Shown piece by piece: positions 1-64,000 of a stretch of 64,000 bases of DNA. Source of the DNA: a virus. Its lineage: Duplodnaviria > Heunggongvirae > Uroviricota > Caudoviricetes. Position 1 is the first letter of the stretch; the number at the start of each line of letters is the position of its first letter. The DNA is taken from IMG/VR virus record IMGVR_UViG_3300035696_000002; one strand, given 5' to 3'. The notes below the pieces were generated by a model. That model was not told where the DNA came from. It searched no databases and was given only the letters and a program-made list of their open reading frames with translations. The position numbers and the translations under genes are program-made.

Positions 1-222
1 TTCAAGCTGCTGGTCAAGGCGAACGTGTTCACCGTCCGGTTCTTCGACACGAACCCGGTCATCTATGACGAGCACAGGGTGCTCACTGCCATCGCTACGG
101 AGCCCGTGTACCCCGACAAACTGGACGGGATCACCGATTACCTGCCCCTGTGGGACGTAATCGAGATCGCCCCGCTGTCCCGGTGGATGCAGAAGTCGAT
201 TTTCAAGCCCGAAAGGGACTGA
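1..222 (+). CDS. hypothetical protein (5' partial)
   Basis: Frame open from base 1 to TGA at 222. Confidence 0.6.
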   Translation, partial: FKLLVKANVFTVRFFDTNPVIYDEHRVLTAIATEPVYPDKLDGITDYLPLWDVIEIAPLSRWMQKSIFKPERD

Positions 223-240
223 AAACACGGCACTTAGCAC

Positions 241-276
241 TGGCCAAACCCTCCCCCAAGTCCGTATACTGTAGGT
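241..276 (+). promoter_or_regulatory. putative sigma70-like promoter, leaderless transcript
   Basis: TGGCCA-N18-TATACT, then 6 nt, then ATG 277; same architecture at 4437 and 10239. Confidence 0.6.
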
Positions 277-567
277 ATGGCGATCATCCTTCTACCGAAC
301 GGGCACCGTGAAGCGACGATTGATCCCCGCGATCTTGACCCGAAAGATCAATGGACGAATCGCTTCCCCGTTCCATCGTCCTCTTCCAACGTGATTCACA
401 CCGTCTCCCAACACAAAAAGAACCGCTATTGGGGCTGCTCCTGCAACGGCTGGAAGCGGCACAAAAAGTGCCATCACCTGACAGACCTTGGCTTGCCTTG
501 CGGCAGGGAAGGGGAGCCCGGCTACCTGAAACCTTACGAACCCACACTGGTATCGGAGGGCAAGTAA
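277..567 (+). CDS. SWIM zinc-finger protein
   Basis: CSC-x8-CHH fits the CxC..CxH SWIM pattern. Confidence 0.7.
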   Translation: MAIILLPNGHREATIDPRDLDPKDQWTNRFPVPSSSSNVIHTVSQHKKNRYWGCSCNGWKRHKKCHHLTDLGLPCGREGEPGYLKPYEPTLVSEGK

Positions 568-568
568 C

Positions 569-907
569 GTGGCGAAGAACCATTGGGCTTACGAGGGTCG
601 CCCCCGGTACAACCCGGAGAAGGAAGGCTACGGCAATCCCCGGAAATGGCGTGCGGCGTTCGCCGGACGCATGAGCCTGAACGATGCCACGGCTCACTTC
701 CGCAGCAAGAAAGAAACGCCGCGTGAAGTGTTGGGCGTCGCGTCTTACGCAACGTGGGCAGACATCAAACACGCCTACCGCGTGCTCTGCCTTGAGTGGC
801 ACCCTGACCGGGTCAAGACGACCGGGAAGGATGAAAAAGCCGCCGAGGCCCGGTTCAAAGACATCAGTGCAGCCTACGCCATACTGGCGAACGAATACGG
901 AGAATAA
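569..907 (+). CDS. J-domain (DnaJ-like) protein
   Basis: EVLGV..IKHAYR..WHPDR..FKDISAAYAIL; HPD motif. Confidence 0.9.
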   Translation: MAKNHWAYEGRPRYNPEKEGYGNPRKWRAAFAGRMSLNDATAHFRSKKETPREVLGVASYATWADIKHAYRVLCLEWHPDRVKTTGKDEKAAEARFKDISAAYAILANEYGE

Positions 908-908
908 C

Positions 909-1190
909 ATGTCATTCGCAGACACGTTTTACAAAGACGAGAAGTCCGGCATCGGCATGAAAGCTGGCGACGTTTACCGGATGAACAATTGGGGTGCGTT
1001 CGGGGATTGCGTCATCCTTGGCTTCGATGGCAAGGGCAACGTGAAGGTCTCCCGCCCGTACCTGTACGCTTCGAGCGTGGGCACCACCTGTGCGACGCCG
1101 CTGTTGGGCTGCGAGACATGGGAAATGCCAGCGGCAAACTTGGTCGAGCACTACATCGTCGTCGAAAAGACAGGGAGCCGGATCACATAA
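909..1190 (+). CDS. hypothetical protein
   Basis: ATG after GGAG, abutting neighbours. Confidence 0.6.
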   Translation: MSFADTFYKDEKSGIGMKAGDVYRMNNWGAFGDCVILGFDGKGNVKVSRPYLYASSVGTTCATPLLGCETWEMPAANLVEHYIVVEKTGSRIT

Positions 1191-1513
1191 TGCCATTCCT
1201 CGACGAAATTCTCGCGGAACGGAACCTTGCACGGGTAATCCCGATACCGGAGCCTGATGCTGTTCCAATCGCCGAAACCGTCATCGACGCCGGGTTCGAA
1301 GCACCGATCCGCAAAAAGATTGTTGTGAACACGTCCGGCCAGCGTATTTCATCGCAGGTCAGCGACCGGGAATTGCTCGACAGGATGGATGATTTCCTGA
1401 GCCGACTGGACGGCATCCTGACGAAGAAAGACGAAGAGACGCACGCGGCACTGGCGACTGAGAACACTTTGCGATTCGCGGAAAGCAAACCAGCTTGGAT
1501 GAGGGAGGAATAA
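1190..1513 (+). CDS. hypothetical protein
   Basis: TAATG coupling with upstream gene. Confidence 0.6.
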   Translation: MPFLDEILAERNLARVIPIPEPDAVPIAETVIDAGFEAPIRKKIVVNTSGQRISSQVSDRELLDRMDDFLSRLDGILTKKDEETHAALATENTLRFAESKPAWMREE

Positions 1514-1514
1514 C

Positions 1515-1832
1515 ATGGGATTCATACTGCCCGAGGCCGAAGTCAAACGGATGCGTCGCTTGCAGATCAAGCGAATGCTGTTCCTGATGGTGTTCATCAC
1601 CGCTGGCTCCATGTGGGCCGTGATGGTCATCACCCATTCAGTTCCATGGACGCCTTGGTTTCTCGGCCTATTGGCCGGGTTCCTGATCGGTGCCCTTGGC
1701 GTCCGGGCGTACCACAAGATCGGCCCCCCGGTGCCGCGAGTGGACAAGTATATCCCGGCTGAGCCGATCAAACAGTGGAACGAGGAATCGTTTCAACGCG
1801 GCCATCGGCAGCCGTATCTGGTGAAGGGCTAG
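1515..1832 (+). CDS. membrane protein (2 TM)
   Basis: Two hydrophobic stretches, GGAGG RBS. Confidence 0.6.
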   Translation: MGFILPEAEVKRMRRLQIKRMLFLMVFITAGSMWAVMVITHSVPWTPWFLGLLAGFLIGALGVRAYHKIGPPVPRVDKYIPAEPIKQWNEESFQRGHRQPYLVKG

Positions 1833-1834
1833 TC

Positions 1835-1993
1835 ATGTGGATCATCGTGGAGGATGGTGAAGTTTTCGAAGGCGACGAACTCCATTGGGAGGATTGCTTC
1901 TTCACCAACGCCACTGAGACCGAGATCAGAAAATTTTGCAGGGAGAACGGCTGGAAGGTAGTCATTCAGGATCAAAAGCTATGGCTCAACTGA
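1835..1993 (+). CDS. hypothetical protein
   Basis: Fills gap in tightly packed array. Confidence 0.5.
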   Translation: MWIIVEDGEVFEGDELHWEDCFFTNATETEIRKFCRENGWKVVIQDQKLWLN

Positions 1994-2301
1994 AAATCTG
2001 GAACGGTCGCGGCGACTACGCGGAACTCGACGGGCACTTGTTCGTGTGTGCCACGAGCCGGAAGCACGCCGTCGAACTGATTAACAAGGCCGGATACAGT
2101 GCCGGGCGGATGAACCTGCATGAACTGGACGTGTACTACAGTAAGGATTGTTGGGGCCGGGACATGAACGGCATCAAGATGGAGCCGGGCGTCTGGTTCC
2201 AGCCCAAGGATGCCGATCTCTGCATCTGCAACATCGGCCTGATGGAGTTTGACAAGCCGCACAAAAAGGAATGTCCAAAACGGCCCCGGAGGCTGGTATA
2301 A
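1981..2301 (+). CDS. hypothetical protein
   Basis: Coupled ORF in array. Confidence 0.6.
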   Translation: MAQLKIWNGRGDYAELDGHLFVCATSRKHAVELINKAGYSAGRMNLHELDVYYSKDCWGRDMNGIKMEPGVWFQPKDADLCICNIGLMEFDKPHKKECPKRPRRLV

Positions 2302-2573
2302 TGGCAGAGTATATGTCTGACGACACCGAGAAGAATTTCAACCACACGCACCCGGAACTTCTGGAAGGCGAAGTGTGGCTCACCAACCAGTTCGAGAGCG
2401 ATACGTGGGGCGTAACGATCCCGCACCGCATCGGCACTCAGGCGTACACCATTCTTGGGCGTCCGCTGTCGTATGGGCACCCTGTTTTTGCTTTGAAATC
2501 CGATCTTGAAAAAAGTCGCCAGTCCGGTAAGGGCTGGTACGAGGATGGGGACGATGATTTGTCCAAACTGTAA
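2301..2573 (+). CDS. hypothetical protein
   Basis: TAATG coupling, GGAGG RBS. Confidence 0.6.
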   Translation: MAEYMSDDTEKNFNHTHPELLEGEVWLTNQFESDTWGVTIPHRIGTQAYTILGRPLSYGHPVFALKSDLEKSRQSGKGWYEDGDDDLSKL

Positions 2574-3078
2574 CGGCGAAGGCATAGTCTACGAGTACGG
2601 TGAGGAATCCCCGAGCGGGATTATCGCCGATGACGTGTGCCTGAACTGCGGCGGGTTGGGCGTCATTAACCTGATCTACGTGTTCGGCAGCAACGAGGCT
2701 GGCATCCACGGCAAGGGAGCGGCCTTGACCGCCCGGCTGGAGCACGCAGCCATTCTTGGGCAGGGATTCGGTCGGCAGGGGCAATCCTTCGGCATTCCCA
2801 CCAAAGGGAAGATCAACCTCGGCGGTACGTGGGGCATCGGTCGTCCACTGCCGCTCAGCGACATCAACAACTACGTCGGAATGTTCGTCGAATACGCCAA
2901 GCAGGTTCCGCAGGAGCATTTCAAGATCACGCAGATTGGCACCGGGCACGCCGGATTCAAGCACGAACAGATGGCTCCGATGTTCGCCGATTCGCCGGGC
3001 AACTGCCTGTTCGACGAAGCGTGGCGTCCGTGGTTAGGCAACAGATGGTATTGGGGGACTTATGTTCCGGGTCGGTGA
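2554..3078 (+). CDS. CxxCxGxG zinc finger fused to A1S_2505-family (macrodomain-like) phage protein
   Basis: CPNCNGEG/CLNCGGLG, then VFGSNEAGIHGKGAA..GQSFGIPTK..TQIGTGHAG. Confidence 0.7.
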   Translation: MICPNCNGEGIVYEYGEESPSGIIADDVCLNCGGLGVINLIYVFGSNEAGIHGKGAALTARLEHAAILGQGFGRQGQSFGIPTKGKINLGGTWGIGRPLPLSDINNYVGMFVEYAKQVPQEHFKITQIGTGHAGFKHEQMAPMFADSPGNCLFDEAWRPWLGNRWYWGTYVPGR

Positions 3079-3283
3079 CAAAGTTCGCTGCATCCACAAT
3101 CCGCCGTCAACGCCCGAGGGCTCCATGGAGTTTGTGATCGCCGGGTTCAAGCAGGGCGATGGAGTTTTCACGGACGTTGACACCCTGTACGCGGGTGGGC
3201 CGTCACTACACTCAGCGGCGAGGATTCTCTGGCCGATTGAGAAGCTGACTTTGATCGAAGGGGAGGGCAGCCGTGGAAATTGA
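3062..3283 (+). CDS. hypothetical protein
   Basis: FRVGDKVR start typical of small phage SH3-like proteins. Confidence 0.5.
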   Translation: MFRVGDKVRCIHNPPSTPEGSMEFVIAGFKQGDGVFTDVDTLYAGGPSLHSAARILWPIEKLTLIEGEGSRGN

Positions 3284-3506
3284 ACACGAGAATCAGAAAA
3301 TCCGCCTGATCGTCACCCGGCAGGAAGCACTCGACATGATCGCGGAACTGGCGAAGGGTGTTGGCCTGTCCGTTCGTGCTGATTTGGAGTGCGTGCACTC
3401 TGGCGGCTTCCACGCGGTCTTCCGCGAATACAAAAAGGCGAACGAGCAGGTGGGGCCGGATTACCCGGCATCCTGTTTTGTTTTTGTGGAGAAAGGGTTG
3501 TCTTGA
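3273..3506 (+). CDS. hypothetical protein
   Basis: GGAGG RBS, GTG start. Confidence 0.5.
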   Translation: MEIEHENQKIRLIVTRQEALDMIAELAKGVGLSVRADLECVHSGGFHAVFREYKKANEQVGPDYPASCFVFVEKGLS

Positions 3507-3682
3507 GCACAATTGTTGACCAAGCGACGGAGTTGGCCCGGCTGCTCAACTACATTTTCGGGCGACCGGATCACGAACGGGATGCGATCTTGGTTGTCGC
3601 CGCCGAGAAGATTGACGGTGAGACCGCACGCCGGATGCTGAAAACCGTTTACCAGTCCGACGACCGGGGATGGGGGAGCTAA
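3503..3682 (+). CDS. hypothetical protein
   Basis: TTGA overlap with upstream stop. Confidence 0.45.
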   Translation: MSTIVDQATELARLLNYIFGRPDHERDAILVVAAEKIDGETARRMLKTVYQSDDRGWGS

Positions 3683-3909
3683 TGACCGTTTTCCAATTCA
3701 TTCTCGTGCTTGTCACGGTGGAGGCCGCTGTCGTGGGAATGTTTCTCGCGATGCGGATGTCCCCGCCGACGACGATCAAGCCAATTCAGATCGTAATCGT
3801 GGTGCTGTGTTTGGTCGCCATCATCGGAGCCTTCACTGTCGGCTCGTACTGGAACCATGACGACTATCTATGCAAACCGGGAGCACATTGCTTCCCGTGG
3901 GGAGACTAA
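3682..3909 (+). CDS. membrane protein (2 TM)
   Basis: Two hydrophobic helices, TAATG coupling. Confidence 0.55.
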   Translation: MTVFQFILVLVTVEAAVVGMFLAMRMSPPTTIKPIQIVIVVLCLVAIIGAFTVGSYWNHDDYLCKPGAHCFPWGD

Positions 3910-4434
3910 ATGGGCACACAAGGGATTGTAAGTGTCATTGTCGGCGGCAAGATGGAAGCCAAGGTCATCGCCGGGTGTAATGGTCAGAACGCCGCTAAGC
4001 TGGCAGACCTGATCCGCAACTACACCGTGGAGGATGAACTGGTAACGGGCCTGAAAATCCTCGGCTACCCGAAGCTGGCCGCACGGGTTGAACTCGATCC
4101 TGAGCACGCACCCAAGAAAGTCATGCCTAGCTATTTCCGCCTTCGTCCGCTGGCACGTCAAGCAGGATTCGGTTGCGACGATTGTCTGATCGTACAGGCA
4201 ATGCATCGCGGCAGAATCGCCGAAGATGGCACGCCGCTGCCGCCCCGGCTCAGCCTGTTTGGCATATCCGATCTCGGTGCCGAGGGCGAAGAACTGGAGC
4301 ATCGCACTGGCGAAGATCACCTGTCGAAGCTTTACGACCGCTTCAAACGCACGTTCGATGACCCCCGATTCAACCCCCGGTGGGAACGTGGCACCGCTGA
4401 GTACGTGGAAGTCGTTGAAATAGCAGGGGTTTAG
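3910..4434 (+). CDS. hypothetical protein
   Basis: 174-aa ORF with GGAG RBS. Confidence 0.65.
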   Translation: MGTQGIVSVIVGGKMEAKVIAGCNGQNAAKLADLIRNYTVEDELVTGLKILGYPKLAARVELDPEHAPKKVMPSYFRLRPLARQAGFGCDDCLIVQAMHRGRIAEDGTPLPPRLSLFGISDLGAEGEELEHRTGEDHLSKLYDRFKRTFDDPRFNPRWERGTAEYVEVVEIAGV

Positions 4435-4436
4435 AC

Positions 4437-4474
4437 TAGCCAAAAAGTACCAGAAACCCGTATACTATAGGTGT
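4437..4474 (+). promoter_or_regulatory. putative sigma70-like promoter
   Basis: TAGCCA-N18-TATACT, 8 nt before ATG 4475. Confidence 0.55.
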
Positions 4475-5296
4475 ATGGTAAAGGCCGAACTCCTGACGGA
4501 CGGTCACCCTGACGCAGTCGAGCGGTACATCCTCGACCCCAACTGGGTTTTCCAAGAAAAACACAACGGCGACCGTCGCCTCGTTGAAAAACAAGGCCTG
4601 AGCGTGGTGGACTACAACCGCAACGGCGTCAACGGCAAGGGCCTTTCCCCGGCAATCATCGACGCCCTACGCAAGCACCCGCTGCCGCTGATGGTGGGCG
4701 ACGCTGAATACGTCCCGGCGACCGATCAGCTTTTTGTTTTCGATGCACTGGCGTTCGGCGACGAAATGGTTATCGGCAAGCCGTACTCGTATCGCGAGGC
4801 CAGCTACCACTCGCAATTCGACGGCTTCAATTATCACATTGTCCCGGTCGCGTCGGCCCGGACGCCGGAAGCGAAACGAGCGTTGATCGCTCACCTTCGC
4901 TCAATCCGGGCGGAAGGTTTCGTTGCGAAAGATTTGCGTGCGATATACCGTCCCGGTGGACGGTTCAACCTACGTTTCAAGTTCTGGAAAACGCTGGACG
5001 CGGTTGTGATCGGCGACAGCAAGGAACGGGACGACAAGGGCATGTTGAAAGACAGCGTGCGAGTCGGCCTGTTCGACAGCAAGGGCATCTTGCATGACAT
5101 TTGTGGGGCGACCAAGAAGGCTCAGTACGTGCTTCGCCCCGGCGACGTGGTCGAACTCAAGTACCTGTACGGCACCGGGACGCTGGACGTGGTTCAACCG
5201 TCGATCTTGAATCAGCGATTCGACAAGGCCCCGCAGGAATGCTTGTTAGATCAGATCGTGGTCAACAAAAACTGGTCGAAGTGGGGTAAACGATAA
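4475..5296 (+). CDS. minimal ATP-dependent DNA ligase
   Basis: Motif I EKHNGDRR, DAE, FVFDAL, EGFVAK, RFKFWK, then OB-like domain ending QRFDK. Confidence 0.75.
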   Translation: MVKAELLTDGHPDAVERYILDPNWVFQEKHNGDRRLVEKQGLSVVDYNRNGVNGKGLSPAIIDALRKHPLPLMVGDAEYVPATDQLFVFDALAFGDEMVIGKPYSYREASYHSQFDGFNYHIVPVASARTPEAKRALIAHLRSIRAEGFVAKDLRAIYRPGGRFNLRFKFWKTLDAVVIGDSKERDDKGMLKDSVRVGLFDSKGILHDICGATKKAQYVLRPGDVVELKYLYGTGTLDVVQPSILNQRFDKAPQECLLDQIVVNKNWSKWGKR

Positions 5297-5559
5297 TGGC
5301 CGACTACATCAAAACCGATTACGTCAAAGTCAAGATCGCCGGGAAAAAGTCGATCTACCTTGAGCAGGTGAAGTACACCGAGGCCAAGGGACTCAAGTTC
5401 GTTTCCGGCTACGAGATCGACAAGAACGCAGAGTCGAAGATCATCCATGGTGGAGTGACGCAACACCTGATACAATTGGGCGAGGGCCGGGAAGTGGTGC
5501 CGCAGATGATGTCCAAGACGTATGCGACACTGGAGGATTACGATGAAACCAAAGTTTAA
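5296..5559 (+). CDS. hypothetical protein
   Basis: TAATG coupling. Confidence 0.6.
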   Translation: MADYIKTDYVKVKIAGKKSIYLEQVKYTEAKGLKFVSGYEIDKNAESKIIHGGVTQHLIQLGEGREVVPQMMSKTYATLEDYDETKV

Positions 5560-5758
5560 GCCGATAGTCATCAACGTCTACCCGGAGACCCCCGGCGTGG
5601 TTGAGATCGCTCTGGAGCGTGTTTGCCCCCGCTGCAATGGCAACGGTGAAGAGGCCAAGGGCCTCGTGTGCGGCATTTGTTGGGGCAAGGGCATTCAGCC
5701 GACCGCCACTGGCGGCATGATCCTCGAATTTTTGAAGCGACACACAGGAGAGAAATAA
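5543..5758 (+). CDS. CxxCxGxG zinc-finger protein
   Basis: CPRCNGNG / CGICWGKG, GGAGG RBS. Confidence 0.6.
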   Translation: MKPKFKPIVINVYPETPGVVEIALERVCPRCNGNGEEAKGLVCGICWGKGIQPTATGGMILEFLKRHTGEK

Positions 5759-5759
5759 C

Positions 5760-6668
5760 ATGGCGTTCGATGACGACAGAAAGACATACAAGCACGAAAG
5801 CTACGGTGCGATTACGATCAACCGTTCCAGCGGCTCAGCCTATCTGTTTGGCTCCGATGCCCTGCACCACCAGTTCGTGCATATCGAAATCAAACACGCG
5901 GAAATGAACCGCGACCTGTCGCACAACTGGATTTATTCTGGCGGCGTGCCCATCACCGAAATCTGGATGACCGAGGCTCAGTGGGCGGAATTCGTTTCGT
6001 CCTTCGGACAGGGCTCAGGCGTCGCGTGCACCATCCGTGGCATCGAAGGCCGGACTATGCAACTGCCCCCGGAGCCGGAGCACTTCACCAGCGAGTTCAA
6101 AGACGAAGTCAAAAAGACCGTGGGCAAGGCCGTGGGCACACTCAAGGGCCTGACCGGGCAACTTGACGAGGCCCTTCTGCCCGGCAACAAGGCATTGGGC
6201 AAGAAAGACCTTGGCAAACTGCTCTCCGAGATCAATCACGCCATCATGCAGATCGAAGCGAACCTGCCTTACGTCGAGACCTGCTTCGAGGAAGAGATGG
6301 AAAAGAAAATGTCCGAGGCTAAGGTCGAATTCGAGGCCGTGGTCGCGAATCGCCTCCGCGAAATGGGCATTCAGCACGTCATCCAGCAATATCTGCCGGA
6401 GACCAGCATCCAACGCGGTGCCGGGCTACTCACTGGCGAGACCGACCTGACCAAAGACCCGTTCTACCGGGCTGGCGGTGGGCCGTCCAAGGAAACGCTG
6501 GCCGAGCACGGAATTCCGGCTCCGACCGAGGCCGATCTCGTCGAGGTTGAGCCGACTGAGCCTGAGATTGACGAAACCGAGAACGGTGCCCGGATCATCG
6601 TCACCGACCTGCGGAATTCGGATGTCCCACGCCGTTTCCGGGACGACTACGAGCCGGAGGGAAACTAA
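5760..6668 (+). CDS. hypothetical phage protein
   Basis: 302-aa ORF, AGGAG RBS. Confidence 0.75.
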   Translation: MAFDDDRKTYKHESYGAITINRSSGSAYLFGSDALHHQFVHIEIKHAEMNRDLSHNWIYSGGVPITEIWMTEAQWAEFVSSFGQGSGVACTIRGIEGRTMQLPPEPEHFTSEFKDEVKKTVGKAVGTLKGLTGQLDEALLPGNKALGKKDLGKLLSEINHAIMQIEANLPYVETCFEEEMEKKMSEAKVEFEAVVANRLREMGIQHVIQQYLPETSIQRGAGLLTGETDLTKDPFYRAGGGPSKETLAEHGIPAPTEADLVEVEPTEPEIDETENGARIIVTDLRNSDVPRRFRDDYEPEGN

Positions 6669-6669
6669 C

Positions 6670-6939
6670 GTGAACGCACTGGACAGAGCACAACTCGACT
6701 GGTGCAAGGCCCGTGACGCCTTCCATGGTGAAGGCAGCAACGGCATAGAGCCGACGATTGACGGCTATTGGGAAGCTGACCGGGCTCTGCTGCTGGAGTT
6801 CTCCCGCGACTGGAAGGGCTCAGACAAGCTGTTGCAGACCGCCTATCGGCAGTTCCGCAAGGCTCTGATCGACAGCCGCTATTGCCCGGAGCCAAACGTC
6901 GAACGGATGGTGATTCCGTGCCCGGCAGGACAGGCCTAA
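6670..6939 (+). CDS. hypothetical protein
   Basis: GGAGG RBS, GTG start. Confidence 0.55.
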   Translation: MNALDRAQLDWCKARDAFHGEGSNGIEPTIDGYWEADRALLLEFSRDWKGSDKLLQTAYRQFRKALIDSRYCPEPNVERMVIPCPAGQA

Positions 6940-7136
6940 TGGTCAAGGTCAAGAGAGAACCGAAGGGAATGGGGCCGTTCGAGCGATGCTGCATTTGCCG
7001 CGAACCTACCCCGTTCTGGTATACTCCAAAGGACGTGGCGTTGTGCCGGGCCTGTGCAAGAACGGCCAAGGTCAAAGACCTGCCCGATAAAGCGGCATGG
7101 GTCACCAAGGAAAGAGCACTGCGGCGAGGGTACTAA
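6939..7136 (+). CDS. small zinc-binding protein
   Basis: CCIC..CRAC, coupled. Confidence 0.55.
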   Translation: MVKVKREPKGMGPFERCCICREPTPFWYTPKDVALCRACARTAKVKDLPDKAAWVTKERALRRGY

Positions 7137-7297
7137 TGAAACTGAGACTGCTGTTCGTTTTGATCGTGTTCCTGTTCGTGGTTTGGGAAGTCATCAGCCA
7201 CTCGTACTTGATCGTCTCCACGTCCGCCGTAATCGGCTGGCTGGTCACGATTGCGGCCTTGTTGGCGATCTTCGTCGTGCGGGGCAGACGTGGCTGA
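7136..7297 (+). CDS. small membrane protein
   Basis: Two hydrophobic segments, coupled. Confidence 0.5.
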   Translation: MKLRLLFVLIVFLFVVWEVISHSYLIVSTSAVIGWLVTIAALLAIFVVRGRRG

Positions 7298-7541
7298 GAT
7301 CAGAGTCGGCCCATGGACAGAGAAGGCGATCCTGCGGGTGTATCGCCGCGAGGCACAGAGGTTAACGCCGGAACAACTGATCGAGGAGTACGCAGAGGCC
7401 CGGCTCCTGCAAGAAGTAGTCTGCGACCGCTTGGGCATTCACGCCTTGGGGTCGCTTGCTTACGCGAGGAAATTGCATGACACAGATTTTGCTAAGCCGG
7501 GGCAACTTCCGCGAATTCACATTCGCAAGAGACAAGCATAA
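7290..7541 (+). CDS. hypothetical protein
   Basis: Overlapping ORF in array. Confidence 0.45.
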   Translation: MAEIRVGPWTEKAILRVYRREAQRLTPEQLIEEYAEARLLQEVVCDRLGIHALGSLAYARKLHDTDFAKPGQLPRIHIRKRQA

Positions 7542-8517
7542 GTGTGTCAACTGTGGGCTGCCCGGCGTGGACGCCCACCATATCATCGAACGGAGGCTCT
7601 TTCCAGATGGCGGATACTATCTCGACAACGGAGTCACACTTTGTGAAGCGTGTCACCTTGCTGCCGAAGCTACGCTTATTGCATGTTCAAGCCTTAGAGC
7701 GGCAGCCGGAATCGAACAGGTGGTACTACCGCCCCACTTCTTTGCCGACCAAGATTACGACAAGTGGGGAAACTCCATCCTCCCAAACGGAATGAGGATG
7801 AAGGGCGAACTCTTCTACGAGGAGCCCGTCCAGAAAGTTCTCAAGCCTGTCCTGCACATGTTCACCGACAGGATCAAGTACCCCCGCACATTCCATTTCC
7901 CATGGTCGCCGAATCTCCAGAACGATGATCGGATGCTCCAGAGCACCGAAGGATGGGAAGGCACCGAAGTTGTAGTCACGGAGAAAATGGACGGCGAGGG
8001 CACCACGTTCTACCATGGCGACCTGCACGCCCGGTCACTGGAATTCGAGCCCCGGCCTGACCGGACATTCATCAAGGCGATCCACGCCACGGTCGCACAC
8101 GACATCCCGGAAGGCTATCGCATCTGCGGGGAGAACATGACGGCGGTGCATTCGATCCGCTATACTGATCTCCCGTCCTACTTTCTGATGTTCAACATTT
8201 GGGACGGCCTGACGTGCCTGTCGTGGGCCGAAACCTGCGAGTGGGCCGCGATGCTTGGCTTGTGGACGGTTCCTCTGATATACTGGGGGCCGTACAGTGA
8301 CGATCTGTGCAAGGAACTGTGCGACAAGATCAACCCGGTGACTCAGGAGGGTCTGGTCGTTCGACCTGCACGGGCGTTCCACATGCGTGAGTATCCTTAC
8401 GTCGTGGGGAAATGCGTTCGCCACAAGCACGTGACAACTGACCAGCACTGGGCAAAGAAAGCGGTGGAGTTCAATGGGCTTAGCAGACGAGACGGCTTCA
8501 AACACGGACTACAGTAA
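7477..8517 (+). CDS. HNH nuclease fused to RNA ligase (Rnl2-like)
   Basis: CVNCG..DAHH..NGVTLCEACH; KYPRTFHFPWSP, TEKMDG, GEN, FNIW, EGLVVR. Confidence 0.85.
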   Translation: MTQILLSRGNFREFTFARDKHKCVNCGLPGVDAHHIIERRLFPDGGYYLDNGVTLCEACHLAAEATLIACSSLRAAAGIEQVVLPPHFFADQDYDKWGNSILPNGMRMKGELFYEEPVQKVLKPVLHMFTDRIKYPRTFHFPWSPNLQNDDRMLQSTEGWEGTEVVVTEKMDGEGTTFYHGDLHARSLEFEPRPDRTFIKAIHATVAHDIPEGYRICGENMTAVHSIRYTDLPSYFLMFNIWDGLTCLSWAETCEWAAMLGLWTVPLIYWGPYSDDLCKELCDKINPVTQEGLVVRPARAFHMREYPYVVGKCVRHKHVTTDQHWAKKAVEFNGLSRRDGFKHGLQ

Positions 8518-8665
8518 GTTCGGCACGTATGAGAAGCTGACGCCGCAGGAAGAAGCGGCGTGGAAGCTTTACTGCGAAGAGACTGCGGGCGACATGGATG
8601 TCCGGGACTACTGGTCTCAGCTTCCGCGTCACGTGCGGGAGATGTATCTGGCGAAGGTATCCTAA
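8474..8665 (+). CDS. hypothetical protein
   Basis: GGAG RBS; stop coupled to next ATG. Confidence 0.45.
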   Translation: MGLADETASNTDYSKFGTYEKLTPQEEAAWKLYCEETAGDMDVRDYWSQLPRHVREMYLAKVS

Positions 8666-8772
8666 TGGCGATGCTTGCAGTCAAAATCGTCCTCTCCATC
8701 GTCTGGCTTGTCGGCGTGTTCTGGCTGTGCAAGCGAATCTGGAATGAGCGGTTACCGGGAGACCCGAAATAA
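8665..8772 (+). CDS. small membrane peptide
   Basis: Coupled at both ends, one TM. Confidence 0.4.
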   Translation: MAMLAVKIVLSIVWLVGVFWLCKRIWNERLPGDPK

Positions 8773-9050
8773 TGGAATTCGATGCGAAGAAAGAAACCCG
8801 ATCAGTGACTTTCACCACGTGCACGTCCAATGCCTTTGAACGCGGCGATAAGATCACGATCTCGGGGCTGGCTAACGGCGGGGAATATTCTCATTACGTC
8901 CCCGGCAAGGGGCTTGCGTTTGACAGCATGAACGGCGAGTACACGATCACGAAAATCGCCGGGCAGCACTGGTACGATCCAATCGTTCGGTTCTTGAAGG
9001 AGTGTTATGGATACATGCGAGAAATGCGGAAAGCCGAGCGACCACTTTAA
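8772..9050 (+). CDS. hypothetical protein
   Basis: TAATG coupling. Confidence 0.5.
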   Translation: MEFDAKKETRSVTFTTCTSNAFERGDKITISGLANGGEYSHYVPGKGLAFDSMNGEYTITKIAGQHWYDPIVRFLKECYGYMREMRKAERPL

Positions 9051-9219
9051 CCACTACGCCGACTATTCCATGGACGGCAGCATGTGGCACAATGCCGATC
9101 ATGAGTTCGTCGCTAAGCGGAATCAGCGGACGTTCGTGATCTTCACAGTGTATGCGATCCTCGGCCTGATCCTGCTGTGCACGATGGGATTCTTCGCCGC
9201 CCAATTCCTGACCAAATAA
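9007..9219 (+). CDS. small membrane protein
   Basis: AAGGAG RBS, C-terminal TM. Confidence 0.5.
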   Translation: MDTCEKCGKPSDHFNHYADYSMDGSMWHNADHEFVAKRNQRTFVIFTVYAILGLILLCTMGFFAAQFLTK

Positions 9220-9220
9220 C

Positions 9221-9601
9221 ATGTGCACCTATTGCAGAACCGAGCACGATAAATTTCCCGAGGGCGGCTTCTTCATGTTCAAGGGCTGGAAGTTCACCGC
9301 CCCGTTTTTCTGTATGTGCTGCGGGATGTCAATCTGCCACGTACAGTGGGCCTTCGGTCGCTACTGCGGCATCTGCGATACAGGGAAGTGTAATCACCCC
9401 TACAACCATGGTCACCACCACATTTACGCCGGGCCGCATGAATTGATCGACACCACAGAGGCCGTCAAGTACCATTTCTTGGAAGAGCGGATCGTCACGC
9501 TGGAGAAAGAGCCGCCTGAGTACGTGGAGTGGCAGAAAGAATTGAAGCGGCAACGGGACACGCCGCTAAACAACTGGATGATAGATCGGATGGGCCTGTG
9601 A
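9221..9601 (+). CDS. Cys/His-rich hypothetical protein
   Basis: Multiple CxxC. Confidence 0.55.
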   Translation: MCTYCRTEHDKFPEGGFFMFKGWKFTAPFFCMCCGMSICHVQWAFGRYCGICDTGKCNHPYNHGHHHIYAGPHELIDTTEAVKYHFLEERIVTLEKEPPEYVEWQKELKRQRDTPLNNWMIDRMGL

Positions 9602-10215
9602 CACAACCAAGCATACTCGCATTGTGGCTGACCATGGCTCCGAACCAGAAATTCCCGGAGACAGGGCCGCTCATCGACGCTCTCGTTCTTCGCTACCGCG
9701 AGGCCGGGCGGTTCTATCACAACTGGCAGCACATTGAATCCGGGCTCGAAACCTACCGAAAGTTCTTCGATAAAATCGACCGCACGGTGTTTTTCGCATG
9801 GATGTATCACGACGCGGTCTATGATCCGAAGGCCCATGACAACGAGGAGCGGAGTGCGAAGGTTTTCTTGAAGGACAACGCAGTCCTCGGCTTCAACAAC
9901 GAGGATGCTGACAAGATCGCGATGCTGATCCTGTCCACTACGCACACCGGGGAAACCAACGCCGTCACCGACATGGATTTGGCTGGCCTCGGGGCCGACC
10001 CGGCGACGTTCACGGCCAACACCGACCTGATCCGCCGCGAGTACCACTTCGTGGACGAGAACACATGGCGTGCCGGGCGTGCCGCGATCCTGAAACAGTT
10101 CTTGGAACGGGCGAAGGCCGGGACGCTCTACTCATCGTCGGCCTTCATCGGGGCGTTTACCGCTCAGGCCCAGTCCAATTTGGCCCAATCTATCGAAAAA
10201 TTGACCGATAAATAG
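9598..10215 (+). CDS. HD-superfamily metal-dependent phosphohydrolase
   Basis: RFYHNWQHI..YHDAVYDP..DNEERSA..DMDLAGLG..IRREY. Confidence 0.85.
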   Translation: MTQPSILALWLTMAPNQKFPETGPLIDALVLRYREAGRFYHNWQHIESGLETYRKFFDKIDRTVFFAWMYHDAVYDPKAHDNEERSAKVFLKDNAVLGFNNEDADKIAMLILSTTHTGETNAVTDMDLAGLGADPATFTANTDLIRREYHFVDENTWRAGRAAILKQFLERAKAGTLYSSSAFIGAFTAQAQSNLAQSIEKLTDK

Positions 10216-10238
10216 CCCATTTTCAGTAGTTTATCCTC

Positions 10239-10274
10239 TGGACAAAACATCGCTAAACTCCGTATACTTTGAGT
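10239..10274 (+). promoter_or_regulatory. putative sigma70-like promoter, leaderless transcript
   Basis: TGGACA-N18-TATACT-N6-ATG. Confidence 0.6.
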
Positions 10275-10409
10275 ATGAGTTCAGCATGGAGTGCTGGTCA
10301 AAGCCCCGTCAGGCGTGAATCCGACGCATTTGCCAAGTACATGATCGTTGCATGGGCAGTTGTTACCATCGCTGCCGTTGCCTTCCTTGCGTTCATCAAG
10401 TTTCACTGA
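10275..10409 (+). CDS. 44-aa single-TM protein (below ORF-track cutoff)
   Basis: MSSAWSAGQSPVRRESDAFAKYMIVAWAVVTIAAVAFLAFIKFH, directly after promoter. Confidence 0.55.
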   Translation: MSSAWSAGQSPVRRESDAFAKYMIVAWAVVTIAAVAFLAFIKFH

Positions 10410-10421
10410 TATACTGGGGAA

Positions 10422-11399
10422 GTGAGCCGGATTTACTTCCACGAAAACCACAAAGACGGCGGTGCCGAACTTTACGGTGCCGAGCGTCACTACATGGGCG
10501 GCTACGTCGCCGATCTTTTCATTCACGCTCTTGACCTCGACGACGATACTTGGATGCACTGGTCAAGCGACAGCCTCAGCAAAGAGCATCCCATCCGCAG
10601 CATCGTAACGCCGGGGCACTACTCTCTCGCCAGCTACGGTCAGCAATTCATTCGCAGCATCCGCACCGCCATCCATCTCGCACAGGACAACTGCCTGTTG
10701 TACTACGGGACTCCACGACGCGGTATCAAAGCCAGCAATCTCTTGGAGGTCGATGAGAAAACCGATCCCAAGTGGAACCCGGTCACGATTTCAGTTTGGC
10801 TATCGCAATTGAACACCGCCATGGCCGTGGGCTCAGACCCGGTCAAGTTGATGGCACGCCTCCATGGGCAATGTGAAATTCACTGCTTCGTTGAAGGCCC
10901 CAATCGAAAATGGTTGGCTGACATCATTGAGCAGGGCTGCGAGAGCGGGTTACTCCGCTGCGGCGATGATCCGCGTCTTGATGCGGGGTGGTTTCGCGTC
11001 ATGGACATGCTTCGTAAACGCGATGATCGCCCGGTCGTGTGCAGCTACAGTGTGTGTGAACAATTCCCGAATGCCGCCGCCGCGAATTTTCCTCTTCCTC
11101 TCGACGAATACGGCGATCCTGATCCTGATGCGTGGTACAAACTACCGAAGAAAGAGCGATGGGAACTGGCCATGGCTGGTATCCGCAAAACTGGCTGGCT
11201 GGAACTCAAGCCGGAGAACTGGGCCAACTATCGTTTCGGCGACAGCCTCGATGAGGCCCCCACGGCGTGGCTGCTTCATGACTCCGCGATCATGAAACAG
11301 AACGACGAGAACGCCCGGTGCAAAGCACGAATCAAAAAACTGGATTGCGGCATCGAAAATAAGAATAGCGGATTTAGCTTGGGACGTGGTAATGTGTAA
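10422..11399 (+). CDS. hypothetical protein
   Basis: 325-aa ORF; TATACT 6 nt before GTG. Confidence 0.7.
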   Translation: MSRIYFHENHKDGGAELYGAERHYMGGYVADLFIHALDLDDDTWMHWSSDSLSKEHPIRSIVTPGHYSLASYGQQFIRSIRTAIHLAQDNCLLYYGTPRRGIKASNLLEVDEKTDPKWNPVTISVWLSQLNTAMAVGSDPVKLMARLHGQCEIHCFVEGPNRKWLADIIEQGCESGLLRCGDDPRLDAGWFRVMDMLRKRDDRPVVCSYSVCEQFPNAAAANFPLPLDEYGDPDPDAWYKLPKKERWELAMAGIRKTGWLELKPENWANYRFGDSLDEAPTAWLLHDSAIMKQNDENARCKARIKKLDCGIENKNSGFSLGRGNV

Positions 11400-11628
11400 A
11401 CAGTTAACACTCTGGCCTCAGGCTGAGCCGATACGGATCACGGTGATCCAACTCGACGAGCCTGAGATTTATTGCCACATTTGCGACAAGTACTTAGACC
11501 CCGAGAATCACTACTGTTTACCGTGGTACGAGAGTCAAGTTGCGTGGTGGTCTCACTTTTTTGTTTGCGTCTGCAAAGCTTGTCATGACGCACACGAGCC
11601 TCCACCGGGAACTCGGTTTTCGCAGTAA
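11392..11628 (+). CDS. small zinc-binding protein
   Basis: CHIC..CKAC. Confidence 0.5.
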   Translation: MCKQLTLWPQAEPIRITVIQLDEPEIYCHICDKYLDPENHYCLPWYESQVAWWSHFFVCVCKACHDAHEPPPGTRFSQ

Positions 11629-11702
11629 GGTTGTCAAATCCGCCCTGCGGGGCGACAGTCAAGGTGAATAAGGAATTTTTCGTTCCTTAGAAAGGAAGTA
11701 TC

Positions 11703-12884
11703 ATGGGGGTATTCGGCGTGAAACAGGCTGCTACTAAGACCATGCTTGACCCAAGCCGTCGCAGTAATGACGCACAGAGTTTCGAGGCACAGTTGCGACG
11801 CAGGATCGTAGGTCAAGACGAAGCGGTCACAAAGGTCACCGAAATCTACCAAATGTTTCTCGCCGGATTGAACGCTCCCGGACGCCCTGTTGGCAACCTT
11901 CTCTTCCTCGGCCCCACTGGAACGGGCAAGACTCGCGTAGTGGAAGCCATGGCCGAAGCACTCTTCGGCGACGCCCGTGCCTGTATCAAGATTGACTGTG
12001 CTGAATTCCAGCACTCCCACGAAATTGCAAAGCTGATCGGTTCGCCTCCGGGCTATCTCGGACACCGCGAGACTCATCCACTGCTCACGCAGGAAGCATT
12101 GAACCAATGGTTCACTGAGAAACTGAAACTCTCGATCCTGCTCTTCGATGAAATTGAAAAAGCCAGCGACTCGCTCTGGCAATTGCTGCTTGGTATTCTC
12201 GACAAGGCAACACTCACCCTCGGCGACAATCGCCGCGTCGATCTTAGTCAGTGCATTATCATCATGACCAGCAATCTCGGCGGCAGGGAAATGAACGAGG
12301 ACAGCGGCTTGGGTTTTGCTCCGAAAGACACCATCGTCGATCCTTCTTGGGACGCGAAGGTTGATCGTCATTGCGTCGAAGCCGCACGCCGGAAATTCCA
12401 GCCGGAGTTCATGAACCGCATTGACAAGACAGTCGTGTTCAAGACTCTCCGCGACGAACATCTGGCACAGATTCTTGAGATCGAACTCGGCATGGTGCAG
12501 CAACGCATCATCATGGCTGCCGGAACAAACCAGTTCGTGTTCACTTGCACCGATGCGACCAAGGAAGCCCTGCTCAGAGAAGGCACCGACAAAAAGTACG
12601 GAGCCCGTCACTTGAAGCGTGCGATTGAGAAGCGGCTGGTGCATCCGATGTCCAGCCTCGTTGCGACCGGGCAGGTAAAACTCGGCGATTTCATCCGCGT
12701 TGATTACGATCCCCCGGCTGAGGGTGCCACGGAAGGTGAGTACTCTTTCCACAAGGAATCCGAGAACAACTTTGTGGCTCCTACACTCGAACGCTACTAC
12801 GGTTCCCCGGCACGCACCGACCTGAACGGGCCGCGTAAGGTCGCCCCCATCGCCCCGCCAAAGAGTGGAACGGGCATCATCTAA
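11703..12884 (+). CDS. ClpA/ClpB-family ATPase, second AAA module (D2) only
   Basis: IVGQDEAV, GPTGTGKT, LIGSPPGYLG, LLFDEIEKA, MTSNLG, PEFMNRID, YGARHLKRAI. Confidence 0.93.
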   Translation: MGVFGVKQAATKTMLDPSRRSNDAQSFEAQLRRRIVGQDEAVTKVTEIYQMFLAGLNAPGRPVGNLLFLGPTGTGKTRVVEAMAEALFGDARACIKIDCAEFQHSHEIAKLIGSPPGYLGHRETHPLLTQEALNQWFTEKLKLSILLFDEIEKASDSLWQLLLGILDKATLTLGDNRRVDLSQCIIIMTSNLGGREMNEDSGLGFAPKDTIVDPSWDAKVDRHCVEAARRKFQPEFMNRIDKTVVFKTLRDEHLAQILEIELGMVQQRIIMAAGTNQFVFTCTDATKEALLREGTDKKYGARHLKRAIEKRLVHPMSSLVATGQVKLGDFIRVDYDPPAEGATEGEYSFHKESENNFVAPTLERYYGSPARTDLNGPRKVAPIAPPKSGTGII

Positions 12885-12918
12885 ACCTACTTCGGCCCTC
12901 TTAAATGAGGGCCGATTT

Positions 12919-13284
12919 ATGGGATTCTTTAAGACGCAAGGCAGCAAGATTCAGGGATTTCTCGACAAACTTACCAACGACGCACACGTGCCGATTGCTC
13001 TGTTCGTGTTCCTCGTGACCTCTGCCTACCACTTCCACACAGGCAAGGATTTGGGCACCAACTACATCAACAGCCTCTATGCTTTCTACGGCTTCCTGCT
13101 TGGCCATGCTGGCGTTTACCAGAAATGGCCGGATCAGAGTAATAGCGGTGGGGCGTCAGCCGCGTCCACCGATCAATCTCAACAGACCCAGACCGTGGAC
13201 GTGACCGTACAGGCTCCGCCTGCGGCACCAGCCCCGGCCCCTGCGGCGGCTCCGGCGACGGGAAGCAACGGCCCCAAGGGGTAA
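12919..13284 (+). CDS. membrane protein with Ala/Pro-rich tail (holin-like?)
   Basis: Two hydrophobic segments, low-complexity C-terminus. Confidence 0.5.
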   Translation: MGFFKTQGSKIQGFLDKLTNDAHVPIALFVFLVTSAYHFHTGKDLGTNYINSLYAFYGFLLGHAGVYQKWPDQSNSGGASAASTDQSQQTQTVDVTVQAPPAAPAPAPAAAPATGSNGPKG

Positions 13285-13285
13285 A

Positions 13286-13834
13286 ATGGAAGTGTCCTGC
13301 TTCGTAGCCGAACGCCTACAGAAATACCGCCGCGAGCTACGCCGCTTCGTCTGGAGCAGCGAACAGAAATGCCTCGGCCCCTACGGCTACCATACCAGCA
13401 CCACGATCCTTGACACCGTCCCATCTCCACCAGATGAGGACGATCTGGAAGGCACCGGAGTCCGGCCCTTCGTTGCCAACGACGATTCCCGCTGGCCAAA
13501 GACCTGCTCTTGCGGGTACGTCTATCAGGATGCCGATCAGTGGCAGCAAAACCAGCACCGCCTATACCGCGATCCGTCCACAGGCCGGGAGTTCACCCTC
13601 TCCGAGGCCCCGCCCGGTGCCATGTGGTTCGCCGATTGGATGACTTGGACTGGGCCGGACGGCAAGACCCTTGTGGTAATGACGCCGGGCGGCGAATGGT
13701 GCGTGGATGGGCCTTCGAGTAATGGGTCGGGCTGGAAACGCACAGGAACGCCCCCAAACGTCACGGCGACCCCTTCCATCTCCATGCCCCGGTACCATGG
13801 CTGGCTGACGAACGGCAAGCTAATCTCCTGTTAG
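13286..13834 (+). CDS. hypothetical protein, DUF6527-like C-terminus
   Basis: W..TG....TATPSI....YHGWLTNG. Confidence 0.55.
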   Translation: MEVSCFVAERLQKYRRELRRFVWSSEQKCLGPYGYHTSTTILDTVPSPPDEDDLEGTGVRPFVANDDSRWPKTCSCGYVYQDADQWQQNQHRLYRDPSTGREFTLSEAPPGAMWFADWMTWTGPDGKTLVVMTPGGEWCVDGPSSNGSGWKRTGTPPNVTATPSISMPRYHGWLTNGKLISC

Positions 13835-13858
13835 CCAAAAACCCAGTATTATTCGGGT

Positions 13859-14521
13859 ATGTCAACCAGACAGTACATCTCCCAGTTCCCACATTGCGAC
13901 CAACGAATCCTTCACGCTCCCGGCGAGTGTGAATACTGCGACATGCACCCGGAATGGCAAGAACTCCGTGACGCATGGGGCATCAACTACACTGGCGGCA
14001 CCAAGGACAAGACCGATGGCGGCTGGCCGATGCTGCGGTGCCCGTCTGAGGCAGCCCGCCCGCTGGAGACCATCGAACGATGGCCCGGCAACCGGGCCTA
14101 CAAAGCCTGCACGACCTGCAACGACCAAAAGACTATCACGGTGGGGCACCCATTCGAGGGTGAGCAACCCTGCCCGGACTGCAATCAGGACGCTGTCGCC
14201 TGCAAGAAGTGCAACGGCTCCGGCCAAGTCAGTCGCGGCGGCGGTTGGGCCGGATACCCAGATGAGGATTGCCCGGAGTGTTGGGGCCGGGGCTATCTCA
14301 CCCCGATTGGGACGGTCACCCATGCACCTACCACTGCTGAACCTTGGCTTGAAGCGAAACTTACCGAGGATGAAACGCCCGTCATGATCGAACAGGATGG
14401 CTCAGTCCGACCGCTGACTTCACTGGAGGAGGGGGAGGACTTGGTGCAGAAGATTAGGGCTCTGTACAAGGAGTCTCAACGGCTGCTGACTGACCTACGG
14501 AAGAAAGACGCGGAGCGTTAA
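13859..14521 (+). CDS. CxxCxGxG zinc-finger protein
   Basis: CKKCNGSG, CPECWGRG and other CxxC pairs. Confidence 0.65.
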   Translation: MSTRQYISQFPHCDQRILHAPGECEYCDMHPEWQELRDAWGINYTGGTKDKTDGGWPMLRCPSEAARPLETIERWPGNRAYKACTTCNDQKTITVGHPFEGEQPCPDCNQDAVACKKCNGSGQVSRGGGWAGYPDEDCPECWGRGYLTPIGTVTHAPTTAEPWLEAKLTEDETPVMIEQDGSVRPLTSLEEGEDLVQKIRALYKESQRLLTDLRKKDAER

Positions 14522-15044
14522 TCCGCTCCGCAGCCTTCAACTTCACACGCCACTTCTTCAACGTGGTGTTCGCCCGCTTTACCTTCGACTCCCACTTCTC
14601 GACCATCTTCTGAGCCTTAGTTAGCCGGGCCGCACGCCGGGCGGTCAGCTTCTCATCCTTGGTCGGCTCAGGCTTCGCGGCCTTCACCCCAATCGGATAA
14701 TCCTTAGCGTAAGCGTACCGCTCACGCCAGCCTTCGCCCCAGTTGTAACGCACGGCGTTCATGTCGCGGTGCTTCAACCCCTTCGCATGACCCAACTCAT
14801 GGGCGATGACGAGGGCCAAGGCCACAGGGTCTACATTCGTGCGAGGAAGATTGAGCCGCATGCGGACGTTCGGGTTCTGGATCGTCCCGTAGTAGCACCA
14901 GCCTCCGAGCCCGCCGTTGCGACGGTAGTTGATCGTGATGCGTCCGTTGTCCAGTCCACCGGGATTCAGTTCATCCTGAGCAACCCGGTACACCAGCTTC
15001 ATGATCGACCGCGTATCGTAGTGCGTATTGTTGACTATCTTCAT
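14454..15044 (-). CDS. zincin-like metallopeptidase
   Basis: IAHELGHAKGLKH (HExxHxxGxxH). Confidence 0.7.
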   Translation of the reverse strand: MKIVNNTHYDTRSIMKLVYRVAQDELNPGGLDNGRITINYRRNGGLGGWCYYGTIQNPNVRMRLNLPRTNVDPVALALVIAHELGHAKGLKHRDMNAVRYNWGEGWRERYAYAKDYPIGVKAAKPEPTKDEKLTARRAARLTKAQKMVEKWESKVKRANTTLKKWRVKLKAAERINAPRLSSVGQSAAVETPCTEP

Positions 15045-15241
15045 TTAGCCTCCCAGAGTGGTTCTGCCACGTCTTCAACACGTACCTTCCGGTTCCGCTT
15101 CACCAGCTTGCCGCTCTTCTTGCTTCGCTTGGGCGGAGTGAAGTCGCGAACGATTGCCCACTTACGTCCACGCTTGACCAAGACGGCGTGGAACCACCCG
15201 CCATCTCGATCATAGAACCGGATGATCGTCTTGTTCTTCAT
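15041..15241 (-). CDS. small basic protein
   Basis: TATAAT 7 nt upstream; overlaps next gene start. Confidence 0.55.
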   Translation of the reverse strand: MKNKTIIRFYDRDGGWFHAVLVKRGRKWAIVRDFTPPKRSKKSGKLVKRNRKVRVEDVAEPLWEAK

Positions 15242-15419
15242 ACTTACTATTATAGACGGGGTGTTTTTGCGGACGTGCGTTTTAGGCCCTATTCATGCGG
15301 GTTGGACGCACTAAGGCTTTTATTTTCAGAAGTGAAATATTTTTGTTGACAGAAAATTTCGACAAAAACACAGTTGCACAGGAATGTGCAATTTAGGAAA
15401 GTTGTACGGAAGTGTGCAA

Positions 15420-18400
15420 CTACTGATATCTCTCTTCTGCCTCTACCAAAGAATACGTTTCGTACCCGTGGGCGGGAGAGTGCCACTCAACATCTACTCG
15501 TGCGGTATCCACAGCGAGGAGACGGACAAAAGCACCAAGCCTACGTTGAGCATCGGCCTGAGAGAAGAATTCAAAGATAGCAACTTTACCGCCAGTTGTC
15601 ACCTTCAACCCCGCCGATTCTGCGTTATAGCGAACGTAACCAGCCCGCATCGCGAACAACTCCGCACCTTCGTAGCCGCCCAGACCTTTGGACTGCCCAC
15701 CGCCGCGAAACTTTCCTTTGCTCTTGAAACCGAGAGCACGGGCTATTTCAGCGTGCGTCCCATTCACTGGAATATTTTTCCCGTCTGGTGTGATCCAGCC
15801 CCGACCGTGGAGCGGGTAAGACAACGCTGTTGGGGTTATCGGCTGGGTCGCCGTTCCCGCCGCAGCCGCCGTAATACCGGGGTTCTTCGGATCGAACGCA
15901 CCCGTATTGCCCGTCGCAGACTTGATCTGGGTCGGTTCGAACACAACGTAGTTGAGTGAGGCATCCAATCCGCCGCGTCCGTACATTTTTTCGGCACGGG
16001 CCGCGTAGTCTTCATCGCTCTGACCAACAAATTGAAGCTCGCCGCCCTCGACGGTGATGTAGCCATCGTAGCCAGCAGACTTAATGTCGTTCACGAGGTT
16101 GATGCCAAGCTGTTCATCGGTGGACACAGACTCCATGCCCTCTACGAACGCCCATTTGCCTTCGCGGAACAGTTTGTAGATGTGCTTTGGATCATACCCC
16201 TGTAGTTTCGCCGTATGCTTGCGGAGCCATTCACGCACCCAGCGACGCGAGGCTGGATCACGGAAATCAAGCGGGTTTTCCATCTTCAGGTAAACCGCTT
16301 TGACGTTGCCGCCTTCGCGATCCTTCCCGCCCGGATCGTAACTGTAGGTGAACTGCTCCGTGTACATCGGATTCGAGGCGAAAAAGAATCCGGGCCGGAG
16401 TGTAAGCTCCGTAGTCTTCGGACGATCAGCTTCAACCTTGTCCTTGGCCTGTTGGAGGGTGCCGAACTCGCCGCCGTCCGGGAAGAGCTTGAACTTTCCT
16501 TCCTGTTCGACGATTACGGCCTGCGTGCGGCCCTCACCCTGACCCACGGCACCCTTGCCGCCATCAAAGTCGCTCCACTTCCAGTACAGCGGACGTTCCA
16601 AGCTGAATGCATCGAAGTCTCGCGGCGATCCATGGTAAACCACCTGCGGATTGCCGTTCGCATCCACAACTTTGGAATTACCGAACCACGCTTTGAACTG
16701 CGGAGTGTCCGTCACCCTTTGTGGAGCCCGAGCCGGACTGGCTGCCGTGTGCACATCCTCTTCAGTCGAGGAGATCAGCTTCACGACCTTTGCTTTGCGT
16801 GCCCGATACTCGAACAACGTGTGCTCGCCGCCCTTGGCCTTACCGCTCCAGTAACCCTGAGCAAGGCGGGCAGCCTCCGGGTCATCTATGCTGTCCCAGA
16901 TGTACGTTGACAACTCGGAGTACCAATCCATGTCGTTCTTCTCGACCTTGCCGATAGGTTCGACGGCGTAGACGTAGTCTTCGTAGCCGCCCGCATAGTC
17001 GATCAGAGCCGGATCATCCACCATATAGACGCTATCCTTGCGAGGCAGGGCACCTTTCGGGCGATGCAGTTCTACGATGTCTTCAGTCAACTCGACATCG
17101 GGTTCTGGGGCGGTCACATACCCGCCCGGCTGGGGCGTAAGGGTGTCGCCCGGCTGGAATTTCTTCCGGCTGCCGTGGTACAGAACCGTCTTCGCTGTCT
17201 TTACCGATCCGTAGTGTGGGTCGTACTCTTTATCAACCTCATCCCTCGTCAGAACCGCACCAAAGTAAGCATCCCGCTTCACGGTAGTCTCGATGAGCGT
17301 CCCCTTCGGGGTGACGAGCCATGAGTGTGGACGCCAGAGTCCATCCGGGGACAGAGCGAATCCGTTCGCAACTTCTCCAATGCCCTTCTCCATGAGGCAG
17401 CGACTATTTCCGTGGCACTGGTTGTTCCGCATCTTCTGGAGCTTCGATCTTCCCTTCCAGTACCGACCGCGAGTGAGCAACCGCTGCACTTCGTCAGGTG
17501 GGTTGATCTGACCTCCGATCAAAACTTCGAAGCCGCCATAACCGAGTATCTTGTCCCGCAACTTGACCAAGTCGGGACGAGTCCGCAACTCAGGCTCGTT
17601 CATCTCCTCAAGCCGCTGCTGCCATTCCTTATCCACTGCAAGATCGGCAGCAGACTTGGGATTGGGGTCTACCGACGCATACTTGCTGTTCACATTGAAG
17701 ATTTTGTCGGTGAACTGGTAGCTCTTCAGCTTCGGGTATTTCGCCTTGATGCTCGTGACGATGGAGTTCGGTGCGTGCACGCCGTAGGACTGCATTTCAA
17801 CGGTGTTTTCATCTGGGTCGATGACAGCATACCCACGAAGAAGCTTGCTATCGTTCGGAATTCCCAACTCTTCTGCCCAACTGTCGTGGCTCCACGCGAT
17901 TTCCTGATCTTCGATGTAATCTTTGCCGCCACGGGACATCCAAATCAGGTAATTGCTCGCCGGAACGCGGGCAGCCGTTTTCTCCTGATCTTTTCCAAGG
18001 GCCTTGCGGATAATGTTCCCGGAGTTCTGGAACAGTTTCAGGAGGCCGGGGTGGTACTTGCTGGAATTCGTCCCGATGTCCTCCATGACAGTCTCGTAAG
18101 GCACCCAGTTCAAAGACGCGGTCTCGTCCTTGTGCTCCAGATCGTGTGTGCCGCCCGGCTGCGGGTTAAGGCCGAACTCCTGCGACACCACGCCGATGAA
18201 GTTGTGATAGTTGAACCCACCGAAGCCGGAATAGGTGAAGGCCGGGATCAAATTGATGCCGCCAGTGTACCCGGTCTCCTCGGCAAGTTCCTTCTTGGCA
18301 CTCTCAGCCGGGCCAAGGCCTTCTTGCAGGGCACCGCCGATTGTGCTGTACACGTTCGGGTGATCGACGTAGTTGGAACGCATGGCAAGGCAGATGGTGC

Positions 18401-21400
18401 CCTTTGCGGGGCACACAGGGAGGATACCGGACGCCTGCCCGGACTTACCGCCCCAGAATCCCTGCTTAGCCAGCCGCCCAGCCGGGAAACGCTCCTCAGC
18501 GTCAGCCAAGGAGTACTCGATAAAGTTGCCACGGCCCTCTTCGACGCCAACACGGGCGATATCTACCGGGAAGCGGCGGAGGATTTCGCCTGCACGGCGA
18601 TAAGCGTCTGCCTTGTCGGCAAACTGCATGAAACCGATGCTCTTGTTCGGGTCGATGACGACGCGGACGTATCCCTTGTCGATGGCCTGCTTGGTGAGAT
18701 CGTGTCCACGGAAGCCAAACTGCATTGCCATGGTTTCGTGGTCAGTATCGGAGCAATCCACCCAGTTTCCGGTTGGAGTCACCCAGCCATCGTCGCGAAT
18801 CTCCATGGGCATAGGGACGCCACGCATTTTCGGGCGGGCGAGGCGAACGCCGGGCTTCCCGCAATTCAGAGCGATTGCGGCAACCTTTGATCCCTGTGGA
18901 TCACGCACCATAAGCGTGCCCCGGACGGTTTTGAATCCACGACGGCTGTACCACGACGTAAGCTGCTCATCGTCGAGGCCCTGACCATCACCAAACGCAT
19001 CCGGCGTCAAACTCATCTTCACGCCATGCTTGTCAGCCAACGAGCACAGCCAATCCAATGCCCGTGAAGCGTTGCCTTTGCCCCGGAACAGGGAGGTGAT
19101 GTCGCTGATGTGAATCTTGCCGTCGAACGGACGGACTTCGATCACGACTTGTTCATTCCATACACGGTCGCGGTGCCCAAGTGGGTTAGGCCCAGTGCCG
19201 GAACGGAAATCATTCATGAATTCTTCGAGGGCCGGGTTCTTTGACTTCAGAGAAATCTCTGCGGAGGTTTTCCACGACCGGGATTCAAGCGGACGTTGAG
19301 CAACGACTTCTTTCTCCGGGTATAGCTGCTGGAACTCGTCAATAACCTCGTAAGGAACGCCGCCGTAATCGGAACTCTCCCGCAAGAAAATCTGAGTGGA
19401 GGCCTTACGGGCATCACCACGGGGAATGCGGTCAAATGAGTGCCCGGAGGTGGGCAGGCCCATGGCTTTGAACCATTCCAAGTGTCCCTTCTCCGATGGC
19501 ACGCCACGGAGCACTTCAACCTGACCATTTACGATGGCCCACAGGTCGAATGTCTGCCGTCCATGAAGGGCTGTCTTCACGCCATACTCTTTGAATGACG
19601 CCGGAGTCCAGAAGACCTTGTAGTGGTCTCCGTACAAGCCTGTGGCATCGCACTTTGTCTTGCCGGGCTCTTCCACACGTAAAGCCACGGCCTCAGCGAC
19701 CGGGTATCTGTCGAAGGTGAAAACTACCTGCTCCCCGTGGAGGCAAAGCGGGCGATCCTTGAACGCCCAGAACTCTTCCTTGCCGCCAGAGTCCTCAAAG
19801 AAGTGATCGCGGGCGAAGGAGGGGACTTCAATCGTGAAGGCCTTCTTGCCCGCCACAAATTCTCCGGTGTCTTTCTTGACCTGCCGGGCCTTGTCATCCC
19901 ACATCTCAATCAGGCCGGGGTCTTTGATGTTCGTCGCTTCGAGCGGCGTGCCAATATGCTTCTCCGTCCATTCACGAAGCAGCTTGTGGAGTGCCTGCTT
20001 GTTTTCGAGATCGGCCAGCCGGGCCGTGAAGACTTTTACAAGTTTGCCTTCCTTCAAGGCCTGCTTGACTTTCTCAACCATCGCCGGAATGGGCTTTCCG
20101 ATCACCAGAGGCGTGAACGGCACAACATCTTCAGCGAGCGTGCCGTCGAGATCGACACCGATCCATGGACGCCATCTTCCAGCTACCAGATCATCCTCTT
20201 CAGCAGAGAATTTCAGGGGGACATCATGCCCGTTGTACCGGAGCTTCGGTGCCACAATCGGCTCCCCGACCTGTTTGATCTGGCTCGACTTGAACACGAT
20301 GTAATCGTCGCCCGCTTTTAATGCGTGCGGTTCGATTACGTTTTTGATGATGACCCCGTCATACCCATTTTTGTGTGCGAATTCCGCAATGAGGTCTGAA
20401 CTGACGCCCCGCTTCTTCCACCAGTCACCACCGAGGAAGCCTTGCTGCATCTCTGGAGGTGCAGGAATGTTGTCGTAGAAGTTCCCTTCTGCGTCCACGA
20501 TGTACGGCTTGTTAATCGTCAGATATGCTTGGTGAACCTGCGGGCCATAAGCTCTGGCAACCTCTGGTGACGAGGTGAAGAACTCCCCGACCGTGTACTG
20601 ATCGTTCTTGATCTTGCGATTCAGCTTTTGCCCGACCGGGATTCCCCGATAAACGGGGCCATACTGCTGGGCGACCTTAGCGGCTGCGGCTTTCCCACTC
20701 ACAACACGGAAATACGTCGGCGGCAGAGGACGAGTCAAACAGACGTTCCCCGGCAGATCATTGATGTGGGCCAATTCTGTAAGGACATCGTCGGCGACGC
20801 CGTCCTCGGGGTCAACGATCAGGTTGTCGAGCGGGACATCGCGGACTTCTACGACCGTCTCGCATCCCTTTTCGCCTGCATACCAGAGAGCGTTCTGGAT
20901 TTCGTTCGTCAGGTAGAGATATTTTGTCTGCCCGGCATTACCACCCATGCCTGCCTTGTTGGGCTGCCAGCCGTGCTCGATCAGTTCCTTGGCGTTCTCT
21001 GGGCAAGTGCCGTGATAGAGCGGCGGAGCCAGTTCTGCGGCAGTTTTCGATGCACCCTCAGAGAACCACGGCATGTCAATCGTGTCGCCTGCTGTGACGG
21101 TACGGAGATTCTTCGGCGGCTTCTTCCATTCCTTTTCACCCTTGTACTTGTAGCCCGTGATCTGAATCTCTGCTCCCGGAACAACGTTAATTTCCTTCTC
21201 ATCAGCGGCCACAAGGTTCACGTATGCCGTCCGATTCCAGTCAACTTTGTTGGGCGAGTCGAGGATGCCCCGAAGCATGATGATGTGTGGGTGCCCAGCG
21301 GCAAGTTCTTCGTGCACGTAAGCATTGTTCTCGTCGTCAGACCAGAAAATGCCCGTGCCCTTCTCCTTGTACCGCCCCTTGTTAATCTCGTTGAGGCTGA

Positions 21401-24400
21401 CGGTGCCCAGTCCACGGTAAATCGTCAGCGGAAACTGGAGTGAATGGAGGCGATTCTCCGTAATCTCCCACGAAGCCCGGAGCCATTCCCAACCCACCTT
21501 GTCCAGCCACGCTTCACGTTGAGCCTCGGACAAAGTGTTCCAATCGTTGCCCTCGGCCTTCACTCGCTGGCGTGCCTCAGCCTCAATCTTATCCCAATCA
21601 CCCTGTGCCTCTTCGAGGCCAACATTGGCCCATGCCAGAGCGTCTTCCAGATCGGGCATACCCGATGCACTCTTGCTGGTCTTGAGTTCTTCGTACAATT
21701 CGTCGGTGTTTGTGTCATCGACTACTTGTTTGTTAGGCCTCTTTACGGGAACATACGCCTGAATGGTCTCGTCCCCACGCAGCTTCGCCGCCGCTGCACG
21801 GTGGTTTCCATCCAGTACAGTGCCACTGAATATAGAGCCGTTCGGATAGGAATTCATCACAATCGCCGGGAAGGGGGTGTCCATGTCCGCATATTGTTGA
21901 GCAACGGCGGGGCTGTAGTCATCGCCCGGTGTCAGAAGATCGACAGGTACATCTTTCAATTCCCACCGTGTGCTGGCACCCGTCTTAGGGTCTACGCCCA
22001 TCAGTTGATATGCCTCACGGAGGTCGGTCATGAATGGGCGTGAGTCACCGTAACGAGTGCTGTTGTCCAATATGTGCTGTGCGACGACTTCTCCGCTTAC
22101 TGCTTGCCCAGCGGTGACACTCGCCATGCGGAAATCGCCGGGTTGCTTTGCCTTATCCCCAGTCGCCAGTTCATAGAACTTGATGAGGTCTTCATCCGAG
22201 GTGATGTACTGCGACAGCGTGTTGTGAATACGGTGGTCTAACGCCTTGGCCTGCCCGATTGGCATGACCCGGAGAACTTTCGCCTTCTTGGGGTCTTCCA
22301 CCCAGAACTCGTTCCCGAATCCACGCTTTACCTGCCAGTATTTGTCACGGGGCACGTCGCTCATGTCGATCTGAGCCGCATACGCACGAGACTTGCCGTA
22401 ATAGTCCGCCCAGTTGTCGAGGTGGGACGTAATCATGAGTTTCCCGGCGTCCGCTGTGGCATCGCCCATGCTGGACATGTCACGCGGCCCCTTCTTCGGG
22501 TCAATCGTGAAGTTTGGGTCGGTCGTTACGTGCCAATACGTGCCATGCTTGATCTCGTGGAAGAAATCCTGATAGAACTGCTCAAACGAACCCGCTTTGC
22601 GTGCCTCGGCAGCGAGGCCGGACAGCGACGGCGGAATTTTCTTCAGTTCTTTGTAACCCCCGGTCTTCGAGGACAACTTTTCGGGCTCATCTTCGACATC
22701 GTAGCCTGATGGATCACGATCTGATGTGATCGAAGGTGGAGTCTTGCCGCCGTTGACGCCCTTCCACATGTAGTTGTCAGTTTCGTCGCCCTGTTCGGTA
22801 TCGTAGACGTAGCTGAAACCCATGGAATCCCAGAATCCTCTGGAACTACCCGCCCCGGTATCGCCTGCGTACAGCCGCACGAGTTTTATGTTCTTGGGGA
22901 GCCCGGCTTCCCATTGCATGTAGAACTTTCTGCCCAGACCCTTGCCGCGATCCTTCGCCGGGATCACAAACATGTCGATCCAGATCGTGCTTCCGTCCCC
23001 ATGGGTCTCAATGCTGGGCTTATCCTTTGCCCCGGTTTTGTCGAGCCACTGGAGAGCCTGTGACGGCGTCGGTTCTTCTTTACCCGCGATGTCTTCCAGT
23101 CTATCGAGGGCCATCTGAGCCATTTCCTGATCGAATGGGTTGGACGGCAGCGGCTTGTCGAATTCTGGCTGAGCGGAATCGCTGTGCTGCGGAATCATGT
23201 ACGACTGATCGGGGCCTGCGGTCTTCGTGGAGCCTGATTTTCCAGTCCCGGACAGTTGGCTGAGCGTATTGCTGCCGCCTTCGATGAACCAGCTTGCCAA
23301 ATCACTCCGCTGATGCACAATGTTGAGCACGCGGTCGATCAGTTGCAGCTTTTGCTCCGCCGTGGGGGCCTCGGAAAGCTGAATCGCGAGATTGGTGAGC
23401 TTGTTCATGGCGAAATCGCTGATCCGCCAGTTGCCCTTCTCGTCATCAAAGAAATGTTCGAGCTTTTCGAAGTAGCCGTCAGGGTATTGGTCACCTGTGA
23501 TGCCTTCGGCATACTGGATCGGGTCTTGTTGCTCATGTCCACAGAGAATCGTGTTGACTTCCAGCTTGTTGATGTTGTTTGCAATGATCCAAGCGATGTC
23601 GTCGATGCCCTTTTCGTCACGGACGAAGCCTGTCTTCGCGTAATCGTTCCAAATTTTCTTCAGACGGGCAGCGGGAACGAGCGTCCACTTCTGACGGTAA
23701 TTTTTCTGCTTCAAATGAGCAGTGTACTCTTCGATAATTTGCTGGGCGGCGGCATCCTGTCCTTCGATGTGTGAATACACGTCCGCTTCCTTCTCGAAGA
23801 GTCCCGGTGCGAGCGTTTCCAGAGCAGGCATGCCCTCGACACCCTTGACTCGTTCGTTGACAACCGAGTAGGCGTTGGTTTCTTCTCCCTGTGCGGGGTC
23901 TTGGTACTGGGTGTCGCTGAGCGGAGGCGTCTTATGCGAGGCCGTCTTGCCCGGCGTGAACTCTCCGGCGATTTCCTGCCATTTGTCGTGACCCTCAGCG
24001 AGTAATTTCTTCAAATCTTCAAGCAGATTTTCGCATTTCGAGAACTTCCACTGCCCCAAAGCGACGGCGGCGTCGCGTGCGATCCGCTGGGCGTTGTTGT
24101 AGACAGTCAACTGAGCGTGGGCGTCGGCGTATGCCTGACATTTTACCTTCAAACGGGCAACCGCGTCCTCAAAACTGAGGGAGATCGTGCCTTCTTCCTT
24201 GTGCACGTTGTAATTGTTTCGCTGATTGCCTTCCATTTCGCGGACGAAACCATACGGGTTCTGGAGAACACGCAAAACCTTCTCTACTTTGTCCTTGACG
24301 TTGCCCCACTGGCCCCGGAAACCGCTGAAATTTTCTGACATGCGGTGCGTCAGGTCTCCGGTGTGCTCAACAACGAAACTAAGGACGCCGGACGCAAGCT

Positions 24401-25445
24401 GATCGTGCTGAATTTTCAGCATCGCCTCTTCGGGAGCACCACGTTGGGCACTCGCAAGCTGCTCAAACGCCGCATCACGCTGGTAATCGTGCTCAGTCAT
24501 CTCGATTCCGCGACGATCATAGGCCCCGGTCTTGGGGGTCTTCCACTGAATGACGGCGGGATTGAGAATGAGAATACTCTGCCCGTTGGCCGACATGGGT
24601 TCGTCGATAAAAGCCCCGTCATAGCCGAGTTCTCGCATTCGCTTGGCGATCTCCGGGTAGTTCCAGAGGTAAGAGTAGTGGATTCCCTTCTTGCTCACGA
24701 GATCATCCACGGTCAAGCCCTTCTGATCGAGTAGCACAACCTTCAACACGTCCCACAGTGCGTTACGATCCTTCGGCGAGAGCATTTTCTTTGGGGTCAA
24801 TGTCGCCGTGAAAACGTTCGGGCCGTAGTCACGAGCGTCACCGGGGTCTTCTGCGAAATAGATTTCGTTGTGCGATGGTGGTGTGTCGGAATCCGTGCCA
24901 TGGTATGCCCGTATCCGCTCCAGCCCGGCAGAGGTCTTTTTAACTTCGACCGGATGGAACTCCCCCAAAGGGACTTGCACCTGCGACTTGTCTTTTCTGG
25001 AAAGTGTCACGGCATACACCGTGAAGGCCAGCCCGGCCAAAGCGTCGCTGCCTTCGTACTTGGCAGCGGCCTCGGTCGTCACGTAGGCGACTGTGACGTG
25101 CGGGGTGTATTCGAAATCGTCCGGGCGAACGCCGATGGCTTTGTCGATGGCGTTCTTCAGGTTCTCGATCTCGGGAGTCTTTTCAACGAGGGCGACAATC
25201 GGTGTGGTGGAGTGCCCTTCAAAGCCGTGGAGCTTCCCCAGCGTCACCTCGAACGGTTCAATGTCGCGGAGGGCCTGAGTGAGGGCAATCACATCCTCTT
25301 CGACGCCATACTTCAGGGTGATGTGGGGCTCAGTTTCCCGCCCGTCTCCGGCGAGTTCTGCTTCGGGGATTTCCTGCCCGACCTTCAGCACCGTCTCGGC
25401 GGCTTTGGGCGGCAGATTGATCTGTGTGAGTGCGTTCTTCGGCAT
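15420..25445 (-). CDS. giant polyvalent protein: 2H phosphoesterase, multiple ART-like domains, 2 GNAT, ParB-like, HAD, Nudix, Cys-His (transglutaminase-like) domain
   Basis: HITL/HVTV; YHGT, YRG, YHGS motifs with GYDG; RGKGLG and RGKGNA; LDGNHR; DLDGT; GGALQEGLGPAESAKKELAEETG; CHGN..HSW; FKAWFGNSKVVDANGNPQVVYHGS. Confidence 0.88.
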   Translation of the reverse strand: MPKNALTQINLPPKAAETVLKVGQEIPEAELAGDGRETEPHITLKYGVEEDVIALTQALRDIEPFEVTLGKLHGFEGHSTTPIVALVEKTPEIENLKNAIDKAIGVRPDDFEYTPHVTVAYVTTEAAAKYEGSDALAGLAFTVYAVTLSRKDKSQVQVPLGEFHPVEVKKTSAGLERIRAYHGTDSDTPPSHNEIYFAEDPGDARDYGPNVFTATLTPKKMLSPKDRNALWDVLKVVLLDQKGLTVDDLVSKKGIHYSYLWNYPEIAKRMRELGYDGAFIDEPMSANGQSILILNPAVIQWKTPKTGAYDRRGIEMTEHDYQRDAAFEQLASAQRGAPEEAMLKIQHDQLASGVLSFVVEHTGDLTHRMSENFSGFRGQWGNVKDKVEKVLRVLQNPYGFVREMEGNQRNNYNVHKEEGTISLSFEDAVARLKVKCQAYADAHAQLTVYNNAQRIARDAAVALGQWKFSKCENLLEDLKKLLAEGHDKWQEIAGEFTPGKTASHKTPPLSDTQYQDPAQGEETNAYSVVNERVKGVEGMPALETLAPGLFEKEADVYSHIEGQDAAAQQIIEEYTAHLKQKNYRQKWTLVPAARLKKIWNDYAKTGFVRDEKGIDDIAWIIANNINKLEVNTILCGHEQQDPIQYAEGITGDQYPDGYFEKLEHFFDDEKGNWRISDFAMNKLTNLAIQLSEAPTAEQKLQLIDRVLNIVHQRSDLASWFIEGGSNTLSQLSGTGKSGSTKTAGPDQSYMIPQHSDSAQPEFDKPLPSNPFDQEMAQMALDRLEDIAGKEEPTPSQALQWLDKTGAKDKPSIETHGDGSTIWIDMFVIPAKDRGKGLGRKFYMQWEAGLPKNIKLVRLYAGDTGAGSSRGFWDSMGFSYVYDTEQGDETDNYMWKGVNGGKTPPSITSDRDPSGYDVEDEPEKLSSKTGGYKELKKIPPSLSGLAAEARKAGSFEQFYQDFFHEIKHGTYWHVTTDPNFTIDPKKGPRDMSSMGDATADAGKLMITSHLDNWADYYGKSRAYAAQIDMSDVPRDKYWQVKRGFGNEFWVEDPKKAKVLRVMPIGQAKALDHRIHNTLSQYITSDEDLIKFYELATGDKAKQPGDFRMASVTAGQAVSGEVVAQHILDNSTRYGDSRPFMTDLREAYQLMGVDPKTGASTRWELKDVPVDLLTPGDDYSPAVAQQYADMDTPFPAIVMNSYPNGSIFSGTVLDGNHRAAAAKLRGDETIQAYVPVKRPNKQVVDDTNTDELYEELKTSKSASGMPDLEDALAWANVGLEEAQGDWDKIEAEARQRVKAEGNDWNTLSEAQREAWLDKVGWEWLRASWEITENRLHSLQFPLTIYRGLGTVSLNEINKGRYKEKGTGIFWSDDENNAYVHEELAAGHPHIIMLRGILDSPNKVDWNRTAYVNLVAADEKEINVVPGAEIQITGYKYKGEKEWKKPPKNLRTVTAGDTIDMPWFSEGASKTAAELAPPLYHGTCPENAKELIEHGWQPNKAGMGGNAGQTKYLYLTNEIQNALWYAGEKGCETVVEVRDVPLDNLIVDPEDGVADDVLTELAHINDLPGNVCLTRPLPPTYFRVVSGKAAAAKVAQQYGPVYRGIPVGQKLNRKIKNDQYTVGEFFTSSPEVARAYGPQVHQAYLTINKPYIVDAEGNFYDNIPAPPEMQQGFLGGDWWKKRGVSSDLIAEFAHKNGYDGVIIKNVIEPHALKAGDDYIVFKSSQIKQVGEPIVAPKLRYNGHDVPLKFSAEEDDLVAGRWRPWIGVDLDGTLAEDVVPFTPLVIGKPIPAMVEKVKQALKEGKLVKVFTARLADLENKQALHKLLREWTEKHIGTPLEATNIKDPGLIEMWDDKARQVKKDTGEFVAGKKAFTIEVPSFARDHFFEDSGGKEEFWAFKDRPLCLHGEQVVFTFDRYPVAEAVALRVEEPGKTKCDATGLYGDHYKVFWTPASFKEYGVKTALHGRQTFDLWAIVNGQVEVLRGVPSEKGHLEWFKAMGLPTSGHSFDRIPRGDARKASTQIFLRESSDYGGVPYEVIDEFQQLYPEKEVVAQRPLESRSWKTSAEISLKSKNPALEEFMNDFRSGTGPNPLGHRDRVWNEQVVIEVRPFDGKIHISDITSLFRGKGNASRALDWLCSLADKHGVKMSLTPDAFGDGQGLDDEQLTSWYSRRGFKTVRGTLMVRDPQGSKVAAIALNCGKPGVRLARPKMRGVPMPMEIRDDGWVTPTGNWVDCSDTDHETMAMQFGFRGHDLTKQAIDKGYVRVVIDPNKSIGFMQFADKADAYRRAGEILRRFPVDIARVGVEEGRGNFIEYSLADAEERFPAGRLAKQGFWGGKSGQASGILPVCPAKGTICLAMRSNYVDHPNVYSTIGGALQEGLGPAESAKKELAEETGYTGGINLIPAFTYSGFGGFNYHNFIGVVSQEFGLNPQPGGTHDLEHKDETASLNWVPYETVMEDIGTNSSKYHPGLLKLFQNSGNIIRKALGKDQEKTAARVPASNYLIWMSRGGKDYIEDQEIAWSHDSWAEELGIPNDSKLLRGYAVIDPDENTVEMQSYGVHAPNSIVTSIKAKYPKLKSYQFTDKIFNVNSKYASVDPNPKSAADLAVDKEWQQRLEEMNEPELRTRPDLVKLRDKILGYGGFEVLIGGQINPPDEVQRLLTRGRYWKGRSKLQKMRNNQCHGNSRCLMEKGIGEVANGFALSPDGLWRPHSWLVTPKGTLIETTVKRDAYFGAVLTRDEVDKEYDPHYGSVKTAKTVLYHGSRKKFQPGDTLTPQPGGYVTAPEPDVELTEDIVELHRPKGALPRKDSVYMVDDPALIDYAGGYEDYVYAVEPIGKVEKNDMDWYSELSTYIWDSIDDPEAARLAQGYWSGKAKGGEHTLFEYRARKAKVVKLISSTEEDVHTAASPARAPQRVTDTPQFKAWFGNSKVVDANGNPQVVYHGSPRDFDAFSLERPLYWKWSDFDGGKGAVGQGEGRTQAVIVEQEGKFKLFPDGGEFGTLQQAKDKVEADRPKTTELTLRPGFFFASNPMYTEQFTYSYDPGGKDREGGNVKAVYLKMENPLDFRDPASRRWVREWLRKHTAKLQGYDPKHIYKLFREGKWAFVEGMESVSTDEQLGINLVNDIKSAGYDGYITVEGGELQFVGQSDEDYAARAEKMYGRGGLDASLNYVVFEPTQIKSATGNTGAFDPKNPGITAAAAGTATQPITPTALSYPLHGRGWITPDGKNIPVNGTHAEIARALGFKSKGKFRGGGQSKGLGGYEGAELFAMRAGYVRYNAESAGLKVTTGGKVAIFEFFSQADAQRRLGAFVRLLAVDTARVDVEWHSPAHGYETYSLVEAEERYQ

Positions 25446-25480
25446 AAGACCAGCGATTTCCCCTACTTAGAAGCGAAAAG

Positions 25481-25885
25481 TTAGAACAGTGTGTGTCCCT
25501 TGTAGAGGGCGTGCTTCTTGAAGATACCACGGTCGGAAATGTACTGACGCCACTCCTCAAACGCCGGGCCGTGGTCGTCTTTCATGTTCGTGGCGAGATG
25601 GATCATCTCGTGAGCTAAAGTACTCAAAACCTTGATCCAATCCGCCTTTTCATCCAAAACAATCTCGAAATCGTGGCGGCAGCGGGGGCAATTCTTCTGG
25701 TGGGTAGCCCAAGTGGGTGTGGCTGGGCTGTCAGCCCAACCGAAATAGCTATCTTCGATCTCCCGCTTCTCTTCACCGGGTCGGGCGTATCGAACGCATA
25801 CCCGTTTTGACTCAGGGCAGTTGCCCGTAAAGAATCGGCGATTGATCTCCCGGTACCATTTGAGCAGTGTCCGATCAGACCTCAC
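25481..25885 (-). CDS. SprT-like zinc metalloprotease
   Basis: YREINRRFF..TLAHEMIH..HGPAF. Confidence 0.8.
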   Translation of the reverse strand: MRSDRTLLKWYREINRRFFTGNCPESKRVCVRYARPGEEKREIEDSYFGWADSPATPTWATHQKNCPRCRHDFEIVLDEKADWIKVLSTLAHEMIHLATNMKDDHGPAFEEWRQYISDRGIFKKHALYKGHTLF

Positions 25886-25912
25886 AGAAATTCCCCCGAT
25901 GTTATCCTATCA

Positions 25913-27418
25913 CTATTTGGTGGTTTGAGTTTTTAGTTGTTGTGCCAAGGCTATGGTGCGTTTTTGCTCATCGGGGGTCATTTGAGCATACCCACGCTCA
26001 CCGCCGCCGACCTGACGTACAGCTTCCAGCCAATACGGATCATCTTGCGATGCTGGCCGCTGTTGGACTTGATTCATACTGCCCTCGGGCTCCTGTTCCT
26101 TTGTCTTCCAGAAGTCCTTCAGGCGGTCATCGACTGCATCAGCCCGATGTACCTTTAATACCGCAGTGCGGGCCTTGAGGTAAGTGAACCACGCACCAGA
26201 TTTGCTCCCAGCCGCCGCTTGCTTGGCGACCTCCGCTACTTCGTCCACGGTAAGTGACGAAGCTGCCTTGCCTTGGGATTGCAGGGCCAGTCTTTCCGCC
26301 AGTTTGGTCAGGGCCGAGGTAATGTCGAACCTCAAGTCCCCCTTCTGGCGTCCTTCTACCGATTCCTGAAGCTGTTCCAGAGTAGCCTCTCCCGCCTGTA
26401 CGATGTCATTGAGCTTTTTCAACATCTGCATCTCGGGCTCAGTGAGCTTACCCTTCTCCGGCTTGTAAATCAGGTCGTGCGTCACCTCGGCCCATGCGTG
26501 CATGAGCACCGAAGCGATTTGAATCTCCACGTTCGTGTCGGCGTACCGCAATTCGTCCTTGTGAAGCGTCTCAGGACGCAGTTGCACGAGGTAGTGCGTT
26601 GCCACATAGCCCATGGAATTGTCCGCGTCGCGATCTTCGGGGAAGTGTTTCGCCGGGCGGACTGATACGAACAATTGTTCGATGATTTTTCCTACGGCCT
26701 CACGATCAGCCGGGAGATACAGGGCGACACGGACGCCAGCGAGGTCAACGATGTCGGCGTAAATGTCGCTGAACGATTGATAATTTCGCGTCTTGTTCCG
26801 CTTCACCAATTTGTCGTACAGCTTGTGGGGCCGCTTCGCTCGATGAGTGACGATGGCTCGAATACCCGCCTCTTGCAGGGCTTCGTCGAGGGTGTCCCGC
26901 ATCTGGTGAGCAACCTGATCGTAGAAATCGACCTCGTGCTTGTAGAGTTTCACGAATGCGTCGATGATCGGGTTGCCGCTGGCGGCGGTCTTCGCTTCCT
27001 GTGCTTTTTGGACGGTATCGAACAGATATTCGAACGGAACTTCGTAGATTTCACCGAGGTTGGTGTCTTCCCAGCCCTCGTCGTAGTGAGCCAGATACGA
27101 GGCCTCGGCGTCTTCCAGCGAGTCGTACCCCAGCATCACCTTGTACTCGTCGAACTCGCCCTTGTCATCGTTTTGCTCAACAACATAGACAAATTCGGCA
27201 TCCTTGTCCGGGCCAATGTACACGTCCACTTTTTCTTCATCGCCCGCAGCCGTAGTATCGGGGATGTATCCGTAGTCGGCGTACATTTTCCGCTTCCACT
27301 TCTCCCCCTCAGGGTTCACCCCCACCCGCTCGCTGCCTTTTGGCCACTCGATTACGATGGGAATCCCCCTAAATTCAGTACTATGCATGTTAGGGAGTTT
27401 GTCTGCCGTTTTGTTCAT
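25913..27418 (-). CDS. inorganic pyrophosphatase fused to RelA/SpoT-type synthetase domain
   Basis: IEWPKGS..DYGYIPDT..GDEEKVDVYIG..DEYKV; then RAK..KL, DLAGVRV, GYVATHY, EIQI..HAWAEVTHDLIYK. Confidence 0.88.
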   Translation of the reverse strand: MNKTADKLPNMHSTEFRGIPIVIEWPKGSERVGVNPEGEKWKRKMYADYGYIPDTTAAGDEEKVDVYIGPDKDAEFVYVVEQNDDKGEFDEYKVMLGYDSLEDAEASYLAHYDEGWEDTNLGEIYEVPFEYLFDTVQKAQEAKTAASGNPIIDAFVKLYKHEVDFYDQVAHQMRDTLDEALQEAGIRAIVTHRAKRPHKLYDKLVKRNKTRNYQSFSDIYADIVDLAGVRVALYLPADREAVGKIIEQLFVSVRPAKHFPEDRDADNSMGYVATHYLVQLRPETLHKDELRYADTNVEIQIASVLMHAWAEVTHDLIYKPEKGKLTEPEMQMLKKLNDIVQAGEATLEQLQESVEGRQKGDLRFDITSALTKLAERLALQSQGKAASSLTVDEVAEVAKQAAAGSKSGAWFTYLKARTAVLKVHRADAVDDRLKDFWKTKEQEPEGSMNQVQQRPASQDDPYWLEAVRQVGGGERGYAQMTPDEQKRTIALAQQLKTQTTK

Positions 27419-27650
27419 GACAAGAAATACCTGTTTTACTGGGGATTTAAGAATAACCCGAAGGTTCCCTCACTCAAGGAACGGGAAACCTTCAAATTTT
27501 TAAGAGCAAATTTCGCTTCCAGCAAAATCGCAGTATTGTACAGAGGAACCAGCAGGAATCACGGCCACGAGAGCGGAGCAAGGGATTGCACTGCTGTTGA
27601 TGCAGGCCACTTCGTTAACTAACTATACACCTCATAGGAGAGGGCACCCA

Positions 27651-28931
27651 ATGGCATCAAGTAAGATGGCCGTATCCAAACCCAGCAAGGCCACTCGCGA
27701 TCAAGTAATAGCCGATCTTAAACGAGTAGCAAAAAACTTCCCAACAGCAAAACTTTCACGCGACTTTTATCGGGCACAAGGCAAATACGCCGACGCCGCA
27801 TACACGCAGTACTTCCCCGAGGGCTTCAAGGCCTTTGCGGCGGCTGCCGAAGTCAACACCGTGGCCCCCGTTCCGGTCGCTTCCGATCCTGAGATTCCCA
27901 TCGAGAGCCGCGTCGATCTTGAAGTCAAGAAGCTCGACGCAAAACGCGACACCACCAAGAAAATGCTGGATGAAGCTGTCCGGCGTAATCAGGTGCTTGA
28001 GCAGGAACGCGAAATTCTGCTTTCGCTCAAGGATGTCACTCCGCAAGACCTGAATATCGTTCCGAAAACCAGCAGCGGCAGCAGCGAATCAGTGGCCGTG
28101 GGCGTGTTCTCGGACTGGCACATCGAAGAGCGTGTTCTGCCCGGCGACGTGTCCTACAAGAACGAGTTCAACCTTGAGATCGCCGATAAGCGTGCAATCA
28201 AGGCGTGGCAGGGCTTCTATCGCCTGTACGACATCCTGCAACGCGACACCGCGATCAAGTCCGTCATCATTTTCTTGGGCGGTGACTTCATCACGAACAC
28301 CATTCACGAAGACGCTCAGGAAAGCAACCTGCTGCTCCCTGCCGACGCGATTTACAAGGCCGAGAGCCTGATCGTCAGCGGTCTGCAATTCCTGCTGCGA
28401 GAACTCCCCGAAGATGTCGAGATCACGGTCGTCTGCCACTCAGGCAACCACGGTCGTATGACCAAAAAGCAGCGTCACTCGACCGAAGCCGGAAACTCTC
28501 TGGAACAGTTCATGTACTACCACGTCCGTGACTACTTCAAGGCCACGGTGCCGGAAGAACGCATGAAGTTCCAGATTGCAACAGGCTATCACACTTACGT
28601 CCGCCTGTTCAACGAGCAGTACACGATCCGATTCCACCACGGGCATGACATCCGCTATCAGGGCGGCGTGGGCGGCATCTACATCCCGGTCAACAAGGCC
28701 ATCGCCCAGTGGAACAAAGCTGTGCGTGCCGTTGACTTGGACGTGTTCGGCCACTTCCACCAGTACATCGACGCCGGAAACTTCGTTGCGAACGGCTCGC
28801 TGATCGGCTACAACGCATACGCCGTTGCAATCAAGGCCGACTTCGAGAAGCCGCAGCAGGCGTTTTTCCTCATCAACAAAAAGTACATGGCCAAGACCAT
28901 GGCGACGCCGATCTTCGTCTCAGAGGACTAA
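27651..28931 (+). CDS. calcineurin-like metallophosphoesterase with N-terminal extension
   Basis: SDWH, GGD, GNHGR, HHGH, GHFH. Confidence 0.85.
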   Translation: MASSKMAVSKPSKATRDQVIADLKRVAKNFPTAKLSRDFYRAQGKYADAAYTQYFPEGFKAFAAAAEVNTVAPVPVASDPEIPIESRVDLEVKKLDAKRDTTKKMLDEAVRRNQVLEQEREILLSLKDVTPQDLNIVPKTSSGSSESVAVGVFSDWHIEERVLPGDVSYKNEFNLEIADKRAIKAWQGFYRLYDILQRDTAIKSVIIFLGGDFITNTIHEDAQESNLLLPADAIYKAESLIVSGLQFLLRELPEDVEITVVCHSGNHGRMTKKQRHSTEAGNSLEQFMYYHVRDYFKATVPEERMKFQIATGYHTYVRLFNEQYTIRFHHGHDIRYQGGVGGIYIPVNKAIAQWNKAVRAVDLDVFGHFHQYIDAGNFVANGSLIGYNAYAVAIKADFEKPQQAFFLINKKYMAKTMATPIFVSED

Positions 28932-28932
28932 C

Positions 28933-29097
28933 GTGCGTCTGGACATAGTCAAGTTGTGTGCGGCTGCCGATGAGAAGCCGGAACACCGCTTAGATCGCAG
29001 ATACAAATGGGAAGCATACGGATACGGCAGTCACCTCGCCGACTATTGCTTCCCAATTTGCGTTAAAGACTGCCCTCGTTGTAAAATGGACGAGTGA
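28933..29097 (+). CDS. hypothetical protein
   Basis: GAGG RBS, GTG start. Confidence 0.4.
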   Translation: MRLDIVKLCAAADEKPEHRLDRRYKWEAYGYGSHLADYCFPICVKDCPRCKMDE

Positions 29098-29282
29098 TCG
29101 AGACCCTACAAACCTTAGCTTGGACTGCACGCCCGGTTCCGCCCATCGGGGTTGCCCCGTGGCTCCGCAGGCAACACTGGTTTCGGTACTACATCGTGTA
29201 CAAAATCAAATACCAGTTTTGGCGGCTCAAGAATTGGCGTTGGGAACGTCGGACTGGCAACAAACAGGACTGGTGCTGGTAA
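29094..29282 (+). CDS. Trp-rich hypothetical protein
   Basis: Coupled at both ends. Confidence 0.45.
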   Translation: MIETLQTLAWTARPVPPIGVAPWLRRQHWFRYYIVYKIKYQFWRLKNWRWERRTGNKQDWCW

Positions 29283-29464
29283 TGCCGCCGATCACAGTTA
29301 CGCTCACCGAGACAGAAGCCGGGCACATCCGCGAACTCTGTGAAGAAGACCACAAAACCTGCGAGTTTGGTCTCAAGTTCAACACGAATCCAGACATTCG
29401 TGGCTTCTATGAAGCCATAGATACGGTCAATCAAAGCATCATCGAAAAGGTGAAAGACGCATGA
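29282..29464 (+). CDS. hypothetical protein
   Basis: TAATG coupling. Confidence 0.5.
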   Translation: MPPITVTLTETEAGHIRELCEEDHKTCEFGLKFNTNPDIRGFYEAIDTVNQSIIEKVKDA

Positions 29465-29664
29465 GCGACGAACCAGTAGTTCACATCATACTCAAGGAGG
29501 GGGCCTTGATGAAGTACGTGCCGCCGCAGGGCTGTGACTTTATCCCCATCAACCCCCTCGCTGGCATTGAGACTGAGAGTGGCGTATGTGTCTGTGCACC
29601 GGGCTGGGGACACAATGCCATGGTGTACGAGCAATACCGCACGTCGGCTCCACCTGAGGCCTAA
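29461..29664 (+). CDS. hypothetical protein
   Basis: ATGA overlap. Confidence 0.5.
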   Translation: MSDEPVVHIILKEGALMKYVPPQGCDFIPINPLAGIETESGVCVCAPGWGHNAMVYEQYRTSAPPEA

Positions 29665-30050
29665 TGAAAACCCATAACGACACTAACCAGCCCCTCCTGT
29701 TTGACCGTCCGTACTTCTCAGTCGCACCCGAACGCTGTGCCTTACAGCACGACTGGCGGCTCGTTGGCTTTGGCCCCAACAAAGACGGAGTTCGCATTTA
29801 CGAATACTGTTGCAATTTGTGCAACGTCGAACACATCCGCCAACCTGAAAAACTGGAGCGTAAACCCAACCCGCTGTGCTTCGAGGAGAAGCATTTCTGG
29901 CTGGATGCCTGTGGCGACGGCTGCTGCCCGTGGATGATCTGCTACTGTGGGGCGGTCAAACCGATACATCCAACGATGTATGCAGATCGCATCAAATATA
30001 CCCACGATTTCGACGGCAACCGGATAGTTGATCGAGAATCAATTCAATGA
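29664..30050 (+). CDS. Cys-rich hypothetical protein
   Basis: TAATG coupling. Confidence 0.55.
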   Translation: MKTHNDTNQPLLFDRPYFSVAPERCALQHDWRLVGFGPNKDGVRIYEYCCNLCNVEHIRQPEKLERKPNPLCFEEKHFWLDACGDGCCPWMICYCGAVKPIHPTMYADRIKYTHDFDGNRIVDRESIQ

Positions 30051-30274
30051 AACTCACAGACGAACAAATCAAGTACATGGTGGATCGCTTTCTTCAGTGG
30101 CGGCTGCCGGAAAATTTCAACCCGGATGGTGGAATCAGCTTCAAGCGGATAGGTAACGAGCACCGCCCGGAGTGGTCATACAAGAATGAGCCTGTCGGCA
30201 CGAACCTCTTTGACGCCACGCAGACGGAGGCGATGATCCGCCATCTAGTGGATGGGATGCCAGACTTACCATAA
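30047..30274 (+). CDS. hypothetical phage protein
   Basis: ATGA overlap; MVDRFLQWRLPENFNPDGGISF. Confidence 0.6.
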   Translation: MKLTDEQIKYMVDRFLQWRLPENFNPDGGISFKRIGNEHRPEWSYKNEPVGTNLFDATQTEAMIRHLVDGMPDLP

Positions 30275-30387
30275 GGCGGCTTATCGGACGTTGCTTTTGT
30301 TCTCAGCAACTTGGCTCGGTAACAGTATTATCCTAGATACGGCACTTTCGTGTGGGTAACCGCGTCGAAATTGTACTGAGGAGTAAT

Positions 30388-31230
30388 ATGGAACTTGCAG
30401 ACTTTCAGAAGAAATTTCATCTCGATCACCCCGAATTCATTGACGCATCTGCACCGCTAGTTACGGCGGCTATGGATATTTTCGACACCCCGCTTCGATC
30501 CCCATTGCAGGAACGCGACCTCGTGGCTCGGCATTTGGCTCAGTCGGTAGTTAGCTCCTTTCAAAGCATTCAAATTCTCACATACGAAGGTCACGGAGCG
30601 GATGCCATGTGCATAGTCAGAAGTATGCTCGAACGCACCGTCGCTCTCGTAGCTTTTGAGCAGTTTCCCACAATGGCTGAAGACTACTGTGATTTTCGCT
30701 GGATCAAAAAATGGAAATCTTATCAGCGTGCTCGCGGAACGCATTTAGACGTGCTTCCCGATGAACAAGTGCGTGAACTCGAAAGTAAGTACAACACAGT
30801 GGTGGGTAAATTCACGTTACCAAGAGGAGGTATTCGAGGATCGTGGTATGCGTGTGATCTTCGCACCCTTTGTGACCAAATCGACAAAAGTATCAACCGA
30901 GTGCTGTGGGTTCCGATTTACGATGCCGCTTACAGGGTCGGCTCCGATTTTGAGCACGGTGACATCGCTGGTTTAGAACGTCAAGTTGACATCGAGAAAG
31001 ACCCGTACAACCTTGATCTCCCCCCATCTGATAATTTCATTACCCCCGCAATCTCTACGGCTCACTGGTTGACACTGGCGGCTTTGGTTGCTTACGTTAG
31101 CATCACTGGTATTGACAAGGGGGCAGTGACCGCACAAATCCACGACACCTACAAAAAGGTGTGGGACGTGGGATCACGAGAACACACGGTAGCCAAGAAG
31201 GGCTTCGACGACACTGTAGCATCCCTATGA
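30388..31230 (+). CDS. DUF5677/HEPN-like helical protein
   Basis: RSMLE and YRVGSDFEHG (Rx6H); GAGGAG RBS; more AT-rich than flanks. Confidence 0.6.
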   Translation: MELADFQKKFHLDHPEFIDASAPLVTAAMDIFDTPLRSPLQERDLVARHLAQSVVSSFQSIQILTYEGHGADAMCIVRSMLERTVALVAFEQFPTMAEDYCDFRWIKKWKSYQRARGTHLDVLPDEQVRELESKYNTVVGKFTLPRGGIRGSWYACDLRTLCDQIDKSINRVLWVPIYDAAYRVGSDFEHGDIAGLERQVDIEKDPYNLDLPPSDNFITPAISTAHWLTLAALVAYVSITGIDKGAVTAQIHDTYKKVWDVGSREHTVAKKGFDDTVASL

Positions 31231-31370
31231 CAAAAAAGACGTGGTTAATCTTGCGATGTAAAACTAAGGACTGTAGCCCTGACTGCAAACAAAAACACGA
31301 GTACACCAATAACGATACGGTCGAGGCAACGCTTGACTTTGAACCCGACCCTTCTACCTTTCTCAAATAA
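31227..31370 (+). CDS. small hypothetical protein
   Basis: ATGA overlap. Confidence 0.35.
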   Translation: MTKKTWLILRCKTKDCSPDCKQKHEYTNNDTVEATLDFEPDPSTFLK

Positions 31371-31438
31371 TCCATCCACAAGAGCCAACGAAATAGCCCT
31401 CCCCATAGCAACCGTTTGCGTGGTAGAATACTAAGGCC

Positions 31439-31624
31439 GTGACCCCCCACTTTTGCGAATGGCGTCTCAAGTTCCATCATACAACTCGCACGTTTGAGAA
31501 CTGTGATAAGCCTGCCAACTTTGAACTCGGGGGGTACTGGTATTGTGCCGATCACTATGATTGGTATATGATGATGGCAAGAACCTATCCCTTGACGCCA
31601 AGGAGTGAACAATGCAACCAGTAG
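31439..31624 (+). CDS. small zinc-binding protein
   Basis: CEW..CDKPA..YCADH. Confidence 0.45.
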   Translation: MTPHFCEWRLKFHHTTRTFENCDKPANFELGGYWYCADHYDWYMMMARTYPLTPRSEQCNQ

Positions 31625-31812
31625 TTCTCATCAAAGACAGGGACGGTAATTTCACCGTCGCCGAAGTTTCAAACTACACCTACGACAACGAAGCGACAGC
31701 CAGAGCCTTTGCCCGCGACAAGTGGGGCGACGAAACTCCAGTTGTAGTTACCGCCGCCGAGGATTTTGTTCCTGCGTGGAAGACTACCGGGCCGGAATCG
31801 TCCCGTTCTTAA
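31612..31812 (+). CDS. hypothetical protein
   Basis: AAGGAG RBS. Confidence 0.5.
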   Translation: MQPVVLIKDRDGNFTVAEVSNYTYDNEATARAFARDKWGDETPVVVTAAEDFVPAWKTTGPESSRS

Positions 31813-32533
31813 CGCCGAGAACCCACTCTTCGTAGATGCTCACTGGGATCGCGATCATGTCACCTTCACCGTGGCCGACCGTAATTCCACAGATCGCATC
31901 TTGATTCTCGCACACCAATGCCGATCCGCTGGAGCCCGGCCCCTCGCCGGGCAACTCAAAGAGTAAGTCCCCTGTCCAAATCGTCCCGTCATCCAGCACC
32001 GTAGGCCGCGTGAGTTGTAAAGCACTGATCCAACCAAAGAACGCCTGTTTTGTCTTCGCACCTACGCCATTCACGTCCATGATGGGCTCGCCCACCTGTG
32101 AGGGATCGACGCCGAGAGGCACCATCTGGAAAGCGTCCTTGGTCTTGGCGTACAGGAGGCTGCAATCGCAGCGAACGTGTCCCTGAGCGAGCACAAGTGC
32201 CGGATAAAAGGTCTGCGGCCCCGGATTGTCTCGCGACAGGTAGACGGCGAGACGGCCCGCCACGCAATGCCCGGCAGAAGCGAAGTAGTAGCCCTCGTCA
32301 TCCTTGCCAATCGCGGTCGCAGTGCAGGTCATCTTCAAGGTGCCTTCATAATCCTGATCGTACATCAGAACCGTGGCTGGGTAGACTGTGTCATTGAGAA
32401 AAGCGATCTGGTCGATCACTTTTTTGGGGGCTGGTTGGTAGACGTGGCGGTGTCGCTTATAGGAAACCACGCCTGCGACGAAAAGCAGGGCCACAACGAG
32501 GGCAATGAGCCCGATCTTCTTGTGTTTGGACAT
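31784..32533 (-). CDS. membrane-anchored trypsin-like (S1) serine protease
   Basis: N-terminal TM; SAGHCV, D, GPGSSGS. Confidence 0.8.
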   Translation of the reverse strand: MSKHKKIGLIALVVALLFVAGVVSYKRHRHVYQPAPKKVIDQIAFLNDTVYPATVLMYDQDYEGTLKMTCTATAIGKDDEGYYFASAGHCVAGRLAVYLSRDNPGPQTFYPALVLAQGHVRCDCSLLYAKTKDAFQMVPLGVDPSQVGEPIMDVNGVGAKTKQAFFGWISALQLTRPTVLDDGTIWTGDLLFELPGEGPGSSGSALVCENQDAICGITVGHGEGDMIAIPVSIYEEWVLGVKNGTIPAR

Positions 32534-32595
32534 GCCGCACCCCTCCCATGAAATGAACGCGGCAATCGTCTATACTTTGGGAGGGGTAGTCTGGT

Positions 32596-33171
32596 TTATT
32601 CGAGGCCTTGAGCCTTCATCCACTTCTTGGTGCCCCGGCAATCGCCACAGACGGGCTTTCCGCAGGCGTCCTTGCGGGTACGCGGGCTGTAGTCGCCGTA
32701 GAACTTACGGACGTTCCGGGCGAGGTTGACGAGCCCCTGATCGAAGGTTGAGCCGCCAGTGTCGAGCCGCCAGTCGTGGCAGGGCTGGAGGTAGCTACGC
32801 ATGTGGTCTTCCTTGGCTTCAAATTCCTCTTGAGCGTAGCCGTACATCTCCGGCCCGAACTCTAACCAGCACTCAATGTGCTTGTTTTTGGAACGGTCAT
32901 CGTCTACGCGACCGTGTCCGCCCGGCTTGTTGGTCTTGGTGTAGAAAATATCGAGGTTGCTCTCGATGGCACGACGATACAGGTGCCGATAAAACTTCCA
33001 CCAGTTGCCGCCAGCGTCCTGCTCAACCCAGTAGCCAGCCGCTTTCAATTCGAGAGCTTCCTTCTCGGTCTCGATTGCCAAGCGTTCCGGGATCATCAAC
33101 TTTGGATGATCGTGAATGAACCAGTAGGCGTCGTAAGCATTCTTGATTGTGTGATAGCGTTTCTTTTTCAT
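32596..33171 (-). CDS. hypothetical protein
   Basis: 191-aa coupled ORF. Confidence 0.65.
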   Translation of the reverse strand: MKKKRYHTIKNAYDAYWFIHDHPKLMIPERLAIETEKEALELKAAGYWVEQDAGGNWWKFYRHLYRRAIESNLDIFYTKTNKPGGHGRVDDDRSKNKHIECWLEFGPEMYGYAQEEFEAKEDHMRSYLQPCHDWRLDTGGSTFDQGLVNLARNVRKFYGDYSPRTRKDACGKPVCGDCRGTKKWMKAQGLE

Positions 33172-33536
33172 CGTCTTCCCTTGTTGGCGATCACCCAGTC
33201 AAGATACTGAATGCACCGTGTATACTCTGCTTGTTTTTCCGCGTACCGGGCTCGCGTGATGCGAGCGAGGCGTAGCGACTCCGCCCGTGCTTCCTTCTTC
33301 GTCTTGCAGAGGAAGCCGTTGCATGTGTGGATCGAACCCGGCACATCTTCTGGGTCGTTGGGGTCGGGCTCCGGGTGCTCTGCGGCGAACTTCGGGCTGT
33401 AGGCCGTGTAGCCGTCGCCCTCGTCGCATTCCCCGGTGATCGTGATGACCTCGTAGTCGCCCCAATCCCCGAAAATCCAGTATACCTTATCGCCCGGCTT
33501 CAGGGTCATCAGTTGTCTTTGGTGCCACTGCGTCAT
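33168..33536 (-). CDS. hypothetical protein
   Basis: Overlaps neighbours. Confidence 0.55.
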   Translation of the reverse strand: MTQWHQRQLMTLKPGDKVYWIFGDWGDYEVITITGECDEGDGYTAYSPKFAAEHPEPDPNDPEDVPGSIHTCNGFLCKTKKEARAESLRLARITRARYAEKQAEYTRCIQYLDWVIANKGRR

Positions 33537-33789
33537 TTTCAGTCTCCAAAAATTCTTTCAACACCGTATCGAGAGCACTCGGGTGCTTTCCCCACGGGTC
33601 GGCGATGCAGAGCCAGAACCGGAGACCCATGAAGTAAGCTTCAAAGCCCCAGTCCTGACACACGTTGTCGTACTCAAGGCCGACGAAGATAAAGTAGAAC
33701 TCCGCCCAGCCGTATTCCTTGCGATGGAAAACCTCATGCCATTGGCTGGCCGAGAATCCCGCAGTCCAGTAGTTGCCGTATCCAAGCAT
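33487..33789 (-). CDS. hypothetical protein
   Basis: TAATG coupling. Confidence 0.5.
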   Translation of the reverse strand: MLGYGNYWTAGFSASQWHEVFHRKEYGWAEFYFIFVGLEYDNVCQDWGFEAYFMGLRFWLCIADPWGKHPSALDTVLKEFLETENDAVAPKTTDDPEAGR

Positions 33790-33962
33790 TATTTTGGCCC
33801 TTTCTTCTTTTTGATTCCGCTCACTTTGCCCTTCGCATTGCGAGAGCCGTGGCAGGAGTTGCGGTAAACCTTCTTGCGACGTGCTTCCTTAGGACGCATG
33901 GAGCAGAAGATGCAGTCGGGACGATGCCCGTGGCGATTTGCGTGTGCGTTTCCTCCGGCCAT
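33789..33962 (-). CDS. 57-aa basic protein (not in ORF track)
   Basis: MAGGNAHANRHGHRPDCIFCS..KKKKGPK fills the gap exactly. Confidence 0.45.
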   Translation of the reverse strand: MAGGNAHANRHGHRPDCIFCSMRPKEARRKKVYRNSCHGSRNAKGKVSGIKKKKGPK

Positions 33963-33965
33963 GGC

Positions 33966-34607
33966 TTAGTCCCACAGCGAGTGGAAATGCTCCGCGAAAA
34001 GTGCGATGCCTTCCTTGAAAATTGCCTCGTCGCGAAGTTCGAGCTTGCGGCTCTCCTCGAAACGGGCGTCCCTGATTGCCTTCCACGCATCACGGCTGAC
34101 GCCAGCCGGGCGGTAGAGGGGATAACGACCGAGTTCTGCCTCGTACAGGCCGTCCGCCATGCGACGGCTGGCCTCGAACCCGGCGATCATCTTGTCCATG
34201 ATGGCGTCCCAGCGAGCTTCGGCGATTTTGTAGGTCTCGTCGCTGTGGGTGTAGCCATCGTTGTTCTCTGTGGGCAGGCCTTCGAACACGGACATGGGAA
34301 TGCCGTGTTTTGTGTCCTTCAGGTGCTTGAGAGCAGCAGGTAGCCAGCCTTCGAGGTAGCCATCGAGGCTCCAGCAGTCACGATCAGCCCAGCCACGACG
34401 GCCACGCTGAATGAATGCCCTGATGTTGTAGTAGGAGTCGCTGGGGAAGTCCCAAACGCCCTTGACGAAGCGGCGGATGGCCCAGTAGACGCGGGTGTGC
34501 CACGGATCGACCTCTTCAATGAGAGAATCCGGGTCAAATGGACGAAGAGCGGGGTATTCCTCGCGGGGCTTGACGCCACGCAAGTAGTTGATAAGACGAA
34601 CGAACAT
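33966..34607 (-). CDS. hypothetical phage protein
   Basis: TAAGGAGG RBS; QRGRRGWADRDCWSLD..LWD. Confidence 0.7.
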   Translation of the reverse strand: MFVRLINYLRGVKPREEYPALRPFDPDSLIEEVDPWHTRVYWAIRRFVKGVWDFPSDSYYNIRAFIQRGRRGWADRDCWSLDGYLEGWLPAALKHLKDTKHGIPMSVFEGLPTENNDGYTHSDETYKIAEARWDAIMDKMIAGFEASRRMADGLYEAELGRYPLYRPAGVSRDAWKAIRDARFEESRKLELRDEAIFKEGIALFAEHFHSLWD

Positions 34608-34757
34608 GCGAATGTGCCTCCTTAGGGGTCACTAACGAAACTTTCGCATATACGCTCCTTGATGGAAATTTTGAAGTAACCCGATAAGCCCTCGGGTCTG
34701 GGCAACGCCCGGAATTTCACCGGGCAGCACATCATCTTTCAATAATACCACAGAAAG

Positions 34758-34955
34758 TCAGATTTTGGAATTTCCCCAGTCGAGAAGTTGCATCATATCG
34801 TTGAAATCGCAGCGGTCGCACTTCACCGGGGAAGCGGTTTTCCCTTCGTCATTGATCCAACAAGTCAGACCGAGAATCTGATTGCACTTCGGACACCATG
34901 TGACTGCCGTCAGCTTTGCAACCTTGGCGTGCCGCCACTTGTAGGTGGTTTTCAT
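34758..34955 (-). CDS. small zinc-ribbon protein
   Basis: CPKC..CDRC. Confidence 0.5.
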   Translation of the reverse strand: MKTTYKWRHAKVAKLTAVTWCPKCNQILGLTCWINDEGKTASPVKCDRCDFNDMMQLLDWGNSKI

Positions 34956-34957
34956 GT

Positions 34958-35839
34958 CTACCCCCGCTTTTCACCCCCAGATTTTAACCCCTCGTCGAGC
35001 AACTTCCGCATTCTCTTCGCATCGCCGAATGCCGAATAGTACCTGCCAGCCAGTTTGGTGTTGGTGCCAGCCTTTTCCTGATTCGCCCACACACGATTCT
35101 TCCATTCCACCCACGCGGCGGACTGAGTTGTGCTGAGCATCGGGTGCCACAGGTGTAGAACCCGGAACGGGGCCGTCTTGTGGCGTCCGTACAGCGTGTC
35201 CATCGCCTGCACAGCGGAATGATCCTCGCCGCCCCAGCCACGGAACCGCTCATCCCAGCCGCCCACAGCCTCAAATGCCTCACGCGGCATGATCTGAACC
35301 ATTGCACCGTACCAATGCCCGTGCTGCGAGCCCTGCGTGTTCTGAATGTCACCAGCTTCGAGCTTAGCGAACTGGTGGGGCTTCTTCGGATCGGACTCAA
35401 GCACACGAGTCGCCGCTTTTTCAGTCAGCCGATAGAATTCGCGATAAGGAACGAACCACAACTTACGCTGTTTCTTTTTCGCCTCTCTGATTTTGTCGGC
35501 ACAATGGAGCAGAGCCTCAGGAGGAACGTAGCCGTCAGCGTCCACGACCACAAAAACGTCTCCCTTGGCCTTGGATGCAGCGTCGTTCACCGCCGCCGAC
35601 TTTGAAAACGGGATCGAAGGGTCATTCATCGCAACACGATCTTCTCCCATGATGATTTCGGCACCCGGAAGTTGAGCGGCCCAGTACTTTTTGAGCCAAG
35701 CCCAGTTCTTGGCCCGCTGATTGGTCTCGTCCGGGCAGAGAAACGGAACCAGAATGCTGATTCCGTGACCACGGCGGCGATTGAACAGTGCTTTCAACAC
35801 GAGGGCTACTCCTATTAGGATGAGAACAGTCGTAATCAT
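34958..35839 (-). CDS. GT-A glycosyltransferase (GT2/GT7-like)
   Basis: N-terminal TM, VDAD, GGWDERFRGWGGED, HLWH. Confidence 0.85.
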   Translation of the reverse strand: MITTVLILIGVALVLKALFNRRRGHGISILVPFLCPDETNQRAKNWAWLKKYWAAQLPGAEIIMGEDRVAMNDPSIPFSKSAAVNDAASKAKGDVFVVVDADGYVPPEALLHCADKIREAKKKQRKLWFVPYREFYRLTEKAATRVLESDPKKPHQFAKLEAGDIQNTQGSQHGHWYGAMVQIMPREAFEAVGGWDERFRGWGGEDHSAVQAMDTLYGRHKTAPFRVLHLWHPMLSTTQSAAWVEWKNRVWANQEKAGTNTKLAGRYYSAFGDAKRMRKLLDEGLKSGGEKRG

Positions 35840-36616
35840 TTACTTCAACGCTCCTGCTAGAGCTTTGTAAGCATCGTAGATGGACGATTGAACATCTTCG
35901 ACGCGGGCACGATGGGGCTCAGTCATCTTGTCGGTCACAAATGGAATGCGGAGCGAAGCATGGTAATCCCGGAACTTAAAATCTCCGCCCTCTTTCGCCA
36001 TGGCCGGGCAAATTTCAACCCGGCGAGGGATTCCGCCAAACGAATCCGCAGCGATCATCCCGTGTAACGAAGATGTAACAATCCGGCGACACGATCCGAT
36101 CTCGCGGAGAACTGTAAGTGGGTCGTCCTTGGGGTTGATGACCTTGATAGTCGTACCCTTCGGCATGATCCGCTTGAACCGGGGCACCAGAACGTTATCC
36201 TGCCAGTGAGGGACGACGCCTAAGTCCCAGACCTTCTCCTGTGGCCCGACTAACTCCGCCGCTAACAGGCCGGGATCACCCAGAGCCGGGTTGCCGGGCA
36301 TACTGCGAGCGGAAAGTGGCCCCCGTACCGCAAGGATCGTCGCCATCCTCATGTTGTGGAGGCGTGAGGTCTCGAATAATTTACCTGATCCCAGAACGTA
36401 CCCGTCCCACAGCGGGGGTAGATGTTCCAAAATCGAACCAATGGATGCAACCGAGGCGTGAGACACTGTCGCCCACTCGACTTCGATGTCAGCGAAGTGT
36501 TCAAGTAGGAGCGGAGCCAACGCATCGCCGAAATTAGGGACTTCCTTCCACCAGTATGCGTTGACCGGACGAGCCCTGAAAAGATTTTTGAAGAAATTCA
36601 CTGCTTGGAGTCTCAC
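35840..36616 (-). CDS. polysaccharide pyruvyl transferase (ExoV-like)
   Basis: NFGD, AVRGPLS, GDPGLL, VPHW, SSLHG. Confidence 0.85.
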   Translation of the reverse strand: MRLQAVNFFKNLFRARPVNAYWWKEVPNFGDALAPLLLEHFADIEVEWATVSHASVASIGSILEHLPPLWDGYVLGSGKLFETSRLHNMRMATILAVRGPLSARSMPGNPALGDPGLLAAELVGPQEKVWDLGVVPHWQDNVLVPRFKRIMPKGTTIKVINPKDDPLTVLREIGSCRRIVTSSLHGMIAADSFGGIPRRVEICPAMAKEGGDFKFRDYHASLRIPFVTDKMTEPHRARVEDVQSSIYDAYKALAGALK

Positions 36617-36684
36617 TTGCCTCTAACCAAGAGAGGCATAAGCGAGAAAAAATTTCGGGACTGGCGAAAGTTTATTTTGCCAAT

Positions 36685-36710
36685 AAAAATGCGGCCCCCG
36701 TGGGGGCCGC
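36685..36710 (-). terminator. intrinsic terminator
   Basis: GCGGCCCCC-GT-GGGGGCCGC hairpin followed by T-run on - strand. Confidence 0.6.
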
Positions 36711-36732
36711 TCCCGCTACCGCGTGCAAAATT

Positions 36733-37323
36733 TTAGTGTGAGTCGCCCTTGAAGAACGCTTCAAACTTGGTCTTTTCTGAGCAATAATCGTTGTGGGCTG
36801 GCAGGAAAACTGATCGGTCAAAGCTGCCGGGCAGTGCCGCCATAAATGCGTGATGATAGCTGCCGTCGTTTGTCGTCCACTCAGCCATACCCAAGAGACG
36901 GAACTTATCCCCTGTTTGCCCGTTAGAGAAAAGGGTCAACCTTTCCCACTGCGGTTGGTCAGGGGAAAATGTCAGGGCGACCACATCGGACTTGTCCTTT
37001 ATGACTGCGGCGTAGTAGTTGTCGCCGATGACGCCGATCTTGGCCATATCCGTGTGGATGAAGTCGATGATCTCGACGCGGGGGCGGTGCTTCCCCGTGG
37101 GAGAGGCGGCGATTTCCAAGCCCATCGCGGCAGGCATCGTGCCCTGACAAAACAGGGCCGTGTACTTGCCCAGCAACGGCTTGATAGCGGTGTCGATGTC
37201 GGTGCCACTCAGTTCAACGACGCCATCCTTGAGGTCAAGCGGGTCGATGGCTGGGGCTGGCTTCACGTTCTGAGCGAACGCTGACGCAGCGAAAAGAACT
37301 ACAGCGAGGAATGCAAGTTTCAT
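36733..37323 (-). CDS. secreted protein
   Basis: Signal peptide MKLAFLAVVLFAASAFA. Confidence 0.7.
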   Translation of the reverse strand: MKLAFLAVVLFAASAFAQNVKPAPAIDPLDLKDGVVELSGTDIDTAIKPLLGKYTALFCQGTMPAAMGLEIAASPTGKHRPRVEIIDFIHTDMAKIGVIGDNYYAAVIKDKSDVVALTFSPDQPQWERLTLFSNGQTGDKFRLLGMAEWTTNDGSYHHAFMAALPGSFDRSVFLPAHNDYCSEKTKFEAFFKGDSH

Positions 37324-37829
37324 TGGGCCTCCGCCTGAGCAGTCTGGGTTTCTTCAACTGGCACCACGACCGGGGTCGTGTGAGTGTGCCGCAAATCTTT
37401 GGGTAGGTTGCAGCCGGGCTCTGTACAGGCCGGAGCCTCGTCTGGAACTTCCTCAGTGGCCACGAACGGGGCCGGATCGGATGCAGGCACGGCTTCGTAG
37501 CTGAAAATGTATTCGGTCGCGTCTTCGGGCTTCGTGACGCCTTCAGGCATGTCCCACTTGATGTTGATGCGGAGGGATTCAAACGCCTTCATCTCCTCGA
37601 CGGAAACGAGAGCCGAGTTGTTGGCCCGCTTCAAAAGAATAGCGGCCAGCACGGAAAGGCGGCTGTTTGCCAAGTGCAGCTTGCGGGCCTCGGTGATGAC
37701 TTGGCCGAGGATCGAGTTGGGGTCGGTGCGGAGGGTTTCATTTTCCTGCTCAAGCTGCTGGCAGTACTTCTGGAGCGGCTTGAGGTACATCTTTGTGATG
37801 GCCTTATTCCTTCGGCTGTTGCGTCCCAT
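37320..37829 (-). CDS. hypothetical protein
   Basis: 169-aa coupled ORF. Confidence 0.6.
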   Translation of the reverse strand: MGRNSRRNKAITKMYLKPLQKYCQQLEQENETLRTDPNSILGQVITEARKLHLANSRLSVLAAILLKRANNSALVSVEEMKAFESLRINIKWDMPEGVTKPEDATEYIFSYEAVPASDPAPFVATEEVPDEAPACTEPGCNLPKDLRHTHTTPVVVPVEETQTAQAEAQ

Positions 37830-37965
37830 CGGAGTTCCCTTTCAATTTGCATTCGCCGCAGCCATTCTTGATGACTTCGACTGGTTTTGGATTATTGGGT
37901 GTGTGAATGCAGCGGCAATCCGCTATGATAGCACCACACGAACACTTGTAGGTGGTATGGGCCAC
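37804..37965 (-). CDS. small Cys-rich protein (not in ORF track)
   Basis: GTG right after upstream stop; CSC..CRC..CGEC. Confidence 0.4.
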   Translation of the reverse strand: MAHTTYKCSCGAIIADCRCIHTPNNPKPVEVIKNGCGECKLKGNSDGTQQPKE

Positions 37966-38343
37966 TTACTCTGCCTTTTCGACCGGGATCACTGCCGCCG
38001 TTGGAGCCGTGGGCTCCGCTGGGGCTGAGGTCGCTTCCTTCTTCGCCTTCTTTTTCTTGGCGTTCGGATTCTTGGTCATCACTCGCGATTGCGGATGAAC
38101 GATGTACTCCGGTTCCTTCTCTTCCTCATCCGACTCGGGGTTGTGCTTCACCACTTGCTCGCCCGTGGGCAGAGTTTCCGTGATGAGGGTCGGGGGGCCG
38201 ATCTTGTTGTCGAAGAGAGGGTCGATGTACTGCTCGATTCCCATACTGTTCGTGAACGTAATGTTGGAAACCTTCCGATACTTCTCACCGTCTTTCGTTG
38301 TGAAGTATTCGCCGACCTTAACCTCGCCAAAATTTGTGAACAT
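37966..38343 (-). CDS. hypothetical protein
   Basis: AGGAG RBS. Confidence 0.6.
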   Translation of the reverse strand: MFTNFGEVKVGEYFTTKDGEKYRKVSNITFTNSMGIEQYIDPLFDNKIGPPTLITETLPTGEQVVKHNPESDEEEKEPEYIVHPQSRVMTKNPNAKKKKAKKEATSAPAEPTAPTAAVIPVEKAE

Positions 38344-38369
38344 AATGTTCTCCTGCGTATCAATACTGC

Positions 38370-40106
38370 CTAACTCGAAACTTTCTCAGTACCCGTGGAA
38401 TTTTCTTCTGGTAGAGCGATGCCGTGATCCTGAAGAAACTTCGCCGCCAGTTTCTTGATGTAGTCTTCTTCAATCTGGAGTTTCGTGACCAAATCCTGAT
38501 TCGGATCACGCAGGCCTTCGATCTGTTGCTTCTTGACGCCAAGAATATCCGACATGATCGGGTCAGAACCATGATCCGAGAGCAAGTAATAGGAAGTCAC
38601 GGGTTCATCCTGCCCATCCCGGTGGAGACGCCCCTCATCCTGCTCGTGCACGCCGGGACTCCAGTCAAGTTCACCGAAAACGCAGACGTGACAGACGTTT
38701 TGCAGATCGTTGATCCCGGCCCCTGCCCGCAAACTCATCATCATGATCTTCGACTCGCCCTTGACGAATGCCTGCTTGGCCGCTTCCTTCTGTACCGCAG
38801 TCTCAGACCCGGTAAACATGACGGGTTTCAGGTCTCTGATGTCCCGACCGTTGCCCCTGAAGTGTTCGTTCCAAATATCGTAGACCTCGCGGTGCCAGCC
38901 AAAGAGAAGCACCGGGGTATCGTTGTCTTCGACGAGGAATCGCACGAACTGAGCCACGAATGGGGCCTTGGCGATGCCCGTAGCCTGTCGCATCTTCATG
39001 TCGAACTCGCCAGCGGCCTGCATCTTCTGGCCTTTCCACTCCTGCCCCTGTTTCAGGATCAGTTTGGCAAGCTCGATAGCCTGCCCCTGCATCCTTTGCA
39101 GAACTTCTGGGTCGGCGTCGATCTTATGCGGCACGCGGATGATGCCGGGCAGTTCCCGCTTGACTTCCATGCGAGTGCGGCGGAGCATAAGGCCTTCACG
39201 CCGGGCATAAACGCCGAATGCAGCCGGGTCTTTGATGATCGGCTTCGGGCCGTCCTTGTAGGTTACCCATTCACGACGGAATTCTTCCCAATCGCCGAGG
39301 GCGTCCGGCGTAATGACGTTCAGTACATTGAAAATCTCGCCGCCGTAGTTGTAGATCGGCGTCGCGGAGAGTCCCAGTCGGAATGGAACGTTGTCAGCGA
39401 TGTGTTTCGCGGCCAAATACTTTCCAGTGCTGTCATGTCGAAGCTGTTGGCACTCGTCGAACACCACGGACTTGACGATTGGAGCCAAAGTCTCGGCCCA
39501 GCCGCCTATTTTCGAGTAATTCGTGATGATGACATCGGGCAAGTTGCCTTTCTTGTCCGTGAAATCGTAGGGATGGCCTTTCTTCAGGATGTGGCACTTC
39601 AGATCGGTGAACTTTTCCACCTCATCACGCCACTGCCACGGGAGATGGGTGAGCGTAACGACCAGTGCGGGCGTCGTGCGGGGGTCTGTGAAGCCCGCGA
39701 TGGCCACGCAGGTCTTGCCCAGACCAACATCATCGGCAAGAAGGAGCCCGCCAGCCGTGAGCCACATGTTTGTCGCCAGCGATTGATACTCGCGTGGCGG
39801 CAATTTCATCTGAAACTCACCTTTGTGTTCGCCGGAGAGTAGCTTTTCGATGAGGGCCTGTCGTTCCCGGTGCTTGTCGGCCTGTTCCTTCAACATCCAG
39901 CCCGGATAAATCTCCATGGGGTAGCGAGTGAGGAAGGCTTCGAGATCGCGGCAGTTTTCCGGCGTTGCTCCGATGGAATGGGTGCCGTATTGGTAGGTAT
40001 CGACGCGAGGGAACCACCGTTTTAGACGGATCGCGACTTGGGGCTCGCAGACAATGTCCCAGCAGCGGTTGATTTTATTGTAGGTGACGGAGCCGTAGGA
40101 TTCCAC
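38370..40106 (-). CDS. SNF2-family helicase
   Basis: DDVGLGKT, DECQ, LSATP, LRRT, QDEGRLHRDGQ. Confidence 0.9.
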   Translation of the reverse strand: MESYGSVTYNKINRCWDIVCEPQVAIRLKRWFPRVDTYQYGTHSIGATPENCRDLEAFLTRYPMEIYPGWMLKEQADKHRERQALIEKLLSGEHKGEFQMKLPPREYQSLATNMWLTAGGLLLADDVGLGKTCVAIAGFTDPRTTPALVVTLTHLPWQWRDEVEKFTDLKCHILKKGHPYDFTDKKGNLPDVIITNYSKIGGWAETLAPIVKSVVFDECQQLRHDSTGKYLAAKHIADNVPFRLGLSATPIYNYGGEIFNVLNVITPDALGDWEEFRREWVTYKDGPKPIIKDPAAFGVYARREGLMLRRTRMEVKRELPGIIRVPHKIDADPEVLQRMQGQAIELAKLILKQGQEWKGQKMQAAGEFDMKMRQATGIAKAPFVAQFVRFLVEDNDTPVLLFGWHREVYDIWNEHFRGNGRDIRDLKPVMFTGSETAVQKEAAKQAFVKGESKIMMMSLRAGAGINDLQNVCHVCVFGELDWSPGVHEQDEGRLHRDGQDEPVTSYYLLSDHGSDPIMSDILGVKKQQIEGLRDPNQDLVTKLQIEEDYIKKLAAKFLQDHGIALPEENSTGTEKVSS

Positions 40107-40118
40107 CTACGTCTAATA

Positions 40119-40379
40119 CTAGAATTTCAGGGAAGCTGGACGATCAATCGGAAAACCGAGACGCTGGAGGAGGGCAACGAAGGTGTCAATGATGAAATGG
40201 GCCGCGATAGCGATGATGAACAGGAGGACGAACGCATAGGCGTCACAACAAACTGCCTTCCACCAACTCCCGGTCATCGCAAATACGATGCCTCCGGCCA
40301 AAGAAGTGAAAGGAAGGAAAACGTAGGACAGGTACCGCATCGGAATGACATCGGATGTCCAGAATTCCCGGAACGTCAT
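40119..40379 (-). CDS. membrane protein
   Basis: Hydrophobic; ATGA overlap. Confidence 0.5.
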   Translation of the reverse strand: MTFREFWTSDVIPMRYLSYVFLPFTSLAGGIVFAMTGSWWKAVCCDAYAFVLLFIIAIAAHFIIDTFVALLQRLGFPIDRPASLKF

Positions 40380-40525
40380 AGATGCTTCAGTATAGCATAG
40401 ACGCCCCAGCCCGCCAAAAAGACCCACACGAAGCCAATCTGAGTGTGAGCCTGCCCGGTGCTGCGGTCGCCCCACATGAGGCCGTAGGGGCCGATCCAGA
40501 ACTGCCATTTGCGTTCATTGTTCAT
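40376..40525 (-). CDS. 49-aa membrane peptide (not in ORF track)
   Basis: MNNERKWQFW..GFVWVFLAGWGVYAILKHL; ATGA overlaps at both ends. Confidence 0.45.
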   Translation of the reverse strand: MNNERKWQFWIGPYGLMWGDRSTGQAHTQIGFVWVFLAGWGVYAILKHL

Positions 40526-40746
40526 TTCTGCAAGAAACCCTTCACCTGCTCGCACGGCACCGTGGCGATGCTGGTAGAATTGTACCCTTCAACCAGACTG
40601 TTCACCGCCGCGAAGCAGATGTGAGTGCGTTCATCCTGAAAATAGGTGATGTTGTGTGACTGAACCGGATCGGCTGGCGTGTTGTTCTGACAAGCAACGA
40701 GGCCAAGTAGAGCGGCAATTACGAGCCCGCTGAGTACGTTTTTCAT
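40522..40746 (-). CDS. small lipoprotein
   Basis: MKNVLSGLVIAALLGLVAC lipobox. Confidence 0.6.
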   Translation of the reverse strand: MKNVLSGLVIAALLGLVACQNNTPADPVQSHNITYFQDERTHICFAAVNSLVEGYNSTSIATVPCEQVKGFLQK

Positions 40747-40940
40747 GCGTTTGCTGCCTTCTTTTTCTTGGGGTCGGCCCAACGGCCAACATGCCAGAAA
40801 CCACACTCCCGGCACTTGTAGGCGTTGAGGCGTTTGTAGCTCTTGCCCCAGCGTTTGCGTTTTACAGTGTCTTTCCAAGCCTCACATGCGGCTCGGGCGG
40901 ATGTCTCATCGAGATGTTTGATCTTGCCTTCGCAGCCCAT
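40743..40940 (-). CDS. small zinc-binding protein
   Basis: C..K..AYKCRECGFWHVG. Confidence 0.6.
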   Translation of the reverse strand: MGCEGKIKHLDETSARAACEAWKDTVKRKRWGKSYKRLNAYKCRECGFWHVGRWADPKKKKAANA

Positions 40941-40968
40941 TGGACGATTCTGTGCGTAAATTGGACGA

Positions 40969-41340
40969 TTACAAGAAACTGTTCAGCAAATATACCACAT
41001 ACAGTGGCTTCCCGTTCATCTCGTCCGGCATATTTTTGTGCTTGGATCGCGTGGTCACGAGAATGAGATGGTTCACTTCGGGTAGTTTAGCATAACGCCA
41101 CAGTTGCCGGGTGACAGATGAGGTGGACGAGTCAACTTTCACCTCGATAGCAACATCGCCGACAAGAAAATCGAGGCGATCACCTCGCGTCAGTGGCACC
41201 TCGGCCTTGAATTCGAATTTGAGTTGCGTGAGAACCTGAGCAATACCGCGTTGCAAATCCTTTTCTTCGTTGAAATGGAATTTGCTCTCGTAAATTGCCT
41301 TGGCAATCGTCTCGGCTTTAGATAGCGTCGGGGTCGTCAT
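40969..41340 (-). CDS. PD-(D/E)xK restriction-fold nuclease
   Basis: E..RLDFLV..IEVK..QLWRY. Confidence 0.65.
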   Translation of the reverse strand: MTTPTLSKAETIAKAIYESKFHFNEEKDLQRGIAQVLTQLKFEFKAEVPLTRGDRLDFLVGDVAIEVKVDSSTSSVTRQLWRYAKLPEVNHLILVTTRSKHKNMPDEMNGKPLYVVYLLNSFL

Positions 41341-41557
41341 CGCGTAAATAATTTTCCTCAGGCACGCGAGAGTTGATAATGGAGTTGATGAGACGCACGG
41401 TCGCGGCGTGAACTTCGGGAGAAGGTCTCCATGGTTGCGGCTCAGGCTCGTCCTCGCAGCCGCACGGGATGTCAATTCCGGCACCCCACGGCTCTACGCC
41501 GCCAGAGTCAACAACTCCGGTGCCGTTGCACCAACCGCACTTTACGGGTTCTCCCAT
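41318..41557 (-). CDS. CxxCxGxG zinc-finger protein
   Basis: CGWCNGTG..CGC. Confidence 0.5.
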   Translation of the reverse strand: MGEPVKCGWCNGTGVVDSGGVEPWGAGIDIPCGCEDEPEPQPWRPSPEVHAATVRLINSIINSRVPEENYLRDDDPDAI

Positions 41558-41886
41558 AACACCTTAATACCCGACAAAAAGGTCATATCGTAACTGGTGG
41601 GGACTGTTTTTGTAGTGCAAGCATCGCACTGGCACGCAAAACTGACTGGGTGCGTGGCGTTGGTGTAGAAAAGTGGCTCATCATCCGGCAGATGAGCGTC
41701 GAATGGGTTGAACATGGCCTTCTCCTGTTCAAACTTGAGGGCATCAAGTTTTTCACGAGCAACCTCCGGGTCAGGCCCGTACCCCTTACAGTAAAAGTCG
41801 TCCCAACGATTTCGGTGGAGGTCAGCGAAACGCGGCAGTTGCTTATCTGACTGTAGCTTTCTCCAACGCTCCACCGAATCGTCCAT
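41542..41886 (-). CDS. hypothetical protein
   Basis: 114-aa ORF. Confidence 0.5.
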   Translation of the reverse strand: MDDSVERWRKLQSDKQLPRFADLHRNRWDDFYCKGYGPDPEVAREKLDALKFEQEKAMFNPFDAHLPDDEPLFYTNATHPVSFACQCDACTTKTVPTSYDMTFLSGIKVLWENP

Positions 41887-41903
41887 ACAAAGGGGACGGC
41901 TAG

Positions 41904-42599
41904 TTATTTGGTTACCAGTTCGAGCAGAGGGTCTTCGACCCCATCCTCGGCAGCGGATTCGGCGGCGGTACCGAGAAGGTCGCCAAATACCCCCTCATCG
42001 TCGGTTGCCCCCGTGGTCAGGTCTACAACCATCTCCGGCGAGGAGTTGGTCATGTTGACGGTCGTCCACTGCGGGGCCGTGCCCGTGCTGCTCAGCGTGA
42101 CCCCTGTGGCACCATCGCTGCTGCCGCAGTTGGCCGTGGCCAAGTTGAACGTGCTGATGTTGCCCGAATTACTGACTCCCACGGCGTTGGAGAAGCACCC
42201 GCCTTGGAAGTTGCCATTGGACGTGATGGTTTGCGTCGTGGGCACCTGATACGTGCCGTTCGAGCCCGTCGTGTTCAGGGTGATGGTCGAACCGCCGTAG
42301 GGATACCACTGCTGATTCGGATACCAGACCCAGTTGGGGTAGGTGTAGACGTAGCGGATGTTCTGCGGGGGCTCTGTGCCCTCAATTAGGGCCTTCAGGG
42401 AGCGATCCAGCATGTCGAGCCGGGCTACCTCTGCCAAAAGCTCTGAATGGTTCTTCTGTGCCGCTGCGAGACGTTTTTCCGCCGCGACCAGAGCCTTTTT
42501 CTTGCCCGCAAGCTCTTTTGAAGCGTGCAGGGCGAGCTTTGTGTACTTCGTTACCTTCTTTTTCTTCGTTTTTGGGACTTGCTTTGTCGATTTTGCCAT
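41904..42599 (-). CDS. hypothetical protein (basic coiled coil, Ser/Thr-rich middle, acidic tail)
   Basis: GAGGT RBS; composition. Confidence 0.65.
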   Translation of the reverse strand: MAKSTKQVPKTKKKKVTKYTKLALHASKELAGKKKALVAAEKRLAAAQKNHSELLAEVARLDMLDRSLKALIEGTEPPQNIRYVYTYPNWVWYPNQQWYPYGGSTITLNTTGSNGTYQVPTTQTITSNGNFQGGCFSNAVGVSNSGNISTFNLATANCGSSDGATGVTLSSTGTAPQWTTVNMTNSSPEMVVDLTTGATDDEGVFGDLLGTAAESAAEDGVEDPLLELVTK

Positions 42600-42702
42600 G
42601 TGGCACCTCTAAAAATGCACTTTCGTAGTTCAAAAACGTCAAATCAGCGAACTGACTTGCGATTCTGAATACTTAATACTGCAAAAATGCAAATCCCAAA
42701 AC

Positions 42703-42729
42703 AAAAAGCCCCGACTTTCATCGGGGCTT
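42703..42729 (-). terminator. intrinsic terminator
   Basis: AAGCCCCGA-TGAAAG-TCGGGGCTTTTT on - strand. Confidence 0.75.
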
Positions 42730-42751
42730 AGTGATTTTTCAGGTTTTACCG

Positions 42752-44416
42752 TTATGACTGTCCGATTACCTGATAGTTCCATGTTGCGGATGCGGCAGGC
42801 GGTGTGGTGACATTGACCGTGAAGCCTGTCCAAGCACCAGCGGAGCCCTGATAGGTGACCCAGACGCCGCCGAGGGCGGTAGGATCGGCACCCACAGCCG
42901 TCAAAGCGACTGTCGGTGCGTTGGTGCCCGTGTAAGCGAAGTTGAAGCCCACTGCCGCCGTGGAAGCCGGGTTGGTCATTGTGACCGTTCCCGCCATATC
43001 CGCGTTGGTAGCACCACCAGCCAGCCCGGCGACGAGGTGTCCATGCGATGAAACTGAGATCGCAGCGGTACTGTTGACGTACCACTGTTGGAGATCGCCA
43101 GTTCCAATGCCTGTAATCTTGAGACCAACCGCCGCAGTGCCCGGAGCGACAGTGACAGCCCCGCCGCTAAGGGCGATTGTGCCGCCGCCTGAGGTTTGAA
43201 TCTGAACACCGCCGCCAGTTGCAGTGACACCGATGTAGTTGCTGCCCGTGTTATCCCACAGAACAACGCCGTCTGTCGCCAGTGATGCGTTGACGAGAAC
43301 ACCCTTGCCGCTAACAGAACCGCTGAGATATGAGCCGCCTGAACCGCCTGTGATAGTCACACCGCCAGCACCATTGCAGGTGACGCCGATGCCGCCCGTA
43401 CCGTCTTCGACGATAGTGAGACCCTGAGACGAGGAGTCCAAAACGGTGAAACCAGAACCGAGTGAGTTGATACCCGGAGCTTGCACGTTCGCACCTTCAA
43501 CCGTGATACCTGCGGAGAACGTCGGGTTGCCTGCCAGAGTTGCATACAGGGCGAGGTTCGGTGTGCCCGTGACCTGCGAGTAGGCAATACTCAGGGCTGA
43601 CTGGCTGATCCACGTAGTCGCGGTGCCCGTTGAACTGAGCAACTGACCAGACGTGCCGAGGGAGCCTGTGTGATCCTTGAAACCGCCGACAAGATTCAGA
43701 TTACCGTTGTAGTCGATCCAAACGGTCTTCGTGCTGGAGGGCGTTGCACCGCTTGCTGTGGTGAAGTCCGCGATGTCCGGGCTTCCAGCGTTGCCGCCAG
43801 TGACCGCAAGGGCGGGAAGACCGCCAATCGAAACGCTGCTGCTGATGCTGATGCCGTTGACATTCAACAGGCCGCTCGTTTTCATGCTGGCAACGATTGT
43901 GCCTTCGTTTGAGCTATACCAGTCTTGGGCCGAAATCGCGATGCCGCCCGATGCACTGACCGTGAGGGCCGTTGTCGAAACCGGGCTGCCGTTGGCAACG
44001 TTGCCGATAACCACGGCACCTGTGCCGCTGACGCTGCTGTTTGTCGCACCAGCGAATGCACCGCTGTTGTTCCACTGGATCGTGCCAGCCGCACCACTCG
44101 GGTTGCCGCCGCTAACGCTGCCCGGAACCCACGCGGAGCCGTTCCATTCGATGACTTGGCCGTTCGTTGCACCTGACTGCTGAAGTGCTGTCAGAGGGAT
44201 GTTGGTGAGAGAAGTCGGGTTGGCGAAGCCGAGGACAACCTGATCGCCGTTAATTCCGGCGACGCTGAGAAGCTGACCTGTGCCAATCGGGGCCGAGTTC
44301 GGCAAATAGATGACAAGACCGCCGCCGATGGACTGCGAGGCGAGTGTGGCTCCGCCTGCAATCGAACCTGTAAGCTGAAGTGTGCCGTTGATAACTGCGT
44401 TCTGTTGGGTTGCCAT
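42752..44416 (-). CDS. putative tail fibre / virion structural protein
   Basis: Gly/Ser/Thr-rich beta composition; GATNGQVIEWNGSAWVP and GTSGQLLSSTG fibre-type motifs. Confidence 0.65.
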   Translation of the reverse strand: MATQQNAVINGTLQLTGSIAGGATLASQSIGGGLVIYLPNSAPIGTGQLLSVAGINGDQVVLGFANPTSLTNIPLTALQQSGATNGQVIEWNGSAWVPGSVSGGNPSGAAGTIQWNNSGAFAGATNSSVSGTGAVVIGNVANGSPVSTTALTVSASGGIAISAQDWYSSNEGTIVASMKTSGLLNVNGISISSSVSIGGLPALAVTGGNAGSPDIADFTTASGATPSSTKTVWIDYNGNLNLVGGFKDHTGSLGTSGQLLSSTGTATTWISQSALSIAYSQVTGTPNLALYATLAGNPTFSAGITVEGANVQAPGINSLGSGFTVLDSSSQGLTIVEDGTGGIGVTCNGAGGVTITGGSGGSYLSGSVSGKGVLVNASLATDGVVLWDNTGSNYIGVTATGGGVQIQTSGGGTIALSGGAVTVAPGTAAVGLKITGIGTGDLQQWYVNSTAAISVSSHGHLVAGLAGGATNADMAGTVTMTNPASTAAVGFNFAYTGTNAPTVALTAVGADPTALGGVWVTYQGSAGAWTGFTVNVTTPPAASATWNYQVIGQS

Positions 44417-44419
44417 GGG

Positions 44420-44950
44420 TTACATACTCCTGACGTAGACACTCACAAGGTTTGAGCTTGCGGTGAAGAATACTTGCCCGGTCGTCTGTGTGAAGACCGA
44501 GTTTGCCAGCACAAGAAATTCGACATCCGGGCTGGTTTCGGTTGGGTTCGGGATGGTGTAGCCGACCACATCCGCCTTACGGCCCGTGCAGGCATCCGGT
44601 GCCGAGAACAGGGTCAGCGTCGAGTTCACATACGCCGTCCAGTAGGTCGGGTTGCCTGTTGGAATCTGGTTCAAGTTCGGCGTCGTCGCCGTGGCGACAT
44701 AGGCGGTGCCAGTGTAGTTGACCACTGTACCCTGCGTATACGAGATCGCCGAGTTCCATGCCGGGGCCGAAGCCGGATCGGATGCGTAGAAGGTCACGAG
44801 GTCACGGCCACTGGCAACGAAGTAGTTGCCGTTGAGCGGATCGCAGACGGTAAACAGCGGGTTGAGAATCGTCGAGCTTCCAACTGGGGCGGGAACGCCT
44901 GTCGGCTGAAGTGTGATCGGTGGAACGTTCGGTACGAGTGTCTGTGCCAT
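44420..44950 (-). CDS. virion protein with CBM5/12-like carbohydrate-binding module
   Basis: AWNSAISYTQGTVVNYTGTAYVA..P....YW. Confidence 0.6.
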   Translation of the reverse strand: MAQTLVPNVPPITLQPTGVPAPVGSSTILNPLFTVCDPLNGNYFVASGRDLVTFYASDPASAPAWNSAISYTQGTVVNYTGTAYVATATTPNLNQIPTGNPTYWTAYVNSTLTLFSAPDACTGRKADVVGYTIPNPTETSPDVEFLVLANSVFTQTTGQVFFTASSNLVSVYVRSM

Positions 44951-44963
44951 GGTGATTTATTCC

Positions 44964-45194
44964 TTATTTCGCTGCTGTGTTTGCGACGTGGTGCCCGATG
45001 TGCAGAACCTTATGCACGAAGTCACCCCAGAAAATGTGTAGGAGGAATTGATGCACCGCTGCCGCCGCCCTTGGTGCCATGAACTCAAAGACCCCCCAGC
45101 CTGTACTGATCGCGGCGAAATGGATTTTCACCAGATTTCGCCTTACCCACGACTGAGCCTTTACGGCATCGGTCGCAACGTCTTTGGTGTCCAT
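44964..45194 (-). CDS. small membrane-associated protein
   Basis: ORF in operon. Confidence 0.45.
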   Translation of the reverse strand: MDTKDVATDAVKAQSWVRRNLVKIHFAAISTGWGVFEFMAPRAAAAVHQFLLHIFWGDFVHKVLHIGHHVANTAAK

Positions 45195-45201
45195 CGACGA
45201 C

Positions 45202-45342
45202 TTAGACCTTGCTCTTCGCCCAGCTTAGAAAGCTGTCGAGTTTAGCGGCCAAAGTAGGGTAATTCGTGCTGAATTTGACGCCGCCGACGAAAATGGCGAA
45301 TGCAACGGCAGCCTCAATAGCAATCTTGATAAGTCCAAACAT
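45202..45342 (-). CDS. 46-aa membrane peptide (not in ORF track)
   Basis: MFGLIKIAIEAAVAFAIFVGGVKF..; AGGGGG RBS. Confidence 0.45.
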   Translation of the reverse strand: MFGLIKIAIEAAVAFAIFVGGVKFSTNYPTLAAKLDSFLSWAKSKV

Positions 45343-45392
45343 GGAAGTGTCCCCCTACTACAGAGAGCGGAAAGATCGAATTTTTCGGGGGC

Positions 45393-45441
45393 AAAAAAGA
45401 AGACTGGCTTTAGGCCCGATTCGAACGGACGCTAAAGCCAG
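45393..45441 (-). terminator. terminator hairpin carrying a tRNA T-arm-like loop
   Basis: CTGGCTTTAG..GTTCGAATC..CTAAAGCCAG followed by TCTTCTTTTTT. Confidence 0.6.
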
Positions 45442-45473
45442 CCCAAGGAGGTAATGACAACAGAGACACCAGT

Positions 45474-46376
45474 TTACAGGGTAGGAGGGGTGGTGTCAAG
45501 CTCAGTTTCAGGCTCCCGCTTCTTGTACGGTCGCCGGGGCTTGGACGCATGCCGCCAGTCGATAAAGCAGTCCCCAAGCTGCCGTAAACGGTTGCGATAC
45601 CTGACAAATTCCTCATCCGGCACATCCACGCCAAGCTCATCCCGGAGGTAGGCTGCGGCCTCGTTTTGGGTGCCCGTTTTCCCGATGGCTTCAATCACCG
45701 GAATCATGGTCGGGTCTTCCTCTTCAACGAAACGGATGAACTCCAACACAAAAAGGCGGTCATCCTGATGCTTCTCGCCCTGCCGCCTGATCTCCGACAG
45801 ATACTCGGAATTGTGGTGAATGAATTCGTCGGAGCCCAGAAGGTTATCGGTGGGGTCGCCGATCAGCGGGGCCGACTGCCCGAGAGAAACATTCCCATAG
45901 CGACACACCGGGTTCTTGACTCGCTTCCCCTGCACTGTGTTAAATTTGTTCGCGAGGCAGAAGTTGACGTAGGCTCGGAAGCGACGCTCGCTCGCACCGT
46001 ACTGCTGATACGGATTGAACGTCTCGATCACATCCTGACACCCGTTGGGGCGGAAATTTGCTCCGGCCTTGCGGTGCTTGGATGTGGCTGGGAGGTATTT
46101 CAGGTGGATGATGAGGTCTTGCGTCCAGTCTTCGACATCTTCGTCGATGGTGAACTTGTGCAGCCGCTTCTTCACCCAGTAAGGAATGTAGTTCGGGAAT
46201 CGCTCGTAGAATTCGTTAAAGTCCTTCGGCACTACGAAGCCGTCTTCGCCTACGAAATGGCCGTCGTCGCTGATTGTGATAGGGTCACCCAAGTAGTCCT
46301 CGGGTGGAACAATGTCTTTTTGTACGGGTAACTCAGGAATTTCAGGCACAACACTACCACGAACGTCGCTGCTCAT
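45474..46376 (-). CDS. putative sigma-factor-like protein
   Basis: EDVEDWTQDLIIHL..FRAYVNFCLAN resembles sigma region 2; weak C-terminal HTH. Confidence 0.35.
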   Translation of the reverse strand: MSSDVRGSVVPEIPELPVQKDIVPPEDYLGDPITISDDGHFVGEDGFVVPKDFNEFYERFPNYIPYWVKKRLHKFTIDEDVEDWTQDLIIHLKYLPATSKHRKAGANFRPNGCQDVIETFNPYQQYGASERRFRAYVNFCLANKFNTVQGKRVKNPVCRYGNVSLGQSAPLIGDPTDNLLGSDEFIHHNSEYLSEIRRQGEKHQDDRLFVLEFIRFVEEEDPTMIPVIEAIGKTGTQNEAAAYLRDELGVDVPDEEFVRYRNRLRQLGDCFIDWRHASKPRRPYKKREPETELDTTPPTL

Positions 46377-46391
46377 TCAGGCTCCGACCGA

Positions 46392-46607
46392 TTAGAGGGT
46401 TTTGATACCGATGATCCGCTCAAGCTCTTCGATATCGTATCTCAGGCCACGAGCGAATACGCACTTTTCGCGATCCCCACATTTGCAAACCGAGGGGTGC
46501 TGATCGTACAGTTCCCTCATCATGCGAAGAGCACGTACTTTGTCCGGCATGGCGAGAACCTGCTGGTGCATGCTCTTTTGCCTTTCGGACAGATTGGTTG
46601 ATGCCAT
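46392..46607 (-). CDS. hypothetical protein
   Basis: 71-aa ORF. Confidence 0.45.
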   Translation of the reverse strand: MASTNLSERQKSMHQQVLAMPDKVRALRMMRELYDQHPSVCKCGDREKCVFARGLRYDIEELERIIGIKTL

Positions 46608-46687
46608 TGACAGTACGGCGAATGCCGCCTCCAGACAACTAGCCTACCACAGATGTAGGTTAGATGCAACAGGGGCGGATAAAGATG

Positions 46688-46999
46688 TTAGATTTTGCCG
46701 TCTTCGGCTTTGGCCTTGATGTAGCCAAGGAACTCCGTGAGTTCGTTTTTCATGGCTGTGGTGTCCGCCGCCATTTGAGGCAGGCAAGCGGTGTTGGCTT
46801 GAATGGTTTGAAGATGATTTTCTGCCTGCGTCCCTTGGATAGTATGAATCTTCTCCAAAGTGGCGAACGCCTTAACGACCTTGTCCCACGCAGTTTTCAC
46901 GAGGTATACCCCGAGAGAGCCAAGTCCGCTGGCAGCGATGCCCAATAGCCACTGCAACCATGCGGGTAGTCCGTTCCAGATTGAAAGCAAGGAGCCCAT
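46688..46999 (-). CDS. single-TM coiled-coil protein (holin-like?)
   Basis: N-terminal TM. Confidence 0.5.
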   Translation of the reverse strand: MGSLLSIWNGLPAWLQWLLGIAASGLGSLGVYLVKTAWDKVVKAFATLEKIHTIQGTQAENHLQTIQANTACLPQMAADTTAMKNELTEFLGYIKAKAEDGKI

Positions 47000-47117
47000 T
47001 CCGTGTCCCTTTTCAGTAGAGTCGATTTAATGACAAATCTTTTTCAACATGTTACTGTGAAACCCGGCGATAGTCTCTTCTACTAATCAATTGTGTAGTG
47101 GAAAAATGTGGGAAAAT

Positions 47118-49166
47118 CTACCTTCCCCTTCTTCCCCCTCTTTTGTGCCAAGGGGAAACTGGGGCGGTGCCGGATGAATATCCTCCAGTATTTTGGGCTT
47201 TTTTGACCTTCTCCATAATTCGAAGCTGACGCAGGGACACAGAGTCCAAACTTTCTGGGACAGCACCAGTGACTTTGTGCTGCTGTTCGTTCAGCATGAG
47301 GCTTCGCCCGGTCGGATCGAGCAGCATACGCGGGTTGGTGAGCATCCACTCCTGAGCGAGATACGCCACAAGCTGCACCGCGTCCACCATGTCATCGTGC
47401 GATCCCTTTTCAGGCGGGGCCTGCACACGAATCTGGTACTTGCCGACAACATCGGCTTCAACGAGTTTGATTTCCTCGATGAACTTCGGCACGTAAGGGA
47501 ACGAACAGTTTTTGTTCTTGATGAAACCACGCAGAGCATACGCCGCTTTCGAGTTGATCGCCGTGGTCAAGTTGACCAATTCCACGTTGTGCACCATGTG
47601 CATCCCGAGGAGGTAGATAAGCTGCTGACCGCCGTGTTGGTCAGTTGCACCCATGAAGCATGGGAACACTTTATTCATTTCGTCGAACCAAGAGAGAATG
47701 TCGTCGAGCGGGAGGGCCTTGTAGTTTTTGTACTTTTCCATTCCCAGATCGTTTTTCACACCGACCCACTGGCCTACTTCGCCTGTCATCATGCGATCAA
47801 TGTAGTCGTAGATGAGGTGAACACCGTGAATGCCCCGGTATTCGAGGTGACCAATCGCCAAAGCAGTCGCGTCAGAAGCCTGACCAGTCATCGGGTTGAC
47901 TCCACCAAGATCAAGTCCCCAGAAATACATGCGGCCAATTGATGTCGGATGGAACGTGCAGGCGTTCATCCGGGCGGTACCAGAAACAACATCGCCGTTA
48001 GCATCCCACTGGCAATCGACGCACTCCTTGACATCCCGCTCAGCAACGTAGGTTTCAGAAGACTCAAGGAACTTGCCGCCGAATTCAGCTTTCCACGTGA
48101 TCGGGCTCTTTGTTTCTTCCGAACGCAGGTACGCGGGCAGGAGAGTTGGATTCATTTCTGCTGAGGAGCAGTTCAACGTGAAAATATTGGTCGGCCCATT
48201 TGGCCCTTCCGTCATGGCCAGCTTGTGCAACTCGAACATCTTACCAACACGCTTCTGCGGGGAGGAGATCGACAGGATCATCGAATCCTGAAGTTCAAAC
48301 GGTTCGCCGTTCGGCTGAAACTGATCGGGAACTACGTGATGGAAGGTACCAGTCGCGGGCGTCGCAGCCGCGTACATGTCGTCTGACGTTGATCCGGTCT
48401 CGGAACGGAAGTGAGCGAATTCGTCAAGAGCCAAGAAAATGGACGAAGGCCCACGGACTGCGTTCGTTGTGCAAGGCAGCGACCAAACCATGATGGTCGG
48501 CGTCACTTCCTGCTTCAAACGGTCAGCCTCGCAAACGAAGGTCAAGCTCTTTGCGTTGTTGTCCTTCAAGTACGGCCCGAAAAACTTGGCGTGGTTCACA
48601 TCTTCGCGAAGCTTCTTGAACAGACGGTCAGCACCACGGTCGTCTTGAGCGAGGAAGGTGAAGTCGAGGATCGAGCCCGGCATCAAGCCGAAGTATTCCT
48701 GCGGCGAGCGGATGTTCAACAGGAGATAAAGTTTGTAGGCGGCGATGGCGGCGACGAGTTCTGATTTACCACCACGGCGTCCGGCGAAAATGCAACCTTC
48801 ACGGAAGCCCCACTCAGGAATGTCTCGCCAGTCTTTAACGTTGCAGCGGCCTTCTTCATGGCAGATACGGAGGTATTCTTCCTCGGTGACGGTGCGAATC
48901 TTTTTCTCGCGGTACTCGTCCCACATCACCACTTCGCCCCAGCCCGGAATCTTTTCAGACCAGTCAGGGACATAATCAAAGGGAACGCCGAACATGCACT
49001 TCGCGATGACACGCTGAACCGGATAGAGAGTCACACGGAGGCCTTGCGGCCCCTCGATGAAATCTATGGCATTCAGGAGGTTGGTCTGATCTTCGATGCC
49101 CTTCAGAATCGTTTGTGCGAACTTCGATTCCTGAAGGTTCTTATTGAACTTCGCGGAACGTGGCAA
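47118..49166 (-). CDS. terL: terminase large subunit
   Basis: YPVQ, GRRGGKS (Walker A), LALDEFAHF (Walker B), ISSP, WGLDLG and HDDMVDA nuclease motifs. Confidence 0.88.
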   Translation of the reverse strand: MPRSAKFNKNLQESKFAQTILKGIEDQTNLLNAIDFIEGPQGLRVTLYPVQRVIAKCMFGVPFDYVPDWSEKIPGWGEVVMWDEYREKKIRTVTEEEYLRICHEEGRCNVKDWRDIPEWGFREGCIFAGRRGGKSELVAAIAAYKLYLLLNIRSPQEYFGLMPGSILDFTFLAQDDRGADRLFKKLREDVNHAKFFGPYLKDNNAKSLTFVCEADRLKQEVTPTIMVWSLPCTTNAVRGPSSIFLALDEFAHFRSETGSTSDDMYAAATPATGTFHHVVPDQFQPNGEPFELQDSMILSISSPQKRVGKMFELHKLAMTEGPNGPTNIFTLNCSSAEMNPTLLPAYLRSEETKSPITWKAEFGGKFLESSETYVAERDVKECVDCQWDANGDVVSGTARMNACTFHPTSIGRMYFWGLDLGGVNPMTGQASDATALAIGHLEYRGIHGVHLIYDYIDRMMTGEVGQWVGVKNDLGMEKYKNYKALPLDDILSWFDEMNKVFPCFMGATDQHGGQQLIYLLGMHMVHNVELVNLTTAINSKAAYALRGFIKNKNCSFPYVPKFIEEIKLVEADVVGKYQIRVQAPPEKGSHDDMVDAVQLVAYLAQEWMLTNPRMLLDPTGRSLMLNEQQHKVTGAVPESLDSVSLRQLRIMEKVKKAQNTGGYSSGTAPVSPWHKRGGRRGR

Positions 49167-49200
49167 TGTAAACCCCTTCTACAATAAAGGGTTACGTATT

Positions 49201-49520
49201 GGCGGGATTGAGATTAGGTGGGGCCGTTCGCGTAGATTACACGGCCCCTTTCTCGGCTCGCTGTAGCGGATTGCACGCGAACCCAGATATGAAATAAAAC
49301 CGGGGCCGCCCCGTGAGATTGAACGGCCCCTAAAACGGGAGCACCACATGGGCGTCCCGAACTTTTCGTGGATGTCACAAACACGGGTGGGATTCCGTTT
49401 TCCCCAGTATGCGTTTTCAGTCTGTAACTGGGACGCTACAGACCTCGTACTTCAACGTAGTAACCGGGACGCTTAGCACACCCACAGCCGCCCTCACGAG
49501 TCGGCTCATCCACGAAACTT
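49201..49520 (-). ncRNA. candidate structured ncRNA or cis-element upstream of terL
   Basis: ORF-free; 11-bp closing helix 49364-74/49507-17, at least 5 hairpins, repeated YAATCY and GCGTCCC motifs. Confidence 0.5.
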
Positions 49521-49524
49521 AAGC

Positions 49525-49740
49525 TTACAACCCTTGGTTCTGAGTGTCAAGATCAACTATGCCGTCAAACACCAGTTCCCCATTTTCACCACGGTGGTAC
49601 TGAGCGACGACAGTCTTATCCGGCCCTGTAGCCAGATCGAGACCCCAGAAAAATTCCTTGCCAGATTCCCAGCCTGTTTGAATCTCAGGCCACTTCTTTG
49701 CAAGCGTTTCAACTTCGGTTAGCGGAATTTTCGTTGCCAT
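49525..49740 (-). CDS. hypothetical protein
   Basis: GAAGGT RBS before ATG. Confidence 0.5.
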   Translation of the reverse strand: MATKIPLTEVETLAKKWPEIQTGWESGKEFFWGLDLATGPDKTVVAQYHRGENGELVFDGIVDLDTQNQGL

Positions 49741-49770
49741 ACTACCTTCCAATTACGCCCTGTGTGTCCA

Positions 49771-50073
49771 TTACCATCTCCCATTGCCCACGTTCTTTAA
49801 TACTGCCTGAGCGTGCAGTTGTGCATTTGCGTACTCTTCATCCCAGTTTGTTTGTACGGTTCTCTGTGCAGTTGCGTCAACTCGACGAAGGCCGAGACCG
49901 CCCGTGCGAACAGGCTTCAGCCGTACACGACTCTCCGGGTTCTCCGGGAGATCGCCCAACTCTTCGAGGTACATATCCATGGGGTCGGACGGATCGGGTT
50001 CGGACAGGAGTGTCCATTCCCCGCGTGAGGATGCCAGAACAGCACCGAGACGGCTGAGCTTAACCAAAGGCAT
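49771..50073 (-). CDS. hypothetical protein
   Basis: Operonic ORF. Confidence 0.6.
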   Translation of the reverse strand: MPLVKLSRLGAVLASSRGEWTLLSEPDPSDPMDMYLEELGDLPENPESRVRLKPVRTGGLGLRRVDATAQRTVQTNWDEEYANAQLHAQAVLKNVGNGRW

Positions 50074-50075
50074 GG

Positions 50076-52109
50076 TTATTCTCTTGTGCCAGCGACAAAC
50101 TTGTATTTCGCAATCATCGAGTCAGTATCAATCGACTCCATGCGGACGAAAACTTCGTACACGAATCCGCCGTTCGGGCCGTCGTGCCATACTGCGGCCT
50201 GTGCCCAAGCGTCGTTGATTGCGTCCTGAATCTCACTGTCGGTGAGTTTGTCCATCAGGTATTTCACGCGGCTTGCGGTGTTGACCGTAGCGAACGCTGC
50301 GAGACCTTCCGGCTTCTCAACGTCGGCAAGTTGCACTTCGCCCATGCCCGGAACTTTGTCCAGCAGCGGGCGGGTGGTGACTTTGAAAGCCGCGATCATG
50401 GTCGCCGCGATTTCGCCGGAGACCTTCTTCAGGAAGAACGAGAACTGCTTGGCCTCATCGGCTGAAGCTGTCTTCACTGAGGCAACCATCAGGGCTTCGC
50501 CGGGGACGCCAGCGTACTGATCGTAGAACTCTTCCAAGAACATCGGCCCACGAATGTCGTTTTCCTTGCGGAGCGGAGCACCGTCAAGAACCTGAGGCTG
50601 AGCATCACGTCCGATGCCAACAGCACCGGGCGAAGTTGAAACAGAGCCGCCAGCCGGGGCAGCAGTCGAGTAGAATCCTGCGGCAATCGGCATGAGGTTT
50701 TCGTTTTCCACCTTCGACAGTGTACCGGGCTCCAGAGCCTCGTCCAGAGCACTCATGAGTTCTTCGGCATCGCCGACGATCTCAGGTGTGAGCATCGGGG
50801 CGTTCGTGGCGTTCGGGTAGTCCACGATCTCGTGCTGAATTTCGGGGTAGAACTCGCGGAGGACTTGGCCGGGGAAGAAGAAATTAAAGCCAGCTTCCTT
50901 CTCAACCGTCTTGTCGTCCTTGGCTACGCCCTGCATGTCGCAAGCGTCTTTCATAACCTCTCCTGATTGTGATCCCATAGATTCAAACCTCTCCTTGGGT
51001 GAGCCCACTACTGTCAAATTTGCAGCGAGCACCTTACCCGGCAACTCTTCACCGTGCCAGTCGATAGACACGAGCTTGGATGAACCAGCAGCATCGGCCC
51101 TTCCAAACTCTTCCACCCCTGTTACAGTTCCCTTGGCGGTCGCCATTGGCCCGGCGTACTGACTGATGGAACGCAGGAAATGCACGGCGTAGCGGACAGT
51201 GTCGCCCACGTTGATCGGCTGATCGTGCTTGCCAGCGGTTCTTACGGGCTTGGGGTCTTTCCACCAAGTCCATGTCTCATGCCCGCAGTCATTGCAGAAA
51301 AGCTTGTCGTACTGGCCGTCGTTAATGTCCTTGGTGTTCATGCCGTTGCATTTCGGGCACTGTCCCTTGGAGGCCTTTTCCAGACCAATCTGATAACGGA
51401 GGTCACCCGCCATCCCGAACGGTGAACGGTTGTGCAACTCAACTTGTGGCTCGGGCTTCCCGGTGACCTTGTCCTTCAAGCCCATCGCCCAGTCCTTCAC
51501 TTTTCCACCGAACTTGACGGACGCTTCCTTGACAAACGCCTTGGCAGCCTTCTCTGACGAGAACTCTGCGGCGTAACGTTCCCCATTGAGGGTGAAGCTG
51601 ACGCTGTGCTTTTCCATATTCGGTGGTGTGCTCAAGTCTGTTCCCCCAAAGAATCCGCCGCCATGGCCGGATGTAATTTTGCTGTCATCTTCGCCGCCAA
51701 TCGGAGGTGTGTTCTCCGAAGCGATGTTGATGATGATCTGCTTGCCCGGCTTGGCATCAATCGTTGTCGATCCTGCGGGGCCTTTATCCGCAACCCACTC
51801 CGCCGCTCCATCGCCGACAGCATCAATCTCCTGCTGTTTCTGGTCGATGGTTTTTCCGATCTCCATCTCAGCCTGAGTTTCAATCGCATCGCGGACAGCA
51901 GAAACGTTCTGACGCTCGGGTGGACGAAGCTCTCCGCCAACAGTCGGCGATCCGCCGTTCATATCGACAGAGTTCTCGACCAGTTCATCGTTGCTCGGCC
52001 CAGCTTCAGGCCCAGCCACGACGGCTGATTCCAACTTCTCGGCAAGATCGTTGTCGCTGTGGATGATGTCAGCACTGCGTTTAACAGTGCGTGCTATCTT
52101 AGTTGCCAT
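50076..52109 (-). CDS. putative virion head protein with KxA motifs
   Basis: Acidic, modular; KIA, KRSA, KEAS, RTAG, KEAG, KTAS; near terL. Confidence 0.55.
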   Translation of the reverse strand: MATKIARTVKRSADIIHSDNDLAEKLESAVVAGPEAGPSNDELVENSVDMNGGSPTVGGELRPPERQNVSAVRDAIETQAEMEIGKTIDQKQQEIDAVGDGAAEWVADKGPAGSTTIDAKPGKQIIINIASENTPPIGGEDDSKITSGHGGGFFGGTDLSTPPNMEKHSVSFTLNGERYAAEFSSEKAAKAFVKEASVKFGGKVKDWAMGLKDKVTGKPEPQVELHNRSPFGMAGDLRYQIGLEKASKGQCPKCNGMNTKDINDGQYDKLFCNDCGHETWTWWKDPKPVRTAGKHDQPINVGDTVRYAVHFLRSISQYAGPMATAKGTVTGVEEFGRADAAGSSKLVSIDWHGEELPGKVLAANLTVVGSPKERFESMGSQSGEVMKDACDMQGVAKDDKTVEKEAGFNFFFPGQVLREFYPEIQHEIVDYPNATNAPMLTPEIVGDAEELMSALDEALEPGTLSKVENENLMPIAAGFYSTAAPAGGSVSTSPGAVGIGRDAQPQVLDGAPLRKENDIRGPMFLEEFYDQYAGVPGEALMVASVKTASADEAKQFSFFLKKVSGEIAATMIAAFKVTTRPLLDKVPGMGEVQLADVEKPEGLAAFATVNTASRVKYLMDKLTDSEIQDAINDAWAQAAVWHDGPNGGFVYEVFVRMESIDTDSMIAKYKFVAGTRE

Positions 52110-52117
52110 GATGCTCC

Positions 52118-55100
52118 TTACGGTTTCTGGCTGCCCACATCGGGCAACGGCTCTTCGGTTACGAGGTCTCCAAGGTAGCCTGCACCAAGATCAATCGGAG
52201 TTTCCTCACTGACATCGTCTCCCGCTGCGGCCTGTTTTTCATCGCTTGCGACTGCGAGCAGTTCCGGCACGGCCTCGGCCATTTCGCCGATAGCTGCCGG
52301 GCTGATCCCGCCCCCGCCGCTCTGATTCTGCTCTTGACCCTCGGGCTCAGGATGAGTGCTCATACCGTGCCCAGTGTCAACTACCGTGTCGGCGGTCTTC
52401 TTGCTGCTGCTCTTTCCCGAGTAATCCGGGACAACAGCGGGCTGCGGCGTGACTTCTGCCGGGCCAGAAGGTTTCTGACCGAACATTTCTTTCACCTTCG
52501 CGACGCCCTGTTCGAAGCTGCCATCCGCGTTGTAGCCCCAACCGCTGTAGCGTTCTTTCTTGCCGTTGAAGTTGATGACGCATAGTGCCGTACCAACGCT
52601 TTCACCGTTCGACATGTTACCCCAGTGGTAGCCCATGTCCCACGTGTTTGCCCCGTCACTGCCCTTCAACATGCCGCCACGGACGTACTCTGCGTTTACG
52701 CCAGCCGCCGTCAACTCACGCTGAATTTTCTTCAAGCTGTTGTAGGTGTAGCGAGCCTTTTCCTGCGGAGTTGCACCACGGCCTGCTTCGAAACGGATAC
52801 CAGCGAAGCGAGCGAAGTGTTCCGGGTTGACCGTTTTCTCGGCCTCCGGCTCATCCGCCATTTCGGACTTGTTGTAGTCGAGTTCCGACTTGGCTTCCGC
52901 CATGTCGCCGCTGATGTCAGCAGCAACCTTCGGGAACTGCATACCAGCCGCGTTACCGCGACGAGTGTAGAACGCCCGGATCGGGGCCAATGCACGGAGG
53001 AAATCCTTTTCCGTGATCTCAGCCTGAGGAGCATTCGTGTAGCGGTTACGCTGATTCTCTTCGCCGCGACGCAGGAGTTCCATCATCTGCTTCGCTGCCC
53101 GAGAAGGCGGCTGCCAGTAAGCCCAGCCATCGCTATGGCTGTTGACTTCGTCCATGAAATCCTTCATGAAGCGGGCTGCTTTACCGAGAACCGGGTCGTT
53201 GGCGAACCGCTGAACCGCTTCTTCGATGTCATACTGATTCATCCATGCAGTTTTCATGGAGCCAGTCACGTCGAACTTCGGCGTTTCACCTTGGGTGTCG
53301 CTGATGTCGGCCTTAGCCTTGTTCTCAATCGCACCCTCGCCGCCCTTTTCGTTGGCCGGGTTGTCTGCGGTATCGGCCTGTTTTTCTTGCTCAGGTGCTC
53401 CCGCTTCCGGCATCCAGTTGTCAAGGGCGTCGTACCAGTTCTTATCGACATCCTTGAAGCCACGAGCCTTCGCAATCGCCCTGAGGGCTGCTTCAATCTC
53501 AGGCTTCGTGTAGGGGTTGCCCGTGCGGTTTCCGCCCGTGACCCACTTCAACAGGTCGTACAGGACGCGATCAGGAATCTCCATCGCAACCTTGGACGCA
53601 GTGTTCTTGATTTCCGGCCCGCTCGTGTCTTTCACGTCAGTCCGGTTCTTGACTTCGATTGCACCGGAACCACCCGCCTCGTTGGCCGGGTTGTCTGCGG
53701 TGTCGGCCTTCTTCGAAGAGCCCGTCACGTCGTACTTCACAGTCGTGCCGTGCGTGTTCTTGATGTCGGCATCGGTCTTGTTGACGATGGCACCTTCGCC
53801 GCCCTTTTCGTTGGCAGGATTGTCGGCAGTGTCGGCCTGTTTTGTCGAGGCGTCGATGTCGAACTCTTCTTCACGAGGAGCAATCGGGCTCTCGCGATCT
53901 ACCCAGTAGGTGCCGCAGTTGCCGCACTGCCACTCACCCAGACCGGACGAGGAGCTAACGTGGTAAATGCGTTCATCCTTCGGCAGATCAAGACCGATAG
54001 GCTCTGAGCAGTTCTCGCAGTAGTTGACGTTATCCCACGAGTAGGCACAGACTGCACCGCAACGACCGCATTCAACGGCGTCGCCGCTGTCAAGGAGTTG
54101 TTCCTTGACCTGCTGTATGTCTACTTCATACCCCTCTGGATCAAGACCGAGGTCTGCAAGTTTGCCGAGACCCATTCCGATGCCAGCCATGTCGTCGGAA
54201 CCTGATTTGTTGCGGTTCCGAATAGCGGCGAAGTCGATACGCTGACCCGTGCCTTCGCACTGTGGGCAGTTGTCACGCTGGACACCCGGCTTGCAGGTGC
54301 AGGGTTGACCCGTCTTAGGCTGATATTCGGCCTTCTTGGACTCTTCGCTCTTGGACTTACCGCGATTCTTCGCCCACTCAGACTTTGGCCCGCTGTCTTC
54401 CTTGGCTTCAGGCGTCGAATCTTCCTGTGATTCTGCTTCGGAGTCAGACATCGACTTCGTGTCCTCAGGTTCGTCGCTCTTCATCTCTTCCGAGACGTGA
54501 GCTTCGCCATCCGTCGAGGAATTCTGACCGCCGTCGTTGCCGACCGGAATCAGCGGGGCAGGCCCGATGTCTTCCGTGATCGAATCCCAGATTTCATCGA
54601 GATCGACCGCTACGTCAGCTTCCTTGCGGAGGGTTGCGAGCTTGGCTTCTTTTTCCTGAGCAGCCTTTTTCGCCTTGGGCGACATTCCAACATACGGATC
54701 GTCGATTTCTGTTCCGATGATGTCGGCGATGTACGATGCCTGATGGGCAGCCGCAGACTTCAGCGTAGGCGTTGTGCCCCACTTGTCAGCGTCAATCTCA
54801 CCAGCATCCTTGCGGAAGAACTGGATCGCGAGCTTTACGGCACGCAACTTGTCAGTTGCCGACTTCGAGAGCGGCTGTTCGCCGTACCCGCCCGCCGCAA
54901 CTTCCCTTGCGTGGTCTTCGAGTGCCTGATCGGCCTGTTTGTCGCTGCCGAGAGTGGCACAGAAGGCCTTGATCCCATCCGGGTGCTCACGTTCGACGTA
55001 ACCACCGTTGCGGAATCTGTCCATTTCGAGCTTGGAGAGGTTGCCCTTTGCGTTGGTGCCCGGACGAATGTCCATTGTCGGCAACATACCCTTCGTTCTC

Positions 55101-56755
55101 TTCGCAACTTTGCGTTCCTCTTCGCCGCGACGAGCCACACCAGTTTCGTCAATCGCGATACCGATTGGGGCCTCGCCCTTGCGGACTTCGACCTTCTCTT
55201 CAACCGCCTTGACCATGCCTTCTTGTGCTTCTGCGGCACCAGTGCCCGGCCCGACGTTCGTGACCGGAGTTTCATGGGCAGCCGGGACGACGGAATCAGG
55301 AGTGGAACCGTGCTTGTGCGATTCCATGTTCTTCAAGCCTTCTTCAGCTTCACCCTTGGAGTGGAAACTTTCCAGAATCTTGTCGGTGTTGTGCTGCTTA
55401 ATGACCCACGGAGCGGATTCACCCTTTGAATTGGTGTGGCCCGGAACATGGGAGACATAGGCGACCTTGGCAGAGCTTTGGTGCGTCTTCAATCTGCTCT
55501 GTGTGACAGGGGCGTCGGCACCAACTGTCAGCGTGCCTTCGTTGTCGTAGTTGACGGGCTGGTCTTTGTACGCTTTGCCGACCTGATCGTAGAACACGTA
55601 GGTGTCCGTGTCGGGCTTGTATTCCATTTCCAGACCCATGGACTGTGCGATCTCGGCCATGTTCAGGTCAAGACGCTGCTCAAACGCATCCATGTACCCA
55701 CGCGGGTTCTTCTTTTTCATGTCCGCGTGAATCGCGTTCAGCTTGTCAATGATCGTTTGCAGGACATCCGCACCGCCCGCCATACCAATGCGGGTTTCGA
55801 TGGAGGCTGCTTCCTTGGATTCGCCCTTTTCTTCCTTTTTCTCGGAGCCGAAAGGCGGAGCTTGCTTCCCACCGAACGGTTCCTTGGCGGCTGCGGCACG
55901 CGGCACGCTTTCGCTTGTCGGCGGCTTGAAGCCCTTCTCGCCAACTTCGCCCGGCGTTACGCTGTTCGGCAGCAAAGACTGACGGAGAGCCTGATCGAGG
56001 GAGTCGAATACGTCCATCTCCTGCGGTTCAAGGACTTCCTGCGTCACTGCATCAGCAGTTTTGGCGGTCAGGAAGATTTTCTTCTTTGCAGTCGCGGCCT
56101 GCTTGAGCAATTCAGGGAACTGCTTCAGCGGATTTTCCGCGAGGAACGGGAAATTCATTTTCGGGGTGATGTCGGTCACGTCCAACTTGGTCGTGTCAAC
56201 AACCGTCATCAAGGCCTCAAAAGCCGAAGACAGGCGAGGATCGAAGTACGCCGCGAACACGATGTGGCGAAGCAGGTTCGTCAGCTTCGTGATATCATCC
56301 GTGTACTTGAAGTACTGGTACTCACGCTTGTTCATCCAGTTCGGTGCGAACAGGACGATGGATTCATACTTGCCATCGACGCTCTTGAAGAGCTTGTCCT
56401 TGATGGTCTGCAAATCGCCCTTGCTGTACTCGTCGAACTCGGTCTCGCCGATCTTGTGTTCGATCATGTCGGACATTTCTTCGCCGCCGAACTCACGCAT
56501 GAGGACGCCGTAGAGCAGGGAAGTCGGGAAGGTGTCGAGATTATCAGCAACCTTGGCAGGAACAATGAAGATGCGACCGATGGAGATGTTCTGGCGGAAT
56601 CCGCGATAGAAAACTTCGACAGACTGAGTATCGCCAGACGAACGGGCTTCCTTTTCGCCTGCCCTTACGGCTTCGGTGACTTTGGCCAACAGGTCTTCGC
56701 TGACAGCGAAGCTCTGGAATGATTTCAATGCGAGACTGTTTCCACTTGGAGCCAT
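52118..56755 (-). CDS. large putative head/internal polyprotein with KxA junctions and repeats
   Basis: 1545 aa; 3x K[QK]ADTADNPANE repeat; embedded Zn-finger domains. Confidence 0.6.
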   Translation of the reverse strand: MAPSGNSLALKSFQSFAVSEDLLAKVTEAVRAGEKEARSSGDTQSVEVFYRGFRQNISIGRIFIVPAKVADNLDTFPTSLLYGVLMREFGGEEMSDMIEHKIGETEFDEYSKGDLQTIKDKLFKSVDGKYESIVLFAPNWMNKREYQYFKYTDDITKLTNLLRHIVFAAYFDPRLSSAFEALMTVVDTTKLDVTDITPKMNFPFLAENPLKQFPELLKQAATAKKKIFLTAKTADAVTQEVLEPQEMDVFDSLDQALRQSLLPNSVTPGEVGEKGFKPPTSESVPRAAAAKEPFGGKQAPPFGSEKKEEKGESKEAASIETRIGMAGGADVLQTIIDKLNAIHADMKKKNPRGYMDAFEQRLDLNMAEIAQSMGLEMEYKPDTDTYVFYDQVGKAYKDQPVNYDNEGTLTVGADAPVTQSRLKTHQSSAKVAYVSHVPGHTNSKGESAPWVIKQHNTDKILESFHSKGEAEEGLKNMESHKHGSTPDSVVPAAHETPVTNVGPGTGAAEAQEGMVKAVEEKVEVRKGEAPIGIAIDETGVARRGEEERKVAKRTKGMLPTMDIRPGTNAKGNLSKLEMDRFRNGGYVEREHPDGIKAFCATLGSDKQADQALEDHAREVAAGGYGEQPLSKSATDKLRAVKLAIQFFRKDAGEIDADKWGTTPTLKSAAAHQASYIADIIGTEIDDPYVGMSPKAKKAAQEKEAKLATLRKEADVAVDLDEIWDSITEDIGPAPLIPVGNDGGQNSSTDGEAHVSEEMKSDEPEDTKSMSDSEAESQEDSTPEAKEDSGPKSEWAKNRGKSKSEESKKAEYQPKTGQPCTCKPGVQRDNCPQCEGTGQRIDFAAIRNRNKSGSDDMAGIGMGLGKLADLGLDPEGYEVDIQQVKEQLLDSGDAVECGRCGAVCAYSWDNVNYCENCSEPIGLDLPKDERIYHVSSSSGLGEWQCGNCGTYWVDRESPIAPREEEFDIDASTKQADTADNPANEKGGEGAIVNKTDADIKNTHGTTVKYDVTGSSKKADTADNPANEAGGSGAIEVKNRTDVKDTSGPEIKNTASKVAMEIPDRVLYDLLKWVTGGNRTGNPYTKPEIEAALRAIAKARGFKDVDKNWYDALDNWMPEAGAPEQEKQADTADNPANEKGGEGAIENKAKADISDTQGETPKFDVTGSMKTAWMNQYDIEEAVQRFANDPVLGKAARFMKDFMDEVNSHSDGWAYWQPPSRAAKQMMELLRRGEENQRNRYTNAPQAEITEKDFLRALAPIRAFYTRRGNAAGMQFPKVAADISGDMAEAKSELDYNKSEMADEPEAEKTVNPEHFARFAGIRFEAGRGATPQEKARYTYNSLKKIQRELTAAGVNAEYVRGGMLKGSDGANTWDMGYHWGNMSNGESVGTALCVINFNGKKERYSGWGYNADGSFEQGVAKVKEMFGQKPSGPAEVTPQPAVVPDYSGKSSSKKTADTVVDTGHGMSTHPEPEGQEQNQSGGGGISPAAIGEMAEAVPELLAVASDEKQAAAGDDVSEETPIDLGAGYLGDLVTEEPLPDVGSQKP
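53329..53842 (-). repeat. three dispersed coding repeats K[QK]ADTADNPANE.GG.GAI
   Basis: Copies near 53329-53385, 53659-53712 and 53788-53842. Confidence 0.85.
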
Positions 56756-56764
56756 GGTTTCCTC

Positions 56765-57283
56765 TTATTCCTTGCCGTAGTAGCTAGAATCAATTTTCTG
56801 AACTTCACGGCGAATCTCAGGATCGACTGCCGCCATTTCATCCTTGTAGTGCATCAGGATGTTCTTGGCCTGTCCGTCCTCAACGCCTGCCTTCTTCATC
56901 GCGATCTTGAACTTGGAGACCCACATGTCCGAGACGTATTGGAACTTTGGCCCGTCGAGATTGATGTAATCTCGCTTAGCCATCTGGTCGGACTCCATAA
57001 GCTCTTTGCCAAGCTCACGAAGTGCCCTGACCTGCGATTCCAATGCCTTAGTCGTGCCGAACTGGGTGACATCAATGTTGTCGCCCTGCCGGATCATCAT
57101 CTCCGTCGCCACTGCAATTTCGTAAGCGATCATACGTTTCAAGTCGCCGAGTGAAATGCTCGGGTCTTTGATCGCCTGACGGATGACGACAATGCTGCTG
57201 CCCTTCTCGCGGTCGCTTAATTCGCGGTCGCCGAGGCCGACGTAGCCTTCCGATGATGTGACAATCTCGAACTTATCGGCCAT
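56765..57283 (-). CDS. hypothetical helical protein
   Basis: GGAG RBS, operonic. Confidence 0.7.
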   Translation of the reverse strand: MADKFEIVTSSEGYVGLGDRELSDREKGSSIVVIRQAIKDPSISLGDLKRMIAYEIAVATEMMIRQGDNIDVTQFGTTKALESQVRALRELGKELMESDQMAKRDYINLDGPKFQYVSDMWVSKFKIAMKKAGVEDGQAKNILMHYKDEMAAVDPEIRREVQKIDSSYYGKE

Positions 57284-57285
57284 GA

Positions 57286-59145
57286 TTACTCCACGTCCAA
57301 TTTGTACGTGCCGTCCATCTCAACTTCCGCACGTTCCGGGCCGTCCATCGGGATATCCTGCTGCACCGCTGGCCCCATCAGATCGTACTCACCGAGGATG
57401 GCACGCCCGTCTTCCGGGGCACCAGCCGCAGTCTTGTGATTGGACGATGCCTTGTCCATTCCGGGATAGCTCAACAAAGTTCCGCCCGTCAGGCCGCAAT
57501 GCATGCCGCTGCGATATGTGCACGATCCGCACTTTTCCGCACCGATGATCGGATTGTGTACGCCCAACTTGTTCTTGAGGTACGTGCAATCAATCTGGCT
57601 CAGAGCAACCTTGATTGGCTTGTCTTTCAACGAAGCGACGAACTTGCGGCATGCTGCACCCGCCTGCTCGGCCCCGACCTTGTTGGCGGCGGCTTCGTAA
57701 ATTGCTTTCATGCCGTAGCCCTTGTTGTGCAACCGCTCAACATCAGCGGCGGCAAACTTGTACACGGCCTTCTTCGGCTGTTCCTTACGTACCGTTTCAA
57801 TGGTGCGTTCCTGAGATGCCGCCTGTTTTTCCTGCGGCAGAATGCTCATCGGACGCTCAAACGGCTTTGTCGTTACTTCCCGAACCTTGCCGAAATGGCT
57901 CTCACAGCTTGCACACTTGGCACTGCTCTGGAAAGCAGCGTTGCGGATGCCCTTCTTGGCGAGGAATTCGAGGTCGCTTTTTGCGACCACAATCCGGCCC
58001 GCGTCATCCTTGCGGAGTGAAGCGACAAAGTTCTTGATCGCTTTGCTCACATCCACATCGTTGAACTTCTCGCTCGCCCATTTGTAAATGCGGTCGAGGC
58101 TGGCTCCGGCTGCGTGCAGCTTCATCACGTGACTGGAGTCGAAAACAACTTTCGATGTTGCACGCTTCACACGCTCGGCCTGCTTGATGTCATACCCTTC
58201 AGTACGGGCAATCGCTGAACTGGTCTTCGGCGGCAGGACTTGCATGTCGGTGCGATTTGCGATCTGCACCAGTGCCGCACGCTTGTTCTTGTTCGGCACG
58301 CCCGGCGTCAAGAGGTTCACGATATGTGAAAGCTCGGCTGTGTTCGCTACAACTGGAAGGTGGTACAAATTACACGACTTGCCTGATGCGTCCTTCTTGA
58401 AGTAAGAGCAGTCGGTGCACGCTGAAATCTGTTTTACCGACTTGGCCTGCGGCGTAATGCCTGCCTGCTTCCATTGGTTATGCTGGCGGACACAATCATT
58501 GCTGCTGACGCTGCTGTTTTTGCCGCGAGGAGCGTCCTTCGGCATGTAAGTATTCGGCTCCAGATATGCCAAGCCCATGAGCCCGGCGTTACGCTGGAGG
58601 TAGTCCGTTGACATCTGGTGATTGAACACCTCAAGATCAGCGGCCATCTTTTCGATGATCTGTGCAACCTTCGCCGGAGATGTGCCCTGATTCAGCAAGT
58701 CCCTCACGTACTTCAGAGCTTGCCCATCAGTGATGCCCGTCGAGACGCTGTTCTCTTTGAAGTTTGGATCGGCCTTCTCAAGATTCATCGTCACTTCGTC
58801 CATCAACGACTCGTTGTCGCCGTAGGAATTCTTGTAATCCTCAGGCCGGGTTGTCGCAGTGCGACGCCAGTCTGAGGGGACTGAACTCACGTGTGGGGCA
58901 GCCTTTTCTTTTTCGTACAGGCGTTCACGAAGAACTGAACTGGTTCTCGGGCCGATAATAGGCGTGTGGTGAGAGGCCGACTCAGCGATTTCATCCATGA
59001 AATCCTTGTCCACGTACTGGTGCGTGCGGTTAAGCTGCTCCTCACCGGAGTCCTTGGCCTCGGCGAGATCGAGGTCTTTCCAATCGGGCTCGCGTTCATC
59101 CAAGAGTGCGTCGATAATGCTTGAGTAGGGTTTCTTCTCTGCCAT
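57286..59145 (-). CDS. putative virion protein with repeated Cys-rich modules
   Basis: CTDC..C, CASC, CGSC..C; two similar 'LH..G....IY..A..K' repeats; KxA motifs. Confidence 0.55.
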   Translation of the reverse strand: MAEKKPYSSIIDALLDEREPDWKDLDLAEAKDSGEEQLNRTHQYVDKDFMDEIAESASHHTPIIGPRTSSVLRERLYEKEKAAPHVSSVPSDWRRTATTRPEDYKNSYGDNESLMDEVTMNLEKADPNFKENSVSTGITDGQALKYVRDLLNQGTSPAKVAQIIEKMAADLEVFNHQMSTDYLQRNAGLMGLAYLEPNTYMPKDAPRGKNSSVSSNDCVRQHNQWKQAGITPQAKSVKQISACTDCSYFKKDASGKSCNLYHLPVVANTAELSHIVNLLTPGVPNKNKRAALVQIANRTDMQVLPPKTSSAIARTEGYDIKQAERVKRATSKVVFDSSHVMKLHAAGASLDRIYKWASEKFNDVDVSKAIKNFVASLRKDDAGRIVVAKSDLEFLAKKGIRNAAFQSSAKCASCESHFGKVREVTTKPFERPMSILPQEKQAASQERTIETVRKEQPKKAVYKFAAADVERLHNKGYGMKAIYEAAANKVGAEQAGAACRKFVASLKDKPIKVALSQIDCTYLKNKLGVHNPIIGAEKCGSCTYRSGMHCGLTGGTLLSYPGMDKASSNHKTAAGAPEDGRAILGEYDLMGPAVQQDIPMDGPERAEVEMDGTYKLDVE

Positions 59146-59155
59146 GGCTGTTTCC

Positions 59156-59473
59156 TTAGAAAGTTAGGTCGTCCAAGATCGAACCGAGAAATTCCATCGG
59201 CTCATCCTTGGGTGCTGCCGGGATCGCTTCCCCGTTGTCAACTTCGTCCACTACGAGTCGGACAATTTTGGTGCCCTGAACCTGCCAGAAATCCTTCGTC
59301 GAAGGACATTCATACACATTCCCGGCGACCCGACGCATCATGAATTCGTCGATCTGGCTCTGAATACTGAGGGGGATCGGAGTCGCAGAAGCAAAGTGAT
59401 TTCGGGAAAAAACGGCCTCATTGGCCCGCTGGGAGCCTAAACCGAAAGCTGGTGTGGGACGAGTCTTACGCAT
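59156..59473 (-). CDS. hypothetical protein
   Basis: First gene of the - strand head operon. Confidence 0.6.
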   Translation of the reverse strand: MRKTRPTPAFGLGSQRANEAVFSRNHFASATPIPLSIQSQIDEFMMRRVAGNVYECPSTKDFWQVQGTKIVRLVVDEVDNGEAIPAAPKDEPMEFLGSILDDLTF

Positions 59474-59575
59474 ATAGACCTCTCATCTAGGGGAAGCATA
59501 GTTACAAAGTTCCAAGAAAAACCCGAAAACCGTTTGAATAAAAACCGCTTTTCGCCCCTATTACAGAGGAACCCC

Positions 59576-60451
59576 ATGCAGACAATTAACAACACAATTT
59601 TTAGCTCAACAGCACCCGCCGATGGAGCATGGCGAAATATCTCGAATTTTGTGGCAATGTCGGTGCAAATCAGCACCACCTCAGCCGGGGCACCTTCGGC
59701 TTTCGACGCTGGGAACGTATGGATTGAGCTTTCCAACGACCCGAACGTCCTACTGGACGGTGCAACTATCGCCGCCCCCTCCGCCCCGACACTCAGCCAG
59801 TTCACACCCAATTATTCAGCCGGATACGGCAATGCGTCGCCGACCGTGGCCACGACCTACTCGGTACAAGTCACTTACGTGACCGCGTTTCCGAAGGGCA
59901 CCGTGCCCCTCGGCACTACTCAACCGGGCGTCCTGATTCCACCGCCTGAGACGACAGCCTCCGGCACGACTGCCCTGCTCGTGACCGCAGGCAATCAGCT
60001 TATCGTCGCCTCTCCGGCAGCCGATCCGCTCGGCGTCGCAACCGGGTACAACGTCTACATCAGCGTTGGCGGCGGGCCGTACATCTTGCAAAACTCTTTG
60101 TTCAACAGTATGGTCGGCCCCGGCAACCTGAAGGTCAACGGCCCGATTCCGCTGGGCGAACCGTTCTACCTGTTTGCCTACACCAACTCCGGCGTGCAGC
60201 CGCCTGCTACGAACACAACGGGCAGCCCGAACGTCGGCGTCAATGCAACCGGAAATATTTCGACTGGCGGCTTCAACAGCGACGAGTCGGTGCTATACTT
60301 TGACAATCCGACTGCCGCAGGAGCTTGGACAGCATCAAGCACCATGGCAATCTGGTCGCCATCTTGTCTGTACTTCAACTATCTCCGCGTCAGAAAATCG
60401 ACAGCGGGTACGAAGCTGACACAGGCGTATTTGTTCGGCCAGAACGGTTAA
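59576..60451 (+). CDS. putative virion structural protein
   Basis: Beta-rich Ser/Thr/Gly composition; ATGYNVY motif; GAGG RBS. Confidence 0.55.
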   Translation: MQTINNTIFSSTAPADGAWRNISNFVAMSVQISTTSAGAPSAFDAGNVWIELSNDPNVLLDGATIAAPSAPTLSQFTPNYSAGYGNASPTVATTYSVQVTYVTAFPKGTVPLGTTQPGVLIPPPETTASGTTALLVTAGNQLIVASPAADPLGVATGYNVYISVGGGPYILQNSLFNSMVGPGNLKVNGPIPLGEPFYLFAYTNSGVQPPATNTTGSPNVGVNATGNISTGGFNSDESVLYFDNPTAAGAWTASSTMAIWSPSCLYFNYLRVRKSTAGTKLTQAYLFGQNG

Positions 60452-60618
60452 CGAGATACCCGTCAGACCATCAAAAGACCGGATTACTTTCCGGCCAGTG
60501 TGCGATTGGCACATGCAGAACTCCATGGTTCAGTTCTGTACCATCGCGGGGCCGCTCGGCAGGGCGGGTGTGAGTCGCGGCCCAACCTATTTCGTGGAGG
60601 TGCCCCATGGACGAAGAA

Positions 60619-61140
60619 TTAAAGCGGTTGCTTGGCACCAGTTTGGTTATCGTCCTTGGAGCTTGTATCAGCACCGGGATTCTTCTCTCCGCCATCATCT
60701 GGGTTGTTGCTCGTTACCTTGGCGAACTTATTCAACTGCTCGGCAGCATTCAATAAAAACTCTGGATTTTCCTTGAAGTTGTCCAATCCCTTGTCGCAAC
60801 TCGTGCAAAGGAGTTTCTTCACTTGCCCGAAGACGTGAAGGTGCGTGCCGCGATTGTAGAGGGCTAGGGCGGCTCCGCAGATCGCACACTGTTTGTTCTG
60901 GGAACGCCAAAGCTCCAAGTAGTCGTTCGGTTTCATGTTGTACTTGGCCGCGAGCAAGGCGTCGTAGGCCTGCACCTTTCCCCAGAACGTGCCGCCGTAG
61001 GAATTATGGCAGGTCTTGCAGTAATCCTGCTTGCCACTCGCGGTGCGTTTGTTCTCCCCGAAGGCGTCCAAGGGCAGCCATTTTTCGCACTTATTACACC
61101 ACTTCTCTTTGTCGTTGAACAGTCGTTTGCGTCCCCGCAT
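60619..61140 (-). CDS. endonuclease VII-like zinc-finger protein (possibly inactive)
   Basis: CNKC..CKTC; Q..CAICG..LLCTSCDKGL. Confidence 0.7.
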   Translation of the reverse strand: MRGRKRLFNDKEKWCNKCEKWLPLDAFGENKRTASGKQDYCKTCHNSYGGTFWGKVQAYDALLAAKYNMKPNDYLELWRSQNKQCAICGAALALYNRGTHLHVFGQVKKLLCTSCDKGLDNFKENPEFLLNAAEQLNKFAKVTSNNPDDGGEKNPGADTSSKDDNQTGAKQPL

Positions 61141-61230
61141 AATCCCTCCTTCAAAACCCCTAATTAAGCATTTGAAATTAGCTGAATTTCTGACCGTAGG
61201 TAGAGGACATTTCCTCGAAGGACAAACATC

Positions 61231-62358
61231 ATGGGAGCACCTGTACTACAAACAACCAATTATGGTTTCCCGGCTCAGTACGCATCGAAGGTCGAGAACC
61301 TTTGGCCGAATCAACAGGGCGACAACGCATACGTCACAGCCTCGGCTGGTGACTGCCTCATCGCCGTCGCAATCGGTCTCAAGAGCTACGATCCGTTCGA
61401 TCTGTTTCACGGCTCCAGCCCGGTAACCCCGGCTGGCTGGGCGGCGGGTCTGAACGATTTCAATGCACAGCCCACCATCACGGACGGCTCCAGCGAGTCA
61501 TCCACGATCAGCAACATCGCTGAAACCGCTGGCAACGTCGTGACCTTGACGGTCTCGGCTGGTCAGTGGCAAGCTGGCGACCGCGTCAACCTCAGTGGTT
61601 TGACGACTGGCACGTGGCTCAACGGACAGAACCTCAGCTTGATCGCTGGCACATCCAGCACGTCACTGGTCTTCAATGACCCGACAATGCACGGTCTTCA
61701 GGCTTCGCACGCTGAGACAGGCACCGCAACGGAACTCGGCGGCAACGTTTGGACGCTCGGTTCCAGCATCAAGATCGCGGACTCAGACTACACGGTCTCG
61801 TCCGTTCCTCCGACTGCTCCGAACCCCTATCCTTCCAGCAAGTGGAGCCTTGACGGCTACTACCCCAGCATCTACATCTGGGTCGCTGAGAACGTACAGG
61901 GCGGCACCTACAAGGTCAACCTGAACTCCATGTACCAGCCGGGCATCACTGCCCCGCAGGACTGGTCGGGTGGTTCAGTGCCGATCTTCGACGGCGGCGT
62001 CAACTTCGGCGTGACCCGGTTCACGGGCATGACGGCGGTTGCGGCAGACGGTTCGACCACGGGCATTTCGTCCGCGAACCCGGCTGTCGGCTCTCCGGCA
62101 ATCGTCACCACGGGCACGGGCGACCTCGTTTTCGTCGTCGGTCTCCAGAAGAGTGCCAACGGCCTCGGCCTTGGTACAGACGCGACCTTGACGGCTCCGG
62201 GCTACAGCCGCGTGTTCAACGGCAAGCTGGTCGGTTCGGAAGCTCACTACCTCGTGCAGTGGGGCATCCAGACGGCGGCAGGCTCTTACACGCCGCAGTT
62301 TGCTAACCCGCTCGGCTACGAGACGGTACTTGCAGCAATCGCCCTGTCGCACTCATAA
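61231..62358 (+). CDS. putative virion structural protein
   Basis: 375 aa, beta-rich Ser/Thr/Gly composition; GDRVNLSGLT..LNG segment. Confidence 0.55.
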   Translation: MGAPVLQTTNYGFPAQYASKVENLWPNQQGDNAYVTASAGDCLIAVAIGLKSYDPFDLFHGSSPVTPAGWAAGLNDFNAQPTITDGSSESSTISNIAETAGNVVTLTVSAGQWQAGDRVNLSGLTTGTWLNGQNLSLIAGTSSTSLVFNDPTMHGLQASHAETGTATELGGNVWTLGSSIKIADSDYTVSSVPPTAPNPYPSSKWSLDGYYPSIYIWVAENVQGGTYKVNLNSMYQPGITAPQDWSGGSVPIFDGGVNFGVTRFTGMTAVAADGSTTGISSANPAVGSPAIVTTGTGDLVFVVGLQKSANGLGLGTDATLTAPGYSRVFNGKLVGSEAHYLVQWGIQTAAGSYTPQFANPLGYETVLAAIALSHS

Positions 62359-62380
62359 CCTGAGTAGGGCACAACGCGAA

Positions 62381-62410
62381 GCGGGCTCCCAAACCGGGAG
62401 CCCGTTTTTA
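62381..62410 (+). terminator. intrinsic terminator
   Basis: GCGGGCTCCC-AAACC-GGGAGCCCGTTTTTA. Confidence 0.8.
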
Positions 62411-62509
62411 TTTGTCGCGAATCCGCTGAAATCCTGAAAAATCCGGTATTAGATATTGCGAACAATGGGTCAATAAGTCAAAATTTCCCATTTTTACTGG
62501 CAAAAATTC

Positions 62510-63247
62510 ATGAGCGAGAACACCCCGTACTTTGATTCCATCACATCCGCCCGTGCCATGCTCCTCAACGAAGAGGATCAGCTTGAAGGCACGACAACCA
62601 TCTCACTCGAAACTTGCAGCGACCTCGCCGAGGAGGATATCCTTACCTACGTGCAGGAAAATTTCGCAGAATTTCTGCGGATGCTCCGCTTCCTGAAAAA
62701 AGAGGATCAGGAGCTTTTGCTCTCGTACTACCTCTTGTCCAAAACCCAAAACACTCTCGCGATCATCCACAAGAGCACACAGACTGTATGCTCATTCCGC
62801 ATTCGCATGGCGGTGAAAGTGCTGGGAACGTTCATCATGATGGGTGAGCCCACGGCAGAAAAGATGCACGGAATTCTCGCCAAGGCCGGAGTTGAGGAAG
62901 GATTGGAGAAGGTTCAGCTTTCAAAAGTCGTAGAGTTGTACGCGAAGACCAGATCATTCCAGCGGATCGCAGAAATCTACGGCCTGCATCGCCCGGATAT
63001 TCGCCGTGCCATGAGCCGGGCATCCAAGCAGCTTATGGAGTCGAAAGACGCCCACGAGCACGCCATCGGAGCCTACATCCACTCCCTGATTGACAAGGCC
63101 AACCCCAGCGGCACCGGATATAGTAAGCGGAAAGTGTCGAAGCTGGGCCACATCTACCGCGTTGACCCGCCACTGCTCGGCGAATTCCGCATCAAGGTCG
63201 ATAACCCAGACTTCGACCACATGTTCGTCAGCCGGGCAAATCGCTAA
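62510..63247 (+). CDS. transcription regulator with two sigma-region-4-like HTH domains
   Basis: LKKEDQELLLSYY..TQNTLA..TQTVCSFRIRMA; SFQRIAEIYGLHRPDIRRAMSRA. Confidence 0.55.
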   Translation: MSENTPYFDSITSARAMLLNEEDQLEGTTTISLETCSDLAEEDILTYVQENFAEFLRMLRFLKKEDQELLLSYYLLSKTQNTLAIIHKSTQTVCSFRIRMAVKVLGTFIMMGEPTAEKMHGILAKAGVEEGLEKVQLSKVVELYAKTRSFQRIAEIYGLHRPDIRRAMSRASKQLMESKDAHEHAIGAYIHSLIDKANPSGTGYSKRKVSKLGHIYRVDPPLLGEFRIKVDNPDFDHMFVSRANR

Positions 63248-63250
63248 AAC

Positions 63251-63275
63251 AAAAAGGGGACGCTTAGCGTCCCCT
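63251..63275 (-). terminator. terminator between convergent genes
   Basis: AGGGGACGCT-T-AGCGTCCCCT with T-run on - strand. Confidence 0.7.
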
Positions 63276-63302
63276 CAGTTCTTCGTACACGTGGTACGTG
63301 AA

Positions 63303-63998
63303 TTACATTGCACCCGGAGGTGTCTGCTGCGGCTGCCGTTTCTTCCTCGGCCCGCCAGTGCCCATCACGTAGTTGACGAAAGTCTCTTCGTCAAACCGTG
63401 GGTTGTCTTGCAGTAGGGGCTGGCTGATGCGACGAGCAAAGGCTTCACGTGCTTCGGGAGCCATCGGAGTTTCCTTGATGGCGTCGGCGATCATGATGTA
63501 GTCCTTGCGGGACATGGCCTTCTTGATGATCGAGGTCAAAACTGCCCCGATTTTCGAAGACATCTTGTTGACTTCAGATTCACCCTGTGCCTGCGGAATG
63601 TCCTTCACGAAAGAAGGAGCGGGTTCGCCGTCCATCACACCACTCTGCTTGTTCACTTCGGATGAACCCTGCGATTGCGGGATGTCAGCGACGAAATCAC
63701 CAGCGGGCTTCTTCACTTCGCTGATGCTGTATTCCTGCTTGGTGGGTTCCTGCTCGGCTCCACGCTTGTTGCCACGCTTGTTGCCCTCGGCTTCGCCCTG
63801 TGCCTGCGGAATGTCCAGCTTGCCCGGCGTGCGGGGCTGGCCGGAATGGTCGCGATCATCGACGTAGGCGTCAGAGCCGGAACCTTCCTTGGCTTCCTCT
63901 TCATCGCCCTTTTCAAAGCTCGGAGTTTCAGGAGCAGCCTCTTCGACAACTTCCTCTTCCTTAGCTTCAAAACTCGGGCCTTCCTCTTCGGCTACTTC
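63303..63998 (-). CDS. acidic putative head protein with DIPQxQG repeats (5' partial)
   Basis: Frame open to window end; 3x DIPQ[AS]QG..E.NK; KKA before final domain. Confidence 0.7.
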   Translation of the reverse strand, partial: EVAEEEGPSFEAKEEEVVEEAAPETPSFEKGDEEEAKEGSGSDAYVDDRDHSGQPRTPGKLDIPQAQGEAEGNKRGNKRGAEQEPTKQEYSISEVKKPAGDFVADIPQSQGSSEVNKQSGVMDGEPAPSFVKDIPQAQGESEVNKMSSKIGAVLTSIIKKAMSRKDYIMIADAIKETPMAPEAREAFARRISQPLLQDNPRFDEETFVNYVMGTGGPRKKRQPQQTPPGAM

Positions 63999-64000
63999 CT

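Follow-up and report, generated by a model that had tools for sequence, protein, structure and literature searches.

We identified a phage protein of 501 aa, P0001, that joins an N-terminal InPase domain to a synthetase-only RelA/SpoT domain and in which both domains look functional from their sequences. Its gene is the first of a three-gene operon that continues with a SprT-like peptidase and a giant polyvalent protein (Table 1), and the fusion is a new architecture within the known class of polyvalent injected effectors. [quoted passage not shown] What the system may add to this class is a candidate cleavage code, which is conserved, and, as a late antidote, a hydrolase encoded by the phage itself.

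An InPase–synthetase fusion in a complete phage genome

The window, that is, the entire 64,000-nucleotide stretch of DNA analyzed here, belongs to a 463,033-bp IMG/VR virus record. Because this record is rated 100% complete (CheckV), a terminase gene lies inside the window and 68 tRNA genes are present genome-wide, we regard the phage origin as correct. The ORF encoding P0001 is uninterrupted and begins with ATG. This start is upstream of that in the database gene call, and the longer version is supported by residues K7, L8 and P9, which are N-terminal of the called start and nearly invariant in homologues.

The original prediction, made without database searches, had read a pyrophosphatase-like domain and a synthetase-only RelA/SpoT domain in one phage protein. 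Pfam confirmed both, as InPase (PF18823, E 5.7e-37, 127 bits, cut-off 26.8) and RelA_SpoT (PF04607, residues 192–321, E 9e-14, 52.2 bits, cut-off 27), and assigned no HD family to P0001, in agreement with the claimed absence of a hydrolase domain. The motifs also lie where they had been placed: KTAA in the linker, RAK at residues 193–195, DLAGVR at 225–230, GY..H at 270–275 and EIQIAS at 298–303. NCBIfam gave RelQ and RelA/SpoT matches, all below threshold, an ESM Atlas search led to generic RelA/SpoT clusters, and PADLOC yielded one weak match, of 33 bits, to PDC-S33, a candidate system made of a single gene.

The InPase–synthetase architecture is common to more than 100 metagenomic proteins, and 36 homologous sequences with 42–63% identity were aligned. 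Among 50,697 deposited phage genomes, no record covered 80% of the query and the fusion was not found. Degenerate or inactive domains were ruled out, as the catalytic residues are invariant in the 36 homologues. The structure model of the whole protein has a pLDDT of 79. Its C-terminal helical tail is kept only among phage homologues and is missing from some of these.

Table 1 Features of the InPase–synthetase locus, in window coordinates
Feature	Coordinates	Strand	Remarks
InPase–RelA/SpoT synthetase gene (P0001)	25913..27418	-	Stop TAG at 25913-25915
InPase domain, residues 11–130	27029..27388	-	Pfam PF18823
KTAA, residues 143–146, inter-domain linker	26981..26992	-	Candidate protease cleavage or docking motif
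Synthetase-only (SAS) domain and flanking helices, residues about 150–356	26351..26971	-	Pfam PF04607 core 192–321
Second linker-type motif KAAS, residues 384–387	26258..26269	-	After synthetase helices
C-terminal helical tail, residues 388–501	25916..26257	-	Without family match
SprT-like zinc metallopeptidase gene, 134 aa, HEMIH motif	25481..25885	-	Pfam PF10263, E 2e-6; 27 nt after synthetase gene
Polyvalent protein gene, 3341 aa	15420..25445	-	Pfam; 35 nt after peptidase gene
Terminator-like hairpin	15374..15391	-	29 nt past polyvalent gene; consensus scan only

Catalytic residues of the two domains

The N-terminal domain falls in the phage clade (InPase) within the family I pyrophosphatase fold, and its conserved acidic residues, candidate metal ligands of the active site (D60, E62, D65, E81 and E91), are kept. 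Residues R31, Y49, G50, D60, E62, D65, E81, Q82, E91 and K93 are invariant in the 36 homologues. When the domain was modeled alone (pLDDT 87), all Foldseek PDB matches listed for it were inorganic pyrophosphatases, with modest scores (best E 3.9e-4, TM 0.43–0.47). Elsewhere, the InPase domain is found in portal and minor-head proteins, and its strong sequence match in the PDB is the Pa193 portal (9B41). At the sequence level, the D-x-[DE]-x-x-D pattern of the P0001 domain was also seen in this portal copy. We rejected 9B41 as a solved InPase structure: the portal is modeled to residue 528 only and the InPase-like part has no density. Iyer et al. (PMC5512222) suggest nucleotide-like phosphoesters as possible substrates of InPase domains.

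Roles of synthetase residues were assigned by alignment to RelP/RelQ-type chains (2BE3 and 6EWZ) and from published accounts of SaRelP (PMC5794853, PMC7983052). Invariant positions in the 36 homologues are R193, K195, K203, R207, D225, G228, R230, G270, Y271, H275, E298, Q300, H314, Y318 and K319. The ATP-phosphate binders of RelP map to R193, K195, K203 and R207, the adenine sandwich residues to R193 and R230, the Mg ligands to D225 and E298, the acceptor-stacking tyrosine of the G-loop to Y271 and the ribose contact to H314; the ATP-binding and catalytic residues R78, K80, K88, R91, D107, R112, Y151, E174 and H190 of RelP are all kept in P0001. Because its catalytic residues are invariant and map onto RelP/RelQ-type chains, the synthetase looks catalytically complete, with a donor-ATP site, a Mg site and the acceptor-stacking tyrosine.

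RelQ and RelP (PDB 5DEC, 6EWZ and 2BE3) are the best matches by both profile and fold and, like P0001, have no hydrolase domain. In the fold search with the whole-protein model they ranked first (2BE3, E 1.4e-7; 5DEC, target TM 0.80), with CapRel close behind (E 5.6e-7, Foldseek). The family sequence profiles, searched against the PDB, reached RelP/RelQ chains only and matched no solved toxSAS chain. P0001 differs from RelQ and RelP in its low identity (about 20%), in carrying the InPase fusion and the helical tail and in two motifs, with EIQIRT changed to EIQ[IV]AS and GYRS to GYVA. The first of these changes had been noticed in the original prediction and is indeed present, but it is not a local oddity: A302-S303 stands in place of the usual R-T invariantly in the phage family and in the bacterial stand-alone relatives. 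EIQ[IV]AS is, judging from these alignments, a subfamily trait. In the SaRelP residue accounts (PMC5794853, PMC7983052), we found no role for the R and T of EIQIRT.

For the substrate, the sequence profiles favor the (p)ppGpp-making RelP/RelQ group. Conservation in the 36 homologues extends to R254, K257 and H275 close to the acceptor loop; going by RelSeq–GDP contacts, these residues would presumably suit a nucleotide 5'-phosphate. We infer that the enzyme makes (p)ppGpp or (pp)pApp with slightly better than even probability; tRNA CCA ends are a distinctly less probable target, and what remains, a small share, goes to other possibilities.

A three-gene operon and its synteny

The InPase–SAS, SprT-like peptidase and polyvalent protein genes form one operon, as they are separated by gaps of 27 and 35 nt and no minus-strand terminator occurs before the end of the giant gene; the hairpin past that gene is the sole minus-strand terminator-like hairpin of the operon. 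Pfam modules of the polyvalent protein include a 2H phosphoesterase, a NUDIX domain and three ART-PolyVal domains, among others. The polyvalent repertoire is thus represented by InPase and RelA/SpoT in P0001 and by 2H, NUDIX and ART-PolyVal in the adjoining gene. On the other side, the upstream neighbor is a divergent, exonuclease-like gene.

With the SprT-like peptidase and the exonuclease-like gene as its neighbors, the P0001 gene has no adjacent antitoxin or immunity gene. An earlier statement that no antitoxin is obvious nearby therefore holds for the neighborhood but needs a qualification for the genome, which has its own HD_4 small alarmone hydrolase (SAH) elsewhere. This protein of 185 aa is encoded at G000:43368-43925, 94 kb from the InPase–SAS gene. 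SAHs degrade alarmones and can remove the 3'-pyrophosphate from tRNA, reversing toxSAS products. The link between SAH and synthetase is not obligatory, since HD_4 occurs in just three of five related large viral records (the two without it are rated 100% and 58% complete). A scan of IMG/VR found no close relatives of the SAH protein.

The gene order recurs in related contigs and IMG/VR loci of soil megaphages. In nearly all InPase-bearing viral loci, the following ORF has 1400 to over 3200 aa. The slot for the small gene is occupied by a SprT-like peptidase in the window and in loci L002, L090, L092, L095 and L096, and by a JAB peptidase (Prok-JAB) in L003, L005, L094, L097 and the phage Tunturi_5. 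The presence of two unrelated metallopeptidases in the same slot points to a need for peptidase activity. Close to the terminase gene, several of the large ORFs had no matches in PHROGs.

Tunturi_5 (PP885688; PMC11924767) is a cultured acidobacterial jumbo phage that grows on Tunturiibacter, and its gp271–gp273 region has the same layout as the window. In it, a JAB peptidase and a polyvalent protein with NUDIX, ART and GNAT domains accompany an InPase protein that has KTAA and an acidic linker, and the exonuclease gene is again divergent. It differs from the window in that InPase is fused to GP88 (PF17338) rather than to a RelA/SpoT synthetase and in that the peptidase gene is ahead of the InPase gene. 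The upstream neighborhood in Tunturi_5 includes a helicase gene.

The closest bacterial relatives of the synthetase are solitary genes for proteins of ~415 aa, found in 315 species representatives of many phyla. One of them, the stand-alone SAS P0113 of an Acidobacteriaceae metagenome-assembled genome (MAG), shares 51% identity over residues 151–380 and has EIQVAS. These bacterial stand-alone SAS are chromosomal or prophage genes and differ from P0001 in having no InPase and, in place of the phage tail, another C-terminal domain with an RNxLVHG (HEPN-like) motif. Across 80 loci of bacterial relatives, no neighbor family was common to more than four. Being solitary, spread over many phyla and without a conserved partner gene, these relatives look like conflict genes, not housekeeping enzymes.

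A recurrent K-T-A motif in linkers and polyvalent proteins

The linkers between InPase and synthetase are hypervariable, ranging from 13 to 68 residues, and mostly acidic. The pattern K-[TVIFM]-[AGS] occurs in 33 of the 36, against 5.9 expected from shuffled linkers, mostly 7–12 residues ahead of the first synthetase helix. In the whole-protein model of P0001, pLDDT dips at residues 144–147, between two helices. The second motif, KAAS on the far side of the synthetase helices, reads GK-TAS-LT in most homologues. The N-terminus of the bacterial P0113 lies two residues after the one that a fragment cut behind KTAA would have. We ruled out that KTAA is part of the InPase fold, as it is missing from InPase both in Agrobacterium phage Atu_ph07 and in the portal of Serratia phage Hera, which makes the motif clade-specific. 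In Tunturi_5 gp272, KTAA follows the acidic linker even though the downstream domain differs (GP88).

The polyvalent protein contains six KT[AS][AGS] motifs against 0.39 expected, a count reached in none of 500 shuffles, and its orthologue in L005 contains seven against 0.25 expected. Such motifs were absent from the Tunturi_5 polyvalent protein and from the first of the two large downstream ORFs of L002. Motif sites tend to fall near the borders of homology blocks, with 37% of them at most 15 residues away versus 17% of random positions (p about 0.01). Per 1000 aa, motif density is 1.76 in the operon, 0.66 in a terminase-containing block at 42–90 kb that was picked after a motif cluster had been seen there and 0.137 elsewhere, composition alone predicting 0.11. 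This corresponds to a 13-fold enrichment in the operon and an about 5-fold enrichment in the terminase-containing block. Because the motif is common to SprT-type cassettes, JAB-type cassettes and the terminase block, it points to a head protease at least as much as to the adjacent peptidase. A search of the genome for Phage_capsid (Pfam) gave no match; Pfam Gp23 and Peptidase_S77 matched neither the genome nor the controls.

A proposed injected effector and alternative explanations

RSH synthetases act as stress regulators, as toxins of toxin–antitoxin systems and as a secreted T6SS toxin. Where phages are concerned, the roles known so far, to our knowledge, are those of an intracellular toxin encoded by the phage and of an enzyme that targets it. 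Proteins resembling the neighbor of P0001 are covered by a model for polyvalent proteins (Iyer, Burroughs, Anand, de Souza and Aravind 2017, PMC5512222) that predicts packaging, injection and processing by a metallopeptidase. By that account, the window's giant protein is a textbook case with its 2H, NUDIX and ART-PolyVal domains. Set against the text of the article, the locus differs in that InPase and synthetase make up a small protein of their own, the peptidase (SprT-like or JAB) is encoded by its own gene instead of being an internal MPTase domain and the linkers keep a specific motif of the K-T-A type.

In the explanation that we favor, the InPase–SAS protein would be packaged into the head alongside the polyvalent protein, be cleaved at K-T-A-[AS] motifs on both sides of the synthetase and enter the cell along with the phage DNA. 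The synthetase would then move pyrophosphate from ATP onto the 3'-OH of a purine nucleotide in the host, with an immediate stringent-like shut-down as the outcome, which the phage SAH and the 68 tRNA genes might afterwards undo or circumvent. The InPase domain would work independently, on PPi or a nucleotide polyphosphate, as suggested by its fusion to unrelated partners in other proteins. The synthetase reaction releases AMP rather than PPi, so the fusion has no evident chemical reason. Support for an injected, protease-processed effector is real but circumstantial and comes from the conserved linker motif, the KTAA of Tunturi_5, the conserved peptidase/polyvalent operon and the InPase domains of portal and minor-head proteins. 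The suggestion in the original prediction that the uncut protein may be inactive drew no support from these data. The most specific version, which we consider less likely than not, is a RelA/SpoT-family synthetase that travels in the head as one of a cargo of enzymes, is freed from its InPase partner and tail at a clade-specific K-T-A-[AS] code and is injected, with its effect later reversed by the phage hydrolase and bypassed by phage tRNAs.

Injection is what an explanation confined to the infected cell does without. There, the protein would be made during infection and act only in the same cell, either tuning the host through (p)ppGpp, much as an auxiliary metabolic gene does, or excluding competitor phages, as proposed for the PhRel toxin of mycobacteriophage Phrann, and K-T-A would be a mere linker feature. 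Phage-borne SAS toxins that work inside the cell are known, the SAH of this genome could balance an intracellular synthetase and the upstream neighbors are DNA-metabolism genes, exonuclease-like here and including a helicase in Tunturi_5. We nevertheless consider this fairly unlikely, as the gene is always accompanied by a peptidase and by a polyvalent protein, with domain types (ART-PolyVal, 2H and InPase) whose definition rests on virion-delivered proteins, and InPase is fused elsewhere to portal and minor-head proteins. A mere linker feature also sits poorly with a motif that is conserved far above chance and common to the terminase-containing block, and an intracellular toxin with the lack of an adjoining antitoxin.

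Two further possibilities concern the chemistry. The freed synthetase could be an offensive toxSAS that pyrophosphorylates the 3' CCA of host tRNA, with the 68 tRNA genes and the SAH restoring or protecting phage translation. The subfamily profiles, which reach only (p)ppGpp-making RelP/RelQ and no toxSAS, speak against such an activity, as do the conserved R254, K257 and H275 near the acceptor loop and the solitary bacterial relatives, which have no partner antitoxin. We therefore regard it as unlikely, even though a tRNA pyrophosphokinase, CapRel, ranks among the top fold matches, the whole subfamily has other residues in place of the canonical R-T (EIQIRT) and R (GYRS), SAHs are able to strip the tRNA modification and the tRNA genes are numerous. 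Quite improbable, in our view, is a chemical cooperation in which InPase trims or degrades the product or substrate of the synthetase (for example, at the 5'-gamma or 3'-diphosphate) as a built-in hydrolase or antidote. In Tunturi_5, InPase and the same linker motif are joined to GP88, and InPase also occurs with other partners and in portals; the closest relatives of the synthetase work without InPase, and the conservation of the linker motif speaks for a separation of the two domains. Such cooperation would fit the retention of the fusion in the metagenomic proteins, the absence of an HD hydrolase in cis and the suggested action of InPase on nucleotide-like phosphoesters.

Compared with the toxSAS FaRel, FaRel2, PhRel, PhRel2 and CapRel and with Tas1, P0001 has in common the synthetase-only RSH domain that these systems use as a conflict weapon, and the T6SS effector Tas1 provides a precedent for a delivered RSH toxin. 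P0001 differs from them in that its gene has no adjacent antitoxin or immunity gene and in that delivery would be by the phage particle, not by a TA module or a secretion system.

If the proposed injection is true, P0001 would be the first virion-delivered alarmone-making or tRNA-pyrophosphorylating enzyme. Delivery by the particle would mean that a phage is able to bring about a stringent-like or translation arrest ahead of any phage gene expression, and it would explain the alarmone hydrolases and full tRNA sets in some megaphages. Should the linker motif be a cleavage code, it would offer a simple sequence rule for virion-delivered cargo in uncultured soil megaphages. Tunturi_5 on Tunturiibacter, as a cultured relative, makes packaging and cleavage testable. 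The host of the phage studied here is probably a soil member of the Acidobacteriota, given that an Acidobacteriaceae MAG is the source of the nearest bacterial synthetase and that the nearest cultured phage infects Tunturiibacter.

Linker-type motifs and a related cassette

The polyvalent protein carries the linker-type motifs KTSA, KTAS, KTAG, KTAA, KFSA, KVAA, HTAA and VTAG, and several of its homology-block borders coincide with such motifs; site 500, preceding HKTPPLSDTQY, is kept together with its domain in the related contigs L005 and L003. In the terminase block (window 42752..64000, continuing to ~89116 past the window end), which was delimited after the motif cluster had been seen there, the large ORFs show ~5-fold enrichment of KT[AS][AGS], a candidate cleavage or docking site. 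Most of these large ORFs had no family matches.

A comparable cassette in Tunturi_5, a cultured jumbo phage of an acidobacterial host, encodes a JAB peptidase, an InPase-GP88 fusion with KTAA at its junction and a NUDIX/ART-PolyVal/GNAT polyvalent protein, adjoined by a divergent exonuclease gene. The labels that existing annotation gives to the cassette genes do not go beyond minor tail, minor head and MutT protein.

Features within and outside the window
Feature	Coordinates	Strand	Remarks
RNA ligase gene	window 7456..8517	+	N-terminal HNH-like part; near cassette
ClpB/ClpX-like AAA+ protein gene	window 11703..12884	+	AAA_2 plus ClpB_D2-small; near cassette
Polyvalent protein, 3341 aa	window 15420..25445	-	
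DUF5677 protein gene	window 30352..31230	+	near cassette
Terminase gene	window 47118..49166		within KT[AS][AGS]-enriched block
ORF with two KT[AS][AGS] sites	window 57286..59145		example from terminase block
HD_4 small alarmone hydrolase gene, 185 aa	G000 (whole record):C1:43368-43925 = L006:1468-2025, outside window	+	H...HD...D pattern
Three tRNA genes, anticodon CTA (amber-reading)	G000:C1:238747-239065, outside window	-	ARAGORN
Tunturiibacter phage Tunturi_5 gp271-gp273	L089:8409-14805		syntenic cassette
Bacterial stand-alone synthetase relatives, about 415 aa	L007:6001-7257 and loci L009-L088		

Bacterial relatives and genomic context

The bacterial synthetase relatives occur in 315 species representatives from many phyla and are likewise encoded on small prophage-like IMG/VR contigs. 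Their C-terminal domain contains a conserved LRNxLVHG motif (Rx4H, HEPN-like), and no neighbour gene is conserved among the loci L007 and L009-L088. These proteins may represent a single-gene SAS-HEPN conflict system.

The HD_4 protein matches RelA/SpoT family models in their hydrolase part, and HD_4 is likewise found in three of five related large viral records. The CTA-anticodon genes are 3 of the genome's 68 tRNA genes; code 11 reads the window genes normally, and the synthetase gene ends in TAG immediately followed by TGA. In the related contig L002, a ClpB/ClpX-like AAA+ gene also lies near the cassette.
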